From Terriglobia bacterium (GTDB lineage Bacteria; Acidobacteriota; Terriglobia; 20CM-2-55-15), in contig CBDCLE010000022.1 of NCBI GenBank assembly GCA_965218585.1, positions 32,001-96,000 on the forward strand: DNA of 64,000 nucleotides. The letters are read 5' to 3'. The notes beneath the pieces are model-generated. The model saw only the letters and a program-made list of their open reading frames with translations, was not told the DNA's origin and made no database searches. Of this stretch, positions 1 to 64,000 are shown piece after piece (position 1 is the first letter of the stretch; each line of letters opens with the position of its first letter). The position numbers and the translations under genes were made by a program.

Positions 1-209
1 GTGCCTTAGGGATGGTTCTTCCTGGAGTCACCGGGATCGCACCGATTCTGACGCCGGTGGCCGCAACTGGCCTGGTAATAGTCATGCTTGGCGCTGTTGT
101 TACCCATATTCGTCACTCTGAGACGCCGATGTCAGTGCCACCTTTGATCCTTGGTGTTCTTGCTGCGTTTGTTGCCTACGGTCGCTTTGTGGCTGTGCCG
201 TTTTCCTAG
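1..209 (+). CDS. DoxX-family membrane protein, 3' part (truncated by window edge)
   Basis: Hydrophobic ORF LTPVAATGLVIVMLGAVVTHIR...LAAFVAYGRF, typical of DoxX_2 C-terminus. Confidence 0.7.
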   Translation, partial: ALGMVLPGVTGIAPILTPVAATGLVIVMLGAVVTHIRHSETPMSVPPLILGVLAAFVAYGRFVAVPFS

Positions 210-284
210 TCATACGACTCGTTGTTGGCCTGACACCCCTGTGAAGTGGAGTCTCTCCATTTCAGATCAACGAAACGCGCTGAT

Positions 285-1370
285 TCAATTCTCGTTTTTG
301 ACGTACTTCGTCACGCCCCTCAGTTGGGCTTCTGCCGTGTAGATATTGCCCGTGGGATCGATCGCAATGCCTTCTCCCATTGCACCATTCGGAGAATCCG
401 TTGGGTGTGCCGGAATGAACCCGGTCACCTTCCCGTCCTGGAGGCTGCCGATCCGGATCCCCCTCCGCCAGCCTGGGTGGACCGCTTCCCTCGACTCGGA
501 GTCGGCCGTGTAGATAACGTCGTTGCTGTCGATGGCCAGCCCGCTGACGCGCCCGAATTCGGCGTATTCACGGATGAACCTACCGTTCTTGGTCAGTATC
601 TGGATGCGGTGGTTATGGCGATCAGCGACGATGAGCCGGCCCTGGGAATCGAACTCGACCGCATGTGGCGTCCGGAACTCTCCCGGCCCCGTGCCGCTTC
701 TGCCGATCACTCTGAGGAAGTTCCCGTCTCTGTCGAAGACGGAGATGCGCCCAATCAGATTGGGATCGGTTACATTCGTGTGGCTCTCCGCCACGTACAC
801 GTCACCGTTTTCCGGGTCCGTCACCAGATCGGTCGGGTCCGTCAGAGCTTCGGGAGGGTCTCCACGCACGCCCAGGGTCCCGAGCGTCATGAGGACTCTG
901 CCTTCGGGACTGAACTTGACGACGACACTTCCCTTTCCGTCCACGGCTCGTGCGTCGGCGACCCACACACTTCCGTCTCGATCGACATGGATGCCATGCG
1001 GCCAGACGAACATCCCGCCGCCAAAGCTCCGGATCTCATTCCCGGACTCATCGAAATGGTGGACCGGGTTCCCGGGGCTGTCGACACAGCCCGGGGTGGT
1101 TCCGGGTGAGCATCTGTCGACGGCCCACACGGACCTCCCATCGGGGTCGATGGCGACGCCGTTGGAGCCGCCCCACCCTCTTGCCTCTAAATCGAGCTGT
1201 GCCCAGTCCCGGATGACGCGGTAGGGATTGGTGCCGCTGTTGATGGGCTGAATCCTGTCCGTCTCAGTCGTGCCTCCGCGCTGTTGCGTGTAAGCACTTG
1301 TTGCCAGCAGGGCCCCGACGGCAGCGATCACCATCATCGGCCAGAACCTCACGAAACCTGAAGTGCTCAT
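285..1370 (-). CDS. Secreted NHL-repeat beta-propeller (peptidyl-alpha-hydroxyglycine lyase-like)
   Basis: Signal peptide; NHL repeats FVWPHGIHVDRDGSVWVAD and GPGEFRTPHAVEFDSQGRLIVADRHNHRIQI. Confidence 0.85.
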   Translation of the reverse strand: MSTSGFVRFWPMMVIAAVGALLATSAYTQQRGGTTETDRIQPINSGTNPYRVIRDWAQLDLEARGWGGSNGVAIDPDGRSVWAVDRCSPGTTPGCVDSPGNPVHHFDESGNEIRSFGGGMFVWPHGIHVDRDGSVWVADARAVDGKGSVVVKFSPEGRVLMTLGTLGVRGDPPEALTDPTDLVTDPENGDVYVAESHTNVTDPNLIGRISVFDRDGNFLRVIGRSGTGPGEFRTPHAVEFDSQGRLIVADRHNHRIQILTKNGRFIREYAEFGRVSGLAIDSNDVIYTADSESREAVHPGWRRGIRIGSLQDGKVTGFIPAHPTDSPNGAMGEGIAIDPTGNIYTAEAQLRGVTKYVKNEN

Positions 1371-1632
1371 GTCGATGCTCCTTCTCAGGTTTTGGTCTGT
1401 ACTTGCGGAAAATCGCGAAAAACTCGGTAAAGAATACTAAGGGAGGGGTTTCGAAGCAATCAGAAGGTCAATGTCCGGATTCTTGCCGATCTCGAGGTCG
1501 GGGAAGATGATCTAACAGGGATTGAGAATGGATTTGGGGCTGCACCTACACTCTCACGCCAGTCCGGTCCCACCGATCCCTGGACGCTCCAGAAGCAAGT
1601 TCAGGCACGGGACAGTGAGATCCGCCATCTTC

Positions 1633-1695
1633 ACTTAACAATCAAGTAGAGTTAGCCCAGACTTGCTCCCGGAGGAGTCCACTGGGATGTCTGGT
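1633..1695. promoter_or_regulatory. Putative PadR operator pair
   Basis: Two related 15-bp imperfect palindromes: ACTTAACAATCAAGT (1633-1647) and ACTGGGATGTCTGGT (1681-1695, overlapping the start codon), upstream of padR. Confidence 0.4.
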
Positions 1696-2037
1696 AAAGA
1701 CATGGGCCGTGTCGAGCTGCTGCAGGGCACGCTCGACCTGATCGTGCTGCGGGCGCTGGCCACGATGGGGCCCCTGCACGCCTACGGGATTGCCGCGCGG
1801 CTCGAACAGGTGTCGGAGCACCCGTTCACGTTGAACCAGGGCACGCTCTATCCGGCGCTCGTCCGGCTCGAGCAGAAGGGCTGGATCAAGGGCACGTGGC
1901 AGAAGACCGAGCACAACCGCGATGCCAAGTACTACGGAATCACCAGGGCGGGCCGCCGGGCACTGGGCCGGGAGACCGAGCGCTGGCGGCGGCTGGCGGG
2001 ACTCGTCGAGAAATTGCTCGGGGATCTAGAGGCATGA
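1687..2037 (+). CDS. PadR-family transcriptional regulator (acidobacterial type)
   Basis: LLQGTLDLIVL...HAYGIA...LNQGTLYPALVRLEQKGWI...KYYGITRAG; GGAGG RBS; stop overlaps next start (ATGA). Confidence 0.93.
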   Translation: MSGKDMGRVELLQGTLDLIVLRALATMGPLHAYGIAARLEQVSEHPFTLNQGTLYPALVRLEQKGWIKGTWQKTEHNRDAKYYGITRAGRRALGRETERWRRLAGLVEKLLGDLEA

Positions 2038-4744
2038 GACGACTGCTGCACCGGCTCGTCGCGAGCGTCCGACATCAGAGCGCCGATCGGGAACTCACGC
2101 GCGAAATGGCCGCGCATCTGGTACTTCTTGAGGACGAGTATCGCCGCCGGGGAATGACGCCGGAGGAGGCACAGTACGCGGCGCGGCGGGCGATGGGCGG
2201 CATCGAGCAGGCCAAAGAGCACCAGCGCGACGCGCGCGCGTTCCGCTGGCTGGACGATCTCCGGCGCGACGCGCGCGACGCCATGCGCTCTTTCGGCAGA
2301 AACCCCGGTTTCACCGCTGTGCTCGTCCTCACTCTCGGGCTGGGGATCGGGGCAACGGCGACAGTCTTCAGTATGCTGGACGTACTCCTGCTCGAGCCCC
2401 TTCCGTACCCGGAGCACGAGCGCCTCGGTCTTGTCTTCGAGCGGAGGCCGTCCGACGGTGTCGAGCGCGACCGCTTCGCCATACGCGAATACCAGGAACT
2501 CATGGCTACGCAGGAGAGCTTCGACCTGACAGCGCTTTTCACCAACGAGGGCAGGACCTTGACCGGTGAGCTGGCGGCCGAGAGGGTCGGTGTGATTCGT
2601 ACTTCGTCGACGCTGTTCGCTCAACTCGGAGCGGTCCCCGTTCACGGGCGGCTCCTCATCGACGTTGACGACGGGCCCGGGGCACCGACCCGGGCGGTGC
2701 TCGGCCATGGACTCTGGCGGCGACGCTTCGGAGCAGACCCCACGGTCGTTGGAAGCTCCATCACCCTCGACGGCCAGCCGATTCGCGTGGTAGGCGTCCT
2801 TTCCTCCGACTTCCCGGCGGCCGCCATGCGCCAGTGGGCCGGAGCGGGAGACGTTTTTCTCAATCTCTCCCACGAATTCCCCGAGAGCGGGGTCCACACT
2901 GTCGTCGTGAGGAGGGCGCCGGGAGTGTCCTGGGATCAGGCTCAGGCAGATCTGGGCCGAATTGCGACGTGATGGGGGCACGGAGAGGCCAGGAGATCCT
3001 GATCGAGGCCTTCGCACTCAGGGACGAGGTCTCCGGGGCGGCCCGTCCGGCACTGTTCGTGATGTTTGGCGCGGCGGCCATCCTGCTCCTCATCACGTGC
3101 GCCAACGCGGCCACCCTTCTTCTGTCGAGGGCTTCCGACCGGGAACAGGAGATGGCGTTGCTCTCGGCGCTGGGTGCGAGCCGCCCGCAATTCCTCCGTA
3201 GGGCCGTCGTCGAGCAGTTCTTCATCGCCGTGTTGGGGGCCGCGGCGGCGGTGGGGGTGGCTTCTGCTCGTTCCACGTGGCCCTGCGAGGGCTTGTCCCC
3301 GAGGTGGGCTTGATCGGCGACCGGTACAACATGGGCACGTGGCAGACTGTGCCCTTGCTTCGCAACGTGGAGATCGATGCCCGGGTCCTGGCGTTCACGG
3401 GTCTCGTCACGCTCGTTTCGAGCTTCCTCTTCGGACTGGCTCCAGCCATCCGGGCCTCCCGAGCGAACCCCAGCGCCCTACTGAAGGGCAACGGAGCGGT
3501 CCCCTATTCGCTTCCCGTGAGCCGGTGGCGCCCCACGGTCCGGGACGGCCCTGGACGGTCGGGCAAGTGGCCCTCGCATTCATCCTGCTCATCGGGGCAG
3601 GGCTCATGGTTCGCAGCTTCCTCACCGCTCGGGGGACCGATCTCGGGTTCTCACCCGAGAACCGCTTGAGCCTGTACGTGAACCCGGCGGGCGAGCGCTA
3701 TGAGAGTCGACGGGCACGGGCGGAGTTCTACGACGAGGTGCTGGAAGGGGTGGAAAGGGTGCCAGGGGTCGAGGCCGCCGCGGTGGTCGACGGGCTGCCC
3801 CTGACCGGAGGCGTAGGCTGGGTCCGCGTCGTGCCCGAGGGGCGGGAGTTCGAGGGGCGGACGGTCACCTATCGGAGCGCGCCGACCTCCCTCACGCGCC
3901 ACGTCAGCTACGGGTACTTCGAGACCATGGGGATTCCCCTTTTGGCGGGTCGGCTCCCTGACGAGAGGGACCGCGGGGACGCTCCGCGGGGTCGTCGTCG
4001 TGGACGAGCGCCTCGCAAACCGTCTGTGGCCCGGGGAGGATCCGGTGGGGAAGCGTCTGTTCGGGGTCTTCGGAGAAAGGTGCGACGGGGGGTGCTCGAT
4101 TGGCGAAGTGGTCGGTGTCGTTGGGCCTGTTCGCTACGAGGCCACTGGAGGCGGACCCATGGATGACCTTTTACGACTTGGTGCCCCAGGTGGGTGACGG
4201 CGGTCACGGCGTCTACGTCGTGGCGCGAACCACCTCCGATCCACGTACGGTGACCGCGGCCGTTCGCCGAGAGATCCAGTCCGTGGACCCCGATCAGCCG
4301 TTGATCGACGTCCAGACGATGGAAGAGCGCTTGACCGACACGTTGGTCGTACGTCGACTGTCTGCCTTGGTGCTCGAGACGTTTGCCCTTCTCGCTCTGT
4401 CCCTGGCCCTCGTCGGCCTCTACGGGACGATTTCCTACGGCGTGAGTCGGGCTCGCCACTCAATGGCGATCCGGGTCGCACTGGGAGCTCGGAAGAGGGA
4501 TGTGCGAGGGCTCGTGCTTCGGAAAACGCTGCTCATGACCGGCATGGGCCTCGGGCTCGGATTCGTGGGATCGCTGGTCCTCAGCAGGCTGCTGGAGGCG
4601 GTCCTCTATGGCGTGACTCCGACGGACCCCGCGACCTACATCATTCTCGCCCTCGTCCTCCTGGGAACCGGCTTCCTGGCCGCTGTGGGGCCGGCACGAC
4701 GGGCTGCGACGGTGGATCCGGTAAGGCACCTACGGACCACCTGA
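2034..4744 (+). pseudogene. ADOP/MacB-FtsX duplicated ABC permease, broken by about 5 frameshifts
   Basis: Permease prefix (ELTREMAAHL...EAQYAARRAMGG), GFTAVLVLTLGLGIGA, CANAATLLLSRA, GQVALAFILLIGAGL, AIRVALGA, PARRAATVDPV; pieces lie in ORFs 1896, 2834, 3277, 3066, 4000 and 4100. Confidence 0.8.
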
Positions 4745-4851
4745 CGAGCACAGCGCATGACGGCATTGTCAACCGAGAGGTCCGAAAGCGACCAACAAGG
4801 AACAATGGTATCTGGCTTCTAAGGACCGTTTACGTGAAAAGGAGCATCATC

Positions 4852-5244
4852 ATGACCAAGAGTATGTTGGCTTCGATTGCTCTTGCCGTTATTGTGTCGG
4901 GATCGGCATGGGCGCACCACAGTATGTCGGCAGTCTTCGACTTCAGCCAGCGATTCACACGGACCGGTACGCTTACCGAGCTCGACTGGAGGAATCCGCA
5001 CATCTCCTTGTTCGTCGACGCGGAGAGCGATCAGGGGCTGGTGGAAACGTGGTCGTTCGAGGGACCGACTCCCACCTTCTTCCGAAAATCCGACAACGTT
5101 GACAAGAGCGATTTCGAGAACGCCATCGGCAAAACTGTGACGGTGGAAGCCAGCCGCGCCAGGAACGGCTCTCTCTCCGGGCTTATTCGGATGATTACCC
5201 TGCCAGAGGGCACGGTTGTGTCGTTGTGTCCGCAAAACTGTTGA
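4852..5244 (+). CDS. DUF6152-family secreted protein
   Basis: Signal peptide then AHHS...FD...G.LTELDWRNPH...W..EG.TP signature. Confidence 0.8.
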   Translation: MTKSMLASIALAVIVSGSAWAHHSMSAVFDFSQRFTRTGTLTELDWRNPHISLFVDAESDQGLVETWSFEGPTPTFFRKSDNVDKSDFENAIGKTVTVEASRARNGSLSGLIRMITLPEGTVVSLCPQNC

Positions 5245-5291
5245 AGTTTGAACAATCAGTGCGGCTGCCGACCCCGCAAGGAGGGTTCCAC

Positions 5292-7220
5292 GTGAAGATT
5301 ACTTATCCGGTTGCGATCGTGATCACGGGGGCCGCCCTGTCTGCTGCCCTGCTGATGAATCCGGTGCCCGCCATCGGTCAGGTACCGACCGCTGTCAACG
5401 CCGCCAACGAGGAGGCCAGTGCCGCCAGGGCCAGACGAATCGCCCAACAGTTTGAGGCCGACGCTCGAGTACTCACCGTGTTCGACCGCCAAGGGAAGGT
5501 CGTGACCACAGTCGGGGAGCGCGCGATTTACGAGGATACTGTTTTCTCCCCGGACCGGACACGGCTGGCGGTGATCAAGAACGACCTGGAGAGCGAAACC
5601 ATAGACCTCTGGGTTCTCGACATTGCGACAGGGAGCAGCACACGCATCACGTCCAATGAAACGCGGGAGCAGGAGTGGGTGTCCTCGCCGGTCTGGTCTC
5701 CGGACGGCAGTCAGCTGGCGTATGTGGCATCGCGCGGCAGTTACTTCGGTTTGTATCGACAAGCTTCGAATGGCGAAGGTGAAGAAGAACTCCTCTACGA
5801 GCACCCTGGCGGGAGGATTTTCCTCACCGACTGGTCGCTGGATGGACGTTTCCTGGGCTTCACCTTGCCGGACATTCTTGGAGGAACCCTGTACGCGCTG
5901 CAGATCAGTGGCGATGGGGAGCGCACCCCCATCGTGGTCTCTCGCAGTGACTCTTCTTTGTTTGGTTCGAGCTTTTCTCCCGATGCCCGCTTCCTGTCCT
6001 TCGAGTCGAATGAGTCCGGCAGAAATGAATTCTACGTCCGGGGGTTCGACCCATCGGCGGGCGCGGGCGCCCGGTCGGGGGCCGGGCCCTGGCAGGTGTC
6101 CGACGAGGGTGCCCGCTGGGCCACAGTTTCAGGATGGCGCCGGGACGGCAGGGAAATCTACTTTGTGGCCGCCGATGGCAGCGTGATGGCGGTCGAGGTC
6201 AGCACCGGTCCCGCGTTCGAATTCGGAACGCCGACGGTGCTGTTCCGCCTGTCCGAAGCGGTGCCCGTCAATCCTGGGAGCGTCAACGTCAGCCGCGACG
6301 GGGAGCGCATCGTCATCGCCGTGCCACACGCCCCGACCCTCCAGCAGATCACCGTGTTCGATCGACAGGGAACCGTGCTGCAGCGGGTGGGCGAACCGGG
6401 TCGTTACCGCAACCCGGCACTGTCGCCGGACGGAACAAAAGTGGCCGTGTCGCGGAGAGTTCGAGAGACGAACAGACTGAACATCTGGACGTTCGACGTC
6501 GCCTCGGGGACGGGAACGCCGGTCACGAATGATAACTCCCCGGAAAATGACCCGGTCTGGTCTCCGGACGGCAGTCATGTGGCGTATCAGTCGAGGCGCG
6601 GGATCTTCAGCAGCATCTATCGAAAAGCCTGGGACGGAACCGGCGATGAGGAGCAGTTGTTTCAGTACACGCCAGGCGCATTCTTGCAGCCGGCGGATTG
6701 GTCGGCGGACGGAAGATTCCTGACCTTCCATGACGGCTGCTGGGGCGTCTTGTATGTATTGCCCCTCAGCGGAGACGAGGAGGCCCTCGAGCGGGAAGCG
6801 ATTGAGTGGCTCCGCGACGAGTACCTCGTGGCCCAGGCCCGGTTTTCTCCCGATTCCCGCTTCATCGCGTATCTGTCGGATGAGATCGAGGCCGAGATAT
6901 TTCAGGTCTATGTAGGCCCGTTTGATGCCAGTAAGCCCGATGGTGGCAGGGAAAACGCAACACCGGTACAGGTTTCAGACGCGGGCGCCCTGGGCATGAT
7001 TTTTTGGCGGCAGGACGGCAAGGAACTCTACTACCTCACTCCCGATTGGGAGGTGATGGCGGTGGACGTTGCCACGACTCCCACGTTTCAGGCCGGGACG
7101 CCCAGGCTGCTTTTCAAGTTACCCGGGCCGTTGCTCGGGAGTCCCACACAGTGGAAGAACGTCAGCCCGGACGGTCAGCGTTTCGTGTTTGCGATCAATG
7201 TGCCCGTGAACGTCCACTGA
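5292..7220 (+). CDS. Secreted TolB-like PD40/WD40 beta-propeller protein with internal tandem duplication
   Basis: Signal peptide; repeated PVWSPDGS, FSPD, DWS.DGRFL and WR.DG.E.Y motifs in two ~300-aa units. Confidence 0.85.
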   Translation: MKITYPVAIVITGAALSAALLMNPVPAIGQVPTAVNAANEEASAARARRIAQQFEADARVLTVFDRQGKVVTTVGERAIYEDTVFSPDRTRLAVIKNDLESETIDLWVLDIATGSSTRITSNETREQEWVSSPVWSPDGSQLAYVASRGSYFGLYRQASNGEGEEELLYEHPGGRIFLTDWSLDGRFLGFTLPDILGGTLYALQISGDGERTPIVVSRSDSSLFGSSFSPDARFLSFESNESGRNEFYVRGFDPSAGAGARSGAGPWQVSDEGARWATVSGWRRDGREIYFVAADGSVMAVEVSTGPAFEFGTPTVLFRLSEAVPVNPGSVNVSRDGERIVIAVPHAPTLQQITVFDRQGTVLQRVGEPGRYRNPALSPDGTKVAVSRRVRETNRLNIWTFDVASGTGTPVTNDNSPENDPVWSPDGSHVAYQSRRGIFSSIYRKAWDGTGDEEQLFQYTPGAFLQPADWSADGRFLTFHDGCWGVLYVLPLSGDEEALEREAIEWLRDEYLVAQARFSPDSRFIAYLSDEIEAEIFQVYVGPFDASKPDGGRENATPVQVSDAGALGMIFWRQDGKELYYLTPDWEVMAVDVATTPTFQAGTPRLLFKLPGPLLGSPTQWKNVSPDGQRFVFAINVPVNVH

Positions 7221-7485
7221 CCGTTGACTGCCGAGACGCGGAGTGAGCCGATCTCGTAATGTCCGAGTTGGGTGCCTGATTCCATGTTCAACGTGTGCAG
7301 TTAACGACGCCGTGTAAATAGGCTAAACGATACAAGAGGTGAGGGTTATTGGCAGAAAAGGGTCAAGTCCTGAGAAACGATGCCAGATCAACCGGTCGAT
7401 CGAACACCTGCGTACGAAAGAGATTTCGAATGAAAGGTCCCCTATTACCTTGGGTTCCAGGGCTTCCACATCAATCGATAGACCA

Positions 7486-7514
7486 TTGACCCAATTGGCG
7501 AAACTGCCTATTCT
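7486..7514 (+). promoter_or_regulatory. Putative sigma70 promoter of the bacilliredoxin gene
   Basis: TTGACC-N17-TATTCT about 80 bp upstream of the ATG at 7594. Confidence 0.5.
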
Positions 7515-7593
7515 TCTGAGGTAGCCCCAGTGGCGATCCGCTGTTGCGGGCTCGGAAGGTACTCAGGCAAATACCTTAAGAGGAGACTTAGGC

Positions 7594-8049
7594 ATGGATT
7601 TCGTTTTTAAGCCCAACCGCTATCCCGAAGAGCTCATCAAACCGATGAGAGAAGATCTCACGCGTCTGGGCGTGGTGGAAACGCGCACGCCCGAAGAAGT
7701 CGATCAGGCAGTGCAGAACACGGATGGAACCACGATGGTCATCGTCAATTCCGTGTGCGGATGTGCGGCCGGAAAGGCCCGCCCCGGTGTCGCCATGGCG
7801 CTCGGTCATTCGGTCAAGCCGGACAACATCGTTACCGTGTTTGCGGGTGCGGATGTTGAGGCCACCGAGAGGGCTCGGGAACACTTCAAGGGTTACGCTC
7901 CGTCATCTCCATCCATTGCGCTCATGCAGAACGGCGAAGTCGTTTACATGCTGGAGCGTCATCAGATCGAGGGACGGGAAGCACCCGAGATCGCCGCGGT
8001 ACTGACAGATGCGTTCGATCGTCTGTGCGTTCCCGCTTCAAATGGATGA
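7594..8049 (+). CDS. BrxA/BrxB-family bacilliredoxin
   Basis: YPEELIKPMREDLT, VNSVCGCAAGKARPG (CGC), TVFAG.D.EAT, PSSPSIAL, ERHQIEGR. Confidence 0.93.
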   Translation: MDFVFKPNRYPEELIKPMREDLTRLGVVETRTPEEVDQAVQNTDGTTMVIVNSVCGCAAGKARPGVAMALGHSVKPDNIVTVFAGADVEATERAREHFKGYAPSSPSIALMQNGEVVYMLERHQIEGREAPEIAAVLTDAFDRLCVPASNG

Positions 8050-8223
8050 AGGTCCCCAAAACTGTTCAGATTAGACTTCGGATGGGTTTCACGTTGACGT
8101 CTGAGTTTTCTGGAATCGGCCTCAAATCTTGCTAGAATATGCGGACCGATGACCGGACAGGCGTTTCAAGGGTTCACCGTGTCGCGCGCAGCAGAGAGGT
8201 GGTCTGCGTGAAGGGGACGGTCG

Positions 8224-8781
8224 ATGCCTAGTCGGCTGTTTGTGGGGAACCTTCCCTACGAAGCGACCGAAGACGAAATCCGGGAGCACTTCTCCCAGGT
8301 GGCTCCCGTCTCCCGCGTCTTCATGCCCTTGGACAGAGATACTGGGAAACCCCGCGGTTTTGCATTCGTAGAATTCGCCGAGCCCGAGCAGTCCAGCGCA
8401 GCGATCGAACAGCTTCATCAAAAGCCCTTCAAGGATCGGCCCCTGGTCGTCAATGAAGCCCGTCCAAGTGAAGGGCGTCCATCGGGTCCGCCCCGAGGCG
8501 CCAGACCCGCAGGCGGTGGGGCACCGCCCAGACCGCAGTCCCGAGAGCGAACGTCCATGGGTGGAGCTCCCGACGGTGCGCCTGCCCGTCCATCTCCATC
8601 AAGGCCCAGGCGCCGTGGTGGAAAACGCTCTTTCTGGGACGACAGTCCCAAAAAAGAGCCGATTCCGGAAAAAGTTCGAGGCCAGATATTGTCGGGTTAC
8701 GACGACGACGTCGAAGATGAGGAAGAGATAGAATTCGAAAACTTCGCGACCAGTCTGCCCGAGATTGACGAAGAAGAGTGA
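8224..8781 (+). CDS. RRM RNA-binding protein with low-complexity tail
   Basis: RNP2 LFVGNL, RNP1 RGFAFVEF, VVNEARP; Gly/Pro/Arg-rich then acidic tail. Confidence 0.9.
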   Translation: MPSRLFVGNLPYEATEDEIREHFSQVAPVSRVFMPLDRDTGKPRGFAFVEFAEPEQSSAAIEQLHQKPFKDRPLVVNEARPSEGRPSGPPRGARPAGGGAPPRPQSRERTSMGGAPDGAPARPSPSRPRRRGGKRSFWDDSPKKEPIPEKVRGQILSGYDDDVEDEEEIEFENFATSLPEIDEEE

Positions 8782-8819
8782 GTGCCGGATTTCTCTGAGC
8801 GGCCCAACCCCCCAACAGC

Positions 8820-9410
8820 ATGAGCCAGTCCCGCTTTGTCCTTGGTGTCGATCTGGACGGAGTCTGTGCCGATTTCTATGAGGGGCTGCGTCCCATCGCC
8901 GCCGAATGGCTGGGCGTTCCCGTCTCCTCTCTGCAAAGAGAAGTCAGTCACGGTCTGGCCGAGTGGGGAATCGATTCTGCGCCGGGCGGGTACGAAGCCC
9001 TCCATCGGTTTGCCGTAACTCAGCGGAATCTGTTTCGTGAACTCAAGCCAGTGGATCGGGCCCCTGCAACGCTGCGCCGGATTTCAGGCCAGGACGTGCG
9101 GATTCGGATCATCACGAATCGACTCTTCATCAAGTACTTTCATCAGCAAGCCGTCCGCCAGACTATCGAGTGGCTCGACCATTACGATATTCCGTACTGG
9201 GATCTCTGTTTCATGCGGGACAAAGCGGCTGTCGGTGCGGATCTGTACATAGAGGACTCACCCGACAACATCGAGCAACTGCGAGGCGACGGCTATCCTA
9301 CGCTCGTCTTTTCAAACTCCACGAACCGTGATCTGGCCCCTCCCCGCGCCGACTCGTGGGAAGACGTGGAAAGTTTCGTGGAAGCAGAGCTTGTGAAGTG
9401 GCAACCCTGA
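8820..9410 (+). CDS. HAD-superfamily 5'(3')-nucleotidase (NT5C-like)
   Basis: GVDLDGVCADF motif I, IITNR, K...ADLYIEDSP. Confidence 0.8.
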   Translation: MSQSRFVLGVDLDGVCADFYEGLRPIAAEWLGVPVSSLQREVSHGLAEWGIDSAPGGYEALHRFAVTQRNLFRELKPVDRAPATLRRISGQDVRIRIITNRLFIKYFHQQAVRQTIEWLDHYDIPYWDLCFMRDKAAVGADLYIEDSPDNIEQLRGDGYPTLVFSNSTNRDLAPPRADSWEDVESFVEAELVKWQP

Positions 9411-9413
9411 CAG

Positions 9414-9435
9414 AAATAGGGCTCTGACCCCATTT
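9414..9435. repeat. REP-like short palindrome
   Basis: AAATAGGG-CTCTGA-CCCCATTT between nucleotidase and dinB. Confidence 0.35.
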
Positions 9436-9451
9436 AAAGAGGGGAGGGAAA

Positions 9452-9922
9452 GTGGCCGAGGACGAATCCTTGAGAAGCCATCTGGTAGCTGCTCTGAAGG
9501 GTGGCCATGCGCATCCCCCTATTGATCAGGTCCTGTCGGGTTGGCCGGAACAGCTTCGCGGCTCGAAACCAGACGGTGCAAACCACACGGCATGGCAACT
9601 GCTGGAACACCTGCGAATTGCGCAGTGGGACATCCTGGGTTTCTCGATTTCCCCAGACCATGTCTCGCCTGAATTTCCAGACGGGTACTGGCCGGAGGGC
9701 GGCGAACCACCTAATGAAGAAGCCTGGGACGAGAGCGCGAGTCAGTTTGAAAAAGACCTGGAGGCCATGCAATCTCTCGTGTTGGATCCGGCAACAGATC
9801 TCTACGCTCGAATACCTCACGGGGATGGTCAGACCGTACTCAAAGAAGCCTTGACCCTGACATCACACAACTCCTACCACATCGGGCAGTTGATGACGCT
9901 CCGGAGGATCCTTGGAGCGTAG
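9452..9922 (+). CDS. DinB/YfiT-family protein (putative thiol S-transferase)
   Basis: HTAWQLLEHLRIAQWDIL, PDGYWP, GQTVLKEAL...HNSYHIGQL. Confidence 0.88.
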   Translation: MAEDESLRSHLVAALKGGHAHPPIDQVLSGWPEQLRGSKPDGANHTAWQLLEHLRIAQWDILGFSISPDHVSPEFPDGYWPEGGEPPNEEAWDESASQFEKDLEAMQSLVLDPATDLYARIPHGDGQTVLKEALTLTSHNSYHIGQLMTLRRILGA

Positions 9923-9948
9923 ATGAACGCTGCCGAACCCGAATAACT

Positions 9949-9975
9949 TGAACTTTTCCGGCCGGTTGGGCGTAA
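9949..9975 (+). promoter_or_regulatory. Putative ECF-sigma promoter
   Basis: TGAACT-N16-CGTA upstream of the ECF sigma gene; a second candidate TGTTAA-N17-CGTTA lies at 10035-10062. Confidence 0.45.
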
Positions 9976-10082
9976 CTTGGATGAAGGCGGAAACGCATGA
10001 TCCTACCAGCAATAGGGAAGATGGCTCATTTTCTTGTTAATCGTTTCGGTCCCGGACCGTTAGATAGTGTGGAGACGAGAAG

Positions 10083-10631
10083 ATGACATTGTCCGTTGGT
10101 GTGAAACCCGAACAACCTCAGGCAGTCTTCAAGCAATTGGAGCAGGTATTCATGGACCACTACGATTTGGTCTACACGACTGCATACCGAGTCACTGGCA
10201 ACGGTAACGATGCCGAGGACGTGCTGCAGACCCTTTTTCTGCGGCTCGCCCGGAGGGAATCGTCACCGGACCAGAAGGGCGATTGGCCCCGGTACCTGCG
10301 CCGCGCTGCGGTAAACGTTTCACTCGACCTGGTTCGGAAGCGGAACCATAGCGTGTCGATCACGGAGATAGAGCCCTGGATCAAAGAGTCCCGGCCGGAT
10401 CCCTACCGGCAGCATAAGAGTAGGGAACTGGGCGAGGGACTTCGCCGCGCTCTCGCGGAATTGAATCCAAGGGCCGCTGAAGTCTTCGTGCTGCGGCACA
10501 TCGAGGGCTACACCAACGGAGATATCGCAAGTATGCTCGGCACATCGACCGGCTCGATTGCCGTCACCCTGTTTCGCGCGCGGAGTAGTCTGAGAAGATC
10601 GCTCCGCTCGTTCGTAGGAGGTCCGTCTTGA
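10083..10631 (+). CDS. ECF RNA polymerase sigma-70 factor
   Basis: Region 2 DAEDVLQTLFLRL...YLRRAAVN.SLD; region 4 VFVLRHIEG..N.DIA.MLG...LFRAR. Confidence 0.93.
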   Translation: MTLSVGVKPEQPQAVFKQLEQVFMDHYDLVYTTAYRVTGNGNDAEDVLQTLFLRLARRESSPDQKGDWPRYLRRAAVNVSLDLVRKRNHSVSITEIEPWIKESRPDPYRQHKSRELGEGLRRALAELNPRAAEVFVLRHIEGYTNGDIASMLGTSTGSIAVTLFRARSSLRRSLRSFVGGPS

Positions 10632-11404
10632 AGTCCAAGAGCCAGAAACCCAGGCATGTGCTCAACGGTGCCGTCGATGAAGTTCGCAACCTTCGTCCCG
10701 ATCCTGCCGATATCGAGGAAGCGGCTGCCCGCGTGTGGTCGCGCATTTCCGAAGAAGCGGCCGAACAGACCGTCTTGTCGCCGGACATGCGACATCCGGA
10801 AGTCGAAGCGATCCGAGGCTGCGGGGATTACCAGTCTCTGATCCCGACTTACCTGGCAGGTCAGTTGAGTCCGGCGAGAACGCTGCTCCTGGAAGACCAC
10901 AGTCGCGAGTGCCTCCAGTGCCGGAAGGCCTTGACCGCGGCACGATCATCGGCGCCGAGCACCTCCAGCGCTCAAAGAGAGAGTAGAGGCGGATTGCTCC
11001 CATAGCGGTGGGCTGCCCTTGGCGTGGCCGCAGCGCTCGTGCTCGCCTTCGGGATCGGGCAATCCGATCTGATCCGCTTGATGTTGTTCCCCATCGAGGT
11101 TAACGCGTCTGCGCAGACGGTTCGAGGGCAGCTGTTTCTTCTCGACGGTCAGGAATTGATGCCGATTTCGGCCGGTGCCCAGATCACCGCCGGAGAACCG
11201 ATCCGTACGGCGACCGATTCGGGAGCAATTGTCGAGCTCGCCGACGGCACTCGGGTCGAGATGCGGGAGCGATCCGAGATGACCCTCGTTCCGGCTAGCG
11301 ACGGCGTTCGCATCCAGTTGGAACGCGGCAGCGTCATAGTACGCGCCGCAGAGCAACGTGACGGGCACCTGTACGTCTCGACCGATGACGTCGACGTCTC
11401 CGTA

Positions 11405-12874
11405 GTACTACTGTGTTACAAGCGGCCTATTTTATGTTAGCATCCGGTCATGAGCGCCAAATCGAAGGCGCCAGGCACTCAGGAAAAACGTTTTGCGGCC
11501 TATTTGAAACGCCTGGCGTCGGCCGCAGGACACGCCGATCGTCATGAACCGTTGAAGTCGTACTGCACCGGGTTGTTGCTGCCGATCAAACGTAAGAGTG
11601 TGGAGCCGATGGCTGCACGATTGGCTCCGGATAATGTACGCCGAATGCACCAGTCGCTACATCATCTGGTCGCGGATGCGCCCTGGGACGATGCGGCTCT
11701 GTTGGCAGAAGTTCGACAGTACGCGCTGGGGGCGATGGAAGCCAACGGTCCGATTGAAGCCTGGATTGTCGACGACACCGGATTCGTGAAAAAGGGGACC
11801 CACTCGGTGGGTGTGGCCCGGCAATACTGTGGACAGGTCGGCAAACCTGAGAACTGCCGGGTGGCGGTGAGCCTGTCGGTGGCGACAGCGAAATCCAGCT
11901 TGCCGGTGGCATGGCGACTCTACCTCCCCGAGACCTGGGCGAAGGATCCGGAACGTCGAAGCAAAGCCGCTATTCCCGAAGACGTTCGATTTCAAACTAA
12001 ACCTCAAATTGCTTTGGAACAAATCCGGCAGGCCGTCGATGACGGCATTGCTCCGGCACCGGTTCTGGGCGATACGGCCTACGGCAACAACTACAAGTTC
12101 CGGCACGGCATCACCGAACTCGGACTTAGCTACGTCCTAGGGGTGCAAGGCACCACGACCGTGTGGAAACCGGGCCAGGGTCCCTTGCCGCCGAAATCCT
12201 TGACCGGCCGCGGACGGACACCGACCCGCATGCAGCGCAACAAGAAACATCAACCGGTTTCGGTCAAGCAACTGGCCCTCTCGTTGTCTCCCCAGCGTTG
12301 GAAGAACGTCTCCTGGCGCGAAGGCACCTCCGAGACCCTGCGTTCCCGTTTCGCCGCAGTTCGCATTCGTCCCGCTCATCTGGATCACGAGCGCCACTCG
12401 CCGCATCCGAAAGAGTGGTTGTTGGTCGAGTGGCCCAAGACCGCATCCGAACCGATCCGGTACTGGCTCTCCACTCTTGGGGCCCATACCTCGCTTTCCG
12501 ATCTGGCCGGTCAGGCCAAACAGCGCTGGATCATCGAACGCGACTATCAGGAACTCAAGCAGGAACTCGGTCTGGGACACTACGAAGGTCGCGGCTGGCG
12601 TGGATTTCACCATCATGGCACCTTATGTATTGCCTCTTATGGGTTCCTGGTCGCCGAGCGGAGCCGTTTTTCCCCCTCTGCATTTGTCGAGCATGTTGGA
12701 CTATCCGTCCCCAAACTCCCCAAACACTTCAAACCCCGCGGAACCCCGGATCCGGCCCGAACGACATAACCCCTGCTCGATTGCCACGCTTCGCATTCGC
12801 ATCGCCCGCTTCCTGATTCAGCAGCTTCCTCGTTGTCCGTTCTGTGGACCGCTTCGTTTGTAACACAGTAGTAC
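11405..12874 (+). mobile_element. IS701-family insertion sequence
   Basis: Perfect terminal IR GTACTACTGTGTTACAA / TTGTAACACAGTAGTAC, flanked by duplicated TA(G); exact end base is ambiguous by 1 nt. Confidence 0.9.
11450..12769 (+). CDS. IS701-family DDE transposase
   Basis: RKSVEPMA, IVDDTGFVKKG.HSVGVARQYCG..GK.ENC, D.AYG, RWIIERDYQELKQELGL.HYEGRGW.GFHHH. Confidence 0.93.
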   Translation: MSAKSKAPGTQEKRFAAYLKRLASAAGHADRHEPLKSYCTGLLLPIKRKSVEPMAARLAPDNVRRMHQSLHHLVADAPWDDAALLAEVRQYALGAMEANGPIEAWIVDDTGFVKKGTHSVGVARQYCGQVGKPENCRVAVSLSVATAKSSLPVAWRLYLPETWAKDPERRSKAAIPEDVRFQTKPQIALEQIRQAVDDGIAPAPVLGDTAYGNNYKFRHGITELGLSYVLGVQGTTTVWKPGQGPLPPKSLTGRGRTPTRMQRNKKHQPVSVKQLALSLSPQRWKNVSWREGTSETLRSRFAAVRIRPAHLDHERHSPHPKEWLLVEWPKTASEPIRYWLSTLGAHTSLSDLAGQAKQRWIIERDYQELKQELGLGHYEGRGWRGFHHHGTLCIASYGFLVAERSRFSPSAFVEHVGLSVPKLPKHFKPRGTPDPARTT

Positions 12875-12877
12875 TAG

Positions 12878-14614
12878 CCCGCATATTTCACCGATAGGAC
12901 CAGAAAAGGCCGCCCTGTCTGGCATAAAGCGTTTTGAAATAAACGTTTAACAAGCCAAACGGAGACGGCCCTTATGAGAACAGAGTGTAACCAAACGACG
13001 TTCGAATTTCACGGACTTCTTCAACGAAAAGTGAAGGCGCGTTTTGACGGCGGAAAGATCACCTCCGACGCTGGGGTTCTGCTGTTGAGGGAAGTGGAAA
13101 AGCGAACGGGTCTGATCGCCGGACTGGCCGAGTGTTTCAGGGATTACCGGGACGCGAGGTTGATCGAACACACGGTGAGCGAGTTATTGGGGCAGCGCGT
13201 CTACGGACTCTGTCTGGGCTACGAGGATCTGAACGATCATGACCAACTGCGGACCGATCCGATGCTGGCCGTGGCGGTGGATAAGGCCGATCCACTGGGG
13301 GAGAAGCGGCGGCAGGCCCGAGACCGGGGAAAAGCGTTGGCGGGCAAGTGTACGCTGAACCGGTTGGAACTGACCGGGGAGCAAGTCGATGGGAAGGAGC
13401 GGTACAAGAAGATGGCCATGGACCCGGACAAGATCGACCGCTGGATGGTGGATGCATTTGTGGCGGCTCACGGATCGGCGCCCGAGGAGATTGTTCTGGA
13501 CCTGGATGCGACCGATGATCCGATCCATGGCCATCAGGAAGGACGGTTCTTTCACGGCTACTACGGCAACTACTGTTATCTGCCGCTCTACATCTTTTCG
13601 GGAGAGCATCTGCTATGCGCCCGGTTGCGGTGCTCCAATGTCGACGGTGCGGACGGCGCCGTCGAGGAATTGAACCGCATCATCGGCCAGATCCGGCAGA
13701 GCTGGCCGGAGGTGTCGATTATCATCCGGGCCGACTCGGGCTTTTGCCGGGATGAATTGCTGAGTTGGTGCGAGGCCCACCAGGTCGATTACGTGGTGGG
13801 TCTGGCCAAGAACGATCGGCTCAAGCGCGAGATCGCTGAATCGATGAGTCAGGCCGAAGCCGAGTTTAACGACACCGGGAAACCGGCGCGGGTGTTTAAC
13901 GATTTCCGGTATCGCACTCGGAAGAGCTGGACCTGCACCCGACGCGTCATCGGCAAGGCCGAGTTCCTGGAGAAAGGCGCCAATCCTCGATTCGTTGTGA
14001 CCTCACTGTCGCCGGAACGCCTGGACGCCCGCGCCCTCTATGAAGACTTTTACTGTGCGCGGGGCGACATGGAAAATCGCATCAAGGAACAGCAGTTGGA
14101 TCTATTCGCCGACCGGACCAGCGCGGCAACCATGCGCGCCAATCAACTCCGGCTCTATCTGTCCTCGGCCGCCTACATGCTCCTGCACGCGTTACGCCGT
14201 CTGGGACTGAAGAATACCGATCTGGCCCGCGCTCAGTGCCAGACGATCCGCTTGAAGCTCCTCAAGATCGGAGCTCAAGTCCGTCTGACGGTTCGCAACA
14301 TCTGGATCTCCATGTCGGAAGCCTATCCCTACGCCGAGGTCTTTGCCCTCGTCCATCGAAACCTGCAGGCGCTTCCTCTGCGCTGCTGAGAACCGACCCG
14401 ATCCCCTGCGCCAAAATCGACTCGCTCTTTTCGGCTCCGCCGAGGTTTGTCTCAGTGCGTTTCGTCACCCTCTTCTGAACCCGAAAACGCAGCAACTCCC
14501 GCTTGTCGACACCGCCGAGTCACGCCACACATGCCCAATTCGAACCCAGATCCTCCCGAATCCGATTCTTACTGCCCAAATCCCCCTGATCGCCGGACTG
14601 GTGAAACATGCGGG
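12878..14614 (+). mobile_element. IS1380-family insertion sequence, copy 1 (1737 bp)
   Basis: IR CCCGCATATTTCACC / GGTGAAACATGCGGG; CTAG duplication at 12874-77 and 14615-18. Confidence 0.95.
12974..14389 (+). CDS. IS1380-family transposase
   Basis: FDGG.ITSDAG, GYEDLNDHD.LR.DP, LDLDATDDP.HG.QEG, IRADSGF, Y.ARG.MENRIKE. Confidence 0.95.
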   Translation: MRTECNQTTFEFHGLLQRKVKARFDGGKITSDAGVLLLREVEKRTGLIAGLAECFRDYRDARLIEHTVSELLGQRVYGLCLGYEDLNDHDQLRTDPMLAVAVDKADPLGEKRRQARDRGKALAGKCTLNRLELTGEQVDGKERYKKMAMDPDKIDRWMVDAFVAAHGSAPEEIVLDLDATDDPIHGHQEGRFFHGYYGNYCYLPLYIFSGEHLLCARLRCSNVDGADGAVEELNRIIGQIRQSWPEVSIIIRADSGFCRDELLSWCEAHQVDYVVGLAKNDRLKREIAESMSQAEAEFNDTGKPARVFNDFRYRTRKSWTCTRRVIGKAEFLEKGANPRFVVTSLSPERLDARALYEDFYCARGDMENRIKEQQLDLFADRTSAATMRANQLRLYLSSAAYMLLHALRRLGLKNTDLARAQCQTIRLKLLKIGAQVRLTVRNIWISMSEAYPYAEVFALVHRNLQALPLRC

Positions 14615-16496
14615 CTAGTCGGTACGGTGTTTGCTGTCAGTGAAGGAACCAAAGGCTCCCGGGTTTCGGTGATCGAGGGCGAAGTCAACGTCGAGAGCGA
14701 AGCCACGGCCACTCGTTTGTTCCCCGGCGAACAGTTCAACTCGAGCCAGATCCTGACTGAAGTGCCGATCGAGGAGGAGATCGCATGGAGCCAGGAACTG
14801 GCTCTGCATATCGCGTTGCTGGGAGAGTTTGCCGGTGCCCGGGACGAATTGAGAGATGCGATCGCTTCCCAGGGACTCCGTTACTCGTCGACACTGCTGG
14901 GCCGTGTGCCGGCCGACACCGTGATGTACGCCTCCTTCCCGAACGCCGCACGCACGTTGATGGATGCTTACGACGTATTCCGCAGCCGCGTCGAGGAGAA
15001 TGCGGTGATCCGCGAGTGGTGGAACGAGTCCGCCGCCCAGGCCGCCGAGTCTGGCAACCTGACCATCGATCAGATGATCGAACAGGTTCGAGCACTTTCG
15101 AGTCTGGTCGGGAACGAGATAGTCCTGGCGATGGCGGGCGGCAACGATAGTCCCGAACCCCTCCTGCTGGCCGAGATCACTGACGCCGAGCAGGCCGTGA
15201 TTTTGTTGCGCGCGGCGCTGGCCATGTCGGCCGAACCTGCCGGTCTCCGGATCGTGACCGCTGCCGCGGATCTTGGTGCGCTGTCCGGCACCGAGGAAGC
15301 GATCGCCTATGTCGAGGGCGGTCTGCTGGCCTTCTCGCCATCTCCTGGCGGCATCATGGGTGCCCTCAACCCGGATGGCGCCTTCTCGGGCACGGAGTTT
15401 TATGCCTCGCTCGCGGCGGCCTACGCCGACGGTACGGACTGGCTGTTCGCCGCCGACATCGATCAGTTGCTCGATGGAGAGTTTGCCGACCTGCCCGATG
15501 GGATCGGTTTCAACGATCTGAACGACCTGATCGTGGATTACAAGGCCCTCGGCGCGAGCGGTGCCACCAGTGCGATCATGAACTTCGAGGGGTCGAGAAC
15601 CGGCGTGGCCTCCTGGATCGGCCCAGCTGCACCCATGGGTGGGCTGGATTTCATCTCCCCCGACACCTTTGGTGTGGCGGCCGGGCTGACCAGGGATCCG
15701 GTCTCGATCGTTGGAGAGATGTTCGACACGCTGCGCACGGTGAATACCGGGGAATGGAACGAGATCCTTGCCTTCCAGGCCGAACACAGGATCGACATCC
15801 AGTACGACCTTGCCGCTCCACTCGGTGGCGAGATCGCGATTGCTATCGATGGGCCGATGCTTCCGACGCCCTCCTGGAAGGTTGTGGTCGAGGTCTATGA
15901 CTCGGCCAGGTTGCAGAACACACTGGAACGGCTCGGTGCGGAACTGAACCGGACTGCCGAAATGGACGGCGAACCGGGCGTCGAGATCACCGCGGAGTCG
16001 GTCGGCGGGCAGATCTACCACAGCGTGACCGCGCTCGAGAACGGTTCGGCAATCCACTACACTTACTCGGGCGGTTACATGATCGTTGCGGCCAGTCGCG
16101 CTCTCGTGACGCAGGCGTTACAGTACAATCAGACACGCTACACGTTGGGAAATTCTGCCGCGTTTCAGGGCCTGCTGCCGGCGGGTAGTGCCAACTACTG
16201 CTTGGCGATCCTGTATCAGAACATGACGCCGATGATCTCGGCCCTCGCCGACTATGTTCCGTTGCCGGAAGACGCGATCACGGATGAACAACTCGCCGTT
16301 ATCGACGAGACCGTGCGGAACACACCGCCGACGTTGGTCTGTGTCGCTGCCGAAGAAGATCGAATCGTCGCATCAAATCAGGGTGAACTGGCGTTCAACC
16401 TGGTTACGCTGGGCGGCTTCAGCGGTTTGCTTGAAACTCTGAGCCAGGTTCAGGGCAGTGATGAGTGAACCGAGGTAGAGTGTTTTTTTGGAGACG

Positions 16497-17501
16497 ATGT
16501 TAGAGACGAAAACACAATCGGCAGAAAAGGAAGCGGCCACTGAAAGTTCCGACCCGGCGAAGCCTGGGATGGCAACGCCAAGTGTCGAACTCGACCGTTT
16601 GTCGGTGACGTTCGCCGGACGGCCGATCCTGAGGCAGCTCCAGGCGGCCATGTCGGGACGTGCGATCGGACTGCTCGGCCCGAACGGTGCCGGCAAGAGC
16701 ACGCTGATGCAAACGCTGCTCGGTTTCCATCCGCCCTCCGGCGGCACGGCGCGGATACTCGGGATGGACATCCGGACCGAAATCCGCAAGGTCCGTCACC
16801 ACATCGGGTACATGCCGGAGAACGACGCATTCATTGCCGGGATGAGCGCCGTCCGGCTGGTTCGGTTGATGGGAGAACTGTCCGGATTGCCGAAGAACGA
16901 AGCCCTCGAACGGGCTCATGAAACGCTGTTCTTCCTCGGCATGGGTGAGGCGCGTTACCGGCCTGTCGGCACGTATTCCCTCGGCATGAAGCAGATGGCC
17001 AAGCTGGCTGCTGCGATCGTGCACGGTCCCCGGATGCTGATCCTCGACGAGCCCACCAACGGCCTGGACGCCAACGCCAGAATCCGGATGTTCGAGATCA
17101 TCCGCAACATCCGAGACAGCGGACACACGCAGCTGATCCTGTCTTCCCACCTGCTGCGTGACGTCGAAGAGTGCTGCGACGAGGTCCTGATTCTCAAGGA
17201 AGGACAGATCGTGACCTACTGCAACATCGAGGAAGAACGACGGAGCAACACGAAGTTTCTCAACGTAGAAACCAAGGGCAACACGGCGGCGTTTCTCCGG
17301 CTCGCAGAGGGCAGGGGTTGCGAGTTGGCGGTTAACGGCACGCGCAAGATCAAGATGGTTTTGCCCAAGGAAGTCGAGGTCCGCGAACTCTACCGGATGG
17401 CCGCCGACACAGGCGTCCAGATCCGCCGGCTCGACTACAAGAGAGATTCTCTCCAGGACATCTTCCTGAAGGCGATGGAAAAACCGAATGGCCGTTTATA
17501 A
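16497..17501 (+). CDS. ABC transporter ATP-binding protein
   Basis: [26 protein letters not shown]. Confidence 0.92.
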
Positions 17502-18359
17502 GCAGACGTACAAAGAATACGAGGGCACCCGGACGCACCCGAGGTGGCGCTTCTGGGTGCTCACCCGGTATGCGTTTCAGCAGGTGTTTGCCTGCGGCCG
17601 ATGCTGATCTACTTTGTCCTCTGTTACGTCCCCATGCTCGTCGGGGGTGGGGTCATCTATGTGCGACACAACCTGGACGTCCTGAATGCGTTCCAGATCC
17701 CTGTCGACGAGCTCCTTGTCATCAACGCGGAATTCTTTGCCGCTCTCATGGGCATCCAGTCGATGCTGGCGTTCTTCATGGCCGCCGTCGTCGGCCCGGG
17801 TCTGGTTTCTCCCGACCTCACAAACGGCGCCTTGCCGCTCTACCTGAGCCGGCCGTTTTCACGGACGGAGTATGTCCTCGGGAAGTTCGCGGTCCTGGGT
17901 GTTCTGCTTTCGCTGATTACGTGGGTGCCGGGAATGCTCCTCTTTCTGATGCAGTCCAGCCTCGAAGGCTCGGCCTGGTTCTTTTCGAACCTCCAGATCA
18001 GGGGAGCGATTTTCACCGGAGCGTGGGTCTGGATCCTTACGATTTCGCTGCTGGCCCTGGCCCTGTCGGCCTGGGTGCGATGGAGACCGGTGGCGATAGG
18101 CATGACGTTCGGCGTCTTCTTTGTCGCGGCCGGCTTCGGCGGCGCGTTCAACGGGATTCTCGGCACCGATTGGGGCCTGATGATGGTGCTCCCGGTGGTC
18201 ATGACCACGATCTGGCAATGGCTGTTCATAGGTGCCGTTGCCGCGGGGAACTTTTACCCACTCCCTCTGTGGAGCGCCTTGTTGTCGCTCGCGATCGCCT
18301 GGTCGGTGAGCCTCGTTCTGCTCTCCCGCAAGATTCGAGCCTATGAGGTCGTTCGATGA
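17488..18359 (+). CDS. ABC-2 type permease (frameshift near 17590)
   Basis: MAVYKQTY N-terminus in a different frame; six TM segments; [19 protein letters not shown]. Confidence 0.8.
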
Positions 18360-19309
18360 GCACCGAACTGGGCCGGGAGATCGTATTCTCGAACGCGTCG
18401 AAGTTCTACGGAGAAATCCTCGGGGTTAATAAGGTCAACCTGACCATCGGACCTGGAATCACGAGCCTGGTTGGCCCGAACGGCTCGGGCAAGACGACCT
18501 TGATGAACCTCATGTCAGGCCTGCTCCAACCCAGTGAAGGATCGGTCAGCGTTCACGGCAGGACGCCTTCCGAACCCGAGGGTTTCTATAAGCTGATCGG
18601 CTACTGCACGCAGTTCGACTCTTTCCCAAAAGGACTGACCGGATTCGACCTTGTCCATTCCCTGCTGCGGCTCCACGGGCGGAGCGCGGGCGAAACCCGG
18701 GACATGGCCTGGGCTGCAATCGAACAGGTCGGCCTGACCGATGCCGCCGACCGGCGGGTTGGGGCCTACAGCAAGGGGATGCGCCAGAGAATCAAGCTGG
18801 CGACCGCCATCGCCCACCACCCGTCCGTTCTGATCCTGGATGAGCCGCTCAACGGGTTGGATCCGATGGCCCGGGACGAGTTCATTGGGCTGTTTCGAGA
18901 TCTTGCTGCCAAGGACCTGCATGTCATTGTTTCCAGCCACATCCTGCACGAGGTGGACATGATCTCGGACCAGGTCGTGATGATGAGTCACGGTTACGTC
19001 GTCGCCGAGGGGGAGATCCAGGGTGTTCGGCACGAGATGGACGAATATCCAATCAGCATCCTCGTCCGTTGTGATCGGCCCGTCGTGATCGCTGCCCAGG
19101 TCTTCAACAACGACCATGTCGTTGAAGCCAGAATCAGCGACGACGGGCGCGGGGTCGTCGTGCGGACCCGGAATGTTGACGACTTCTATCTCTTCTTGAA
19201 TCGTATCGTCCTCGACGAAGGGCTCAACGTTGAAGGTGTCACACCGACCGACGAGGATGTCCATTCCGTCTACAACTATCTCGTGGGAGCGAACGGAGCC
19301 CAGACATGA
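18356..19309 (+). CDS. ABC transporter ATP-binding protein
   Basis: [26 protein letters not shown]. Confidence 0.92.
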
Positions 19310-20163
19310 GTCGAACCGAAACGGCAAACTCCGCCGTTGACCGGGTCAAAGCGTTTCCATGGAACCTCTGGACCCGGCAAACCCTGGCGGTCACGCGCTT
19401 CGAAGCACGGAAGAGTTTTGCGGGGCGGAGGTGGATCGCGGCATTCCTGCTGGCAGCAGGTCCTATGTTCCTGCTCTTCGTCCGGCTCCTGATCGTGGAA
19501 TCGCCAGAAGACGTCGGCGAATTGAGCCTCATCTTCGCCGGCATCTTCCAATCCTACGTCCTGCGGTTAGCCATCTTTTTCGGCTGCGTCGGTGTTTTCA
19601 CGCAACTCTTTCGGGGCGAAGTCCTGGAGAAGACCCTGCACTACTACTTACTGGTGCCTGTGCGGCGTGAGGTCATCATGACGGGCAAGTACCTCGGTGG
19701 CCTCGCCAACGTGTCTGTTCTCTTCGTCGTGAGCACGGCCGTGAGCTACGTCCTGATGTACATACCCTCGGGTCCGGGCGTTATGGAAGCGCATTTCGTC
19801 AACGGACCCGGCTTGGAACATGCCCTGACCTATTCGGGCGTCGCGTTTCTGGCGTGTGCCGGTTACGGCGCCGTGTTCATGTTGATGGGAATCCTCTTCG
19901 CCAACCCGATCATTCCAGCCGTCCTCGTTCTCGGGTGGGAATCGCTGAATATCTTTCTGCCGGCCACGCTGCAGAAGATCAGCGTGATCCACTACCTGCA
20001 GTCCATCTGCCCCGTCCCCTTGCCCTTCGGCCCCCTGGTCGTCATCACCGAACCCACATCCCCCTGGATCTCGGTTCCCGGACTGCTCGTGATGACGCTG
20101 CTGGTTCTAGCCGCAGCCGCCTTTAAGATGAGGCGGGCAGAAGTGATCTATTCGATGGATTGA
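19306..20163 (+). CDS. ABC-2 type permease
   Basis: Multi-TM; [15 protein letters not shown]....GKY. Confidence 0.85.
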
Positions 20164-20242
20164 TGATGAGTTGGGGGTAGTCCTTGACGAGATCGGAACG
20201 GACCGACGGCACGTTTCATTGACCACTAGCCAATTCCCCTGG

Positions 20243-21486
20243 TCAAGTAACCGGCCCCCGGGTGTTGAATTCGGGATTTTGCCAGACGCCTGTCTCGAGC
20301 ACATCGCGCAGGATTTCCACCCCATCCCAGATATCCGTGTAGCGCAAGTATAAGGGTGCCACGCCGAACCGCAAGTTCCCCGGCTCACGGTAGTCACCGA
20401 TGACGCCTCTGCTGATCAGCGCCTGCATAAGCCGTTGTCATGGTGGAACGACACCTGGCTCGCTCGGGACCGGGCATCGCGCGGGCTGACCAGTTCCATG
20501 CCGTGCCCACCGCAGCGGCTCTCCACGAGCTCGATGAGCAAGTCGGTCATGCGTACGGATTTTTCCCGGATGGCCTCCATATCTGCACGGCGCATGATGT
20601 CGATCCCCGCCTCGGCCACGGCCAGGCTCAACACCGGTTGGGTTCCGCCGAGCATCTGCCGGATGCCCGGTGCGGGCCGGTAGTCGCGCTCGAAGGCGAA
20701 CGGCTCTCTATGACCCCACCACCCGGTGAGCGGTTGCCGGTACTGGTCCAGGTGCCGCGCGGCTACGAATATAAAAGCAGGACTTCCGGGCCCGCCGTTC
20801 AGATACTTGTAGGTGCAGCCCACGGCAAAATCCACATCACAGGCGTTGACGTCCACCCCCATCGCGCCGACCGAGTGGCAGAGGTCCCAGACCGCCATTG
20901 CGCCAACCCCGTGGGCGAGCTTGGTCAGCGCCGCCATATCCAGGACCCGTCCCGACTTGTAGTGGACGTGGGTCAGACAGATCGCAGCAACGTCTTCGTC
21001 GATCGCGGACCGGAGTTCATCGGCCTCGGCAAACCGGATCTGGTAGCCGTCGCCAAGTTGTCCGACCAGCCCCTGGACTACATAGTTGTCCGTCGGGAAG
21101 TTGTCCCCTTCCATGACGATGATTCGCCGTTCCCGACGGTGCTCGAGTGCCGCTGCGAGGGCCTTGTAGAGATCGATCCCGGTGGAGTCCGTCACGACGA
21201 CTTCGTCGGGCTTCGCGCCGATGAGGCTCGCGATCTTGCCGCCGAGCCGAAGGGGTAGGTCGAACCATCCCGCCTCGTTCCAGCTCCTTACCAGACCCTC
21301 TGCCCATTCCTTTTCCACGACTTGACGGGCGAGCTGGCGGGCAGCCACGGGCATGGCGCCGAGAGAATTTCCGTCGAAATACAGAACACCCTGAGGCAGT
21401 ACGAATTCCGCCCGGAAACTCGCCAGCGAATCATCGCGATCGAGTCGTTCCTGGTCTTCGCGGGCCATTTCGTTGACTGGTTTCAT
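20243..21486 (-). CDS. kynU: Kynureninase (frameshift near 20430)
   Basis: [40 protein letters not shown]; C-terminal [13 protein letters not shown] in another frame. Confidence 0.9.
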
Positions 21487-21582
21487 CGGGAACCGCGGAT
21501 GTTTGCCATGCCGTTTGTGCCGCGCCACGTGTTGGGCGGCGTTCTGGGCGGCTATCGGTTGAGCCTGTGCTCAATCACTGTC

Positions 21583-21987
21583 TTAAGAGATCGGTCGACG
21601 AAGCGACGGTGTATAGCTGAGGCCTATGATCAAGCCTTCCGGGCTGATGAGTCGAGCAATCGTTTGTCCCCAGGGTTCGAGCTTCGCAGGATGGAGAAGT
21701 TGACAACCCTTGACTTCGAGTTCCTTCGCGGCCACTTCAACATCGGCTACCTCAAACTCGATGCATGCCTGCGGAACAGGAACGTCGTTTGGCCATTCAT
21801 CAGTTCCAAAACACGACTTCGCCGCTCGGGCGAGTGACCAGAGGCCGAAATGCTTAACGCCTTCGAGCTTTTCGGTCATCGGATAGTCGCCCTCAAGGGG
21901 CAGGTCGAGCGCGTCCACGTACAGCCGCTTGCTGGCCGCCATATCGGCTACCACCGGGGCAAACCCAGCGACGAATAGGATCTCCAT
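21583..21987 (-). CDS. VOC/glyoxalase-family protein
   Basis: VADMAASKRLY...L.L, IEFEVADV, EPWGQTIARL.SPEG. Confidence 0.85.
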   Translation of the reverse strand: MEILFVAGFAPVVADMAASKRLYVDALDLPLEGDYPMTEKLEGVKHFGLWSLARAAKSCFGTDEWPNDVPVPQACIEFEVADVEVAAKELEVKGCQLLHPAKLEPWGQTIARLISPEGLIIGLSYTPSLRRPIS

Positions 21988-22065
21988 GATTCGCTTCTGC
22001 CTATTTCAGATTTCTGCTGTGGGGCTGTCGGTTGACGTTGCCCGGGCGCCTCGCCCCTGGGCCTT

Positions 22066-22818
22066 TCAAGCCCGCTCGAGGGGATGCCACACCGCGTGCA
22101 ACAGAGCGTGGGCGACGATGGCGGCCAGAAGGCCATACTGCCAAAACAGCCATCCGAATGCCAGTGCCACCACCATGTTCAACGCGATCGCCCCAACCAC
22201 GATGAGCTTGGTGATCTCGACGCCCACCGCCATCGCGCCAGGAAGGTGGCCGAGTCCGAAGAGCATGCCGGCGACCACGATGGCCGTCCACATGCCCGGG
22301 CCTGCCGGCATGCCGACGACGCTGATCGCAAGCCATGCCATCACCGACATGACGCCCCAGCGGAACATCACCTCCTCGGCCACTCCGCCCACCAGCAAGC
22401 GGCCGAAAAGCCCCATCGAGTTCCTGAGCCCCTCGGTGCGGGCAACGTCGGGGACAGCCATCCGGGGCCGTAAGACCCGGTAGTAGGCCAACAGGAACAC
22501 CGAGGTGCTCACCGCCCCAACGATGAGTGCAGCCGGGAGTTGAGCCGCCGCCTCGCCCAACCCCAACCCCTCGCCATGAGAGACGGCCGCAAACCACGGC
22601 GCCTCAAAGCCGGTCCTGTGGGCCAGGGCTGTGCCTGCGGCCGCCAGCCCCACCGCGAAGAGAGATTGCTGGGCCGTCGCCCCCGCAATTACCATCGGGA
22701 CGGGCGTCGTGATGTCACCCCTGTGGCTCAATATGCCCTTAACCTGCCTGGGCACTACCAAAACGATCGCTACCACAGCGGCCAGGCTGATCAGCATGAA
22801 GAGCGGAACGTCGAACAT
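22066..22818 (-). CDS. CPBP (Abi/CAAX) intramembrane metalloprotease
   Basis: EEVMFRW, LFGLGH, GLLAAIVAHALLH; multi-TM. Confidence 0.88.
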   Translation of the reverse strand: MFDVPLFMLISLAAVVAIVLVVPRQVKGILSHRGDITTPVPMVIAGATAQQSLFAVGLAAAGTALAHRTGFEAPWFAAVSHGEGLGLGEAAAQLPAALIVGAVSTSVFLLAYYRVLRPRMAVPDVARTEGLRNSMGLFGRLLVGGVAEEVMFRWGVMSVMAWLAISVVGMPAGPGMWTAIVVAGMLFGLGHLPGAMAVGVEITKLIVVGAIALNMVVALAFGWLFWQYGLLAAIVAHALLHAVWHPLERA

Positions 22819-22966
22819 CAATTTACCCTTCTTAAGGGTGAGCCTCTGCCTGGAAACGAGCACGGGCAAGCCCGGCTGGATGCTGTTAGATGAAGCGCGG
22901 AATTTCAGCTCTAGATTCTGGGACAGTGCGAAGGCTTGCGGGGGGGGGCGAGCCTAACAATAGCTG

Positions 22967-23005
22967 TAGCTACTTTCGGGCATGCCTTGCGCCCGAAAGT
23001 AGCTA
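22967..23005. terminator. Perfect 15-bp hairpin just after the NHL gene stop (terminator or REP-like)
   Basis: TAGCTACTTTCGGGC-N9-GCCCGAAAGTAGCTA; no clear U-tract. Confidence 0.5.
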
Positions 23006-23013
23006 AGCCAGTG

Positions 23014-24261
23014 CTAGTCTGAACTCGGCCAGAGGACTCCCTGGTTTCCCTTGGTGACCTGCCCGATCCCCTTGTACACGAACTTCTGGAGTCGTTTGCC
23101 TTCGTAAGTCTCCGTCGTATAGATGTTGCCCTCGGAATCGGTTTCGATGCTGTGCACGGCGAAGAACTGGCCGGGCTGGCGCCCACCGTCGCCGAAGCTC
23201 GTCAGGACTTCCATCGTCTCCCGGAGGAGGATGTACACCTTCATGTTCTGGCCGTCGGCCAGGTAGATGTACTTCTGATCGGCATCCTTCGAAAAAGCGA
23301 TGTCCCACGTCGAACCCTGGTTCAGAGTTTGCGGCGCGATGAATGCTTCCTCCACAAACGTACCGTCTCTTCCGAACACTTGTATCCTGTCGGCGGCACG
23401 GTCGCACACGTATACAAGGCCGTCGGCAGAGACCTTGGCACAATGCACCGGGCCCCGGAACTGTGGTGCCGGGGGCGCATCCGGACTGTAGACGCCCAGG
23501 TCCACGCTGTCGTCCGGCTTGTTGCCGTATGCCCCCCAGTAACGCTTGAACTCGCCCGTGTCGGCGTCGAGAACGACGATGCGTTTGTTGAAGTAGCCGT
23601 CCGATACGTAGGCTTCGTTGGTTTCCGGATCGACGGTGACCTGGGCCACGCGTCCGAAGCTCGCCATGTCGTTGCTGTTCCGGGTCATGACAGACACTTG
23701 CTCACCGTCATCGTTGGTCCGTGTCCCTGTGACGCGGGCGCCGGGCTCTCCGATCTGCAGCAGGAACTTGCCGTCACGGCTGAACTTCAGGATGTGAGCG
23801 TCGTTGCCGCCGTTGCCGCCGATCCAGACGTTGTCCTTGTGGTCGACCCAGATCCCGTGGTTGGATGACGGCCAGTCGTACTCTTCGCTCGGACCGCCGA
23901 AGTAACTCACCAGGTTGCCCTCCGGATCGAACTCGAGGATGTTCGGTGCAGGGATGCAGCACTCGCTGACCGGAGGGTCGGTTGTGGCTCCGATCTCGGT
24001 GCGCTCGGTGAAGGTGGTCCGCCGGTGGATGACCCAGACATGGTCACGCGAATCGACCGTCACACCAATGGTCGAGCCCATGATCCAGTGGTTCGGCAAC
24101 GGCTTTGGCCAAAACGGGTCGACCTCGAACATGGGCGCTTCGACGCCGGCCTGTCTTGCGGCAGCACTTCGTTCGAGCACGACGGCGCCGACCCCCAGCC
24201 CGACCATGAGCGCGAGTAGCGTCACACCGGTAACGAGATTAGGCTTTCGCGTCATTTTCAT
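23014..24261 (-). CDS. Secreted NHL-repeat protein (PAL-like)
   Basis: Signal/TM; FEVDPFWPKPLP, HGIWVDHKDNVWIGGN, YVSDGY.N.R, VHC...S.DGLVYVCDR. Confidence 0.85.
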   Translation of the reverse strand: MKMTRKPNLVTGVTLLALMVGLGVGAVVLERSAAARQAGVEAPMFEVDPFWPKPLPNHWIMGSTIGVTVDSRDHVWVIHRRTTFTERTEIGATTDPPVSECCIPAPNILEFDPEGNLVSYFGGPSEEYDWPSSNHGIWVDHKDNVWIGGNGGNDAHILKFSRDGKFLLQIGEPGARVTGTRTNDDGEQVSVMTRNSNDMASFGRVAQVTVDPETNEAYVSDGYFNKRIVVLDADTGEFKRYWGAYGNKPDDSVDLGVYSPDAPPAPQFRGPVHCAKVSADGLVYVCDRAADRIQVFGRDGTFVEEAFIAPQTLNQGSTWDIAFSKDADQKYIYLADGQNMKVYILLRETMEVLTSFGDGGRQPGQFFAVHSIETDSEGNIYTTETYEGKRLQKFVYKGIGQVTKGNQGVLWPSSD

Positions 24262-24474
24262 CTCCTCTTCCCCCGGTTCACAGGGGTCAGCAGTATAGAA
24301 CTCAGGATCTTCTGTGTGGCGAATTGAGGCGCCAGTATAACGGAAAATTGGGGTAGCGACCATTTTCATCATGCGGCTGCAACGCGGGTCCGAGCGGGGG
24401 CAGAACCGCACAGCGGATCCGACTTTACCGGTGATTTTCGGTTGTCAGCCGCCTCCGCAGCCAACTACTCTACG

Positions 24475-25851
24475 ATGGTGTTCGAGCTACACTCCGGAAC
24501 CCATCAAACGCACCGAACCAGCTGGCACGTCCTCGGTCTGACCCCGGTCCTGGTCTTACTTCTCCTGCCGTCTGCCGCCGCTGCGCATGAGGTTCCCAAT
24601 GACGTAACGGTTCAGGCGTTCGTCCGGCCGGAGGGTGAGCGACTGCGGTTGCTGGTTCGCGTGCCTATAGAGGCACTCGCCGAGGTGGACTGGCCGAGGT
24701 TCGGTCCGGGCTATCTGGACCTTGCGGCTCTCGAATCGGTTCTTGATGACGCCGCAACACTTTTGATTTCTGGCAACCTCGAGTCCTACGAGGATGGCGA
24801 CCCGCTTCCCGAACCCCGCGCTGTTCAATTCCAGGTTTCGATACCCTCCGAGGGTTCCTTTGCGTCTTACGAAGAAGCCCTCGCACACGTCCGCGGACCG
24901 GGATTGCCCGAGGATACGGAACTGTTCTGGGAGTCGGGGATGCTCGACATACTGTTCGAGTATCCCATCCGGTCGGAGCGATCTGATTTCTCGATCGACC
25001 CCAGTTTCGAGCGCCTGGGCTTGCACATACTGACAGAGCTTCGCTTTCTGCCGCCGGACGGCACGGTTCGCGAGTTCGGGCTAGGGGAGCATCCGGGCCG
25101 GGTCCAGCTCGACCCGCGATGGCACGATGTCGCCCTCGGATTCGTCCAGGCGGGATTCGGGCACATCCTGGGCGGGATCGATCACCTGTTGTTCCTGCTG
25201 TGTCTGGTGATCCCATTCCGCCGGTTCGGTCCACTCCTTCTGATCGTCACTTCATTTACCGTCGCACACACGGCAACGCTGATCGCGTCGGCCTTCGGCC
25301 TCGCCCCCGACGCGTTGTGGTTCGCGCCGCTGGTCGAGACGCTGATTGCGATGTCGATCGTGTACATGGCACTGGAGAACATCGTTGGAGCCAAGATCGA
25401 GCGCCGCTGGATGATTACCTTCGTATTCGGACTGATCCATGGACTCGGCTTCTCGCAAGGGTTCGGGGAGACGTTTCAGTTCGCCGGATCCCACCTTCCG
25501 ACGTCACTGCTGTCCTTCAACGTCGGTGTGGAACTGGGGCAGATCCTGGTCCTGTTGCTGGTGATTCCGGCACTGGGCCTGCTCTTTCGCTACGGCGTAG
25601 CCGAGCGCGTCGGGATCGTCGTTCTTTCCGTCCTGGTCGGCCACACGAGCTGGCACTGGATGGTCGAGCGGTGGGGAGAGTTGATCCAGTATCCGATGCC
25701 CGAACCCACCGCCTCAATGCTGGCGAGTGCCATGAGATGGCTGATGCTGATCATTGCACTGGGAGGAGCGGTGTGGCTGTTCTCCGGCGTTCTTCGACAA
25801 TGGATCGGGGTGGGTGGGGAGGACAGGGAAGCGATCGGCGGGCCCGACTAG
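24475..25851 (+). CDS. HupE/UreJ-2 family membrane protein with periplasmic N-domain
   Basis: AAHE after signal; GFGHILGGIDHLLFL, VTSFTVAH, E.LIA.SI, FGLIHGLGF, FNVGVELGQ. Confidence 0.88.
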   Translation: MVFELHSGTHQTHRTSWHVLGLTPVLVLLLLPSAAAAHEVPNDVTVQAFVRPEGERLRLLVRVPIEALAEVDWPRFGPGYLDLAALESVLDDAATLLISGNLESYEDGDPLPEPRAVQFQVSIPSEGSFASYEEALAHVRGPGLPEDTELFWESGMLDILFEYPIRSERSDFSIDPSFERLGLHILTELRFLPPDGTVREFGLGEHPGRVQLDPRWHDVALGFVQAGFGHILGGIDHLLFLLCLVIPFRRFGPLLLIVTSFTVAHTATLIASAFGLAPDALWFAPLVETLIAMSIVYMALENIVGAKIERRWMITFVFGLIHGLGFSQGFGETFQFAGSHLPTSLLSFNVGVELGQILVLLLVIPALGLLFRYGVAERVGIVVLSVLVGHTSWHWMVERWGELIQYPMPEPTASMLASAMRWLMLIIALGGAVWLFSGVLRQWIGVGGEDREAIGGPD

Positions 25852-25861
25852 ATCGGGGCAG

Positions 25862-27064
25862 CTAGCGGGCGACGATCTCCACACCTTCCACGACGTCATC
25901 GCTCGGGTGGACGATTACGGGATCCGATTCGGAGAGGCCTGAAACAACTTCGGCCTCGAGGCCGTTGCGGCGGCCGAGTTCAACCGGACGGAGTACGGCC
26001 ATTCCTTCTGCGACGGAGAACACCGACCAGTCTTCGCCTGTGCGGAAAAGGCTGCTGGTCGGGACCTTGAGAGCATCCCCGGTTTCCCATACAACGATGC
26101 GAACTTCGACGCGATATCCGTCACCGAGGTAGCTGGCGGCCTCTTCCTGGTTGTCGAAATCTATGATGACGTTGACGCGTTGTTCTTCGACACCGAGTGC
26201 GGAGAGCTTGGTAAATCCCGAAGGTTCCACTAAACGAACACGCCCCTCGAGTGTCATCCCACCGCCCCACTGCTCGATCAGAACCCTGTCGCCGTTCCCG
26301 ATTTGAACCGCATCGGCCGAGAGCAGGTCCGAAACGATTTCTATCTGTGAAGTATCTCCGATTTCTACTAGAGGTTCGCCCGAGGGCACGACGGCTTCGC
26401 TTTCCCTGAGGCGACGGAGGACGACGCCGTTGATCGGGGACCGAATCGTAATCGGCTCTCCGCTTTCACTGGAGGCGATGTCTTCGACCGCGCTCACGAG
26501 ACTGGCTTGGGCCACCTCGACCGCACGTTCTGCGTCACGGATTTCCAATTCCGCCGTGTCGTAAGCCTCTCTCTGTCTGCGCGCTTCAAATTCGGCGGTG
26601 TCGAAGCTTTCTCTGGAAATCAGCCCCTCCTCAAGTAACTCCCCGTAGCGTTCCAACTGAGATTCGGCAAAGTCACGCTCTTCTCTGACGCGATCCAGAT
26701 TTGCGGTGACGCGATCGACTGCGGCCTCGGCTGCGCGAACCCGTGCTTCGGCTTCGGTCTGGCTTCGAACGTCGAGAAAAGCAGGTCCGGTGGGAAGGAA
26801 CGTCGCCACCGGCGTGCGGCCGGCCGCCACGGTGTCACCGGGTTCGAGGTTGATCCTGAGGATACGGCCTGCCAGTGGTGCGGATACGACAAAGCGATCG
26901 CGGATTCGGGTCTCGCCCTCTTCATCGATCGTGACCTGCATAGGGCCGCGGACAACCTGATCGAAATCCACTCCTACCGGCTGCGGGCGGAATGCGTACA
27001 CGAACGCTCCGACTATTGCCGCCAGAAGCAGAAGAAACAACACGCGTGTGAGAAAGCGTCTCAT
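25862..27064 (-). CDS. HlyD/efflux periplasmic adaptor
   Basis: TM anchor, EEGETRIRDRFVVSAP, coiled coil, EPSGFTKLSALGVEEQRV. Confidence 0.9.
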   Translation of the reverse strand: MRRFLTRVLFLLLLAAIVGAFVYAFRPQPVGVDFDQVVRGPMQVTIDEEGETRIRDRFVVSAPLAGRILRINLEPGDTVAAGRTPVATFLPTGPAFLDVRSQTEAEARVRAAEAAVDRVTANLDRVREERDFAESQLERYGELLEEGLISRESFDTAEFEARRQREAYDTAELEIRDAERAVEVAQASLVSAVEDIASSESGEPITIRSPINGVVLRRLRESEAVVPSGEPLVEIGDTSQIEIVSDLLSADAVQIGNGDRVLIEQWGGGMTLEGRVRLVEPSGFTKLSALGVEEQRVNVIIDFDNQEEAASYLGDGYRVEVRIVVWETGDALKVPTSSLFRTGEDWSVFSVAEGMAVLRPVELGRRNGLEAEVVSGLSESDPVIVHPSDDVVEGVEIVAR

Positions 27065-27076
27065 GGTTTAGTGTCT

Positions 27077-27250
27077 AGTGTCCTTTCACTCCCGTAGCGT
27101 TGCGCTCGAACCCTTGGGCCGATGGGGGTTGCTGTCGATGTCTTTGTCACTCGTTGGTCACGATGAAAAAGCATCGTTCCCTCCTCACTCCTCGATCTCG
27201 CCTGGCAAGACCCATCGGCGAGTGTGACGCTACTGGGGTGACAGGACACT
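27077..27250. mobile_element. MITE-like 174-bp element with long terminal inverted repeats
   Basis: AGTGTCCTTTCACTCCCGTAGCGTTGCGCTCG ... CGAGTGTGACGCTACTGGGGTGACAGGACACT; lies at the permease stop codon inside an operon. Confidence 0.65.
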
Positions 27251-29616
27251 TACTCTCTCGTCTTCAGGACTCCGACCAGATCCAGCCGGTTCAGCCGGCG
27301 CCGGACGACGAGGCACGATACGATCGCCGAAACGATCACCCCGGCGGCGGCTGTAGCAAACGTTCGGGTCCCGACGACCAGCGGGAGCCGGTAGAGTTCG
27401 GTGTTGCCCACGGTAGCGACCGTCAGAGCCGCGAGCCCGTACCCGATCACGAGGCCCAGCGGTATGGCGATGGCCGTCAGAATCGCGAACTCTCCTAATA
27501 GGATGTACGAAATTTCTCCCCTTGTGAAGCCCATCACGCGCAGGCTGGCCAGTTCCCAGCCCCGTTCGGAAAGCGATATCCGGGCCGCGTTGTAGATCAC
27601 ACCGATCGCTATGATGCTGGAGAAGATCTGGTTGAAGAAAACGATCAGGCCCATATTCTGTTCGATCGTGTCTTTGAAGCTCTGTATGGCCGCGTCCTTG
27701 AGGGCGACGACGACGACGGCGGGTGTCGCCTTTAAGCGGGAGTAGAGTCCATCGAGACCCGCGGAATCGATCTGAATATAGGCGCCCGAGAGCACCTGTC
27801 CTTCCCGCATCAATCGTCGCAGCGCCCCGATTTCCATGTAAGCGGAAGTTCCCATGAATTCATCGACCACTTCGGTCACGACCACGTCACGGACCGGCCT
27901 TCCTCCCTCCATGACCTCCATCTGCAGGGTATCGCCCTGGGCTGCGCCAAGGATCTGGGCCAGCGTCGTCGACAGAACGAGCCCCTCGGGCGGCAGAAGA
28001 ATCTGTTCCAGATCCGAACCGATGACGCGATTGAGTTCGGCCCCTTCCGTCAGGCCGGTGATGGCGGTTTGACGCACACGATGCTCGAACCTGAGCCGGG
28101 CGGGGACCGACCGCATCGGTTCCAGATTCATGACGCCGTCCAGGCTGGCCAACTCGTAGAGGGCCCCGGGCGAAGCCGGTTCCACGAAAGACACGGCCAG
28201 ATCGTGGCGCTGGGCGATGTTGAACTGAACGTTCATCGCATACGACATCGCGTCCAGAAAGAACATGCCGACGATCATCATGGCCGCACCGAACGCGATG
28301 CCGATGCTCGTTAACGCTGACCGGATGGGCCGGCGCGAGATGTTCCGGATGATCATCCGCGTGGCCGGAGCAACCCATCTTCCAAGGAAGACACGCTCGA
28401 TCCAGCTTACGCGATAGCGTGTCGGAGCCTCGGGTCGCATGGCTTCAGCCGGGGGCAGGTTGACCGCCTCCCTCACGGCGCCTCGTGCTCCAAGCAGTGC
28501 TGAGGTAAGGCTCACAAGTACAGCCACCGCGATAACATTGGGTGAAATCTGAAACTCCAGAATAGGGAAGCGGAAGAATTCGTTGTAGAGCACCAGCATG
28601 CTGGATGCCAGCCACGTCCCGGCCGCCAGACCGAGGGCGATCCCGATTGACGCGACTAGAAGGCTCCACTGGTAGTAGTGCAGACCGACTTCAAAGTTCG
28701 TGTATCCCAGTGCCTTCAGGGCCGCGATCTGCTCGCGCTGGACTGCAACAATGCGGCTCAGCACGACGTTGAGGAGAAACGCGGCCACAGCGAGAAATAT
28801 GATCGGTATGATCGTGCCGAAACTCTGGAGCTGGGTCAGTTCGTTGTTCAAATACCAGTGCGACAGTTGGAGCGAGCGCGGAATCGCACCCAATCCGCCG
28901 TAACGTTCCAGAATTCTGTCCAGAGCGGCGATCGCGTCATCTTCGGAAGCGCCCGCCATCATCCTCAGGGCGACGTCGTTGAAACCGCCCTCCATGTCGA
29001 AAGCAGCGGCCAGTTCCTGGCGGTTCATCCAGAGGATGCCGTAGCGTGCGTCGTCGGGCATGATATCGCCCGGCCGGATCGTGTAAAGAAACTCCGGGGA
29101 GAGCGCGATGCCTGAGATTTCCAGAGACCTGCAGCGTCCGTTGATGACCGCTCGGATCTCATCGCCCGGTTCGAGGTCGTGGGCGAGTGCGAATCCTTCG
29201 TTTACAAGGATCTCGTTCCGCCGTGTGGCGTCGGGGTAACGTCCGAGCCGGAGGAAGACGTCGTTCAGTGTGGCCCGCTGACGCGCGGGAATCGAAACCA
29301 GACGAGCGATGGCGGGCTCGGCCATGCCTTCCATGTCGAGCGTGACGCTCGCGCTGACGCGCAACTCCGCGTCGGCGACTCCCGGAATCTGTCGGATCCG
29401 GTCTTCCAGATACAGCGGCGCCCGCTTGAGTGACGCGAAAACGTCTGCGAATCGATACTGATCGTAGTAGGCCGATTGCGTCAGTCGAAGAGAATCGAAC
29501 GTGCCCAGGTACATCACATACACGCACACCGCTGCTGCGATCACCAGGCTGATAGCCAGTACCTGGCCCTTGATGTTCCAGAGGTCCCGAATCAGTTTGC
29601 GGTTGATGGCTCGCAC
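27250..29616 (-). CDS. FtsX/MacB-like duplicated ABC permease
   Basis: Two FtsX repeats: [13 protein letters not shown] and [12 protein letters not shown]. Confidence 0.9.
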
Positions 29617-29621
29617 GGTTC

Positions 29622-30374
29622 TTACCAGCTCAATTCAGATGGCATCTGCCTGGTTTCATTCTCGCGGATGTCGCTGATCCTTCCGTCTGCCAGAAAGACG
29701 ACGCGATCGGCAATGTCGGCGATGGCGGCGTTGTGAGTAATGACGGCTGTGGTGGTGCCCAACTCGCGGTTCACGCGGGCGATGGCTTCCAGGACGACGA
29801 TGCCTGTCTTGATGTCGAGAGCCCCGGTCGGTTCGTCACACAGCAGGACATCGGGACCCTTGGCAATAGCGCGGGCGATGGCAACCCGCTGTTGTTCTCC
29901 ACCGGAGAGTTGAGAGGGGAAGTGGTCGGCCCGGTCGGCGAGATCTACGCGTTGGAGAGCCTCTTCGGGCGTCAGAGGGTCTTCTCCGATGTCGGTGACC
30001 AGGGCGACGTTTTCCTTCGCTGTCAGGCTGGGGATCAGGTTGTAGAACTGAAAAACGAAACCGACGTGGCGCCGCCGGTAGTCTGTCAACTTGCCCTCTC
30101 CGGCAGTGGTCAGGTTGCGCTCCCTGTAGATGACCTCGCCCGCGGTGGGAACGTCCAGCCCACCGAGAATGTTCAGCAGCGTGGATTTTCCACTGCCCGA
30201 GGGCCCGAGCAACACGATGAATTCGGATTCGTAGAGAGAAAGATCGATGCCCCTGAGGGCGTGGACCTCGACGTCACCCATGGGGTAGACCTTCGTGACG
30301 TCCCGGGTCTGGAAAACGACGTCGGGCCGAGCGTCGGCGGGATCCAATTCGACCGTGTGTGGTTGGCGGCTCAT
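29622..30374 (-). CDS. ABC ATP-binding protein (LolD/MacB type)
   Basis: [32 protein letters not shown]. Confidence 0.93.
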
Positions 30375-30426
30375 CAGTAGCGTCCTCTACCTTAGAGTAC
30401 CCGCGTTTCGTCACCCAGAACAAGAG

Positions 30427-30479
30427 CCTGCAGGTGCGCACAAACACAGGGACGTGCGGTCATAGACCGCACCTACAGG
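30427..30479. repeat. GTAG-type REP / REPIN-like element overlapping copA stop
   Basis: Minus strand GTAG-GTGCGGTC-TAT-GACCGCAC; outer IR CCTGCAGGTGCG / CGCACCTACAGG. Confidence 0.55.
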
Positions 30480-32872
30480 GTCAATCGCCTGAGACGCAAC
30501 GCGTTGGTAATGACCGACACCGAACTGAAAGTCATCGCGGCGCTTGCAATGATGGGGCTCAGGAGAATTCCGAAGAACGGGTACAGCGCACCGGCGGCGA
30601 CGGGAACACCGAGGGAGTTGTAAATGAAGGCAAAGAAAAGATTCTGCCGGATGTTACCCATCGTGCCGCGGCTGAGTCGCCGGGCACGGACGATACCTTT
30701 GAGGTCGCCCTTGATCAGAGTGACATCGGCATTCTCTATGGCGACATCGGTTCCGTGGCCCATCGCAATGCCGACGTTTGCCTGGGCCAGGGCCGGAGCA
30801 TCGTTGATTCCGTCTCCAGCCATTGCGACGATGCTTCCTGATCCCTGCAACCCCCGAACGGTTTGGTGCTTCATTTCGGGGAGGACTTCAGCCCGTACAT
30901 CTTCGATGCCGAGTTTTCGACCCACGGCTTCGGCTGTGGCCTGACTGTCGCCGGTCAGCATGACGACCTTCACGCCTTCCTCGCTCAGGGAACGGATGGC
31001 ATCCTCTGTCGTTTCTTTGATGGGATCGGCAACAGCGATCAGGCCCGCCGGGACGTTGTCCACGGCGAGAAGAACAACCGTAGATCCATTCTTGCGAAGA
31101 GGTGCCGCATCTGCGGGCAAAGATCCAGGATCGATGTTTCGGTTCTCGAGCAGCGTGGAATTTCCCAGAGTGACGTTATATTGGCCGGCGACACCGATGA
31201 CACCTTTGCCCGTAACGGATCGGAACTTTTCGGCAGGTTTGAAGTCCAGGCCGCGCTTGCGTGCTTCCGACACGATGGCGTCCGCCAGCGGATGCTCGCT
31301 GACCGACTCGATGCTTGCGGCTATCTCGAGTACCTGGTTTTCCGTCCATGGAGGGACGGCCCGGACTGCTTCAACGCGCGGTTTGCCTTCCGTTAGAGTT
31401 CCGGTTTTATCGACGACGAGCGTGTCGACTTTCTCCAGAACTTCGAGCACCTCGGCGTTCTTTATCAGAACACCTGCAGTGGCTCCCCGCCCGGTACCGA
31501 CCATGATCGACATCGGTGTCGCCAGACCCAGTGCGCATGGGCACGCGATGATGAGCACGGCGATCGCGTTGACCAAGGCGAACGCCATCTTCGGGTCGGG
31601 CCCGATCAAGGCCCAGATCACAAACGTCCCGACAGCGATCATTACGACAGCGGGAACAAAATAACCCGCCACCACGTCGGCGAGGCGTTGGATGGGGGCC
31701 CGGCTGCGCTGCGCTTCACTGACCATCTTTACGATCTGCGCCAGCATGGTGTCCCGGCTGACCTTTTCAGCAAACATTACGAAGGTGCCCGTGCCGTTGA
31801 CCGTTCCGCCTGTGACCGGCGAATCGGTTTCCTTCTCTATCGGGACGGGTTCTCCAGTGATCATCGATTCATCGACACTCGACCGTCCTTCTTCGATTCG
31901 GCCGTCGACCGGGATCTTTTCTCCCGGCCGCACGCGGAGGCGGTCACCGACATGAACCTGATCCAGAGGAATGTCTTCCTCTACCCCCCGGTCTCCCAGC
32001 CGGCGGGCTGTGGCCGGTGCCAGCCCCAGCAGCGCCCGGATGGCGTTGCTGGTCCGGCTGCGCGCCCGAAGCTCCAGGACCTGTCCCAGCAGGACGAGAA
32101 CGGTTATCGAGGCGGCAGCCTCGAAGTAAACCAGCACTTCCCCGTCACTCCCTCTGAAGGAAGCCGGGAACATGCCCGGAACAACCGTCGCCAGAGCGCT
32201 GTAGGCATATGCAGTCCCGGTCCCGATCCCGATCAGCGTGAACATATTGAGATTTCGTGTTCGGACCGACACCCATGCGCGCCGAAAGAAGGGCCATCCA
32301 CCCCAGAGGACGACCGGAGTCGCCAGCAACAACTGGACCCAATTGAGTGTGAGTGCGGAGATCGCTGAAATCGGATTGCCCCCGATCATGTGTGTCATCG
32401 CCAGAAACAGCAGGGGAACCGTCAGCGCGAGACCGAACTTGAACCGGCACTCCATGTCCTCGAGTTCCGGATTGGGTTCTTCCAGAGAAACGGTTCGGGC
32501 TTCGAGCGCCATACCGCATTTCGGGCACGCACCGGGTACGGCCTGGATAACCTCCGGGTGCATCGGACATGTGTATTCAACCCTGGGCGGGGCAAAATCC
32601 AATTCCAGCGGCTCGAGTGCCATGCCGCATTTGGGACACGGTCCCGGACCCTGCTGCCGGACTTCCGGATCCATCGGGCAGGTGTAGATCGCCTTCGAAT
32701 CCGCCGGGGAAGGTGATTTCGGGATGGGTTTCCGCTTGAGGTAGGTCTCGGGCGCGTCCAGGAACCGATCTCCGCAGTGAGTGGAGCAGAAATAATAAAC
32801 GGTCCCGGCGTGTGCGTGCTTGGCAGCGGCGGAGAGCTCGTCGACCTGCATGTTGCAGACAGGGTCTTTCAC
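30473..32872 (-). CDS. copA: Cu(I)-exporting P1B ATPase with YHS and two heavy-metal-binding domains
   Basis: KDPVC..YFCS..C, YTCPM(D/H)P...CPKCGM twice, [21 protein letters not shown]. Confidence 0.93.
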
Positions 32873-32952
32873 ATCTCTATCTTAACCTGTAAACAGACGG
32901 TCTCTTGGCCCGGACAGAGCGACCACAATAGGCCCAAGCGGACCTCCAAAAA

Positions 32953-32979
32953 CCTCCGCGTCTTTGCGCCTTTGCGGTT
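32953..32979. repeat. 9-nt-period short repeat (CTTTGCG type)
   Basis: CCTCCGCGTCTTTGCGCCTTTGCGGTT after acnA; related string at 63597-63624 after rho. Confidence 0.45.
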
Positions 32980-32996
32980 CATCCCTTCGGATTTCA

Positions 32997-35686
32997 CTAC
33001 GATTGCATCTGCCTGAGGACGTACTGGAGGATGCCGCCGTTCCGGAAGTAGTCGATTTCGACCGGTGTGTCGAGGCGGGCAACGACCTGAAAGTGGGTGT
33101 CTGCTCCGTTTTCACCTATCGCGTGCACATCGAGGCGCTTGCCGGGGGCGATGTCATCGGCGATGCCCGTGATCGTGAATTCTTCGAAACCGGTCAGGCC
33201 AAGGCTGGCCCTGCCTTCACCGTCGGAAAACTGCAGCGGAAGGACGCCCATGCCAACCAGGTTACTGCGGTGGATGCGCTCGTAACTTTCCGCCATCACC
33301 GCGCGCACGCCCAGCAGCCGGGTGCCCTTGGCTGCCCAGTCCCGCGAGGATCCGGACCCGTATTCCTTGCCCGCGATAACGACCAGCGGCGTACCCGTGT
33401 CCTTGTACTTCATCGCCGCATCGTAGATAGATGTTTGTTCCTTGCCGGGTAGATGGAGCGTCCAGCCCCCCTCGGTGTCGGGAGCCATTTGATTTCGCAG
33501 ACGAATATTTCCAAACGTGCCGCGCATCATCACTTCGTGGTTTCCTCGACGAGACCCGTACGAATTGAAATCCTTCGGATCTACGCCGTTCGAAGTCAGA
33601 TACTCGGCCGTGGGACTGTCTGCGGGTATCGCCCCTGCAGGGGAGATGTGGTCCGTGGTTACCGAATCGCCCAGAACAGCCAGCACCCGTGCCCCACTGA
33701 TGTCTTCAACCTGGGGGACTCGAGGCCCCATGCCCTGGAAGAAGGGAGGTCGCTTTACATAGGTCGAAGCCTCGTCCCACTCGTATATGTCTCCTCCCGG
33801 TACGTCCAGTGCATTCCAGCGTTCATCACCCGCCAGTGATTCTTCATATGCATGAAGGAACATGTCCGGTTTGAGCGTCTGGTTGACGGTGCTGGCGATT
33901 TCTTCGGTGTCGGGCCAGATGTCCTTCAGATACACGGGTTGACCGTCACTACCCGTCCCAAGAGGGTCGTTGACGAGATCAATGTTCATGTTTCCAGCGA
34001 TCGCGTAGGCGACGACCAGGGGCGGAGAGGCGAGGTAGTTGGTCCTGACCAGCGGGCTGATCCGTCCTTCGAAATTCCGGTTACCGCTCAGGACCGACGA
34101 GACGACCAGATCGCTTTCTTTGATCCCGTCCGCGATGGGTTCGGGCAGCGGCCCGCTGTTGCCAATACAGGTCGTGCAGCCATAGCCGACAAGATGGAAA
34201 CGGAGGGCTTCCAGAGGTTCCAGTAAACCCGCTTCCCGGAGGTAATCGGTCACCACGCGGGAGCCGGGTGCCAGGCTCGTCTTCACCCATGGACTTGCCG
34301 AGAGTCCGCGCCCGACTGCGTTTCGGGCCAGAAGACCCGCTGCGACCATCACCGAAGGGTTGGACGTGTTTGTGCAGCTCGTGATCGCGGCGATCACAAC
34401 AGAACCATGGCCGATTTCGAATTGATCCTTCCCGACCTGGACAGGCACGGCCCGTTCGAGGCTCGACGGATCCGCCTGTCCGTTTCCCAGCATCGACACG
34501 AGTGTCTTTTGGAACGACTCCTTGGATTCACCCAGGGGAATGCGATCCTGAGGCCTCTTGGGTCCCGAGATGCTGGGTTCGACTGTGCCCAGATCCAGTT
34601 CCACTCTGTCGCCGAACAACGGTTCCGGGCCATCCGCGGTCTGGAACAATCCCTGAGCTTTTGTATAGGCCTCGGCCCGGGCGATGGCTTCGGGAGACCT
34701 TCCCGTCAGCTTCATGTAGTTGAGAGTTTCGGAGTCGACAGGAAAGAATCCGATCGTCGCGCCGTATTCCGGGGCCATGTTAGAGATCGTTGCACGATCG
34801 GCGAGCGAAAGGTTTCCGATGCCGGGACCGTAAAACTCGACGAACTTGCCGACGACGCCTTTTTCGCGGAGCATCTGGACGACTCGCAGGACGGCATCGG
34901 TTGCGGTGGCCCCCTCCGGGAGCACCCCATCCAGCCGGAAGCCCACCACCTCGGGAATCAGCATGGATATGGGACACCCGAGCATAGCTCCTTCGGCTTC
35001 GATTCCGCCGACACCCCAGCCCACGATACCCATCGCGTTGATCATCGTCGTATGCGAATCCGTTCCTACCAGCGTGTCGGATAAAGGACCGCCTCTCCGT
35101 TCTCCTTCTCCAGGAACACGACATGAGCGAGGTACTCCAGGTTGATCTGATGGACGATGCCGGTGTCGGGGGGCACGACCCGGAAGTTCTTGAAAGCGCT
35201 CTGTCCCCATTTAAGAAAGAGGTATCGTTCGCGATTGCGTTCCAGTTCGCGTTCGGCATTGAACCCGAACGCCGATTTCGTTCCGAACTGATCCACCTGG
35301 ACCGAGTGATCGATGACCAGGTCCACGGGTTGCAGTGGGTTGATCTGATCGGGATCACCCCCCATTTCCTTGACGACGTCACGCATAGTGGCCAGATCGA
35401 CAACAGCGGGAACCCCCGTGAAGTCCTGCATCAGTACCCGGGCGGGGCGGAAAGCGATTTCCTTTTCTGTTCTGGAGCCGACAGAGGAAACCAGGGCACG
35501 AATATCGTCGGCCGAGACCGAGGCGTTGTCTTCATGCCGCAGCAGGTTTTCGAGCATGACCTTTAGAGAAAAGGGCAGTCGCGATACGCCGCTGATGCCT
35601 GACTTTTCGAGAGCCTCAAGCGAAAAGTACCGAAAGGATTCCCTGCCCAGTTCGAGTGTGGAGCGTGAACCAAAGCTATCTTGCAT
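32997..35686 (-). CDS. acnA: Aconitate hydratase A (single frameshift near 35080)
   Basis: [68 protein letters not shown]. Confidence 0.95.
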
Positions 35687-35827
35687 CGTCGTGACGTGTC
35701 TCCTCCAGGGAAAATTGGGGTTTCCAAACCCCCATTATAGGCGAATTTGGGGGCACTCCCCATGCTAAGCTGTACCGCGGGTTACGCGGAATCAGCCGTG
35801 AAACCGCGTAACGCGATCCTCGTAACC

Positions 35828-36349
35828 ATGTCATTACACGAATACAACGGGATAACGCCGAAGCTGGGAGCGCGCGTATTTATCGCAGAAGGCGCCCGAG
35901 TTATCGGTGACGTTGAAATTGGAGACGATTCCAGCATCTGGTTCAACACAATCGTCCGGGGTGACGTGAACCACATTCGAATCGGCCATCACACGAACAT
36001 CCAGGACGCTTCCATCTGTCACGTTCAGCGAAACCTCTACCCCTGCATCGTGGGCGACCATGTGACGGTGGGGCATGGCGTGATCCTGCACGGCTGCCAG
36101 GTAGAGTCGCACTGTCTGATCGGGATGCGGTCCACGCTCCTGAACAACGTGCATGTGGGTTCGGAATCGATCATAGCTGCGGGAGCCCTGATCACGGAGG
36201 GGACACTCATCCCTCCGCGCAGCCTGGTCATGGGCATGCCGGGCAAGGTCAAGAGGGAAGTGACCGAAGAAGAGATAGCGAGGATCCACGGTTCCGCCAA
36301 GCACTATTCCAATTTCAAGGACACTTATTTAGTAGCAAGTGATGAGTGA
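35828..36349 (+). CDS. Gamma carbonic anhydrase-family (YrdA-like) hexapeptide protein
   Basis: IGDV.IG..SSIWF...RGDVN.IRIG..TNIQD...H, VGH...LHGC. Confidence 0.9.
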   Translation: MSLHEYNGITPKLGARVFIAEGARVIGDVEIGDDSSIWFNTIVRGDVNHIRIGHHTNIQDASICHVQRNLYPCIVGDHVTVGHGVILHGCQVESHCLIGMRSTLLNNVHVGSESIIAAGALITEGTLIPPRSLVMGMPGKVKREVTEEEIARIHGSAKHYSNFKDTYLVASDE

Positions 36350-36382
36350 CGAGCCCTCCGTGCTGGCCACTATTCAACGGAC

Positions 36383-37664
36383 ATGATTCGAGCCGCCCGC
36401 GGTACATACGACATCCTCCCGGCAGACTCCGGCCTCTGGCACGCCATCGAGAGCCGGATGCGAGAAGTCCTGGAGGCGTACGCCTTCCACGAAATCCGCA
36501 CACCGATATTCGAGGCAACCGAACTCTTCGTCAGGAGCGTGGGCGCCGATACCGACATCGTTGCCAAAGAGATGTACACCTTTATCGACCGTGATGAAAC
36601 CACATCTCTGACGCTGAGGCCGGAAGGGACGGCCCCCGTCGTACGCTCGTTCATCGAGAACCACCTGTCTGACGAGTCCCGGATGGCCAAGCTTTTCTAC
36701 ATGGGCCCGATGTTCCGGCGGGAGCGACCACAGAAAGGCCGGTTCCGTCAATTTTATCAGGCGGGTGCTGAAGTCTTCTCGTTGACCGACAATCCAGCCA
36801 TCGAAGCAGAAGTCGTCGAAATGTTGATGTTGCTGTTCGAAAAGCTCGGTGTCAGCAATCTTGAACTGCTCGTGAACTCGATCGGCTGCCGGGAATGCCG
36901 ACCCCCATTCGTTGAGCGCCTCAAAGGAGAAATCGAGGAGCGCTCTTCGAGGCTTTGCGTGGACTGCCGCCGCCGCGCGGAAACCAATCCATTGCGTGTC
37001 TTCGATTGCAAGGTCCCTTCATGCCAGGAGCCGATCGCGGAACTACCGACTATCACGGACAGTCTCTGCGAGACGTGCCGCGATCATTTCGAAAAAGTTT
37101 CGCGGCTATCTGGACGACCGAAAAATCGAATACCGGGTAGAGAAGGGCCTGGTCCGTGGTTTGGACTACTACATGAGGACGACGTTGGAGATCGTGTCGA
37201 GCGAGCTCGGAGCTCAGGATACTCTCGTTGGCGGCGGCCGTTACGATGGCCTCTTCGAAGACCTGGATGGTCCGCCGATGAAGGGTTTTGGTTTTGCCAT
37301 GGGGCTGGAACGGCTGATCCTTTCGATACCGGAGCCGGAAAAACTGCTTTCGGGACCTGGTCCGGACTATTTTCTGGCTACGATAGCCGACGAAGCCTTC
37401 AACTATGCCACGCTGCTGGCACAGAAATTGCGTGCCGGGAAACGTGTCGTTTACCTCGACTTCGATCCTCGAAGCCTGAAGAGTCAGATGCGACTGGCAG
37501 GAAAACTCGCGGCCAGGAACGTCGTGATTCTGGGCGAAGACGAGGTCCGCTCTGGCAAACTAACCGTTCGGGATATGGACAGCAGGGAACAGCAAGAAAT
37601 GACGGAGGAAGAATTCCTCCAGGCAGCCCGAGCCCATGAAGTCGGTCCGGATCAGATGCCATGA
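36383..37664 (+). CDS. hisS: Histidine--tRNA ligase (frameshift in A-run near 37095)
   Basis: LRPEGTA, MFRRERPQKGRFRQFYQ, LVRGLDYY, GGGRYDGL, GFAMGLERL. Confidence 0.95.
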
Positions 37665-39427
37665 GTACAGATTTCGCGCGAACGCACAGCTGTAGCGAGT
37701 TGACATCTGCCGAGGAAGGCACAGAAGTGGCATTGGCCGGCTGGGTGGATCGGCGGCGAGATCATGGCCAGCTTGTTTTCATTGATTTGAGAGACCGCGA
37801 GGGGATCACGCAGATTGTTTTCAACCCGGAGCGTGACGCCGATGCCTACCGCTCGGCGAAGGACCTCCGGTCTGAGTTCGTCATCGGCGTGAGGGGAAAG
37901 GTTCGCCGGCGTGACGACGACATGATCAACCCGAATCTGAAAACGGGCGAAATCGAGGTCGCCGCCGAGTCCGTCGTCGTTTTCAACCAGGCTCGGACCG
38001 TGCCGTTCCCGATCGAAGATGAGATAACGACTTCCGAAGATCTGAGGTTGAAATACCGCTATCTGGATCTGCGCCGCTCGTCCGTGCAGCAGAATTTTAA
38101 GCTGCGTCATCGAGTGTTGATGGCGATTCGCAACTACATGAGCAACGCGGGATTCTGGGAAGTGGAGACGCCGTACCTGACCAAGTCCACGCCCGAGGGC
38201 GCCCGCGACTATCTGGTGCCGAGCCGGCTCTACAATGGCCAGTTCTACGCCTTGCCCCAGTCGCCGCAGCTGTTCAAGCAGCTCCTGATGATATCCGGAT
38301 TCGAAAAGTACTTTCAGGTGGTGCGCTGTTTCCGTGACGAGGATCTCCGTGCCGACCGGCAGCCCGAATTTACTCAACTGGACGTCGAACTTTCATTTCC
38401 CGAACAGGAGGCTTTCTTTTCCCTCGTGGAGGGTCTGATGGCTGAGGTCTTTCGGGGTGAAGGTATCGAGGTTGGGTTGCCGTTTGCCCGAATGAGCTAC
38501 GAAGAAGCGATGGACCGCTACGGCAGCGATAAACCGGATACACGTTTCGGCGTCGAACTCCAGGATCTCAGTTCTATCTTTGCCCAAGGCGAAGAGTCGT
38601 TGTTTAAGGGAATCGTCGAGAAGGGGCAGACCGTGCGGGGTTTCCTTGCGCCAGTGGCCTATTCACGGAAGATCCTGGACGAACTCGACGCTTTTATCAA
38701 GCAGCTGGGCGGAGCAGGTATCGCATGGGTGGAGGCGACCGAGGCGGATCCTCGGACCCTCCCTGTGTTGAAGAAGGCCGGTGCCGAGGCCATTCGAAAA
38801 CTCATCCGTGAGACCGGAGCAAGTCGGGGACAGACGATCTTCATGCTCGCCGGGGAAAGGATCGCAACGCTGGAAAAGCTGGGGATGCTCAGGCTCGAAC
38901 TTGCCCGGAGGGAAGGCTGGATCGGGGAAGGTCTCTGGAATTTTCTCTGGGTCGTCGATTTCCCGCTTTTTGAATACGACGAAGGCGAGAAGCGATGGGC
39001 TTCGCGCCACCATCCTTTTACGGCACCCGTGGATGAGGATCTCTCGATTCTTGAAAGCGATCCGGGCCGCGTGCGCGCCCGCGCCTACGACCTTGTCCTG
39101 AACGGCGTGGAATGTGCCGGGGGATCGGTTAGGATCCACCGGAGTGATCTGCAGTCGCAGGTATTCCGTGCACTGGGTCTGGGTGATGAAGAGGCCAATG
39201 AAAAATTCGGATTCTTCCTCGAGGCGCTCGAATATGGCACGCCTCCGCATGGCGGCATCGCCTTCGGCCTCGACCGTATCGTCATGCTGCTAGCGGGAGG
39301 CACATCCCTGAGGGATGTCATAGCCTTCCCGAAGACCGCACGTGCCATCGACATGATGTCCGGTTCGCCCTCGCCTGTTGATGACGGGCAGCTAAAGGAA
39401 TTAGGGCTCCGTATCCGAAAGAAGTGA
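37661..39427 (+). CDS. aspS: Aspartate--tRNA ligase
   Basis: RRDHG..FIDLRD, STPEGARDYLVPSR, PQSPQLFKQ, RDEDLRADRQPEFTQ, GTPPHGG.AFGLDR. Confidence 0.97.
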   Translation: MSTDFARTHSCSELTSAEEGTEVALAGWVDRRRDHGQLVFIDLRDREGITQIVFNPERDADAYRSAKDLRSEFVIGVRGKVRRRDDDMINPNLKTGEIEVAAESVVVFNQARTVPFPIEDEITTSEDLRLKYRYLDLRRSSVQQNFKLRHRVLMAIRNYMSNAGFWEVETPYLTKSTPEGARDYLVPSRLYNGQFYALPQSPQLFKQLLMISGFEKYFQVVRCFRDEDLRADRQPEFTQLDVELSFPEQEAFFSLVEGLMAEVFRGEGIEVGLPFARMSYEEAMDRYGSDKPDTRFGVELQDLSSIFAQGEESLFKGIVEKGQTVRGFLAPVAYSRKILDELDAFIKQLGGAGIAWVEATEADPRTLPVLKKAGAEAIRKLIRETGASRGQTIFMLAGERIATLEKLGMLRLELARREGWIGEGLWNFLWVVDFPLFEYDEGEKRWASRHHPFTAPVDEDLSILESDPGRVRARAYDLVLNGVECAGGSVRIHRSDLQSQVFRALGLGDEEANEKFGFFLEALEYGTPPHGGIAFGLDRIVMLLAGGTSLRDVIAFPKTARAIDMMSGSPSPVDDGQLKELGLRIRKK

Positions 39428-39443
39428 TCCGACCCAGACAAGC

Positions 39444-39528
39444 ACCACAGAGACACGGAGACAAAGAGAGAATCCTCCCTTGTTCTTGGAGGCGCAATTT
39501 TTTCTCGGTGCCTCTCGGCCTCTGTGGT
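39444..39528. repeat. Inverted pair of 9-nt-period repeats (CCACAGAG.../CTCTGTGG)
   Basis: ACCACAGAGACACGGAGACAAAGAGA ... TCTCGGTGCCTCTCGGCCTCTGTGGT; single arm also at 46508-46534. Confidence 0.55.
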
Positions 39529-39545
39529 TAGAGAATTCCAAGAAC

Positions 39546-41357
39546 ATGTCGAAGATCTCAGTTCTACCCGATCCCGTAGCCAATCAGATTGCCGCAGGCG
39601 AAGTTGTCGAGAGACCCTCGTCGATCGTCAAGGAGTTGATAGAGAACGCGATCGATGCCGGAGCGAAGAAGATCGCCGTAGAAGTGCGTGGTGGAGGGCG
39701 GGCCTGGATCCAGGTGATCGACGACGGCGAGGGAATGACCCCCGAAGACGCCGAGCTTTCCTTCCAGCGGCATGCCACCAGCAAGCTCGCCGATGCCGAT
39801 GATCTCTTTTCGATTCGGACGTTGGGATTTCGGGGTGAGGCATTGCCGTCGATCGGGTCTGTGGCGCGGGTTCGCCTGGAGACCCAGACCCGGGACCAAT
39901 CTGTAGGTATGTCCCTAGAAATCGCGGCCGGCGAGGTGATCTCCCTCAGTGAAGGCGCGTTTCCTCCTGGAACCCAAGTGACGGTCGAAGACGTTTTCTA
40001 CAACGTACCGGCGAGACGCAAGTTTCTGAAGTCGGAATCCTACGAATTGAGTCAGATCACGGCCCACTGCACGCGTTATGCGCTGGCCTTTCCCGCGATT
40101 CACTTCGTCTTGAAGAGTGGAAAGTTCGAAGTGTTGTCCGCGCCTCCGGCTTCGGATTTTCGCGAGCGCATCTTTCAAGTGTTCGGCCGCGACTTGCTCG
40201 ACGAACTTGTCGAGTTCGAAAAGGAGTTTCCGGCTTCGGGCCTCAAGGTGCATGTATTCACGTCCAGGCCTCATGTGCAGAAGTACAACCGGAACTCGAT
40301 GTTTTTCTTTGTGAACGGACGTGCGGTTCGGGAGCCGGCGATTCTTCATGCGTACACCGAGGCGTATCGCACCATCCTTCCCTCGGGCACTTTCCCGGTC
40401 ACTATTCTTTATGTTGTCGCTCGGCATCGCGACGTGGACGTCAACGTCCACCCGGCCAAGACCGAGGTCCGGTTCCGTCAGCGGTCTGCGGTCCATGACG
40501 CTATCCGTGATTCGGTTCTCGAAGCGCTACGTTCGGACAAGACGATTGTTCCGATGAACTCGGATGAAGCTCCATCCTCAGGCTATTCAGCTCCCCGACT
40601 ACGCAGCCGCGTTCCCGATTCGTGGATCGGCGGCCCGATTGCCAGAGAGTCGGGATCCAGCACGCCGGCGGCGCTCGACTACTCCGAAAGTCGCGCTCTG
40701 GATCTCAACTTCGAGGAAGCCCAGGCAGTCATTGGCTCCGGACAGGCTTCAGAGAGCGTTACTCCGGACTTCGAGTTCGTCAAAAGAGAGATTCAACCGC
40801 TTGGGCAATTGAAGGACAGTTTCATCGTTGCGAGTGACAGTAGTGGTCTGATCGTGATTGACCAGCACGTGGCTCACGAACGGGTCCTGTTTGAAAACTA
40901 CGTACGGGAGCGGGGTGAAAGCCGGCTTGAGGTCCAGCGCCTTCTGACACCGATACTGCTGGAGCTTTCGCCCGAGCAGGAAGTGCTTCTCGAGAGCGTT
41001 CGCGCCGAGCTCGCGCGCAACGGATTCGAGTTGGAACCGTTCGGGCCAAGGACCGTGACTGTCACCACGGCGCCTGCGATTCTGAAAGCGGGAGCGGTCG
41101 AGAAGCTGCTTCGCGAGCTCATTGACGGTCTCGATCGGGAAAGTCAAGGTATTAATATCGACAGCTTCCAGAAAAAAATTGCGGCTACAGTCGCGTGTCA
41201 TGCCGCAATCAAGATTAACAATCCGCTGGATAGTGTTAAGATGCGGTGGCTGGTCGGGGAGCTTATGAAGACAGACTGTCCCACAGTGTGTCCTCATGGA
41301 CGCCCGATCATCATACGTTACGATCTCAGAGAGATTCAGAAGGCGTTTAAAAGGTGA
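39546..41357 (+). CDS. mutL: DNA mismatch repair endonuclease MutL
   Basis: NQIAAGEVVERP, GFRGEAL.SI, DVNVHPAKTEV, DQHVAHERVLFE, ACH, CPHGRP. Confidence 0.96.
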   Translation: MSKISVLPDPVANQIAAGEVVERPSSIVKELIENAIDAGAKKIAVEVRGGGRAWIQVIDDGEGMTPEDAELSFQRHATSKLADADDLFSIRTLGFRGEALPSIGSVARVRLETQTRDQSVGMSLEIAAGEVISLSEGAFPPGTQVTVEDVFYNVPARRKFLKSESYELSQITAHCTRYALAFPAIHFVLKSGKFEVLSAPPASDFRERIFQVFGRDLLDELVEFEKEFPASGLKVHVFTSRPHVQKYNRNSMFFFVNGRAVREPAILHAYTEAYRTILPSGTFPVTILYVVARHRDVDVNVHPAKTEVRFRQRSAVHDAIRDSVLEALRSDKTIVPMNSDEAPSSGYSAPRLRSRVPDSWIGGPIARESGSSTPAALDYSESRALDLNFEEAQAVIGSGQASESVTPDFEFVKREIQPLGQLKDSFIVASDSSGLIVIDQHVAHERVLFENYVRERGESRLEVQRLLTPILLELSPEQEVLLESVRAELARNGFELEPFGPRTVTVTTAPAILKAGAVEKLLRELIDGLDRESQGINIDSFQKKIAATVACHAAIKINNPLDSVKMRWLVGELMKTDCPTVCPHGRPIIIRYDLREIQKAFKR

Positions 41358-41480
41358 CAGAAGCCTCCGGACGGCTTAAAACCGGCGTTTTCAGGAGTTG
41401 ACTTGACTCCCTGGCCCGGCGAGAATCGAAGAGTCATTTATTGTTTAGCAGTCTCGACACTTTCACTAGGAGGACCCGGT

Positions 41481-41798
41481 ATGGCAGGTAAGATGACGCA
41501 GACCCAGATAATCGCCGCACTGGCGGAGAAGGCGAATGTTGCCAAGAAGGACGCTAAGGAGTTCCTTCTCTCCGTAGCGGACCTTGCTCATAAGGAAACG
41601 AAGAAGAACGGCGAGTTCACGGTGCCCGGCCTCGGGAAACTCGTAAAGCAGAAAAGAAAGGCCCGCACGGGACGCAATCCTGCGACCGGAGAGCCTATCA
41701 AGATTCCTGCTAAAACCGTCCTGAAATTCCGGATCGCCAAGGCCGCGAAAGATGCGGTTCTGGGTGCGGCAGCTTCGAAGAAAAAGAAAAAGAGGTAA
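41481..41798 (+). CDS. HU-family DNA-binding protein with Lys-rich tail
   Basis: PGLGKL...RKARTGRNPATGEPIKIPAKTV.KF; AGGAGG RBS. Confidence 0.93.
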   Translation: MAGKMTQTQIIAALAEKANVAKKDAKEFLLSVADLAHKETKKNGEFTVPGLGKLVKQKRKARTGRNPATGEPIKIPAKTVLKFRIAKAAKDAVLGAAASKKKKKR

Positions 41799-41820
41799 GC
41801 CTTATTAAGACCGGTTTGTG

Positions 41821-41855
41821 GGGGCTCGTGAGCTGTACGGGCCCCTATTTCTTTT
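41821..41855 (+). terminator. Intrinsic terminator after HU
   Basis: GGGGCTCGT-N7-ACGGGCCCC followed by TATTTCTTTT. Confidence 0.7.
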
Positions 41856-41879
41856 GCCCGAACTGCCTCGCCGCAAGCT

Positions 41880-42347
41880 CTACGCCGCTGTTTGAGGCGT
41901 CTCCACATGGCGAGCTGGGATCAGAGTTCCCATCGTCCATCCGATTACGGCCACTCCAATTCCGAACACGCAGTTGGATACGACGCCTCCGGCACGGATC
42001 GCCATAGCGGTCATGAAATCGACCGGGGCCTCCTGATTGAGGGCAATCGGGTCGTTGAAATGGGTTCCGCCGATCGGATAGGAGACGATCGTTCCGATGA
42101 TGATCAGAACCTGGGCCACCAGAACGATCATCAGTGCCACCTGGATTGCGCCGCCGATGCCATAGCCCTTGTATACCCGGCCGAACGCAGGCCATATCAG
42201 GGCGAGATGGACCTCCAGCGTGACCATCGAGAACACTTGGATGCCGGTCTGATAAGAGGCGCCGGTTACGCTCAGGATCAGTTTCCCCAGGAAGAAAATC
42301 AGGAGCAACAATGCAGGAAGGGTGATGAACTGCGCTTTTTCTTTCAT
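41880..42347 (-). CDS. Hypothetical 4-TM membrane protein
   Basis: Four hydrophobic segments, GAGG RBS. Confidence 0.65.
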   Translation of the reverse strand: MKEKAQFITLPALLLLIFFLGKLILSVTGASYQTGIQVFSMVTLEVHLALIWPAFGRVYKGYGIGGAIQVALMIVLVAQVLIIIGTIVSYPIGGTHFNDPIALNQEAPVDFMTAMAIRAGGVVSNCVFGIGVAVIGWTMGTLIPARHVETPQTAA

Positions 42348-42556
42348 GGTTTTCCTCGTTGGACAGGGTATCAGCAACCCTGCGCCCCCTCAAATTACGG
42401 GTCAACGCACTGATTTGCATCTGAGGTGTTCTGATGGGGCGTAGAGAAGACAGTCGAGGTGTCTATCGCGACGAATCGGGGGGACGAATGGCGGCGGGCC
42501 TGATACCGAGTCCTTGGAAGGCCAGGGTCCAGGTTTTTCGATTATCTCCGTCTAAC

Positions 42557-44209
42557 TTAGTGCCGGCACCTCTGGCAGGGATGCGAAGCGTGGCATCTGG
42601 GAGCCACTCCCTGTTCCAGGAAGAATGTCCGCGCCTTAACCATCTCTTCATCGTTCCAGAGCTGGAGAAAGTCATTTTCCGCGATATTGCCGATCGTATA
42701 TTGCAAGAGGTCGTGGTAGTAGCACACGCGGACGTCGCCGTTCGGCTGGATCACGGTTTCCTGCCGGGGTTTGAAACAGGGGGGTAGCGAGGGATCTAAC
42801 CGGGTGTGGAATTCTGATTTCCATTCGGCTTCTCCCTCTTGCTGGAAAGGAATCTCTGTCATACTCTCAACGATTTCTTCCAGTTTTTCAGCGTCAGGGC
42901 CGATAAACGGTCTCCCGCTGAACGTCATCGGTATTCCCCGTTGGTTTGCCCTCTCCCAGGCCTCGAGCAGCAACTCGTCATGGCTGGCGGGATCGGAGAA
43001 CTTGCTTTCTTTGAGGTAGTCCCATTCCTTACCGTCCGAGGTCTCTACGACATGGGTCAGACCTTCGTTCAGATGGTTGTATGTGACCTGGCTTGCGCCG
43101 ACTTCGATCGCAAGGTCGACGAAGGCGGGGACTTCTTTGACGTTGGTTTCACAAATTGACATATTGATGGAAACCCGCGACTTGTCCTTCTTTAGCTCTT
43201 TTGCCTTATTCGTGTAGTAGCTTATGTTGCGTTTGACCCTCTCAAAATCGAACGAAGGCCGCATGACCCGGAACATGTTGGCCGTTGCAGCGTCTATCGA
43301 GACAGTGAACTCTGCCAGGCCGTTCTTTTCCAACATGAGGTCTGCCCGTTTCGGTGTCAGGAGCATCGCGTTGGTGGCGAACGTTATCGTGGTGGAAGGC
43401 GAGGTCATTTCGATGACTTCGTCGAAATATCTGGAAAACATCGGCTCGCCGCCACAGTGAAGCAGAAGGTAACGCGCGGTTGCGATGAGCGGGGCGGCTC
43501 GCTCGATGGTCTGCGCTTCTATGGAGGAATCGGCCGAAGCCGGTCGTGTGTTGATGTCACAGATAACACAAGGTTTCTGGATGTTGCACCGCGTAGTCAG
43601 AGCCAGCGTGACGATGGGAGGCAAACTCCGGAAAATAGTTTTACCTTCCGCATATTCCCTTCGTGCCAGATCTTCGTTTTCGATCGGCGAACCGATATGC
43701 GGGTATAAGTTAGGCTCTTTGTAGGGAAACGAGAAGCCTTGGACGCTACCGGAAATCAGAGCCAGATAAGAGAAGTTGGCTGCGAGTGGCCGAATGTCGT
43801 CCGGAAAGAGTTTGGGTGGTTTGTCCCAGTGGGCGTATTCAAGGGCTATCGTGTTTTCCCTCAGCCCATGAATCGCAACCTCGATGTCGACACCCTGCTG
43901 ATTCAACTCTGTCAGAACGACGTCGTTATGTTTCAAGACAATGGACTGCCCTTCGAAAGGGCTCTTGAAACGAAGCTTCAGGATGAGCTCTTGTTCACGA
44001 TCGAGGGAAAACCTCAGCGTCGTGCCCGGACCTAAGCCCCACCGCCAGGTTCCCCAGTCGTTCTTTTCAACGACGGATAAGCCATCAGCCCTGACATCGA
44101 GCGATTTGTTGAACTTCAGAAAGTCGATGCATGTCGGATTATCGGTTTCGCCTCTCGCCCGCTCCTCGTCCGTGAGTAATTGCGGCTCTGTTTCAAGTTC
44201 AATTGACAT
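42557..44209 (-). CDS. Radical SAM/SPASM-twitch protein with CX5CX2C motif and extra N-terminal domain
   Basis: TTRCNIQKPCVIC, CGGEP, TNA.LL, SIDA; C-terminal C..P...VIQPNGDV.VC...IGN......WN...C....C..C; GGAGG RBS. Confidence 0.85.
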   Translation of the reverse strand: MSIELETEPQLLTDEERARGETDNPTCIDFLKFNKSLDVRADGLSVVEKNDWGTWRWGLGPGTTLRFSLDREQELILKLRFKSPFEGQSIVLKHNDVVLTELNQQGVDIEVAIHGLRENTIALEYAHWDKPPKLFPDDIRPLAANFSYLALISGSVQGFSFPYKEPNLYPHIGSPIENEDLARREYAEGKTIFRSLPPIVTLALTTRCNIQKPCVICDINTRPASADSSIEAQTIERAAPLIATARYLLLHCGGEPMFSRYFDEVIEMTSPSTTITFATNAMLLTPKRADLMLEKNGLAEFTVSIDAATANMFRVMRPSFDFERVKRNISYYTNKAKELKKDKSRVSINMSICETNVKEVPAFVDLAIEVGASQVTYNHLNEGLTHVVETSDGKEWDYLKESKFSDPASHDELLLEAWERANQRGIPMTFSGRPFIGPDAEKLEEIVESMTEIPFQQEGEAEWKSEFHTRLDPSLPPCFKPRQETVIQPNGDVRVCYYHDLLQYTIGNIAENDFLQLWNDEEMVKARTFFLEQGVAPRCHASHPCQRCRH

Positions 44210-44397
44210 GCGTTTCGTTTCCTCCGCTCACAGATATGTCACGGCTTCTGAAGGCGAGACTTGATGGAAAGACCTTGGCCTTCGAACCCGAATCGACCAT
44301 CCGCAGGTGACTGGTGCGCTGAGGCACACCCTGTCCCTCGGACCGGCGGTGTTGTACGGGTGCTCGCGATGAACGATCCGGATCTTGCCGGATCTAG

Positions 44398-46134
44398 CCC
44401 GCATGTTTCACCAGTCCGGCGATCAGGGGGATTTGGGCAGTAAGAATCGGATTCGGGAGGATCTGGGTTCGAATTGGGCATGTGTGGCGTGACTCGGCGG
44501 TGTCGACAAGCGGGAGTTGCTGCGTTTTCGGGTTCAGAAGAGGGTGACGAAACGCACTGAGACAAACCTCGGCGGAGCCGAAAAGAACGAGTCGATTTTG
44601 GCGCAGGGGATCGGGTCGGTTCTCAGCAGCGCAGAGGAAGCGCCTGCAGGTTTCGATGGACGAGGGCAAAGACCTCGGCGTAGGGATAGGCTTCCGACAT
44701 GGAGATCCAGATGTTGCGAACCGTCAGACGGACTTGAGCTCCGATCTTGAGGAGCTTCAAGCGGATCGTCTGGCACTGAGCGCGGGCCAGATCGGTATTC
44801 TTCAGTCCCAGACGGCGTAACGCGTGCAGGAGCATGTAGGCGGCCGAGGACAGATAGAGCCGGAGTTGATTGGCGCGCATGGTTGCCGCGCTGGTCCGGT
44901 CGGCGAATAGATCCAACTGCTGTTCCTTGATGCGATTTTCCATGTCGCCCCGCGCACAGTAAAAGTCTTCATAGAGGGCGCGGGCGTCCAGGCGTTCCGG
45001 CGACAGTGAGGTCACAACGAATCGAGGATTGGCGCCTTTCTCCAGGAACTCGGCCTTGCCGATGACGCGTCGGGTGCAGGTCCAGCTCTTCCGAGTGCGA
45101 TACCGGAAATCGTTAAACACCCGCGCCGGTTTCCCGGTGTCGTTAAACTCGGCTTCGGCCTGACTCATCGATTCAGCGATCTCGCGCTTGAGCCGATCGT
45201 TCTTGGCCAGACCCACCACGTAATCGACCTGGTGGGCCTCGCACCAACTCAGCAATTCATCCCGGCAAAAGCCCGAGTCGGCCCGGATGATAATCGACAC
45301 CTCCGGCCAGCTCTGCCGGATCTGGCCGATGATGCGGTTCAATTCCTCGACGGCGCCGTCCGCACCGTCGACATTGGAGCACCGCAACCGGGCGCATAGC
45401 AGATGCTCTCCCGAAAAGATGTAGAGCGGCAGATAACAGTAGTTGCCGTAGTAGCCGTGAAAGAACCGTCCTTCCTGATGGCCATGGATCGGATCATCGG
45501 TCGCATCCAGGTCCAGAACAATCTCCTCGGGCGCCGATCCGTGAGCCGCCACAAATGCATCCACCATCCAGCGGTCGATCTTGTCCGGGTCCATGGCAAT
45601 CTTCTTGTACCGCTCCTTCCCATCGACTTGCTCCCCGGTCAGTTCCAACCGGTTCAGCGTACACTTGCCCGCCAACGCTTTTCCCCGGTCTCGGGCCTGC
45701 CGCCGCTTCTCCCCCAGTGGATCGGCCTTATCCACCGCCACGGCCAGCATCGGATCGGTCCGCAGTTGGTCATGATCGTTCAGATCCTCGTAGCCCAGAC
45801 AGAGTCCGTAGACGCGCTGCCCCAATAACTCGCTCACCGTGTGTTCGATCAACCTCGCGTCCCGGTAATCCCTGAAACACTCGGCCAGTCCGGCGATCAG
45901 ACCCGTTCGCTTTTCCACTTCCCTCAACAGCAGAACCCCAGCGTCGGAGGTGATCTTTCCGCCGTCAAAACGCGCCTTCACTTTTCGTTGAAGAAGTCCG
46001 TGAAATTCGAACGTCGTTTGGTTACACTCTGTTCTCATAAGGGCCGTCTCCGTTTGGCTTGTTAAACGTTTATTTCAAAACGCTTTATGCCAGACAGGGC
46101 GGCCTTTTCTGGTCCTATCGGTGAAATATGCGGG
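44398..46134 (-). mobile_element. IS1380-family insertion sequence, copy 2 (1737 bp)
   Basis: Near-identical to copy 1, inverted; CTAG duplication at 44394-97 and 46135-38. Confidence 0.95.
44623..46038 (-). CDS. IS1380-family transposase
   Basis: Same protein as 12974-14389 except M/I in KK(M/I)AMD. Confidence 0.95.
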   Translation of the reverse strand: MRTECNQTTFEFHGLLQRKVKARFDGGKITSDAGVLLLREVEKRTGLIAGLAECFRDYRDARLIEHTVSELLGQRVYGLCLGYEDLNDHDQLRTDPMLAVAVDKADPLGEKRRQARDRGKALAGKCTLNRLELTGEQVDGKERYKKIAMDPDKIDRWMVDAFVAAHGSAPEEIVLDLDATDDPIHGHQEGRFFHGYYGNYCYLPLYIFSGEHLLCARLRCSNVDGADGAVEELNRIIGQIRQSWPEVSIIIRADSGFCRDELLSWCEAHQVDYVVGLAKNDRLKREIAESMSQAEAEFNDTGKPARVFNDFRYRTRKSWTCTRRVIGKAEFLEKGANPRFVVTSLSPERLDARALYEDFYCARGDMENRIKEQQLDLFADRTSAATMRANQLRLYLSSAAYMLLHALRRLGLKNTDLARAQCQTIRLKLLKIGAQVRLTVRNIWISMSEAYPYAEVFALVHRNLQALPLRC

Positions 46135-46347
46135 CTAGTTCGCGTGCTGGGCCTTGGCGGCTTGCCAACTATTGAAATCGGATCCCAGGACGAAGAACTT
46201 GCGGCCGACGCGCATGGTTCGGATCTTGTCTTCTTCGATGATCCGGCGGAAATGCCGGCTCGAGAATCCTGCCAGCGATGCGGCAGTCGAAAGGTCGAGG
46301 AACAATTTGTTTGACGTTTCCCGGGTGCTGTTCAGTGTTTTCGACAT
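46135..46347 (-). CDS. Small excisionase/MerR-like HTH protein
   Basis: FLDLSTAASLAGFSSRHFRRIIEEDKI..MRVGRKFFVL; its TAG stop is the IS target. Confidence 0.7.
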   Translation of the reverse strand: MSKTLNSTRETSNKLFLDLSTAASLAGFSSRHFRRIIEEDKIRTMRVGRKFFVLGSDFNSWQAAKAQHAN

Positions 46348-46602
46348 GATTTTGGTCTCCTGGCCGTCATTAACAGCAAATTCCCTTCCATAAATCGGAT
46401 CTTGTGATTCCTGCTGGCCTACCCTCAGGAAGGGCGGGTTGTTGGAAGCAATCAGAGACATGGAGCCGGGGCCCGATTACCTGGATTTCTCTACAAGAAC
46501 AGGGTCTTCTCTGTGCCTCGGTGCCTCTGTGGTTTCGGTTCTTTCCAGTTGGGAATCGCAATTGCTGCGGCGCTTATGCTGCAGTCCGTAAGCTCAGAGA
46601 GA

Positions 46603-48105
46603 ATGAAGCGATCCTCGACCCGTTCGGGGCGCCCAAACGTTGAAATCGAAGGCGTTGCCTACCACAGCCCTTACGATCCGGCGAGGGAAGCCCGCTCGTT
46701 TTATACGGGATTGCCATTGGAGGAAGCTGACGTTGTTCTCCACTTCGGGTGGGGCCTGGGCTACTCCGGCCACTACCTCAGCGAGCGGTTGGGCGCCGAT
46801 ACGCGGGTGTTTGTACTCGAGCCTGATCGGGATGTTTTCGACCTGTTCTGTGCCGAGGGGGAAGGCCGAGAACTCCTTGAAGACTCACGGTTCCAGTACG
46901 TGGTCGGAAAGGAGGTAGGTCAATTCATTGACGATTGGGGCCTTGCGGGGTGTCAAGATACTGACCGTATTCTGTGGATAGGATGGCCGCGGGCCGATCA
47001 GATGTTCGGTGAGCTTTCCAACTCCGTGCAGGCCGCGTTCAACGCCCGTCTCCGTGACAGGGCGGGAAACCTCCTCACGCACTTCGAAAACGGACGTACC
47101 TATTTCGAGAACGCTGCATCCAACCTGAAGTACGCGTCAGACCCAAGGGTCGGTCGTTTGTTCGGCCGCTTCAAGGGACTGCCGCTCGTACTCGTTTCGG
47201 CGGGACCCTCGCTTGATCGCAATATTCGTTACCTGACGGGGATGGAAGAACGCTGCTTCATTCTGGCCGTCGATACGGCTCTGCGGCCGCTGCTGGCCGA
47301 AGGTATCGTTCCGCATGCGGTGATCATCGCAGACCCGAGCGAACTGAACGCCCGTCATGTCGTTGGCGCCCTGCCGCGGGATACGTACCTGATCGCGGAG
47401 CAGGCGGCGCATCCCCTGGCGATGGCTGCTGGGGCGAACCGATTTCAGTTTTCGGTTGGCGTGTTCCCCGACGCACTCTACGAGGAATTTGGAGCAGAGC
47501 AGACCAGGCTCCAAGTCTGGGGATCGGTTGCGACTGCCGCACTCGACCTGGCCTGCCGTATGGGTGCGGATCCCGTCATTTTTGCCGGTCAGGATTTTTC
47601 ATATACCTGGGATCATGATTACGCAAGACACACGATTTTTCACGGCAGAGTCTTCAACCGAAAGGCGCTGGATCATTCTGAGTCCGACGTTTGGGGCCAG
47701 GAGGTGCCAACTACGGAAAACCTCATGGCCTATAGAGACTTTTTCGTGAGACGAATAGCCGAAGCGTCGTCCACGCGGTTCGTGAATGCGACTGAAGGCG
47801 GGATATTGACCGACGGGGTTGAGATCCGTTCGCTGCGGGACGCCCTCCACCGTTATGCCGACCGACGCGTGGACATCCGGGGAAAGCTTCGAGGGCTCCA
47901 CGTTCGGGGTAACCAAATGCAGCCTCTAGCAAGCCATCTTGAAGGCGTTCTTACCCGGAAAGATCCCTCCTGTGGTTGCCTGGAAGCGTTCCTCGATCTG
48001 GTGGCAAAAAAGGCCGTTCTGGAGAAAGATACGACTTCGATCGAGGAGTGCCTGGCCTGGGGAGCTTCCTTCGCATCCAACCTCTCGAACACGCCCGTCG
48101 GCTGA
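46603..48105 (+). CDS. MAF/DUF115 (MptE-like fold) glycosyltransferase-family protein
   Basis: HSPYDP.REA, G.GLGY, LVSAGPSLDRN, AVDTAL..L...GI.PH, GSVAT, G..PVIFAGQDFSY, NATEGG. Confidence 0.85.
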   Translation: MKRSSTRSGRPNVEIEGVAYHSPYDPAREARSFYTGLPLEEADVVLHFGWGLGYSGHYLSERLGADTRVFVLEPDRDVFDLFCAEGEGRELLEDSRFQYVVGKEVGQFIDDWGLAGCQDTDRILWIGWPRADQMFGELSNSVQAAFNARLRDRAGNLLTHFENGRTYFENAASNLKYASDPRVGRLFGRFKGLPLVLVSAGPSLDRNIRYLTGMEERCFILAVDTALRPLLAEGIVPHAVIIADPSELNARHVVGALPRDTYLIAEQAAHPLAMAAGANRFQFSVGVFPDALYEEFGAEQTRLQVWGSVATAALDLACRMGADPVIFAGQDFSYTWDHDYARHTIFHGRVFNRKALDHSESDVWGQEVPTTENLMAYRDFFVRRIAEASSTRFVNATEGGILTDGVEIRSLRDALHRYADRRVDIRGKLRGLHVRGNQMQPLASHLEGVLTRKDPSCGCLEAFLDLVAKKAVLEKDTTSIEECLAWGASFASNLSNTPVG

Positions 48106-48291
48106 TCCACCCTGGGGGAATGCTTCTATCGATTTGATTCCATGGTGTCAACAGACTGTCCTTTTCCCCGGTTGATTCCGAGGCTAAGCCCTCCTCTACG
48201 GAATTGGCCCCGAGATATAAGAGTCGCTATAAGAGAGATTTAAAGCGATCCCACCAGTTCTGATCCTGTCCGCTAAACCCCAACCGACCTT

Positions 48292-48306
48292 TGGTCGGGC
48301 AATTGC
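48292..48306 (+). promoter_or_regulatory. Putative sigma54 (-24/-12) promoter of the radical SAM/GT operon
   Basis: TGGTCGGGCAATTGC (GG-N10-GC with TTGC), 78 bp before the 48384 start. Confidence 0.5.
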
Positions 48307-48383
48307 TTTCTTAGATAGTCGGATTGAAGTACGTCTTCATGGCACCTGCGAAAGAGCGGAGCTGACTAGAGGAGAACGGATAA

Positions 48384-49403
48384 GTGGAACTGACCTCGGC
48401 GCAGATCAACATTTCCTGGTTTTGTGACTTTCACAGCAACGCTTCTACTTCATGTGAGTACTGCTGGGTCACGATGGCGCAGTCGGACCGGTCCAGGCAA
48501 TTGGATCACGGACCCGAGGAATGGCTCGAAGCCATCACCCGGACGATTCCGAACACCGCCCACATCAACTTCGTTGGTGGAGAACCGACGATTTTTCCGA
48601 AGTTTCATTGGCTCCTCACAGAACTGTCGAAGACGCACCGATGGGCGATCACGTCGAACATGGGTGCCAACCGGTGGCGGCTTTACGGCGAAGAGCCCAT
48701 TCCCAATTGCGTATCCTGGACCGCGTCCTACCATCCCTCGAGTCGTGATTCGATTGAGGAGTTTACGGCCAAGTGCATCATTCTCGGTCGCCACTATCCG
48801 CTACAGGTCAACCTGGCGGACTATCACACCTACGATGCTACCTCAGCTACGGACCAACTGGCCGAGGCCGGGCTACGCGTGTTCCTCTCGCCGTTTGAAG
48901 ACGTCCGGGACCTCAACAGCGCAGGGCCGGTGCCACTGACGTGTAACGGTGGACAGTCCCACGTCTTGATCGACCCGGAAGGGCACGTCTACAAGTGTCT
49001 GACTCAGGAACGACGCTCCGACCGGGAGCGCTGGCGGATCGGAAACGTTTTCGAAGGTCAGATCAACTGGCCGACCACACGTAGCGTCTGCTTCATTCCC
49101 TGCGACCAGTACTACAACCTCGACCAGCACCATGCGACACGGGACATGTGGAACCTCGATGTCCGTGAAATGGTCGTTCCCGAGGGAGTGGACCTTACGG
49201 CCTACAGAGAGAGCTTTAACGCTCCGGCTTCACCTCTTAAGGAGTTCATCCAGCAGTCCAAGTGGCGCGACAACATTACGGCGCAGGCACGGGGCGACCT
49301 GCTTGAACTGGACCTGATCCAAGAAGGTGAACCTGTCGAAGTCGTTGCGGAAATTACGTCCTCCGAAGTCGAGGAGTCGGGTTCGAAGAAAACGAAACAA
49401 TGA
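48384..49403 (+). CDS. Radical SAM/twitch protein with CX9CX2C motif
   Basis: CDFHSNASTSCEYC, FVGGEP, ITSN, ASYHP; C.GG....IDPEG.VYKC...IGNVF...C..PC; AGGAG RBS. Confidence 0.8.
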   Translation: MELTSAQINISWFCDFHSNASTSCEYCWVTMAQSDRSRQLDHGPEEWLEAITRTIPNTAHINFVGGEPTIFPKFHWLLTELSKTHRWAITSNMGANRWRLYGEEPIPNCVSWTASYHPSSRDSIEEFTAKCIILGRHYPLQVNLADYHTYDATSATDQLAEAGLRVFLSPFEDVRDLNSAGPVPLTCNGGQSHVLIDPEGHVYKCLTQERRSDRERWRIGNVFEGQINWPTTRSVCFIPCDQYYNLDQHHATRDMWNLDVREMVVPEGVDLTAYRESFNAPASPLKEFIQQSKWRDNITAQARGDLLELDLIQEGEPVEVVAEITSSEVEESGSKKTKQ

Positions 49404-50488
49404 GCAGACCTGATACATATCGCCGGTACCGTGTGAAATCTCCCATGCAGTTCCGTCTGGATGAGTATCCGATTCCGGCGACTCCCGAAAAGGACTATCT
49501 CGTTCGTGTGGACGTGTGCGGTCTGTGTCGTAGCGATCTGCATTTCGCGACGAGCTGGGCCGAGGGCTGGGACGAACTGGGCCACGAATTCGGTGGAACA
49601 GTTGTCGCCCTGCGGAATGGCGTTGACGGATTCCGTCAGGGCGATCGCGTAGCGGTCAAGAACGCAGCAGCCTGTCTCGAGTGTGAGCCTTGTTTGGCCG
49701 GCGATCTTCGTTCCTGCCGCGGCCTCATCGTCAACAAGCTCGGCTTCAGTCAGTACGCCGACTGTGACGGCCGATCTCTGGTGTCCGCCCAGGGCCTTGG
49801 TGATGCGCTATTGGCTCTCATGGAGCCCACCAACGTCGTTCTCGACCTGATCTATTCGGCAGAAATCGAAAAAACAGACAGGGTAGCGGTCTTTGGAACC
49901 GGCACTCTGGGAATCATCACTGCCCATCTGCTCGAGAATTATTTTGGAGTCTCCGATGTCGTCCTGATCGGTCGGCAACCCGACGAGGCAGTGCTCGCTG
50001 ATGTCGGCCTGACCCGGCACATCGGCTTCGATGAACTCATCGACAAGACGACCCTTCGAAATCTTCTGGGCGGTGCACCGGACCGTGTTCTGGTGACGAC
50101 GCCTCCGTCGACATTGTCGGATGCCCTGGAGGCATGTGGCCCGGTGGGCCGCGTGCTGACGCTTGGCCTTGACCGGAATGACTACCTCGAGGCGAACATC
50201 GACGTCCGTACGCTGATCTTCAAACGGGTGCGCGTCGAAGGCGTGTTTGCCGTACCGAATCTCTATTTCGACGACGCCGTCCGGATACTTTCCGAGGTCG
50301 GCACACCTTTAGAGAGCCTCATCCGTCGGCGCATCGGGTTCGATGATCTGGAAACAGCACTTCGAGAATGGGACGCGAGACCCCATTTTGATGGCAAGTC
50401 GATCCTTGAACTCCAGAGAGGTTCGGACGCGCGTGAAGAGGCGATGGAAGTCGTTGTCTCAGGTTCGAGCCGGGAGGCGTCATGTTAG
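49400..50488 (+). CDS. Zn-dependent (MDR) alcohol/sugar dehydrogenase
   Basis: CGLCRSD, GHE, CxxCxxC...C, EP, G.GTLG. Confidence 0.88.
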   Translation: MSRPDTYRRYRVKSPMQFRLDEYPIPATPEKDYLVRVDVCGLCRSDLHFATSWAEGWDELGHEFGGTVVALRNGVDGFRQGDRVAVKNAAACLECEPCLAGDLRSCRGLIVNKLGFSQYADCDGRSLVSAQGLGDALLALMEPTNVVLDLIYSAEIEKTDRVAVFGTGTLGIITAHLLENYFGVSDVVLIGRQPDEAVLADVGLTRHIGFDELIDKTTLRNLLGGAPDRVLVTTPPSTLSDALEACGPVGRVLTLGLDRNDYLEANIDVRTLIFKRVRVEGVFAVPNLYFDDAVRILSEVGTPLESLIRRRIGFDDLETALREWDARPHFDGKSILELQRGSDAREEAMEVVVSGSSREASC

Positions 50489-51033
50489 CCCTCAGAGGCG
50501 AATCGCTTCCGGATCATCGGGTCCGCAGAATTCTCATTCTCCGCACCGCCAGGACTCCCCAGATTCAGTGGGCCCTGGACCAGCTTCGCGCGAAGTACCC
50601 CGAAGCCGAATTTGGCGTCCTCGGGACCCAGTTGGGCGGGAACGAGTTGTTCGCGGGAATGGAGCACTTCGAGCCGTCCCAACCCTGGCTTTCACCGAGG
50701 AGCGTCCGGCGTTTGCGGTCCAGACTCAGGAAAACCCGGTTCGACATGGTTGTCATGTGTCTTAACGGCGATTGTGGAACCGGATACGGTGGTGTCAGTC
50801 GTGTTGTCCGGAGAATCGATGCACCCTTCAAGTTCGTAGCGGGGTACACAGGGCGTTGGCACAAGTGGGACCACATGGACTTTGAAGAGGGGAACGTCCT
50901 GACCCGCGGACTCGTCAATTGCCTTGGGATCCTGATCTATCCGTTGATCGCGACCTATCTGTTGCTCGTTCCTTCCCGTCCGCGCTACATGCCGGGCCGG
51001 CAGGGAGCGACGGCCCCGGGGTACGAAGCATGA
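50482..51033 (+). CDS. Standalone GT9-N-lobe-like protein with C-terminal membrane anchor
   Basis: RRILILRTAR...L.AKYPEAE..VL...LR...FDMVV; C-terminal hydrophobic helix. Confidence 0.6.
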   Translation: MLALRGESLPDHRVRRILILRTARTPQIQWALDQLRAKYPEAEFGVLGTQLGGNELFAGMEHFEPSQPWLSPRSVRRLRSRLRKTRFDMVVMCLNGDCGTGYGGVSRVVRRIDAPFKFVAGYTGRWHKWDHMDFEEGNVLTRGLVNCLGILIYPLIATYLLLVPSRPRYMPGRQGATAPGYEA

Positions 51034-52295
51034 AGGTTCTCCACTTTTGCTCGTTCTACCGGCCGCTGGGCGGTGGCGAAAAACTTCTCTTCAGTGTCCT
51101 CGACATCATGGAGAGAAACGGGGTCGAGAACGTCATCGTCGCTCCCGAGTCCCAATCGAACGGGCCGACGGGTCTGAGGAAGGAATACTTTCTCGACTAC
51201 CTCGAGTACCCCTTTACGCGGAGCGATCTGTTTTCGTCCATCTGGAACAACCGGAAGCTGATACGGGCGATATCCGAGGTCTTGAAAAAGGAGCAGCCCA
51301 ACGTCATCCACCTGCACAACCAGCAGAACCCGTTTATATACCTGGCGTGTTTGAGGAGCGGGATTCCGATGGTTCGCAACATCCATGATCCACGCCTCTA
51401 TTGCCCGACGAACTGGCGCCTGTTGCCTGACAAGAGCCTGTGTCCACATGCGTTTGGCCGGGCCTGCATTTCCGAGGGGTGCATCAAGCCTCGATCCAGA
51501 GATCTTAAGCAGTTTTTCGTAACGTTGTTCAACCGCCAGCTTTCGTTCCGGAACACGACGTTGATCATCGAAAGTCAGGAGTCATATCAGATGGCCCTGC
51601 AGAACGGATACCGGGAAGATCAACTCAGCCTGATCCCCAACTGCACGACGCTTCCGCCGCTCGAGGCGGAGCTCGAAAACAAGGAGCGCTACAGCAAACT
51701 CGGAGAGAAGAGCATTCTCTTCGTCGGCCGGGCGAGTTATGAGAAAGGGCTTCATTTCCTGGTCAACGCTCTACCGAAGCTCAGGAACGATTTCAAACTC
51801 TACATCCTGACCGCGGGCGACTACTACAAAGAACAGATTGCTCCGCTGGTCGAAAAACTCGGCCTCGGTTCGCGGGTTGAGGCTCGCTTCAACACAAGCT
51901 ACGAAGATACCGCCAAGTACTACTCGATGGCCGACGTCGTCGTTGTGCCGTCGATTTGGTTCGAAACTTTCTGCCTGATCGGCATTGAGGCGTACTCGCA
52001 CCTGACGCCTGTGGTGGCGACCCGCACGGGTGGAATCAAGGATTGGTGCGTGGACGGCGAAACAGGTTACCTCGCAGAAATATTTGACGAAGACGCACTC
52101 GCAGCCGGGATCGATGCACTCCTGGACGACCCGCAGAAGGCGAGACAGTTTGGACTGAACGGATACAATCGGGTCCGGGAACACTACAGCGAAGACATTT
52201 ACTACCGGCGCTTACGAGCGCTCTATGAAAAGGTGATTCAAGATGGCCAGAGTGACACTTATCGATTCTTTGGGCTGGCAAGACGGCCTGTTTAA
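51030..52295 (+). CDS. GT4 glycosyltransferase with Cys-rich insert
   Basis: GGGEK, HD..LYCP...C...C....C, ILFVGR...EKG, PSIWFETFCLIGIEA. Confidence 0.9.
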   Translation: MKVLHFCSFYRPLGGGEKLLFSVLDIMERNGVENVIVAPESQSNGPTGLRKEYFLDYLEYPFTRSDLFSSIWNNRKLIRAISEVLKKEQPNVIHLHNQQNPFIYLACLRSGIPMVRNIHDPRLYCPTNWRLLPDKSLCPHAFGRACISEGCIKPRSRDLKQFFVTLFNRQLSFRNTTLIIESQESYQMALQNGYREDQLSLIPNCTTLPPLEAELENKERYSKLGEKSILFVGRASYEKGLHFLVNALPKLRNDFKLYILTAGDYYKEQIAPLVEKLGLGSRVEARFNTSYEDTAKYYSMADVVVVPSIWFETFCLIGIEAYSHLTPVVATRTGGIKDWCVDGETGYLAEIFDEDALAAGIDALLDDPQKARQFGLNGYNRVREHYSEDIYYRRLRALYEKVIQDGQSDTYRFFGLARRPV

Positions 52296-54072
52296 TCTGG
52301 GCCTTGCCTACCTGAGCTCTTCACTGAAGCTTGGCGGGCATCAGGTTCGCGTTCTCGATCTCAACAATAAGTTCCGGAAACCGGAAGAGGTTGTTGACGT
52401 CATCGGCGAGCATGCGCCCGACTACGTGGGTTTCTCCGTTAAGTCAGCGACCTTTGCCAACGCGGTGGAATTGCACAAGAAACTTGCCGCAAAGTATCCG
52501 GACGTCACGTTCCTATACGGCGGCCCGCACATCACTCTGTCCAAGACAAATATCATGGATGAGGCTCCACGGGCCTTCTTCATTCGGGGTGACGCCGAGT
52601 TTACGCTACCCGACTTTGTGGGACGTCATTCCAGGGGCGAGACCGATTTCAGCGACATCGACGGGATCATGTACAGAAGCCAGGCCGGCGAAGACGTCGC
52701 CGTGGACATTCAGTTCCACACCGAGATCGATGACCTCCCGTTGCCCGACTTCACGACGTTCGACAGCTTCCCGTCCTTCAAGACGTATCCGCTCTTGACC
52801 AGCCGGGGATGTCCTTACAAGTGCACCTATTGCTCGGTGCCCGCCATCAGTGGCAAACGTTGGGTCTATCGGTCGGCCCCAAGCATTATGAAGGAGCTGG
52901 ACCACGTCCTGAACTTCCTGAAGATGAATAACGTTGTGATCGTGGACGACAACTTCACGTTGCACAAGAAACGTGCCGAATCGGTGTGCCAGGCGATCCT
53001 GGACAACGGTTACAAGTTCAACTGGTCCTGTGGCAACGGGATCCGGGCCGACCGGATCTGGCCGGATCTGGCCAGCCTCATGCACAAGGCCGGATGTGTT
53101 GAAGTAGCCTTCGGCATCGAAAGCCTGCAGGAAGATGTCTTCGATCTGCTTCGCAAGGGCGAAGAGGTTTCCCATATCCGTCATGGCATCGAAGTCGTTC
53201 AGGAAGCGGGACTCAACGTGACTGGTTTCTTCATGATCGGACTGCCCGGTTCAACATATCGCAAAGATCTGAAGACGCTGGCTCTGGCACGCAGGTTGAA
53301 CCTGAACAACTATTACTTCGGTTTGACAGTTCCCTATCCCGGCACAGAAATGTGGGACTGGGCGCAGGAAAACGCGCGTTTTCTCGTGCCGTGGCAGAAC
53401 AGCTACCACATCTCTGAGGTGTTCCGCGATGGTCTGGAGCGTCTCAAGCTCGAACCGGTGTTTGACACGCCGGAGTATCCGGCCGAAGAACGCAAGAAGA
53501 TGTTCCATACGGTTCAGGCCTCGAAGAAGAAGGCTCAGGACCGTAGTCTCCGGTTGATCCAGAGCAGCCTCCGAGCTGCACCCGGCCGTCCGATCATCGT
53601 CATGCGGACGTCTCGGCGCGATGGTCTTTTTGAGATGTTCAGGGACGAAAAGCCGTCCAATCCCCACGTGATCCTCTATAAGGGAAGCGACGGATTCCTC
53701 GAGAACCTGGCCGAAGAGACACGAAACGCATATCAGCAGATCCACGTAGATGGCGAAGGCTTCTTCGATGCGGGCGATGCCAGAGGTCTTTCCGAAGACC
53801 TTAAGGATGCGGTCATTGTGTTCGACGTTCCGAACGGCAATCTGGAGCGATACCAGAACCTGGTGCGCTTTGCCAGGGAACTCAATCCTCGACAGATCGT
53901 TGCTCTCGTGGGCGATGAGTTTGAAGTCCTGTCGGTAGGTGACCCTGAGATCAGCGAGCCCGAGACTTCGTTCGCTTCTCCCGACATGGAGCCGGTTTAC
54001 CTCGGAATCGACCTCGATCCGTCCGAACTGGTCAAGATTGAAATGGCGCCTGTGGGCGCGTCGAAGAGATGA
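52243..54072 (+). CDS. B12-binding (class B) radical SAM protein with C-terminal GT9-like domain
   Basis: LGLAYL, GGPH, GDAE, TSRGCPYKCTYC, DDNF, GIES, FMIGLPG, PYPGT. Confidence 0.9.
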   Translation: MARVTLIDSLGWQDGLFNLGLAYLSSSLKLGGHQVRVLDLNNKFRKPEEVVDVIGEHAPDYVGFSVKSATFANAVELHKKLAAKYPDVTFLYGGPHITLSKTNIMDEAPRAFFIRGDAEFTLPDFVGRHSRGETDFSDIDGIMYRSQAGEDVAVDIQFHTEIDDLPLPDFTTFDSFPSFKTYPLLTSRGCPYKCTYCSVPAISGKRWVYRSAPSIMKELDHVLNFLKMNNVVIVDDNFTLHKKRAESVCQAILDNGYKFNWSCGNGIRADRIWPDLASLMHKAGCVEVAFGIESLQEDVFDLLRKGEEVSHIRHGIEVVQEAGLNVTGFFMIGLPGSTYRKDLKTLALARRLNLNNYYFGLTVPYPGTEMWDWAQENARFLVPWQNSYHISEVFRDGLERLKLEPVFDTPEYPAEERKKMFHTVQASKKKAQDRSLRLIQSSLRAAPGRPIIVMRTSRRDGLFEMFRDEKPSNPHVILYKGSDGFLENLAEETRNAYQQIHVDGEGFFDAGDARGLSEDLKDAVIVFDVPNGNLERYQNLVRFARELNPRQIVALVGDEFEVLSVGDPEISEPETSFASPDMEPVYLGIDLDPSELVKIEMAPVGASKR

Positions 54073-54094
54073 AATCCCCTGCTTCCGATATGTG

Positions 54095-54963
54095 ATGAAA
54101 GTTCTGTTCTTCAATACGTTGTCAGCCGTGAATGGAGGCGCGGAGCGTGTGCTCTTCGACACTTCCCTCGAGCTGCTCGAGCGCGGACACGAAGTGTCGG
54201 TTGTAGCCGCCTACGACGACCGACGCTCAAGGAACCCCGAATCCTGGCCCGGGGAAATCAACCGTTACTACATCCCCGAGTTGATCCGGCCGGTCACAGG
54301 GCGTCGAACCTACGATGCCTATCGCCGAAGCTCCTTCTATAAGAATGGACTCCGGTATGCACAGGATGTGATACCTGAGAAGGGATTGCTGGAACTGGTC
54401 CAGGCCGTGGGCCGGACACGTTCGAATCCCACGCTCCTTGCTGTTGGAACCGACGAGACACTCTGGTCGGGCGCATATCGGAACGAGATTATTCGGGAAG
54501 CCCAAAAATGGGGCGTGCGCCTGGAGACCGAGCCGTGGTCGACGGGCAAGGAGTTGCGGCTGCCTATAGCCGGGCAAAGGTGGTCGCCTTCAGTTCAGTC
54601 TGGCCCGAACCCTTCGGCCTTGTCGGTATTGAAGCGATGGCTCACGGCAAGCCCGTTGTCGCCTTTGACAATGGCGGTGTCAGGGACTGGCTGCGGCATG
54701 GCCAGACAGGTTACCTTGTCCCAAAATCTGACGTTGTGACCTTTGGACGCATTCTCGATTTACTCTTACCCGATGCGAGTTTACGGCGGTGGATGGGACA
54801 GAACGCGGCTCGCATTGCGCGCGATCAGTTTACCCCCGGCGCATACATCGATCGACTGACGAACGTTTACGGCGAAGTGGTAGTTAATGAAAGTACTTCT
54901 TATCGATCCTGCAGGAGCGCAGCGGTACGTTACGCACAACGCGGGGCTGGCATATCTGTCTAG
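54095..54963 (+). pseudogene. GT4 glycosyltransferase with large internal deletion and frameshift
   Basis: GGAER N-terminus jumps straight to PEKG; EPFGLVGIEAMAHGKPVV is in another frame after about 54560. Confidence 0.7.
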
Positions 54964-56586
54964 CGCGCTTCTGTCGAGAGGACACGATGTCCGTGTCCTC
55001 GACATGAACAACTATAGCTACACCGATCATGAGGTGGGGGCGTATGCGCGCGCCTACCAGCCCGACTGGGTGGGTGCATCCGTCAAGACAGCTCTTGTAA
55101 GTTCAGCCGAACGCACGATGCGTGAAATTCACCGGGTCTGTCCCGATGCCCGTACCGTAGTGGGTGGGCCCCACATCGGGGTTCAGGCTCGCGAGTACAT
55201 GGCTTCTCAGGATGTCTATGAATTCGGTCTGACCGGCGAGGGCGAGTATGCTCTTCCCGACCTCGTCGAAGGCAAGAACACGTCCGATATCTCGTGTCTT
55301 ATCTATTATGACGACGGGGAATGGCGCCAGAATCCAACCGAGTTCATCTTCGATCTCGACGACCTGCCCTACCCGACATACCGGACATGGGACCAGATCG
55401 ACCGTTCGGGCTTCCCGTATCTGATGGTTCATAGCCGTGGGTGCCCCTTTTATTGCACCTTCTGCAGCGTTCCCAAGATCAACGGCCGCAAGTTTCGTCG
55501 CCGTTCGCCGGAAGGAACCGTCGATGAGCTGCGTCACGCTCGCAACGAGTATGTGTTCCGCGACTTTGAGTTCCTGGACGACAACCTGACGCTCCATATC
55601 GACCATGCGAAGGAAGTCTGTGAAGCCTTGATCCGGGCCGATCTCGGCGTGGGTTGGTATGCCAATAACGGAATCCGTGCCGACCGGCTGGATAGCGAAC
55701 TGTGTGAACTCATGAAGCGCTCCGGTTGCAAGGGTGTTGCCATCGGGGTGGAATCGGCAGACGACGAAATCCTTGAAGCCATCAAGAAGGGTGAAACAGT
55801 CGATCAATTGTGGAACGGAATCCGTCTTCTCAAGGAAGCCGGCATCGTCGTCGGTGGTCACTTCATCGTCGGGCTTCCCGGCGACACACTCGAAAAGGTA
55901 AAGAAGAGCATCGAGTTCAAGGACAAGGTTGGTCTGGATTACGCTTACTTCAACCAGCTGGTCCCCTATCCGGGAACGGAGTTGGGCGAGTGGGCCCTGG
56001 AAAACACGAATATTCTGGTCGAAAACGTCACTGATGCGAGTCACTTTGGCGCCAAGGAACAAGTCTTCATGGAGACTCCGGAGTTTCCTCGTGAAGACAG
56101 GGAAGCCGTGTTCAAGTTGCTCTCCACCGACTACACGGACGGTCGCATCGCGTGCGAGGACTTCAGTGATCTTTATGGGGATCGAAGCGGGCTGAGAGTC
56201 CTTCTGATCAGGTCTGGCCGCATGGACCCGTACGAGCACGTGCGATCTCTGCTCCCTGAAGGGTCGGTTCTGGACGTTCTCGTTTCCAGCGGTGTCAGGA
56301 TCGAGGATTCGGCTGTGGACCATGTGATCGAGTTTCCAAACCAGGGCTGATGAGCGTCCGCGGGTTGGACAGGCTTCGGAAGCCCCTTGGTGACGCTTAT
56401 GATCTTGCGATATACCTGAACACCTTTCAGAACGGAATGAGTTTCGACAATATCGTGAAGATCGCCCGCCACTCGGGAACAAAGGTCTACGAGTACCAAG
56501 CGGGGCGGCACATGCGCGAAGTGAAGTCGGAAGGCTACCAGACGAGGGAGATCTATTCGAAAACGGCAGCCTCCGCAACGATCTGA
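54887..56586 (+). CDS. B12-binding radical SAM protein with C-terminal GT9-like domain (frameshift near 56345)
   Basis: GLAYL, GGPH, GEGE, SRGCPFYCTFC, DDN, GVES, FIVGLPG, PYPGT; adding one G at CAGGGCTG joins ORF 56350-56586. Confidence 0.88.
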
Positions 56587-56717
56587 GATAGACGGACTTT
56601 CGCAATGATAGAGTTTTTCTCAACTGTACGTGCCGTCTATGACCGCACGTCTCCAACCTTCGATGTTCCTTTGTGTGCTCCGAGAGCGCACCTACAGAAG
56701 AGCATCTGGGCTCGTTA

Positions 56718-57830
56718 ATGCGGATCCTCCACCTTATCCCCTTTCTTTGGAGTGGCGCCGGCGACGTAGTTACGCGTCTCGCCATTTCTCAGCATCAGAA
56801 CGCCACAGTAGGGGTCGTGACCAGCGGCAGCTCAAAAGGTGAGTCGGACTGGGATTCGTATCGTACGCGCCTCCAGGATGCGCGTGTCTCCCATTTCCAT
56901 GTCGATCTCTTCGACCGTGACCCGAACGTGTTCTGGTCGAGTGTTACCAGACTGAGGGAGGTCTTCGACGAATTTTCTCCCGACGTCGTTCACTGCCATT
57001 CCGGTGTCCCGGTGGCCGCAGCCGCTGCGGTTCGTGACGGTGGTGACAGAGACTTTGGGCTGATTGGTCAACTGCACAGCTGGGGTAAGAACCGCCCTCG
57101 ATGGATGAACACAATGGACCTGTGGGCATTTGGGCGCTCGGACCGCATCGTGTGCAATGCGGAAGACTACCGTCAGATTCTGATCGAATCCGGTATCTCT
57201 TCCGACCGTATCGTTGCCATTCCCTGGGGTTTGCAGCTTGATGAAATTCGGGCCGCGACATCCGAAAAAGACCGGCCCTCGGAGCGTATACGTTTGGGAT
57301 TCGTAGGCCGGGTCGAACCCCGCAAAGGGCAGTTGACCCTCGTTGAAGCGTTTGAACGGTTGCGGCAGGCCGGCACAGAAGCAAATCTGGAATTGATCGG
57401 TCCGATTGCCGATTCCGATTATGCCGAGGAGATCAGGAACACGATCCGGGACCATGAGCTCGGCGACAGCGTCGTCTTGCGTGGCAAGGTGTCCAACGTC
57501 TACGCCGACGTTGCCAACTGGGACCTGTTTGTCTCACTCTCCAGCGACGAGGGCCAGGGAATGGCCATTCTAGAAGCCATGGCGCTGGGAACCCCGGTCG
57601 TTTCCAGCGACATTCCAGGTGTCCGCGACTTTCTCAGGCATGAACACAACGGCTTGGTGGTCGATCCCCAGACTCCCGAACGCGTAGCGGCAACCATCGA
57701 TTGGGCCCTTACCAATCGTGACCAAACGCTACGGCTGGCCACGCGGGCACGCGAGATGGTCGATGAGAGTTATACGTGGGAGACCACCGTCTCGGGCATG
57801 GATCGCCTTTACTCCGAGGTCACTGGCTAG
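56718..57830 (+). CDS. GT4 glycosyltransferase
   Basis: PDVVHCH, FVGRVEPRKG, EGQGMAILEAMALGTPVV. Confidence 0.92.
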   Translation: MRILHLIPFLWSGAGDVVTRLAISQHQNATVGVVTSGSSKGESDWDSYRTRLQDARVSHFHVDLFDRDPNVFWSSVTRLREVFDEFSPDVVHCHSGVPVAAAAAVRDGGDRDFGLIGQLHSWGKNRPRWMNTMDLWAFGRSDRIVCNAEDYRQILIESGISSDRIVAIPWGLQLDEIRAATSEKDRPSERIRLGFVGRVEPRKGQLTLVEAFERLRQAGTEANLELIGPIADSDYAEEIRNTIRDHELGDSVVLRGKVSNVYADVANWDLFVSLSSDEGQGMAILEAMALGTPVVSSDIPGVRDFLRHEHNGLVVDPQTPERVAATIDWALTNRDQTLRLATRAREMVDESYTWETTVSGMDRLYSEVTG

Positions 57831-58385
57831 ATGGGCAAGAAGAAGCGGCGAAGACAGTCTGGAAAACACGAGCCTCCTCCCCGGTGGGGGACCTTCGTGG
57901 ACTGGACTCTGGACGAGGCCGGCCGTCTGGTTGCGGTGGATGAAGTCGAGCACCGTCTTGCAATCCAGCAGTCGAACGGCAGATTCACGTTTCTTGGGAG
58001 CAAGGGGACCGGTCCCGGAGAATTCCACTACCCAAAATGTGTCGAGATCCTGAACGGGACCGCCTACGTTGTCGACTCCTGGAATCACCGCGTTCAGCTG
58101 TTCCGGTTGCCGGAATGAAATTTCATAGGTGCATTCAATGGCACCGGAGAGGGGTCTGGTTCCTTCTTCTGTCCGAGTTCGCTCGCTATCGTTGATCGGG
58201 AAAACGAAGAGCCCTGGCTTGTGGTTGCCGATACCAACAACAGTCGGCTCACATTCCACGACAGTCAAGGTGCCTACCTCTTCGGAAATGAACTCTTCAA
58301 TTCCCGCTATCCCACCAAGGTGCGGACACGCGAAGGCCGCATAGAAGTGCGGTACGAAGACCGGCAGTGGGATCTTGTCCTCTGA
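57831..58385 (+). CDS. NHL-repeat protein with in-frame TGA at 58116-58118
   Basis: GSKGTGPGEFHYP...YVVDSWNHRVQ; same frame continues F.CPSSLAI...VVADTNNSRL. Confidence 0.7.
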
Positions 58386-58601
58386 GTTAACGGTCCGGCC
58401 TGATTCCTCAGCTTTTCGATAAACCACCACCCAAATCCCGTTAAAAGGGAAATACTTTTGCACGGCCCGGAAGCCTTCGAGGTTCTCAGTGGATCCAGAA
58501 ATTCTGATTTTCGTTGGACTGGTTTGTTAAGCTTCGAATTCGATCCCGGTCCGGTAAGTCGTGCTGGGCAAGCAATTCAGACAACAGCGAGGAAACAGGA
58601 C

Positions 58602-59300
58602 ATGGCTCTTGAAGTAATTGGCGCGGGTTTCGGCCGGACTGGCACCGCGTCGTTGAAAGAGGCGTTAGAGATCCTGGGCTTCGTCAAATGCCATCACATG
58701 TCCGAAGTGATCCCCAGCCCGAAGCAGGCGCACCTCTGGCATCAACTCGCCGTCGAGGGATCGGTGGACTGGGACGACGTTTTCGAAGGCTATCGGGCAG
58801 CTGTGGACTTCCCGTCCAGCGTTTATTACCGCGAACTGTTGGAACGCTACCCTGATGCGCGAGTCATACTGTCGGTGCGTGACCCGGACGCCTGGTATCG
58901 TAGCGCCGTCCGAACTATTCATGCGATCATGAAAAACCAGCCGCGATGGCTGTTCCCTCTGATTCCCCGAATGCGAATTCTAGACAGGATGATCGATCGG
59001 ATCGTCTGGCAAGGTGTGTTCGATGGCCGTTTCGAAGACGAGGAACACGCGAAACAGGTGTTCAGGGATCATATCGAGAAGGTCAAATCAGTGATTCCGG
59101 CCGACAAGTTATTGGTCTATCAGATCACCGACGGCTGATCGCCGCTCTGCAAATTTCTCGATGTTCCAGAGCCCGAGGGTCTGGTATTTCCCAAGACCAA
59201 CGAGGCTCGGGAGATGATCCGAATCGTGCGGGTGATGAAAGCGCTCCGCCTCCTGCCATACATGGTGGTTGCTGCGGTTACCGCATGGGTTCTTCTTTGA
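58602..59300 (+). CDS. Sulfotransferase-family protein (Sulfotransfer_4 type) with in-frame TGA at 59136-59138
   Basis: VIGAGFGRTGTASLK.AL, C.HM, AAVDFP, RDPDAWY.S, DG*SPLCKFL...FP.TN; read-through stop overlaps cysC start. Confidence 0.85.
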
Positions 59301-59848
59301 CCGATCCCAGTAAACAGATCCGTCAAGTGACGTTGTGGCTGACGGGCCTGTCCGGAGCCGGGAAGAGCACTCTTGCGGAATTGGTCGCCGAAGAATTCGC
59401 CGCCAGGAAACTTCGGACGGAGATCCTAGATGGCGACACGATTCGACGGAACCTGTCCAAGGGGCTCGGATTCAGCAAAGAAGACCGCGACACGAACATT
59501 CGTCGAATCGGGTTCGTCGCCAATCTGCTCAGCCGAAACGGAGTCAATGTCATCGTTGCGGCTATCTCGCCGTACCGATCGATTCGGGAAGAGGTCCGGG
59601 CGTCGCAGGAAAGAGCCCGCTTCGTAGAAGTATTCGTCGACTGTCCGCTTGAAGCTCTAATTGAAAGGGACACGAAAGGACTCTACGCCAAAGCCCTGTC
59701 CGGCGAGGTGAAAAACCTTACGGGTGTTTCAGATCCCTACGAGCGGCCAGTGGATCCTGAAATAACCGTCCGAACGAACCTCGAAACGCCCGCCGAAAGT
59801 GCGGGTCAGATCATTCGCTGGTTAGAGGAAGCGGCGCTGATCTCCTAA
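59297..59848 (+). CDS. cysC: Adenylyl-sulfate (APS) kinase
   Basis: WLTGLSGAGKST, LDGD.IR, LGFSKEDRD.NIRRIG, ISPY, RD.KGLY.KA, TG.SDPYE. Confidence 0.95.
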   Translation: MTDPSKQIRQVTLWLTGLSGAGKSTLAELVAEEFAARKLRTEILDGDTIRRNLSKGLGFSKEDRDTNIRRIGFVANLLSRNGVNVIVAAISPYRSIREEVRASQERARFVEVFVDCPLEALIERDTKGLYAKALSGEVKNLTGVSDPYERPVDPEITVRTNLETPAESAGQIIRWLEEAALIS

Positions 59849-59878
59849 TTATGGGGACCGATTAGTCTGTCCCCATAA
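59849..59878. terminator. Hairpin between convergent cysC and cysQ
   Basis: TTATGGGGAC-N10-GTCCCCATAA, perfect 10-bp stem. Confidence 0.6.
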
Positions 59879-59886
59879 CTGGGCTA

Positions 59887-60669
59887 CTACCTCGTTTCCG
59901 CCAAAGCCTTTCCGACTGCCTCCTGGAGCGATAACGGGTGGGCGATGAGGCCCATCATGCGGGGATTCTTGTTGTTGAACGATCTGGGATTACCGTCGGG
60001 CGTGTAAGCGACCCCGCCAGCTGCGTTCATCAGGGCGATGCCCCCCGCGACATCCCATTCGTTCTTGGGCTGAAGGGTCCATGTGGCGTCGGCCTGTCCG
60101 GCCGCGACGAGCGCCAACTTGTAGGCGATCGAACCTACCGGTTTGATAACGAATCCGGCATCCTGAAAGCGATCCCATTCACCGCGTCTGCACTCGCTGC
60201 GGCTCGCCAGGACTGTGGCGCCGTTCAAGTTCCGCCTGCCGCTCAAGGTGACCGTTTCTGCCTGGTAGGTCACACCGTGGCCGAGGGCACCGACAAATAT
60301 TTCACCTGTCTGAGGGTTACAGACGCCGCCGGCGACGGCTTGGCCGTCTTCGACATAACCGATGGAGATGGCCCACTCAGGAATTCCGGCTACGAACTCT
60401 CGGGTCCCGTCGAGCGGATCGATGATCCAGAGTCGACGATGCGCGAGGCGGCTCGAATCGTCCGTAGTTTCTTCAGAGAACCAGCCTTCGTCTCCACGTG
60501 GCAGAGCTTGTTTGAGCGCTTCGTCCAGGGCTCGATCCGCTGCCGTTACAGGGTCGTTAACGCCTTTCCATTCGGGCGTGATTTCCCCGGGTGTGAACTT
60601 GGCGACGACGGTCTGGGCCGTTCGAATGGCTTCTGTGATCCGTTCCAGAATGTGGGCGTGGGTTTTCAT
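59887..60669 (-). CDS. cysQ: 3'(2'),5'-bisphosphate nucleotidase (PAP phosphatase)
   Basis: DPVTAAD, SEE, WIIDPLDGTREF, GSIAYK, EWDVAGG; adjacent to cysC. Confidence 0.85.
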   Translation of the reverse strand: MKTHAHILERITEAIRTAQTVVAKFTPGEITPEWKGVNDPVTAADRALDEALKQALPRGDEGWFSEETTDDSSRLAHRRLWIIDPLDGTREFVAGIPEWAISIGYVEDGQAVAGGVCNPQTGEIFVGALGHGVTYQAETVTLSGRRNLNGATVLASRSECRRGEWDRFQDAGFVIKPVGSIAYKLALVAAGQADATWTLQPKNEWDVAGGIALMNAAGGVAYTPDGNPRSFNNKNPRMMGLIAHPLSLQEAVGKALAETR

Positions 60670-60748
60670 CGCTCTGCCGATGATCTCACGGCCCGGGTCC
60701 GGAATGTGAACTAGTGGTCGGTCGATCCTGCTCCAGGCACTCCCTGGA

Positions 60749-60778
60749 TTGACACCCTCCCCCGGGGCAACCTAACCT
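60749..60778 (+). promoter_or_regulatory. Putative sigma70 promoter giving a leaderless transcript
   Basis: TTGACA-N18-TAACCT, 6 nt before GTG 60785; no RBS. Confidence 0.45.
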
Positions 60779-60784
60779 TATCGC

Positions 60785-61700
60785 GTGCTCCCAGCTCTTG
60801 AAGTTAAAGGATTATCGAAGACCTACCGTCGCTGGTGGATACGAAAAGTCGTCAAGGCGCTCGTCGACGTTGATCTTAGCGTAAGAGCAAGGTTCCATTT
60901 TTGGTCTCCTCGGACCTAACGGCGCCGGAAAAACATCTCTCATCAAGATAGCCCTGACGATCGCGCACGCCGATCGCGGCGAAGTGCGGCTCCTTGGACA
61001 GACGACCGAAGATCGATCCATATTCCGCCGTGTTGGATATCTGCCGGAAAGCCCGAAGTTCCCAACTCATCTCACAGCCCGAAACGTGCTCCGTCTTTAC
61101 GGGAGCATGAGCGGGAAGGATTCGGGTTTCGTCCGTCGCGAAGGCCAGGTGTGGCTGGAACGGGTAGGTCTGAAGGGTTGGGAGAAGACTCCGGTATCGA
61201 AGTTTTCGAAGGGTATGGTGGAGCGGCTGGCTCTCGCCCAGGCCCTCGTTCACGATCCGGATCTGATCTTCCTGGATGAGCCTACAGACGGTCTTGATCC
61301 GGTGGGCCGGATGGACATGCGAAAGATCTGCAGGGAACTGGCCGACAAGGGAAAGACAGTATTTATCAACTCCCACATACTGGCGGAGATCGAGACGGTC
61401 TGTGACCGCGTCGCTCTGATGAAAGAAGGCCGTATCGTGGATGTCGGTACAGTCGCGCACTTCACGAGCGGGGGCGATTCCTACGAAGTGTCGATTCCCA
61501 GACACGAACCGCTGGTCGAGTGGTTGAGCGACCTGGGATTCGATCCAACCCTCAATGACGGCCGGATTCGCGTCGTCGTTGAAGACCGAAGTTCGGCCAA
61601 TCAGTTGATCGATACGCTCCGGACCCGGGGAGTCGAGATCGACTCGGTAACACCGCACCGAAGAACATTGGAAGAGGTTTTCCTGGAGCGTGTAGGTTGA
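60785..61700 (+). CDS. ABC ATP-binding protein (frameshift near 60884)
   Basis: [11 protein letters not shown] upstream in frame with ORF 60984; FSKGM, FLDEPTDGLD, NSH. Confidence 0.88.
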
Positions 61701-62527
61701 GGGTTCTCAAGCCAGGCGTCTTTCTCGACACGTTCGAGGAGTCTTTCCGGAACAAGATGTTCCTGTTCTTCTTCGTCGTGTCGTCCCTGATCGTCGGTTC
61801 GATCGCCCTGGCTCTGAACATGGATATCGTCAGCGGTGCGATTCAGGGCGCCACCTTCTTCGGTGAGGCTCTGGAGATTCCTGAAATGCCTCTTGAGCGG
61901 TTCGTCAACGCCGTGCAGGCCGGCATGGCGATGATGATTTCGACGATCGGACTCTTCCTCGCCTTGATGGCGACGGCAACCCTGTTCCCTATGATGATTC
62001 AGAAAGGGAGCATCGAGCTCCTGCTGTGCCGGCCCGTTCCGCGATGGCGTCTCGTTGTCGCCCGATTTACGGGCGGTGTGGCAATCATGGCCGCAAATGC
62101 CGCGTACCTCATGCTGGGTGTGTGGGTCGTCATGGGAGTCAAATCCGGCATCTGGAACACGGGCTTTCCCCTCTCGACCATTCTGATCGTCATCGCGTTC
62201 ATATTCTTGTACGTAGTGGTGATGGCCTTGTCTGTCATGAGCGAGAACGCGGCAGTGGGACTGTTGGCCGGCTATGCCATCCTGATGTTTTCGCCCGTCC
62301 TTGCAGCGCACGAGCGGATCACGCCGGTTCTGTCCAATGAACTTTATCGGGACATATTCCGTTCTCTCTATTGGGTGGTGCCCAAGATCGCGGAGCTGAT
62401 CGGTGCGATGCGCAGTCTGATTGCCGGGAAACCGATGGAACTGGCGACCGTGCTCTGGACTTCTGGACTCTTCGCCACGGGGTGTTTCGCGGTCACGGTG
62501 CTATACTTTTCGAGAAAAGACTACTGA
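61697..62527 (+). CDS. ABC-2 type permease
   Basis: Multi-TM; GSIELLLCRPVPRW. Confidence 0.85.
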   Translation: MRVLKPGVFLDTFEESFRNKMFLFFFVVSSLIVGSIALALNMDIVSGAIQGATFFGEALEIPEMPLERFVNAVQAGMAMMISTIGLFLALMATATLFPMMIQKGSIELLLCRPVPRWRLVVARFTGGVAIMAANAAYLMLGVWVVMGVKSGIWNTGFPLSTILIVIAFIFLYVVVMALSVMSENAAVGLLAGYAILMFSPVLAAHERITPVLSNELYRDIFRSLYWVVPKIAELIGAMRSLIAGKPMELATVLWTSGLFATGCFAVTVLYFSRKDY

Positions 62528-62549
62528 ATTTTCCGAGGGTTTGACAGTA

Positions 62550-63492
62550 ATGAGATGGCTGATAGCTACCTTAGCGTTGGCTGCGACGATTGCTGTGATT
62601 GCAGCTACCCTACCTCCCAATGTGGAGGCTCTCAGTCCGGACGAGGCTCTTCTGAGCCTGTTTCCTCCCGACAGCGGTGGAGTCATTTTCGTTGACGTAG
62701 CCCGGCTTCGGGATAACCCGTTGGTGAGGGAGAACTTCCTGGACAGGCCAGGGTTCGAGATGCCGAACCGCGTGGCTGAGTTTGCCCGGGGGACAGGTCT
62801 CGATCCTGAAACGGACGTCGACCAGGTGATGTTTGGGAGGACGGGAGAAAACGACTTTCTGGGTGTTGCCAGAGCCAACTACGATCCCCTCAACGTCGAA
62901 CGGTATTTTCGCGACCTGGAAACCAGCTTCGAATCCTACGCGGGACGTACGATTTATCATCCCTCTCCCGGGGATTTTTCAGTGTCGTTTATTGACGACC
63001 TCGTCCTCGTCGGTGAGGTCGGACCCGTTCGCGGTGCGATTGATCGGATGGGCATATCCACCCCATCCGTCCTGGAGAGTCCGGAACTGATGGAAGCTAT
63101 TCAATCCATCGATGAAGGGAACCAGGTTTGGGCGTTGGCAACCTGACAGACGTTCTGCTCCCGGAAGCCATGGGCCTCCAATGGCCGCCGATCTGATCGC
63201 TTCGCTGGAACGCATTACCTACCAGATGCGGATCGATGCCGCCCTGACGGCTCGGGCTGTCGGTGAGTTTACGACTCCGGACACTGCGCGGCGAACGGGC
63301 GATCTGCTACGGGGTGTGGTGGCGCTGGGCAAGATGCAGGTCTTTGAAAGCGACGACCTGCTCCAACTGCTGGACGGACTTCAGATCGACGACATCGAAT
63401 CCTCGATCGAGATTAACTTTTCCGCCGACGGCGAACTGCTCAGCCGGGTGAGGGAGTCGGGCTTTCCGTTTCCAGGTTTAGCCGGAGAGTAA
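62550..63492 (+). CDS. Secreted hypothetical protein (frameshifted near 63130-63180)
   Basis: Signal peptide; ORFs 62421 and 63112 read as continuous halves. Confidence 0.6.
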
Positions 63493-63633
63493 TCCGAGCA
63501 CCAAGAGTCCTGCCTCAGCGCTTAATTGATTCGGACTAGTTCCTACCTTCCTAAGACGAAAAGCTACTTTACCTTCGTTTCTTCGCGTTGATAAAACTCT
63601 TTGCGCCTTCGCGTCTTTGGGGTGCTTCTTCTC

Positions 63634-64000
63634 TTACCTGGCCCCGGACATCGAAGCCAGAAACTCGCTGTTGCTCTTCGTTTTCCCCATCTTTTCGAGC
63701 AGCAGTTCCATGGCTTCAACCGTTGAGAGCGGATTCAGGACCTTTCTCAGAACCCAGATGCGGGTGAGTTCGTCCTTGGGGACCAAGAGCTCTTCTTTTC
63801 TGGTGCCCGAGCGGTTGATGTCAATCGCCGGGAATACGCGTTTGTCTACTAGCTTGCGGTCTAGGCCGATCTCCATGTTGCCCGTGCCCTTGAATTCTTC
63901 GAAAATGACGTCGTCCATCCGGCTTCCAGTGTCGATCAGCGCCGTTGCCATAATCGTCAGACTGCCGCCCTCCTCGATATTGCGTGCCGCGCCGAAGAAC
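63634..64000 (-). CDS. rho: Transcription termination factor Rho, 3' part
   Basis: [48 protein letters not shown]. Confidence 0.97.

Follow-up and report, generated by a model that had tools for sequence, protein, structure and literature searches.

The window (the whole stretch of DNA that was analysed, 64,000 nucleotides) contains a conserved gene cluster in which an alpha/beta domain resembling the N-terminal lobe (N-lobe) of GT9 glycosyltransferases is encoded as a standalone protein (gene A) and as the C-terminal tail of two B12-binding radical SAM proteins (genes B and C). The genes and features concerned are the following:

46513..48105, + strand: MptE-like (Maf/PseD-like) protein, head of the conserved cluster (PF01973, E 1.9e-34; synteny)
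49400..50488, + strand: Zn-dependent alcohol dehydrogenase-like gene, ADH (PF08240 and PF00107)
50482..51033, + strand: gene A, the 183-aa standalone copy, with the domain first, then a hydrophobic helix, then a short conserved tail
50515..50871, + strand: GT9-N-lobe-like domain within A, roughly residues 12-130 (secondary-structure elements of the AF2 model at 16-128)
50896..50967, + strand: hydrophobic helix of A, presumed membrane anchor (residues 139-162; AF2 helix)
51030..52295, + strand: GT4a, a two-lobed glycosyltransferase between A and B (PF13439 and PF00534; synteny)
52243..54072, + strand: gene B, B12-binding radical SAM protein of 609 aa with a C-terminal tail (PF02310 and PF04055)
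53575..53931, + strand: GT9-N-lobe-like domain in the tail of B, roughly residues 445-563 (hhalign and AF2)
53986..54009, + strand: short conserved motif of B, M582-E-P-x-Y-x-G, in a low-confidence C-terminal extension
54095..54963, + strand: GT4b remnant (tblastn with the G021 orthologue)
54887..56350, + strand: gene C, first frame, B12-binding radical SAM protein, 487 aa to the TGA at 56348-56350 (PF02310 and PF04055)
56189..56529, + strand: GT9-N-lobe-like tail domain of C, split by a frameshift
56350..56586, + strand: gene C, second frame, encoding the final 78 tail residues (reading them requires a frame change at 56347-56350)
56673..57830, + strand: GT4c glycosyltransferase, in a core block with C (NCBIfam GT4 families below cut-off; synteny)

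The cluster with A, B and C is taken to be a sugar-polymer or cell-surface glycan gene cluster. The MptE-like protein at its head matches the PseD domain model below the cut-off (E 5.7e-11). The version of the cluster found in relatives includes a pyruvyl transferase. An adenylyl-sulfate kinase and a CysQ-like gene lie downstream.

Proteins B and C match the B12-binding domain (PF02310, 62.9 and 65.9 bits) and the radical SAM domain (PF04055, 75.9 and 100 bits), in all cases above the cut-off, and carry a CxxxCxxC motif that reads CPYKCTYC in B and CPFYCTFC in C. Both fall below the cut-offs of all named NCBIfam B12 radical SAM subfamilies, the best being HpnJ (138.8 and 167.9 bits for B and C versus a cut-off of 577.6), PhpK and BchE; the ladderane-cluster lipid enzyme is among the other models that stay below. 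C is 38% identical to B over 424 aa; this mutually conserved part ends at residue 421 of B and 409 of C, and the GT9-N-lobe-like domain comes after it in both proteins. The tail is kept in 14 homologues of B. Gene A belongs to a family of 18 homologues of 182-191 aa; the protein has no Pfam or NCBIfam family match and its AF2 model has a pLDDT of 79.9. Most standalone members show a hydrophobic segment where A has its helix, and the predicted topology is that of a protein presumably anchored in the membrane through residues 139-162. A search of the genome contigs with the A-family pattern gave 15 pattern matches, 0 of them confirmed.

Genes C and GT4b are broken in this genome. The frameshift of C lies in the sequence: all 26 C-family homologues, of about 530-580 aa, read straight through '...PGLM...', the orthologues in G020 and G021 are intact, and the second-frame piece is 69-70% identical to their C-terminus. 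A one-run Logan contig covers 56292-56565 with 0 differences from the sequence of C; the Logan contigs have a depth of about 2-7, and since run X1 lacks 56121-56524, read support for the frameshift comes from that single run, possibly made from the source sample itself. GT4b is without about residues 94-221 of its 427-aa orthologue and changes frame near 54544-54556, with the same letters in contigs from two studies. Part of the system may thus be inactive here, C being frameshifted inside the domain and GT4b being a remnant.

The first-pass annotation had recognised by eye a common order and common motifs in three segments of about 110 aa, and both the likeness and the coordinates given for A, B and C stand. 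BLASTP between the three segments gives E of at least 2.9 or no match. Pairwise alignment of the three shallow family profiles (Neff about 2), the check that annotation had proposed, gives E 0.034-0.57, always at collinear places; with the full-length shallow alignments of B and C the top hhalign match is the B12-binding domain, not the tail. The shallow profiles were replaced by broader ones, built from the standalone family and the distant members found in a whole-library search with that family, and it is only with this broader standalone profile that the alignments become significant. In hhalign, the C family aligns to it with Prob 95.5 and E 1.5e-8 over 103 columns (A 11-117 / C 418-521), and the B family with Prob 44.5 and E 2.3e-4 over 110 columns (A 8-119 / B 442-554); trimmed profiles give E 2.1e-12 for the C tail and 4.7e-6 and 7.6e-6 for the B tail. 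Set against the full-length B and C families, the broad profiles align with the tails rather than with the B12-binding domains. The B-tail score of 37.7 compares with 12.2 for the reversed profile and with a mean of 12.5 and a maximum of 22.6 in 100 column shuffles.

The HMMER profile of the distant members matches 25 of the 26 C-family proteins along almost the entire domain, with p from 3e-9 to 3.6e-4, and the 14 B-family proteins in partial collinear pieces only (best p 4.5e-4), the best reversed control having p 0.12. The two pieces of the C tail in the window match profile positions 4-59 and 57-123, one on each side of the frame change, and the tail does run across the frameshift as the first reading of the sequence had it. 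Direct hhalign comparison of the B tail with the C tail gives E 0.06, and in terms of sequence the B-tail link is the weakest of the homology links. The AF2 models of A and of the B-tail domain (pLDDT about 90 for the latter) have the same element order and spacing, b-a-b-(a)-b-a-b-a-b-b. Furthermore, an independent B12 radical SAM protein with a strongly A-like tail, from metagenome locus L013, aligns by BLASTP to the B and C families via the tails, which points to one old fusion. Taken together, these comparisons show that A, the B tail and the C tail, though diverged, represent a single alpha/beta domain, about 115 aa long and without a name, in three copies. A protein-cluster search with the C tail found only unnamed clusters at 0.83-0.85, below the meaningful level.

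The resemblance to the GT9 N-lobe, put forward in the same annotation, is borne out by profile comparison. The domain profiles align by hhalign to the N-lobes of the five GT9 proteins of this genome with E 1.4e-9, 4e-10 and 6.9e-12 over 108-115 columns (residues 10-119 of A to GT9 16-118 with E 1.4e-9), versus E of at least 0.009 for all five domains used as other Rossmann-type controls (GT4, ADH, MptE-like and B12-binding). In a six-frame genome scan with the distant-member profile, the four non-self matches with E < 0.001 are all GT9 N-lobes. Among PDB sequences, the best natural match is WaaF (1psw), with a marginal E of 0.012. It is the family profile that matches GT9: compared with GT9 by itself, the C tail reaches E 0.002-0.008, and the B tail shows no match.

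The fold search against WaaC and WaaF, also proposed at first pass, went part of the way: for the model of A, three GT9 structures are among the matches listed, namely 3tov (rank 3, E 4.4e-3), WaaC (2h1f, rank 18) and WaaF (1psw, rank 22; TMq 0.42, rmsd 3.3, 112 columns), but none of the matches reaches E <= 1e-3, and the GT9 entries are scattered among numerous other Rossmann folds. For the B-tail model, no GT9 is among the matches listed, the best being class I methyltransferases, GRAS and PIN, with E > 1e-3. Fold searches by themselves do not single out GT9. A class I methyltransferase-like identity of the B tail was rejected as primary label: these fold matches all have E > 2e-3, the SAM-binding glycine motif is absent after strand 1, where R-T-S-R-R-D is found, and sequence profiles favour the A-like family. 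On the profile evidence, the three segments are very probably one domain related to the GT9 N-lobe, and its ancestor appears to have been the acceptor-binding N-lobe of a GT-B glycosyltransferase of the GT9 (heptosyltransferase) type.

The donor-binding lobe is absent, as had been noticed from the sequence: at E <= 0.1, none of the three proteins A, B and C is matched by PF01075, A consists of the domain and its helix, and the tails end 30-45 aa past the domain. In the genome, PF01075 matches five full-length GT9 genes only (99-160 bits), all outside the cluster. The invariant residues of the three families, as placed by the alignments and by the models of A and the B tail, lie just after strand 1 and in or after strand 4. 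In brief, these are R21/T22 and D88/N95/Y102 in the A family; R455/S457/R458/R459/D460, with the motif IIVMRTSR at residue 451, and F527/D528/G532/N533 in the B family; and R428/S429/R431/D433 and Y491/D492/N498 in the C family. In the models these sites would coincide with the usual ligand site of Rossmann-like folds, and they occupy the place of the acceptor-side loop of GT9 with D13. In HepI, D13 is described as the catalytic Asp, in the loop after strand 1, positively charged N-lobe loops are used for the anionic Kdo2-lipid A, and GT-B N-lobes are given as acceptor-binding (PMC5713226). The invariant G-D of GT9 aligns by hhalign to P-Q of A, with Glu there in one A-family subclade, and in the family alignments to D-G in B and D-P in C, where an invariant Asp comes one residue early; the residue aligned with the catalytic Asp is thus Gln in A, Gly in B and Pro in C. 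Since the donor lobe is lost and the catalytic Asp position is not kept, the domain is not itself a transferase. In the C-terminal extension of B, the motif columns M582, E583, P584, Y586 and G588 are invariant, with AF2 pLDDT below 50 there.

No Pfam or NCBIfam model covers the domain, and its architecture carries no name in either, in keeping with its having been taken for undescribed. A list of fusion partners, likewise suggested at the outset, could be drawn up from the library, where 34 matches of the domain include 9 multidomain proteins: three with the domain followed by GT4, one with GT4 followed by the domain, one tandem pair, two radical SAM/SPASM proteins and one radical SAM fragment followed by the domain, and one with the domain followed by a class I methyltransferase. 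The B12 radical SAM protein of L013, found with a narrower alignment, is a further fusion of the type of B and C; it lies beside a GT2 and a full GT9, and the 9-10 kb that flank it on each side hold no free copy. The domain travels with enzymes of unrelated chemistry, all acting on glycans or small substrates. The end of the pyruvyl transferase of relatives is a candidate fourth copy, with E 2e-5 against one profile, 0.026 against another, and negative column similarity.

Among 41 related genomes, A and the B-type tail occur in exactly the same four, always in the block ADH-A-GT4a-B. Genomes G004, G020 and G021 carry this block, whereas G002, G013 and G024 lack it. In these last three, of seven related genomes, a C-type enzyme with its tail is encoded and neither A (searched by family profile) nor a B tail was found, nor any further copy within 18-20 kb around C.

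We tentatively favour, at somewhat less than an even chance, the reading that the domain is a portable substrate-binding module. The domain would bind a feature common to intermediates of the glycan pathway, probably an anionic membrane-linked sugar, and would present the bound substrate to the attached catalytic domain, here that of two B12-dependent radical SAM enzymes and elsewhere that of a GT4, a SPASM radical SAM or a SAM methyltransferase. The free copy A, putatively held at the membrane by its helix, would act in trans for the co-inherited block of ADH, GT4a and B. That the domain binds a ligand, what this ligand is and how A sits in the membrane are predictions. In favour of this role are, besides the homology of the three copies and their GT9 N-lobe relationship, the range of enzymes to which the domain is fused, the position of the invariant residues, the acceptor binding by GT-B N-lobes and the HepI loops, the part that C-terminal domains play in solved B12 radical SAM enzymes, and the neighbouring genes (GT4 genes, the MptE/PseD-like gene, the pyruvyl transferase of relatives, the adenylyl-sulfate kinase and the CysQ-like gene). 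Counting against it are the generic fold matches, the weak B-tail link and the broken C and GT4b genes. Moreover, the three copies have no BLAST-level similarity, so that a common ligand would need to be recognised by very few residues, and in the fusions of domain, hydrophobic segment and GT4 a true transmembrane helix would place the domain across the membrane from the GT4. A broader version, which we consider somewhat unlikely, would make this dead GT9 N-lobe a mobile 'substrate address' domain that directs unrelated enzymes, perhaps including pyruvyl transferases, to one membrane-bound anionic glycan, with tail-anchored free copies as membrane receptors passing intermediates from enzyme to enzyme, as a general way to organise glycan tailoring.

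It is unlikely that the domain is instead a docking or scaffold module whose copies bind each other or a common partner and assemble the enzymes at the membrane with A as receptor, comparable to Alg14, which recruits Alg13 and organises a multi-glycosyltransferase complex. The helix that follows the domain in A, the co-occurrence of A and the B-type tail in the same genomes and block, the tandem pair in one library protein and the conserved short motif in the disordered extension of B, which could be a docking peptide, fit such a module; however, tailed C-type enzymes occur without A or a B tail and the L013 enzyme without a neighbouring free copy, and the conserved residues seem, from models and alignments, to lie at the ligand-site end of the sheet, not on a flat face. 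Docking of the tailed radical SAM proteins onto membrane-anchored A, as first proposed, thus finds no support as a general rule, given the three of seven genomes with C-type enzymes in which no A was found.

Quite improbably, A could be the acceptor half of a split GT-B enzyme of the Alg14 type, with its donor half in trans and the tails left over from something comparable. Profile comparison does place the domain with GT-B N-lobes, and A, presumed to be membrane-anchored, always adjoins a glycosyltransferase gene, but the cluster holds no orphan donor lobe (GT4a has two lobes and GT4c is full length), PF01075 is confined to the five complete GT9 genes elsewhere in the genome, the catalytic Asp position has changed in all three copies, and a radical SAM or methyltransferase fusion partner does not fit glycosyl transfer. 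A generic Rossmann-type alpha/beta likeness between segments that are unrelated or have no common role would agree with the null pairwise BLASTP, the preference of the shallow profiles for the B12-binding domain and the mixed fold searches with different top matches for A and the B tail, but is most improbable in view of the broad profiles that pick the tails, the separation of the five control domains (E of at least 0.009) from the C tail (2e-12), the B tail (5e-6) and GT9 (7e-12), the shuffled and reversed controls far below the observed scores, and the common element order and spacing of the models.

The two lobes of a GT-B glycosyltransferase are commonly regarded as inseparable, Alg13/Alg14 being the textbook exception. 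Here, a GT9-type acceptor lobe stands on its own, undescribed by Pfam and NCBIfam, and has radical SAM, methyltransferase and GT4 enzymes as its fusion partners; no description of its fusion to a B12 radical SAM was found in a limited body of full texts. What B12-dependent radical SAM enzymes act on is notoriously difficult to predict, and if the domain binds an acceptor, it would offer a handle on the substrates of one clade of them, a signature by which glycan-tailoring enzymes could be recognised in genome sequences, and a test case for the shuffling of substrate-recognition modules between enzyme classes.

Compared with known systems, the domain shares with the GT9 enzymes WaaC/HepI and WaaF/HepII a strand 1 of the form h-h-h-h-R/K, a strand 2 'YP.A..h.VL' and a strand 4 'FDLvv'. 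Unlike GT9, which has a donor-binding C-lobe, A and the tails of B and C are without C-lobe and PF01075 match, strand 4 is followed by a signature peculiar to the family (LNN..G.GY), and the domain occurs either as a free protein with a hydrophobic helix or in fusions with enzymes other than glycosyltransferases. OxsB, TsrM and TokK resemble B and C in having an N-terminal B12-binding domain and a radical SAM domain, with extra C-terminal parts as substrate-binding candidates. In the solved B12 radical SAM structures treated in PMC9204698, C-terminal domains take part in substrate binding, being helical in OxsB and TsrM and of a new architecture in TokK; they differ from the additional alpha/beta GT9-N-lobe-like domain of B and C. 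A parallel to A in concept is Alg14, part of the split UDP-GlcNAc transferase that serves N-glycan assembly and has look-alikes in bacteria. Alg14 is of another, MurG-like GT family and is a GT-B N-lobe that exists as a separate membrane-anchored protein and works with separate catalytic proteins. It pairs with a matching C-lobe, Alg13, to form a working transferase, whereas no orphan C-lobe is seen in the cluster of A, B and C, and the partners here are radical SAM, methyltransferase and GT4 enzymes.

An alpha/beta domain of about 115 residues, resembling the N-lobe of GT9 heptosyltransferases (PF01075), is encoded three times in one glycan-type gene cluster: in a standalone protein (A) and in the C-terminal tails of two B12-binding radical SAM enzymes (B and C). 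The cluster is composed of the following genes:

46513-48105, + strand: MptE/PseD-like protein
48384-49403, + strand: small radical SAM/SPASM-like protein
49400-50488, + strand: Zn-dependent alcohol dehydrogenase-like protein (ADH)
50482-51033, + strand: protein A, 183 aa
51030-52295, + strand: glycosyltransferase GT4a
52243-54072, + strand: B, B12-binding radical SAM enzyme, 609 aa
54095-54963, + strand: GT4b, a GT4 remnant
54887-56350, continued in another frame at 56350-56586, + strand: C, B12-binding radical SAM enzyme
56673-57830, + strand: glycosyltransferase GT4c
3' of GT4c, + strand: NHL-like ORF

Directly upstream, a 471-aa ORF (44623-46038, - strand) is transposase-like by eye only. 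A 550-aa radical SAM/SPASM protein (42557-44209, - strand), whose approximately 190 N-terminal residues have no Pfam match, was not picked up by the genome-wide domain scan. Farther downstream, the stretch 58458-60669 contains a 226-aa ORF, an adenylyl-sulfate kinase (253.7 bits; NCBIfam cut-off 244) and, on the opposite strand, a CysQ-like phosphatase, which together hint that the glycan of this cluster may be sulfated; the 226-aa ORF had no NCBIfam match, and its reading as a sulfotransferase was made by eye only.

B and C are paralogues (38% identity over 424 residues), and their similarity stops at residue 421 of B and 409 of C. No Pfam model matched A or either tail at E <= 0.1. Against NCBIfam (E <= 1), the sole match of A was at chance level (E 0.21, 10.9 bits, cut-off 267), and neither the B tail nor the 78-aa second piece of C, each scanned alone, was matched. 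The low-confidence C-terminal extension of B carries a short motif, M-E-P-x-Y-x-G (53986-54009), which is invariant in 14 of 14 family members and may be a peptide docking motif.

The likeness of the three segments, noticed by eye in the first-pass annotation, is confirmed with profiles that include distant members and not with those of the close families. Indeed, pairwise BLASTP gave nothing usable, and hhalign of the three close-family profiles stayed at E 0.034-0.57; each time the matches lay at the collinear positions proposed initially, but they were no better than one to the B12-binding domain. Searching a whole library of 1.84 billion representatives with an HMM of the A family retrieved 34 proteins at E <= 1e-3, many just 20-30% identical to A. 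With the broader profile, (i) the C tail was found within the full-length C family (Prob 95.5, E 1.5e-8, 103 columns) and, when trimmed, at E 2.1e-12, and (ii) the B tail was found within the full-length B family (E 2.3e-4, 110 columns) and, when trimmed, at E 4.7e-6 and 7.6e-6, its score of 37.7 standing against 12.2 for the reversed alignment and a mean of 12.5 (sd 2.2, maximum 22.6) for 100 column shuffles. HMMER matched nearly the whole domain in 25 of 26 C-family proteins (p 3e-9 to 3.6e-4) and partial collinear pieces only in the 14 B-family proteins (best p 4.5e-4), against a best p of 0.12 in reversed controls. As modelled by AF2, A (pLDDT 79.9) and the tail of B (approximately 88-95 in the domain blocks) agree in how their elements are ordered and spaced: strand, helix, strand, (helix), strand, helix, strand, helix and a final strand pair.

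The proposed resemblance to the GT9 N-lobe is also supported, at the profile level and as a specific one. Run against the 51,317 six-frame ORFs of the genome, the distant-member profile gave four non-self matches below E 0.001 (1.2e-5 to 8.9e-4), followed by a fifth that was not significant (E 0.4-0.5); all five ORFs encode PF01075 heptosyltransferase-family proteins of approximately 350-380 aa, each matched in its first 100-170 residues. By hhalign, the domain profiles aligned over 108-115 columns with these five GT9 proteins (GT9 positions of about 16-145), at E 1.4e-9, 4e-10 and 6.9e-12, whereas the controls (GT4a, GT4c, the ADH of the cluster, the MptE-like protein and the B12-binding domains of both radical SAM enzymes, B and C) gave E 0.0094 to 0.46. 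Alone, the C tail matched GT9 at just E 0.002-0.008 and the B tail gave no match in the profile comparison, so the link of the tails to GT9 runs via the A-like family. Among PDB sequences, the best natural match was WaaF (1psw; E 0.012, N-lobe 18-91), ranking after one de novo designed protein and before two others. Structure searches discriminated less well. The matches listed for A include three GT9 entries (3tov, rank 3; 2h1f, rank 18; 1psw, rank 22, rmsd 3.3 over 112 columns), with many other Rossmann folds between them and no match reaching E 1e-3; the search with the B tail placed class I methyltransferases, GRAS and PIN domains on top, with no GT9 among the matches listed.

Judged from its sequence, the domain is not a glycosyltransferase. 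As initially stated, no donor-binding lobe is present in A, B or C according to the Pfam scan, and the G-D pair of GT9, whose D13 is the proposed catalytic base in HepI (PMC5713226), is not kept: A has P-Q at the aligned position, B has D-G and C has D-P.

Of 41 related genomes, the same four (G000, G004, G020 and G021) were found to carry the A family and the B-type tail; all four keep the order MptE-like ... ADH-A-GT4a-B-GT4b-C-GT4c-NHL. The C-type tail was found in seven. The cluster of G002, G013 and G024 is shorter and devoid of ADH-A-GT4a-B: it has the MptE-like and NHL-like genes, a pyruvyl transferase gene, GT4b, C and GT4c, and in G002 also the small radical SAM gene; no free domain copy was found within the 18-20 kb examined around it. 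A is therefore associated with B and not with C, and the tail of C functions, or is at least retained, where a free copy is missing. The G002 copy of C is interrupted by approximately 1.4 kb (between query residues 238 and 227), and an integrase-core/HTH gene lies within the G021 cluster (L007 5977-7146). In relatives, a polysaccharide pyruvyl transferase (PF04230) is encoded between the MptE-like gene and the remainder of the cluster, at the following positions outside the window:

L007, 3594-5123
L005, 5998-7446
L006, 5586-7187

Its C-terminal extension is weakly domain-like, two profiles giving hhalign E values of 2e-5 and 0.026. The transferase is missing from the cluster studied here, a 50%-identical copy being encoded approximately 32 kb past the window end (G000, contig C22, 127920-129386).

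The present genome shows the reverse: its ADH, A, GT4a and B genes are intact, and the damage lies in the core genes GT4b and C. GT4b lacks approximately residues 94-221 of its 427-aa G021 orthologue, with a frame change near 54544-54556, and this region has the same letters in Logan contigs from two studies. In C, a TGA (56348-56350) is followed by another frame from 56350; by comparison, all 26 retrieved C-family proteins, mostly of approximately 530-580 aa, are continuous through '...YP.PGLM...', and a single ORF encodes the orthologue in G020 (575 aa) and in G021 (570 aa). A Logan contig (low depth, from one run that may be the source sample) spans 56292-56565 with zero differences, so the break is probably not merely an artefact of this assembly. 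At 56347-56350, the stop of the first frame overlaps the ATG opening the second (TGATG); provided that the break is real, each half of the tail domain could thus be made as a peptide of its own.

The HMM also yielded the fusion partners of the domain, nine of the 34 library proteins being multidomain. In brief, these include: three fusions of the domain, a hydrophobic segment and then GT4 (P0075, P0077, P0091); one of GT4 then the domain; two of radical SAM and SPASM then the domain; one of the domain then a class I methyltransferase; one protein with two tandem copies; and one fragment (41% identical) of a B12 radical SAM enzyme like that of the independent metagenomic locus L013, together with the domain. 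The other 25 are mostly of 150-200 aa with a hydrophobic segment after the domain, four being short fragments or partial matches; no Pfam family (E <= 1) was matched by more than two of 26 standalone members. The L013 enzyme (586 aa) has a strongly A-like tail, its relative P0084 having been included in the profile. By BLASTP it aligns with the B and C families from end to end, including the tails, at 22-24% identity (E 2e-18 and 3e-26), and radical SAM enzyme plus tail therefore looks like an old, shared combination. At L013 (7751-11632), the radical SAM gene is directly followed by a GT2 gene and then, on the other strand, by a full-length GT9 gene; the flanking 9-10 kb in each direction contain no free domain copy.

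The function of the domain is inferred from three elements taken together: acceptor binding by GT-B N-lobes, the placement of invariant residues and the chemically unrelated partners. GT-B N-lobes bind the acceptor, and in HepI the loops of this lobe that handle an anionic, lipid-linked sugar are positively charged (PMC5713226). In all three families, Arg then Ser or Thr (with more Arg in B and C) are invariant right after strand 1, and Asp, Asn and an aromatic residue in or after strand 4; in the models, these positions sit at the classical ligand end of the sheet. We tentatively favour a portable substrate-binding cassette, carried by enzymes of unrelated chemistry, that would recognise a shared glycan intermediate, probably anionic and membrane-linked. 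A docking or scaffold role comes second and seems rather unlikely; the standalone family offers it a hydrophobic segment, and the C tail occurs in genomes with no free copy nearby. Still more doubtful is an Alg14-like split transferase, for which there is a free N-lobe next to GT4 genes and, on the other side, the replaced G-D pair. Mere generic likeness, to which the mixed Rossmann folds of the structure search would correspond, is very improbable beside the hhalign controls. The single hydrophobic segment of the domain-GT4 fusions poses a puzzle for the favoured substrate cassette: if truly membrane-spanning, it would put the domain on the opposite side from the cytoplasmic GT4. In the standalone family this segment frequently has a central Pro, and it may, as a guess, be a monotopic anchor instead.

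Full-text literature searches turned up nothing on the domain family or its fusions among the papers listed. Each part is of a known kind, the GT-B N-lobe as well as the class B radical SAM enzyme, and Alg14 is a precedent for a free GT-B N-lobe. In comparison with these systems, the family itself, its GT9 ancestry, the loss of the transferase parts and the attachment to enzymes of the radical SAM, methyltransferase and GT4 types are new.
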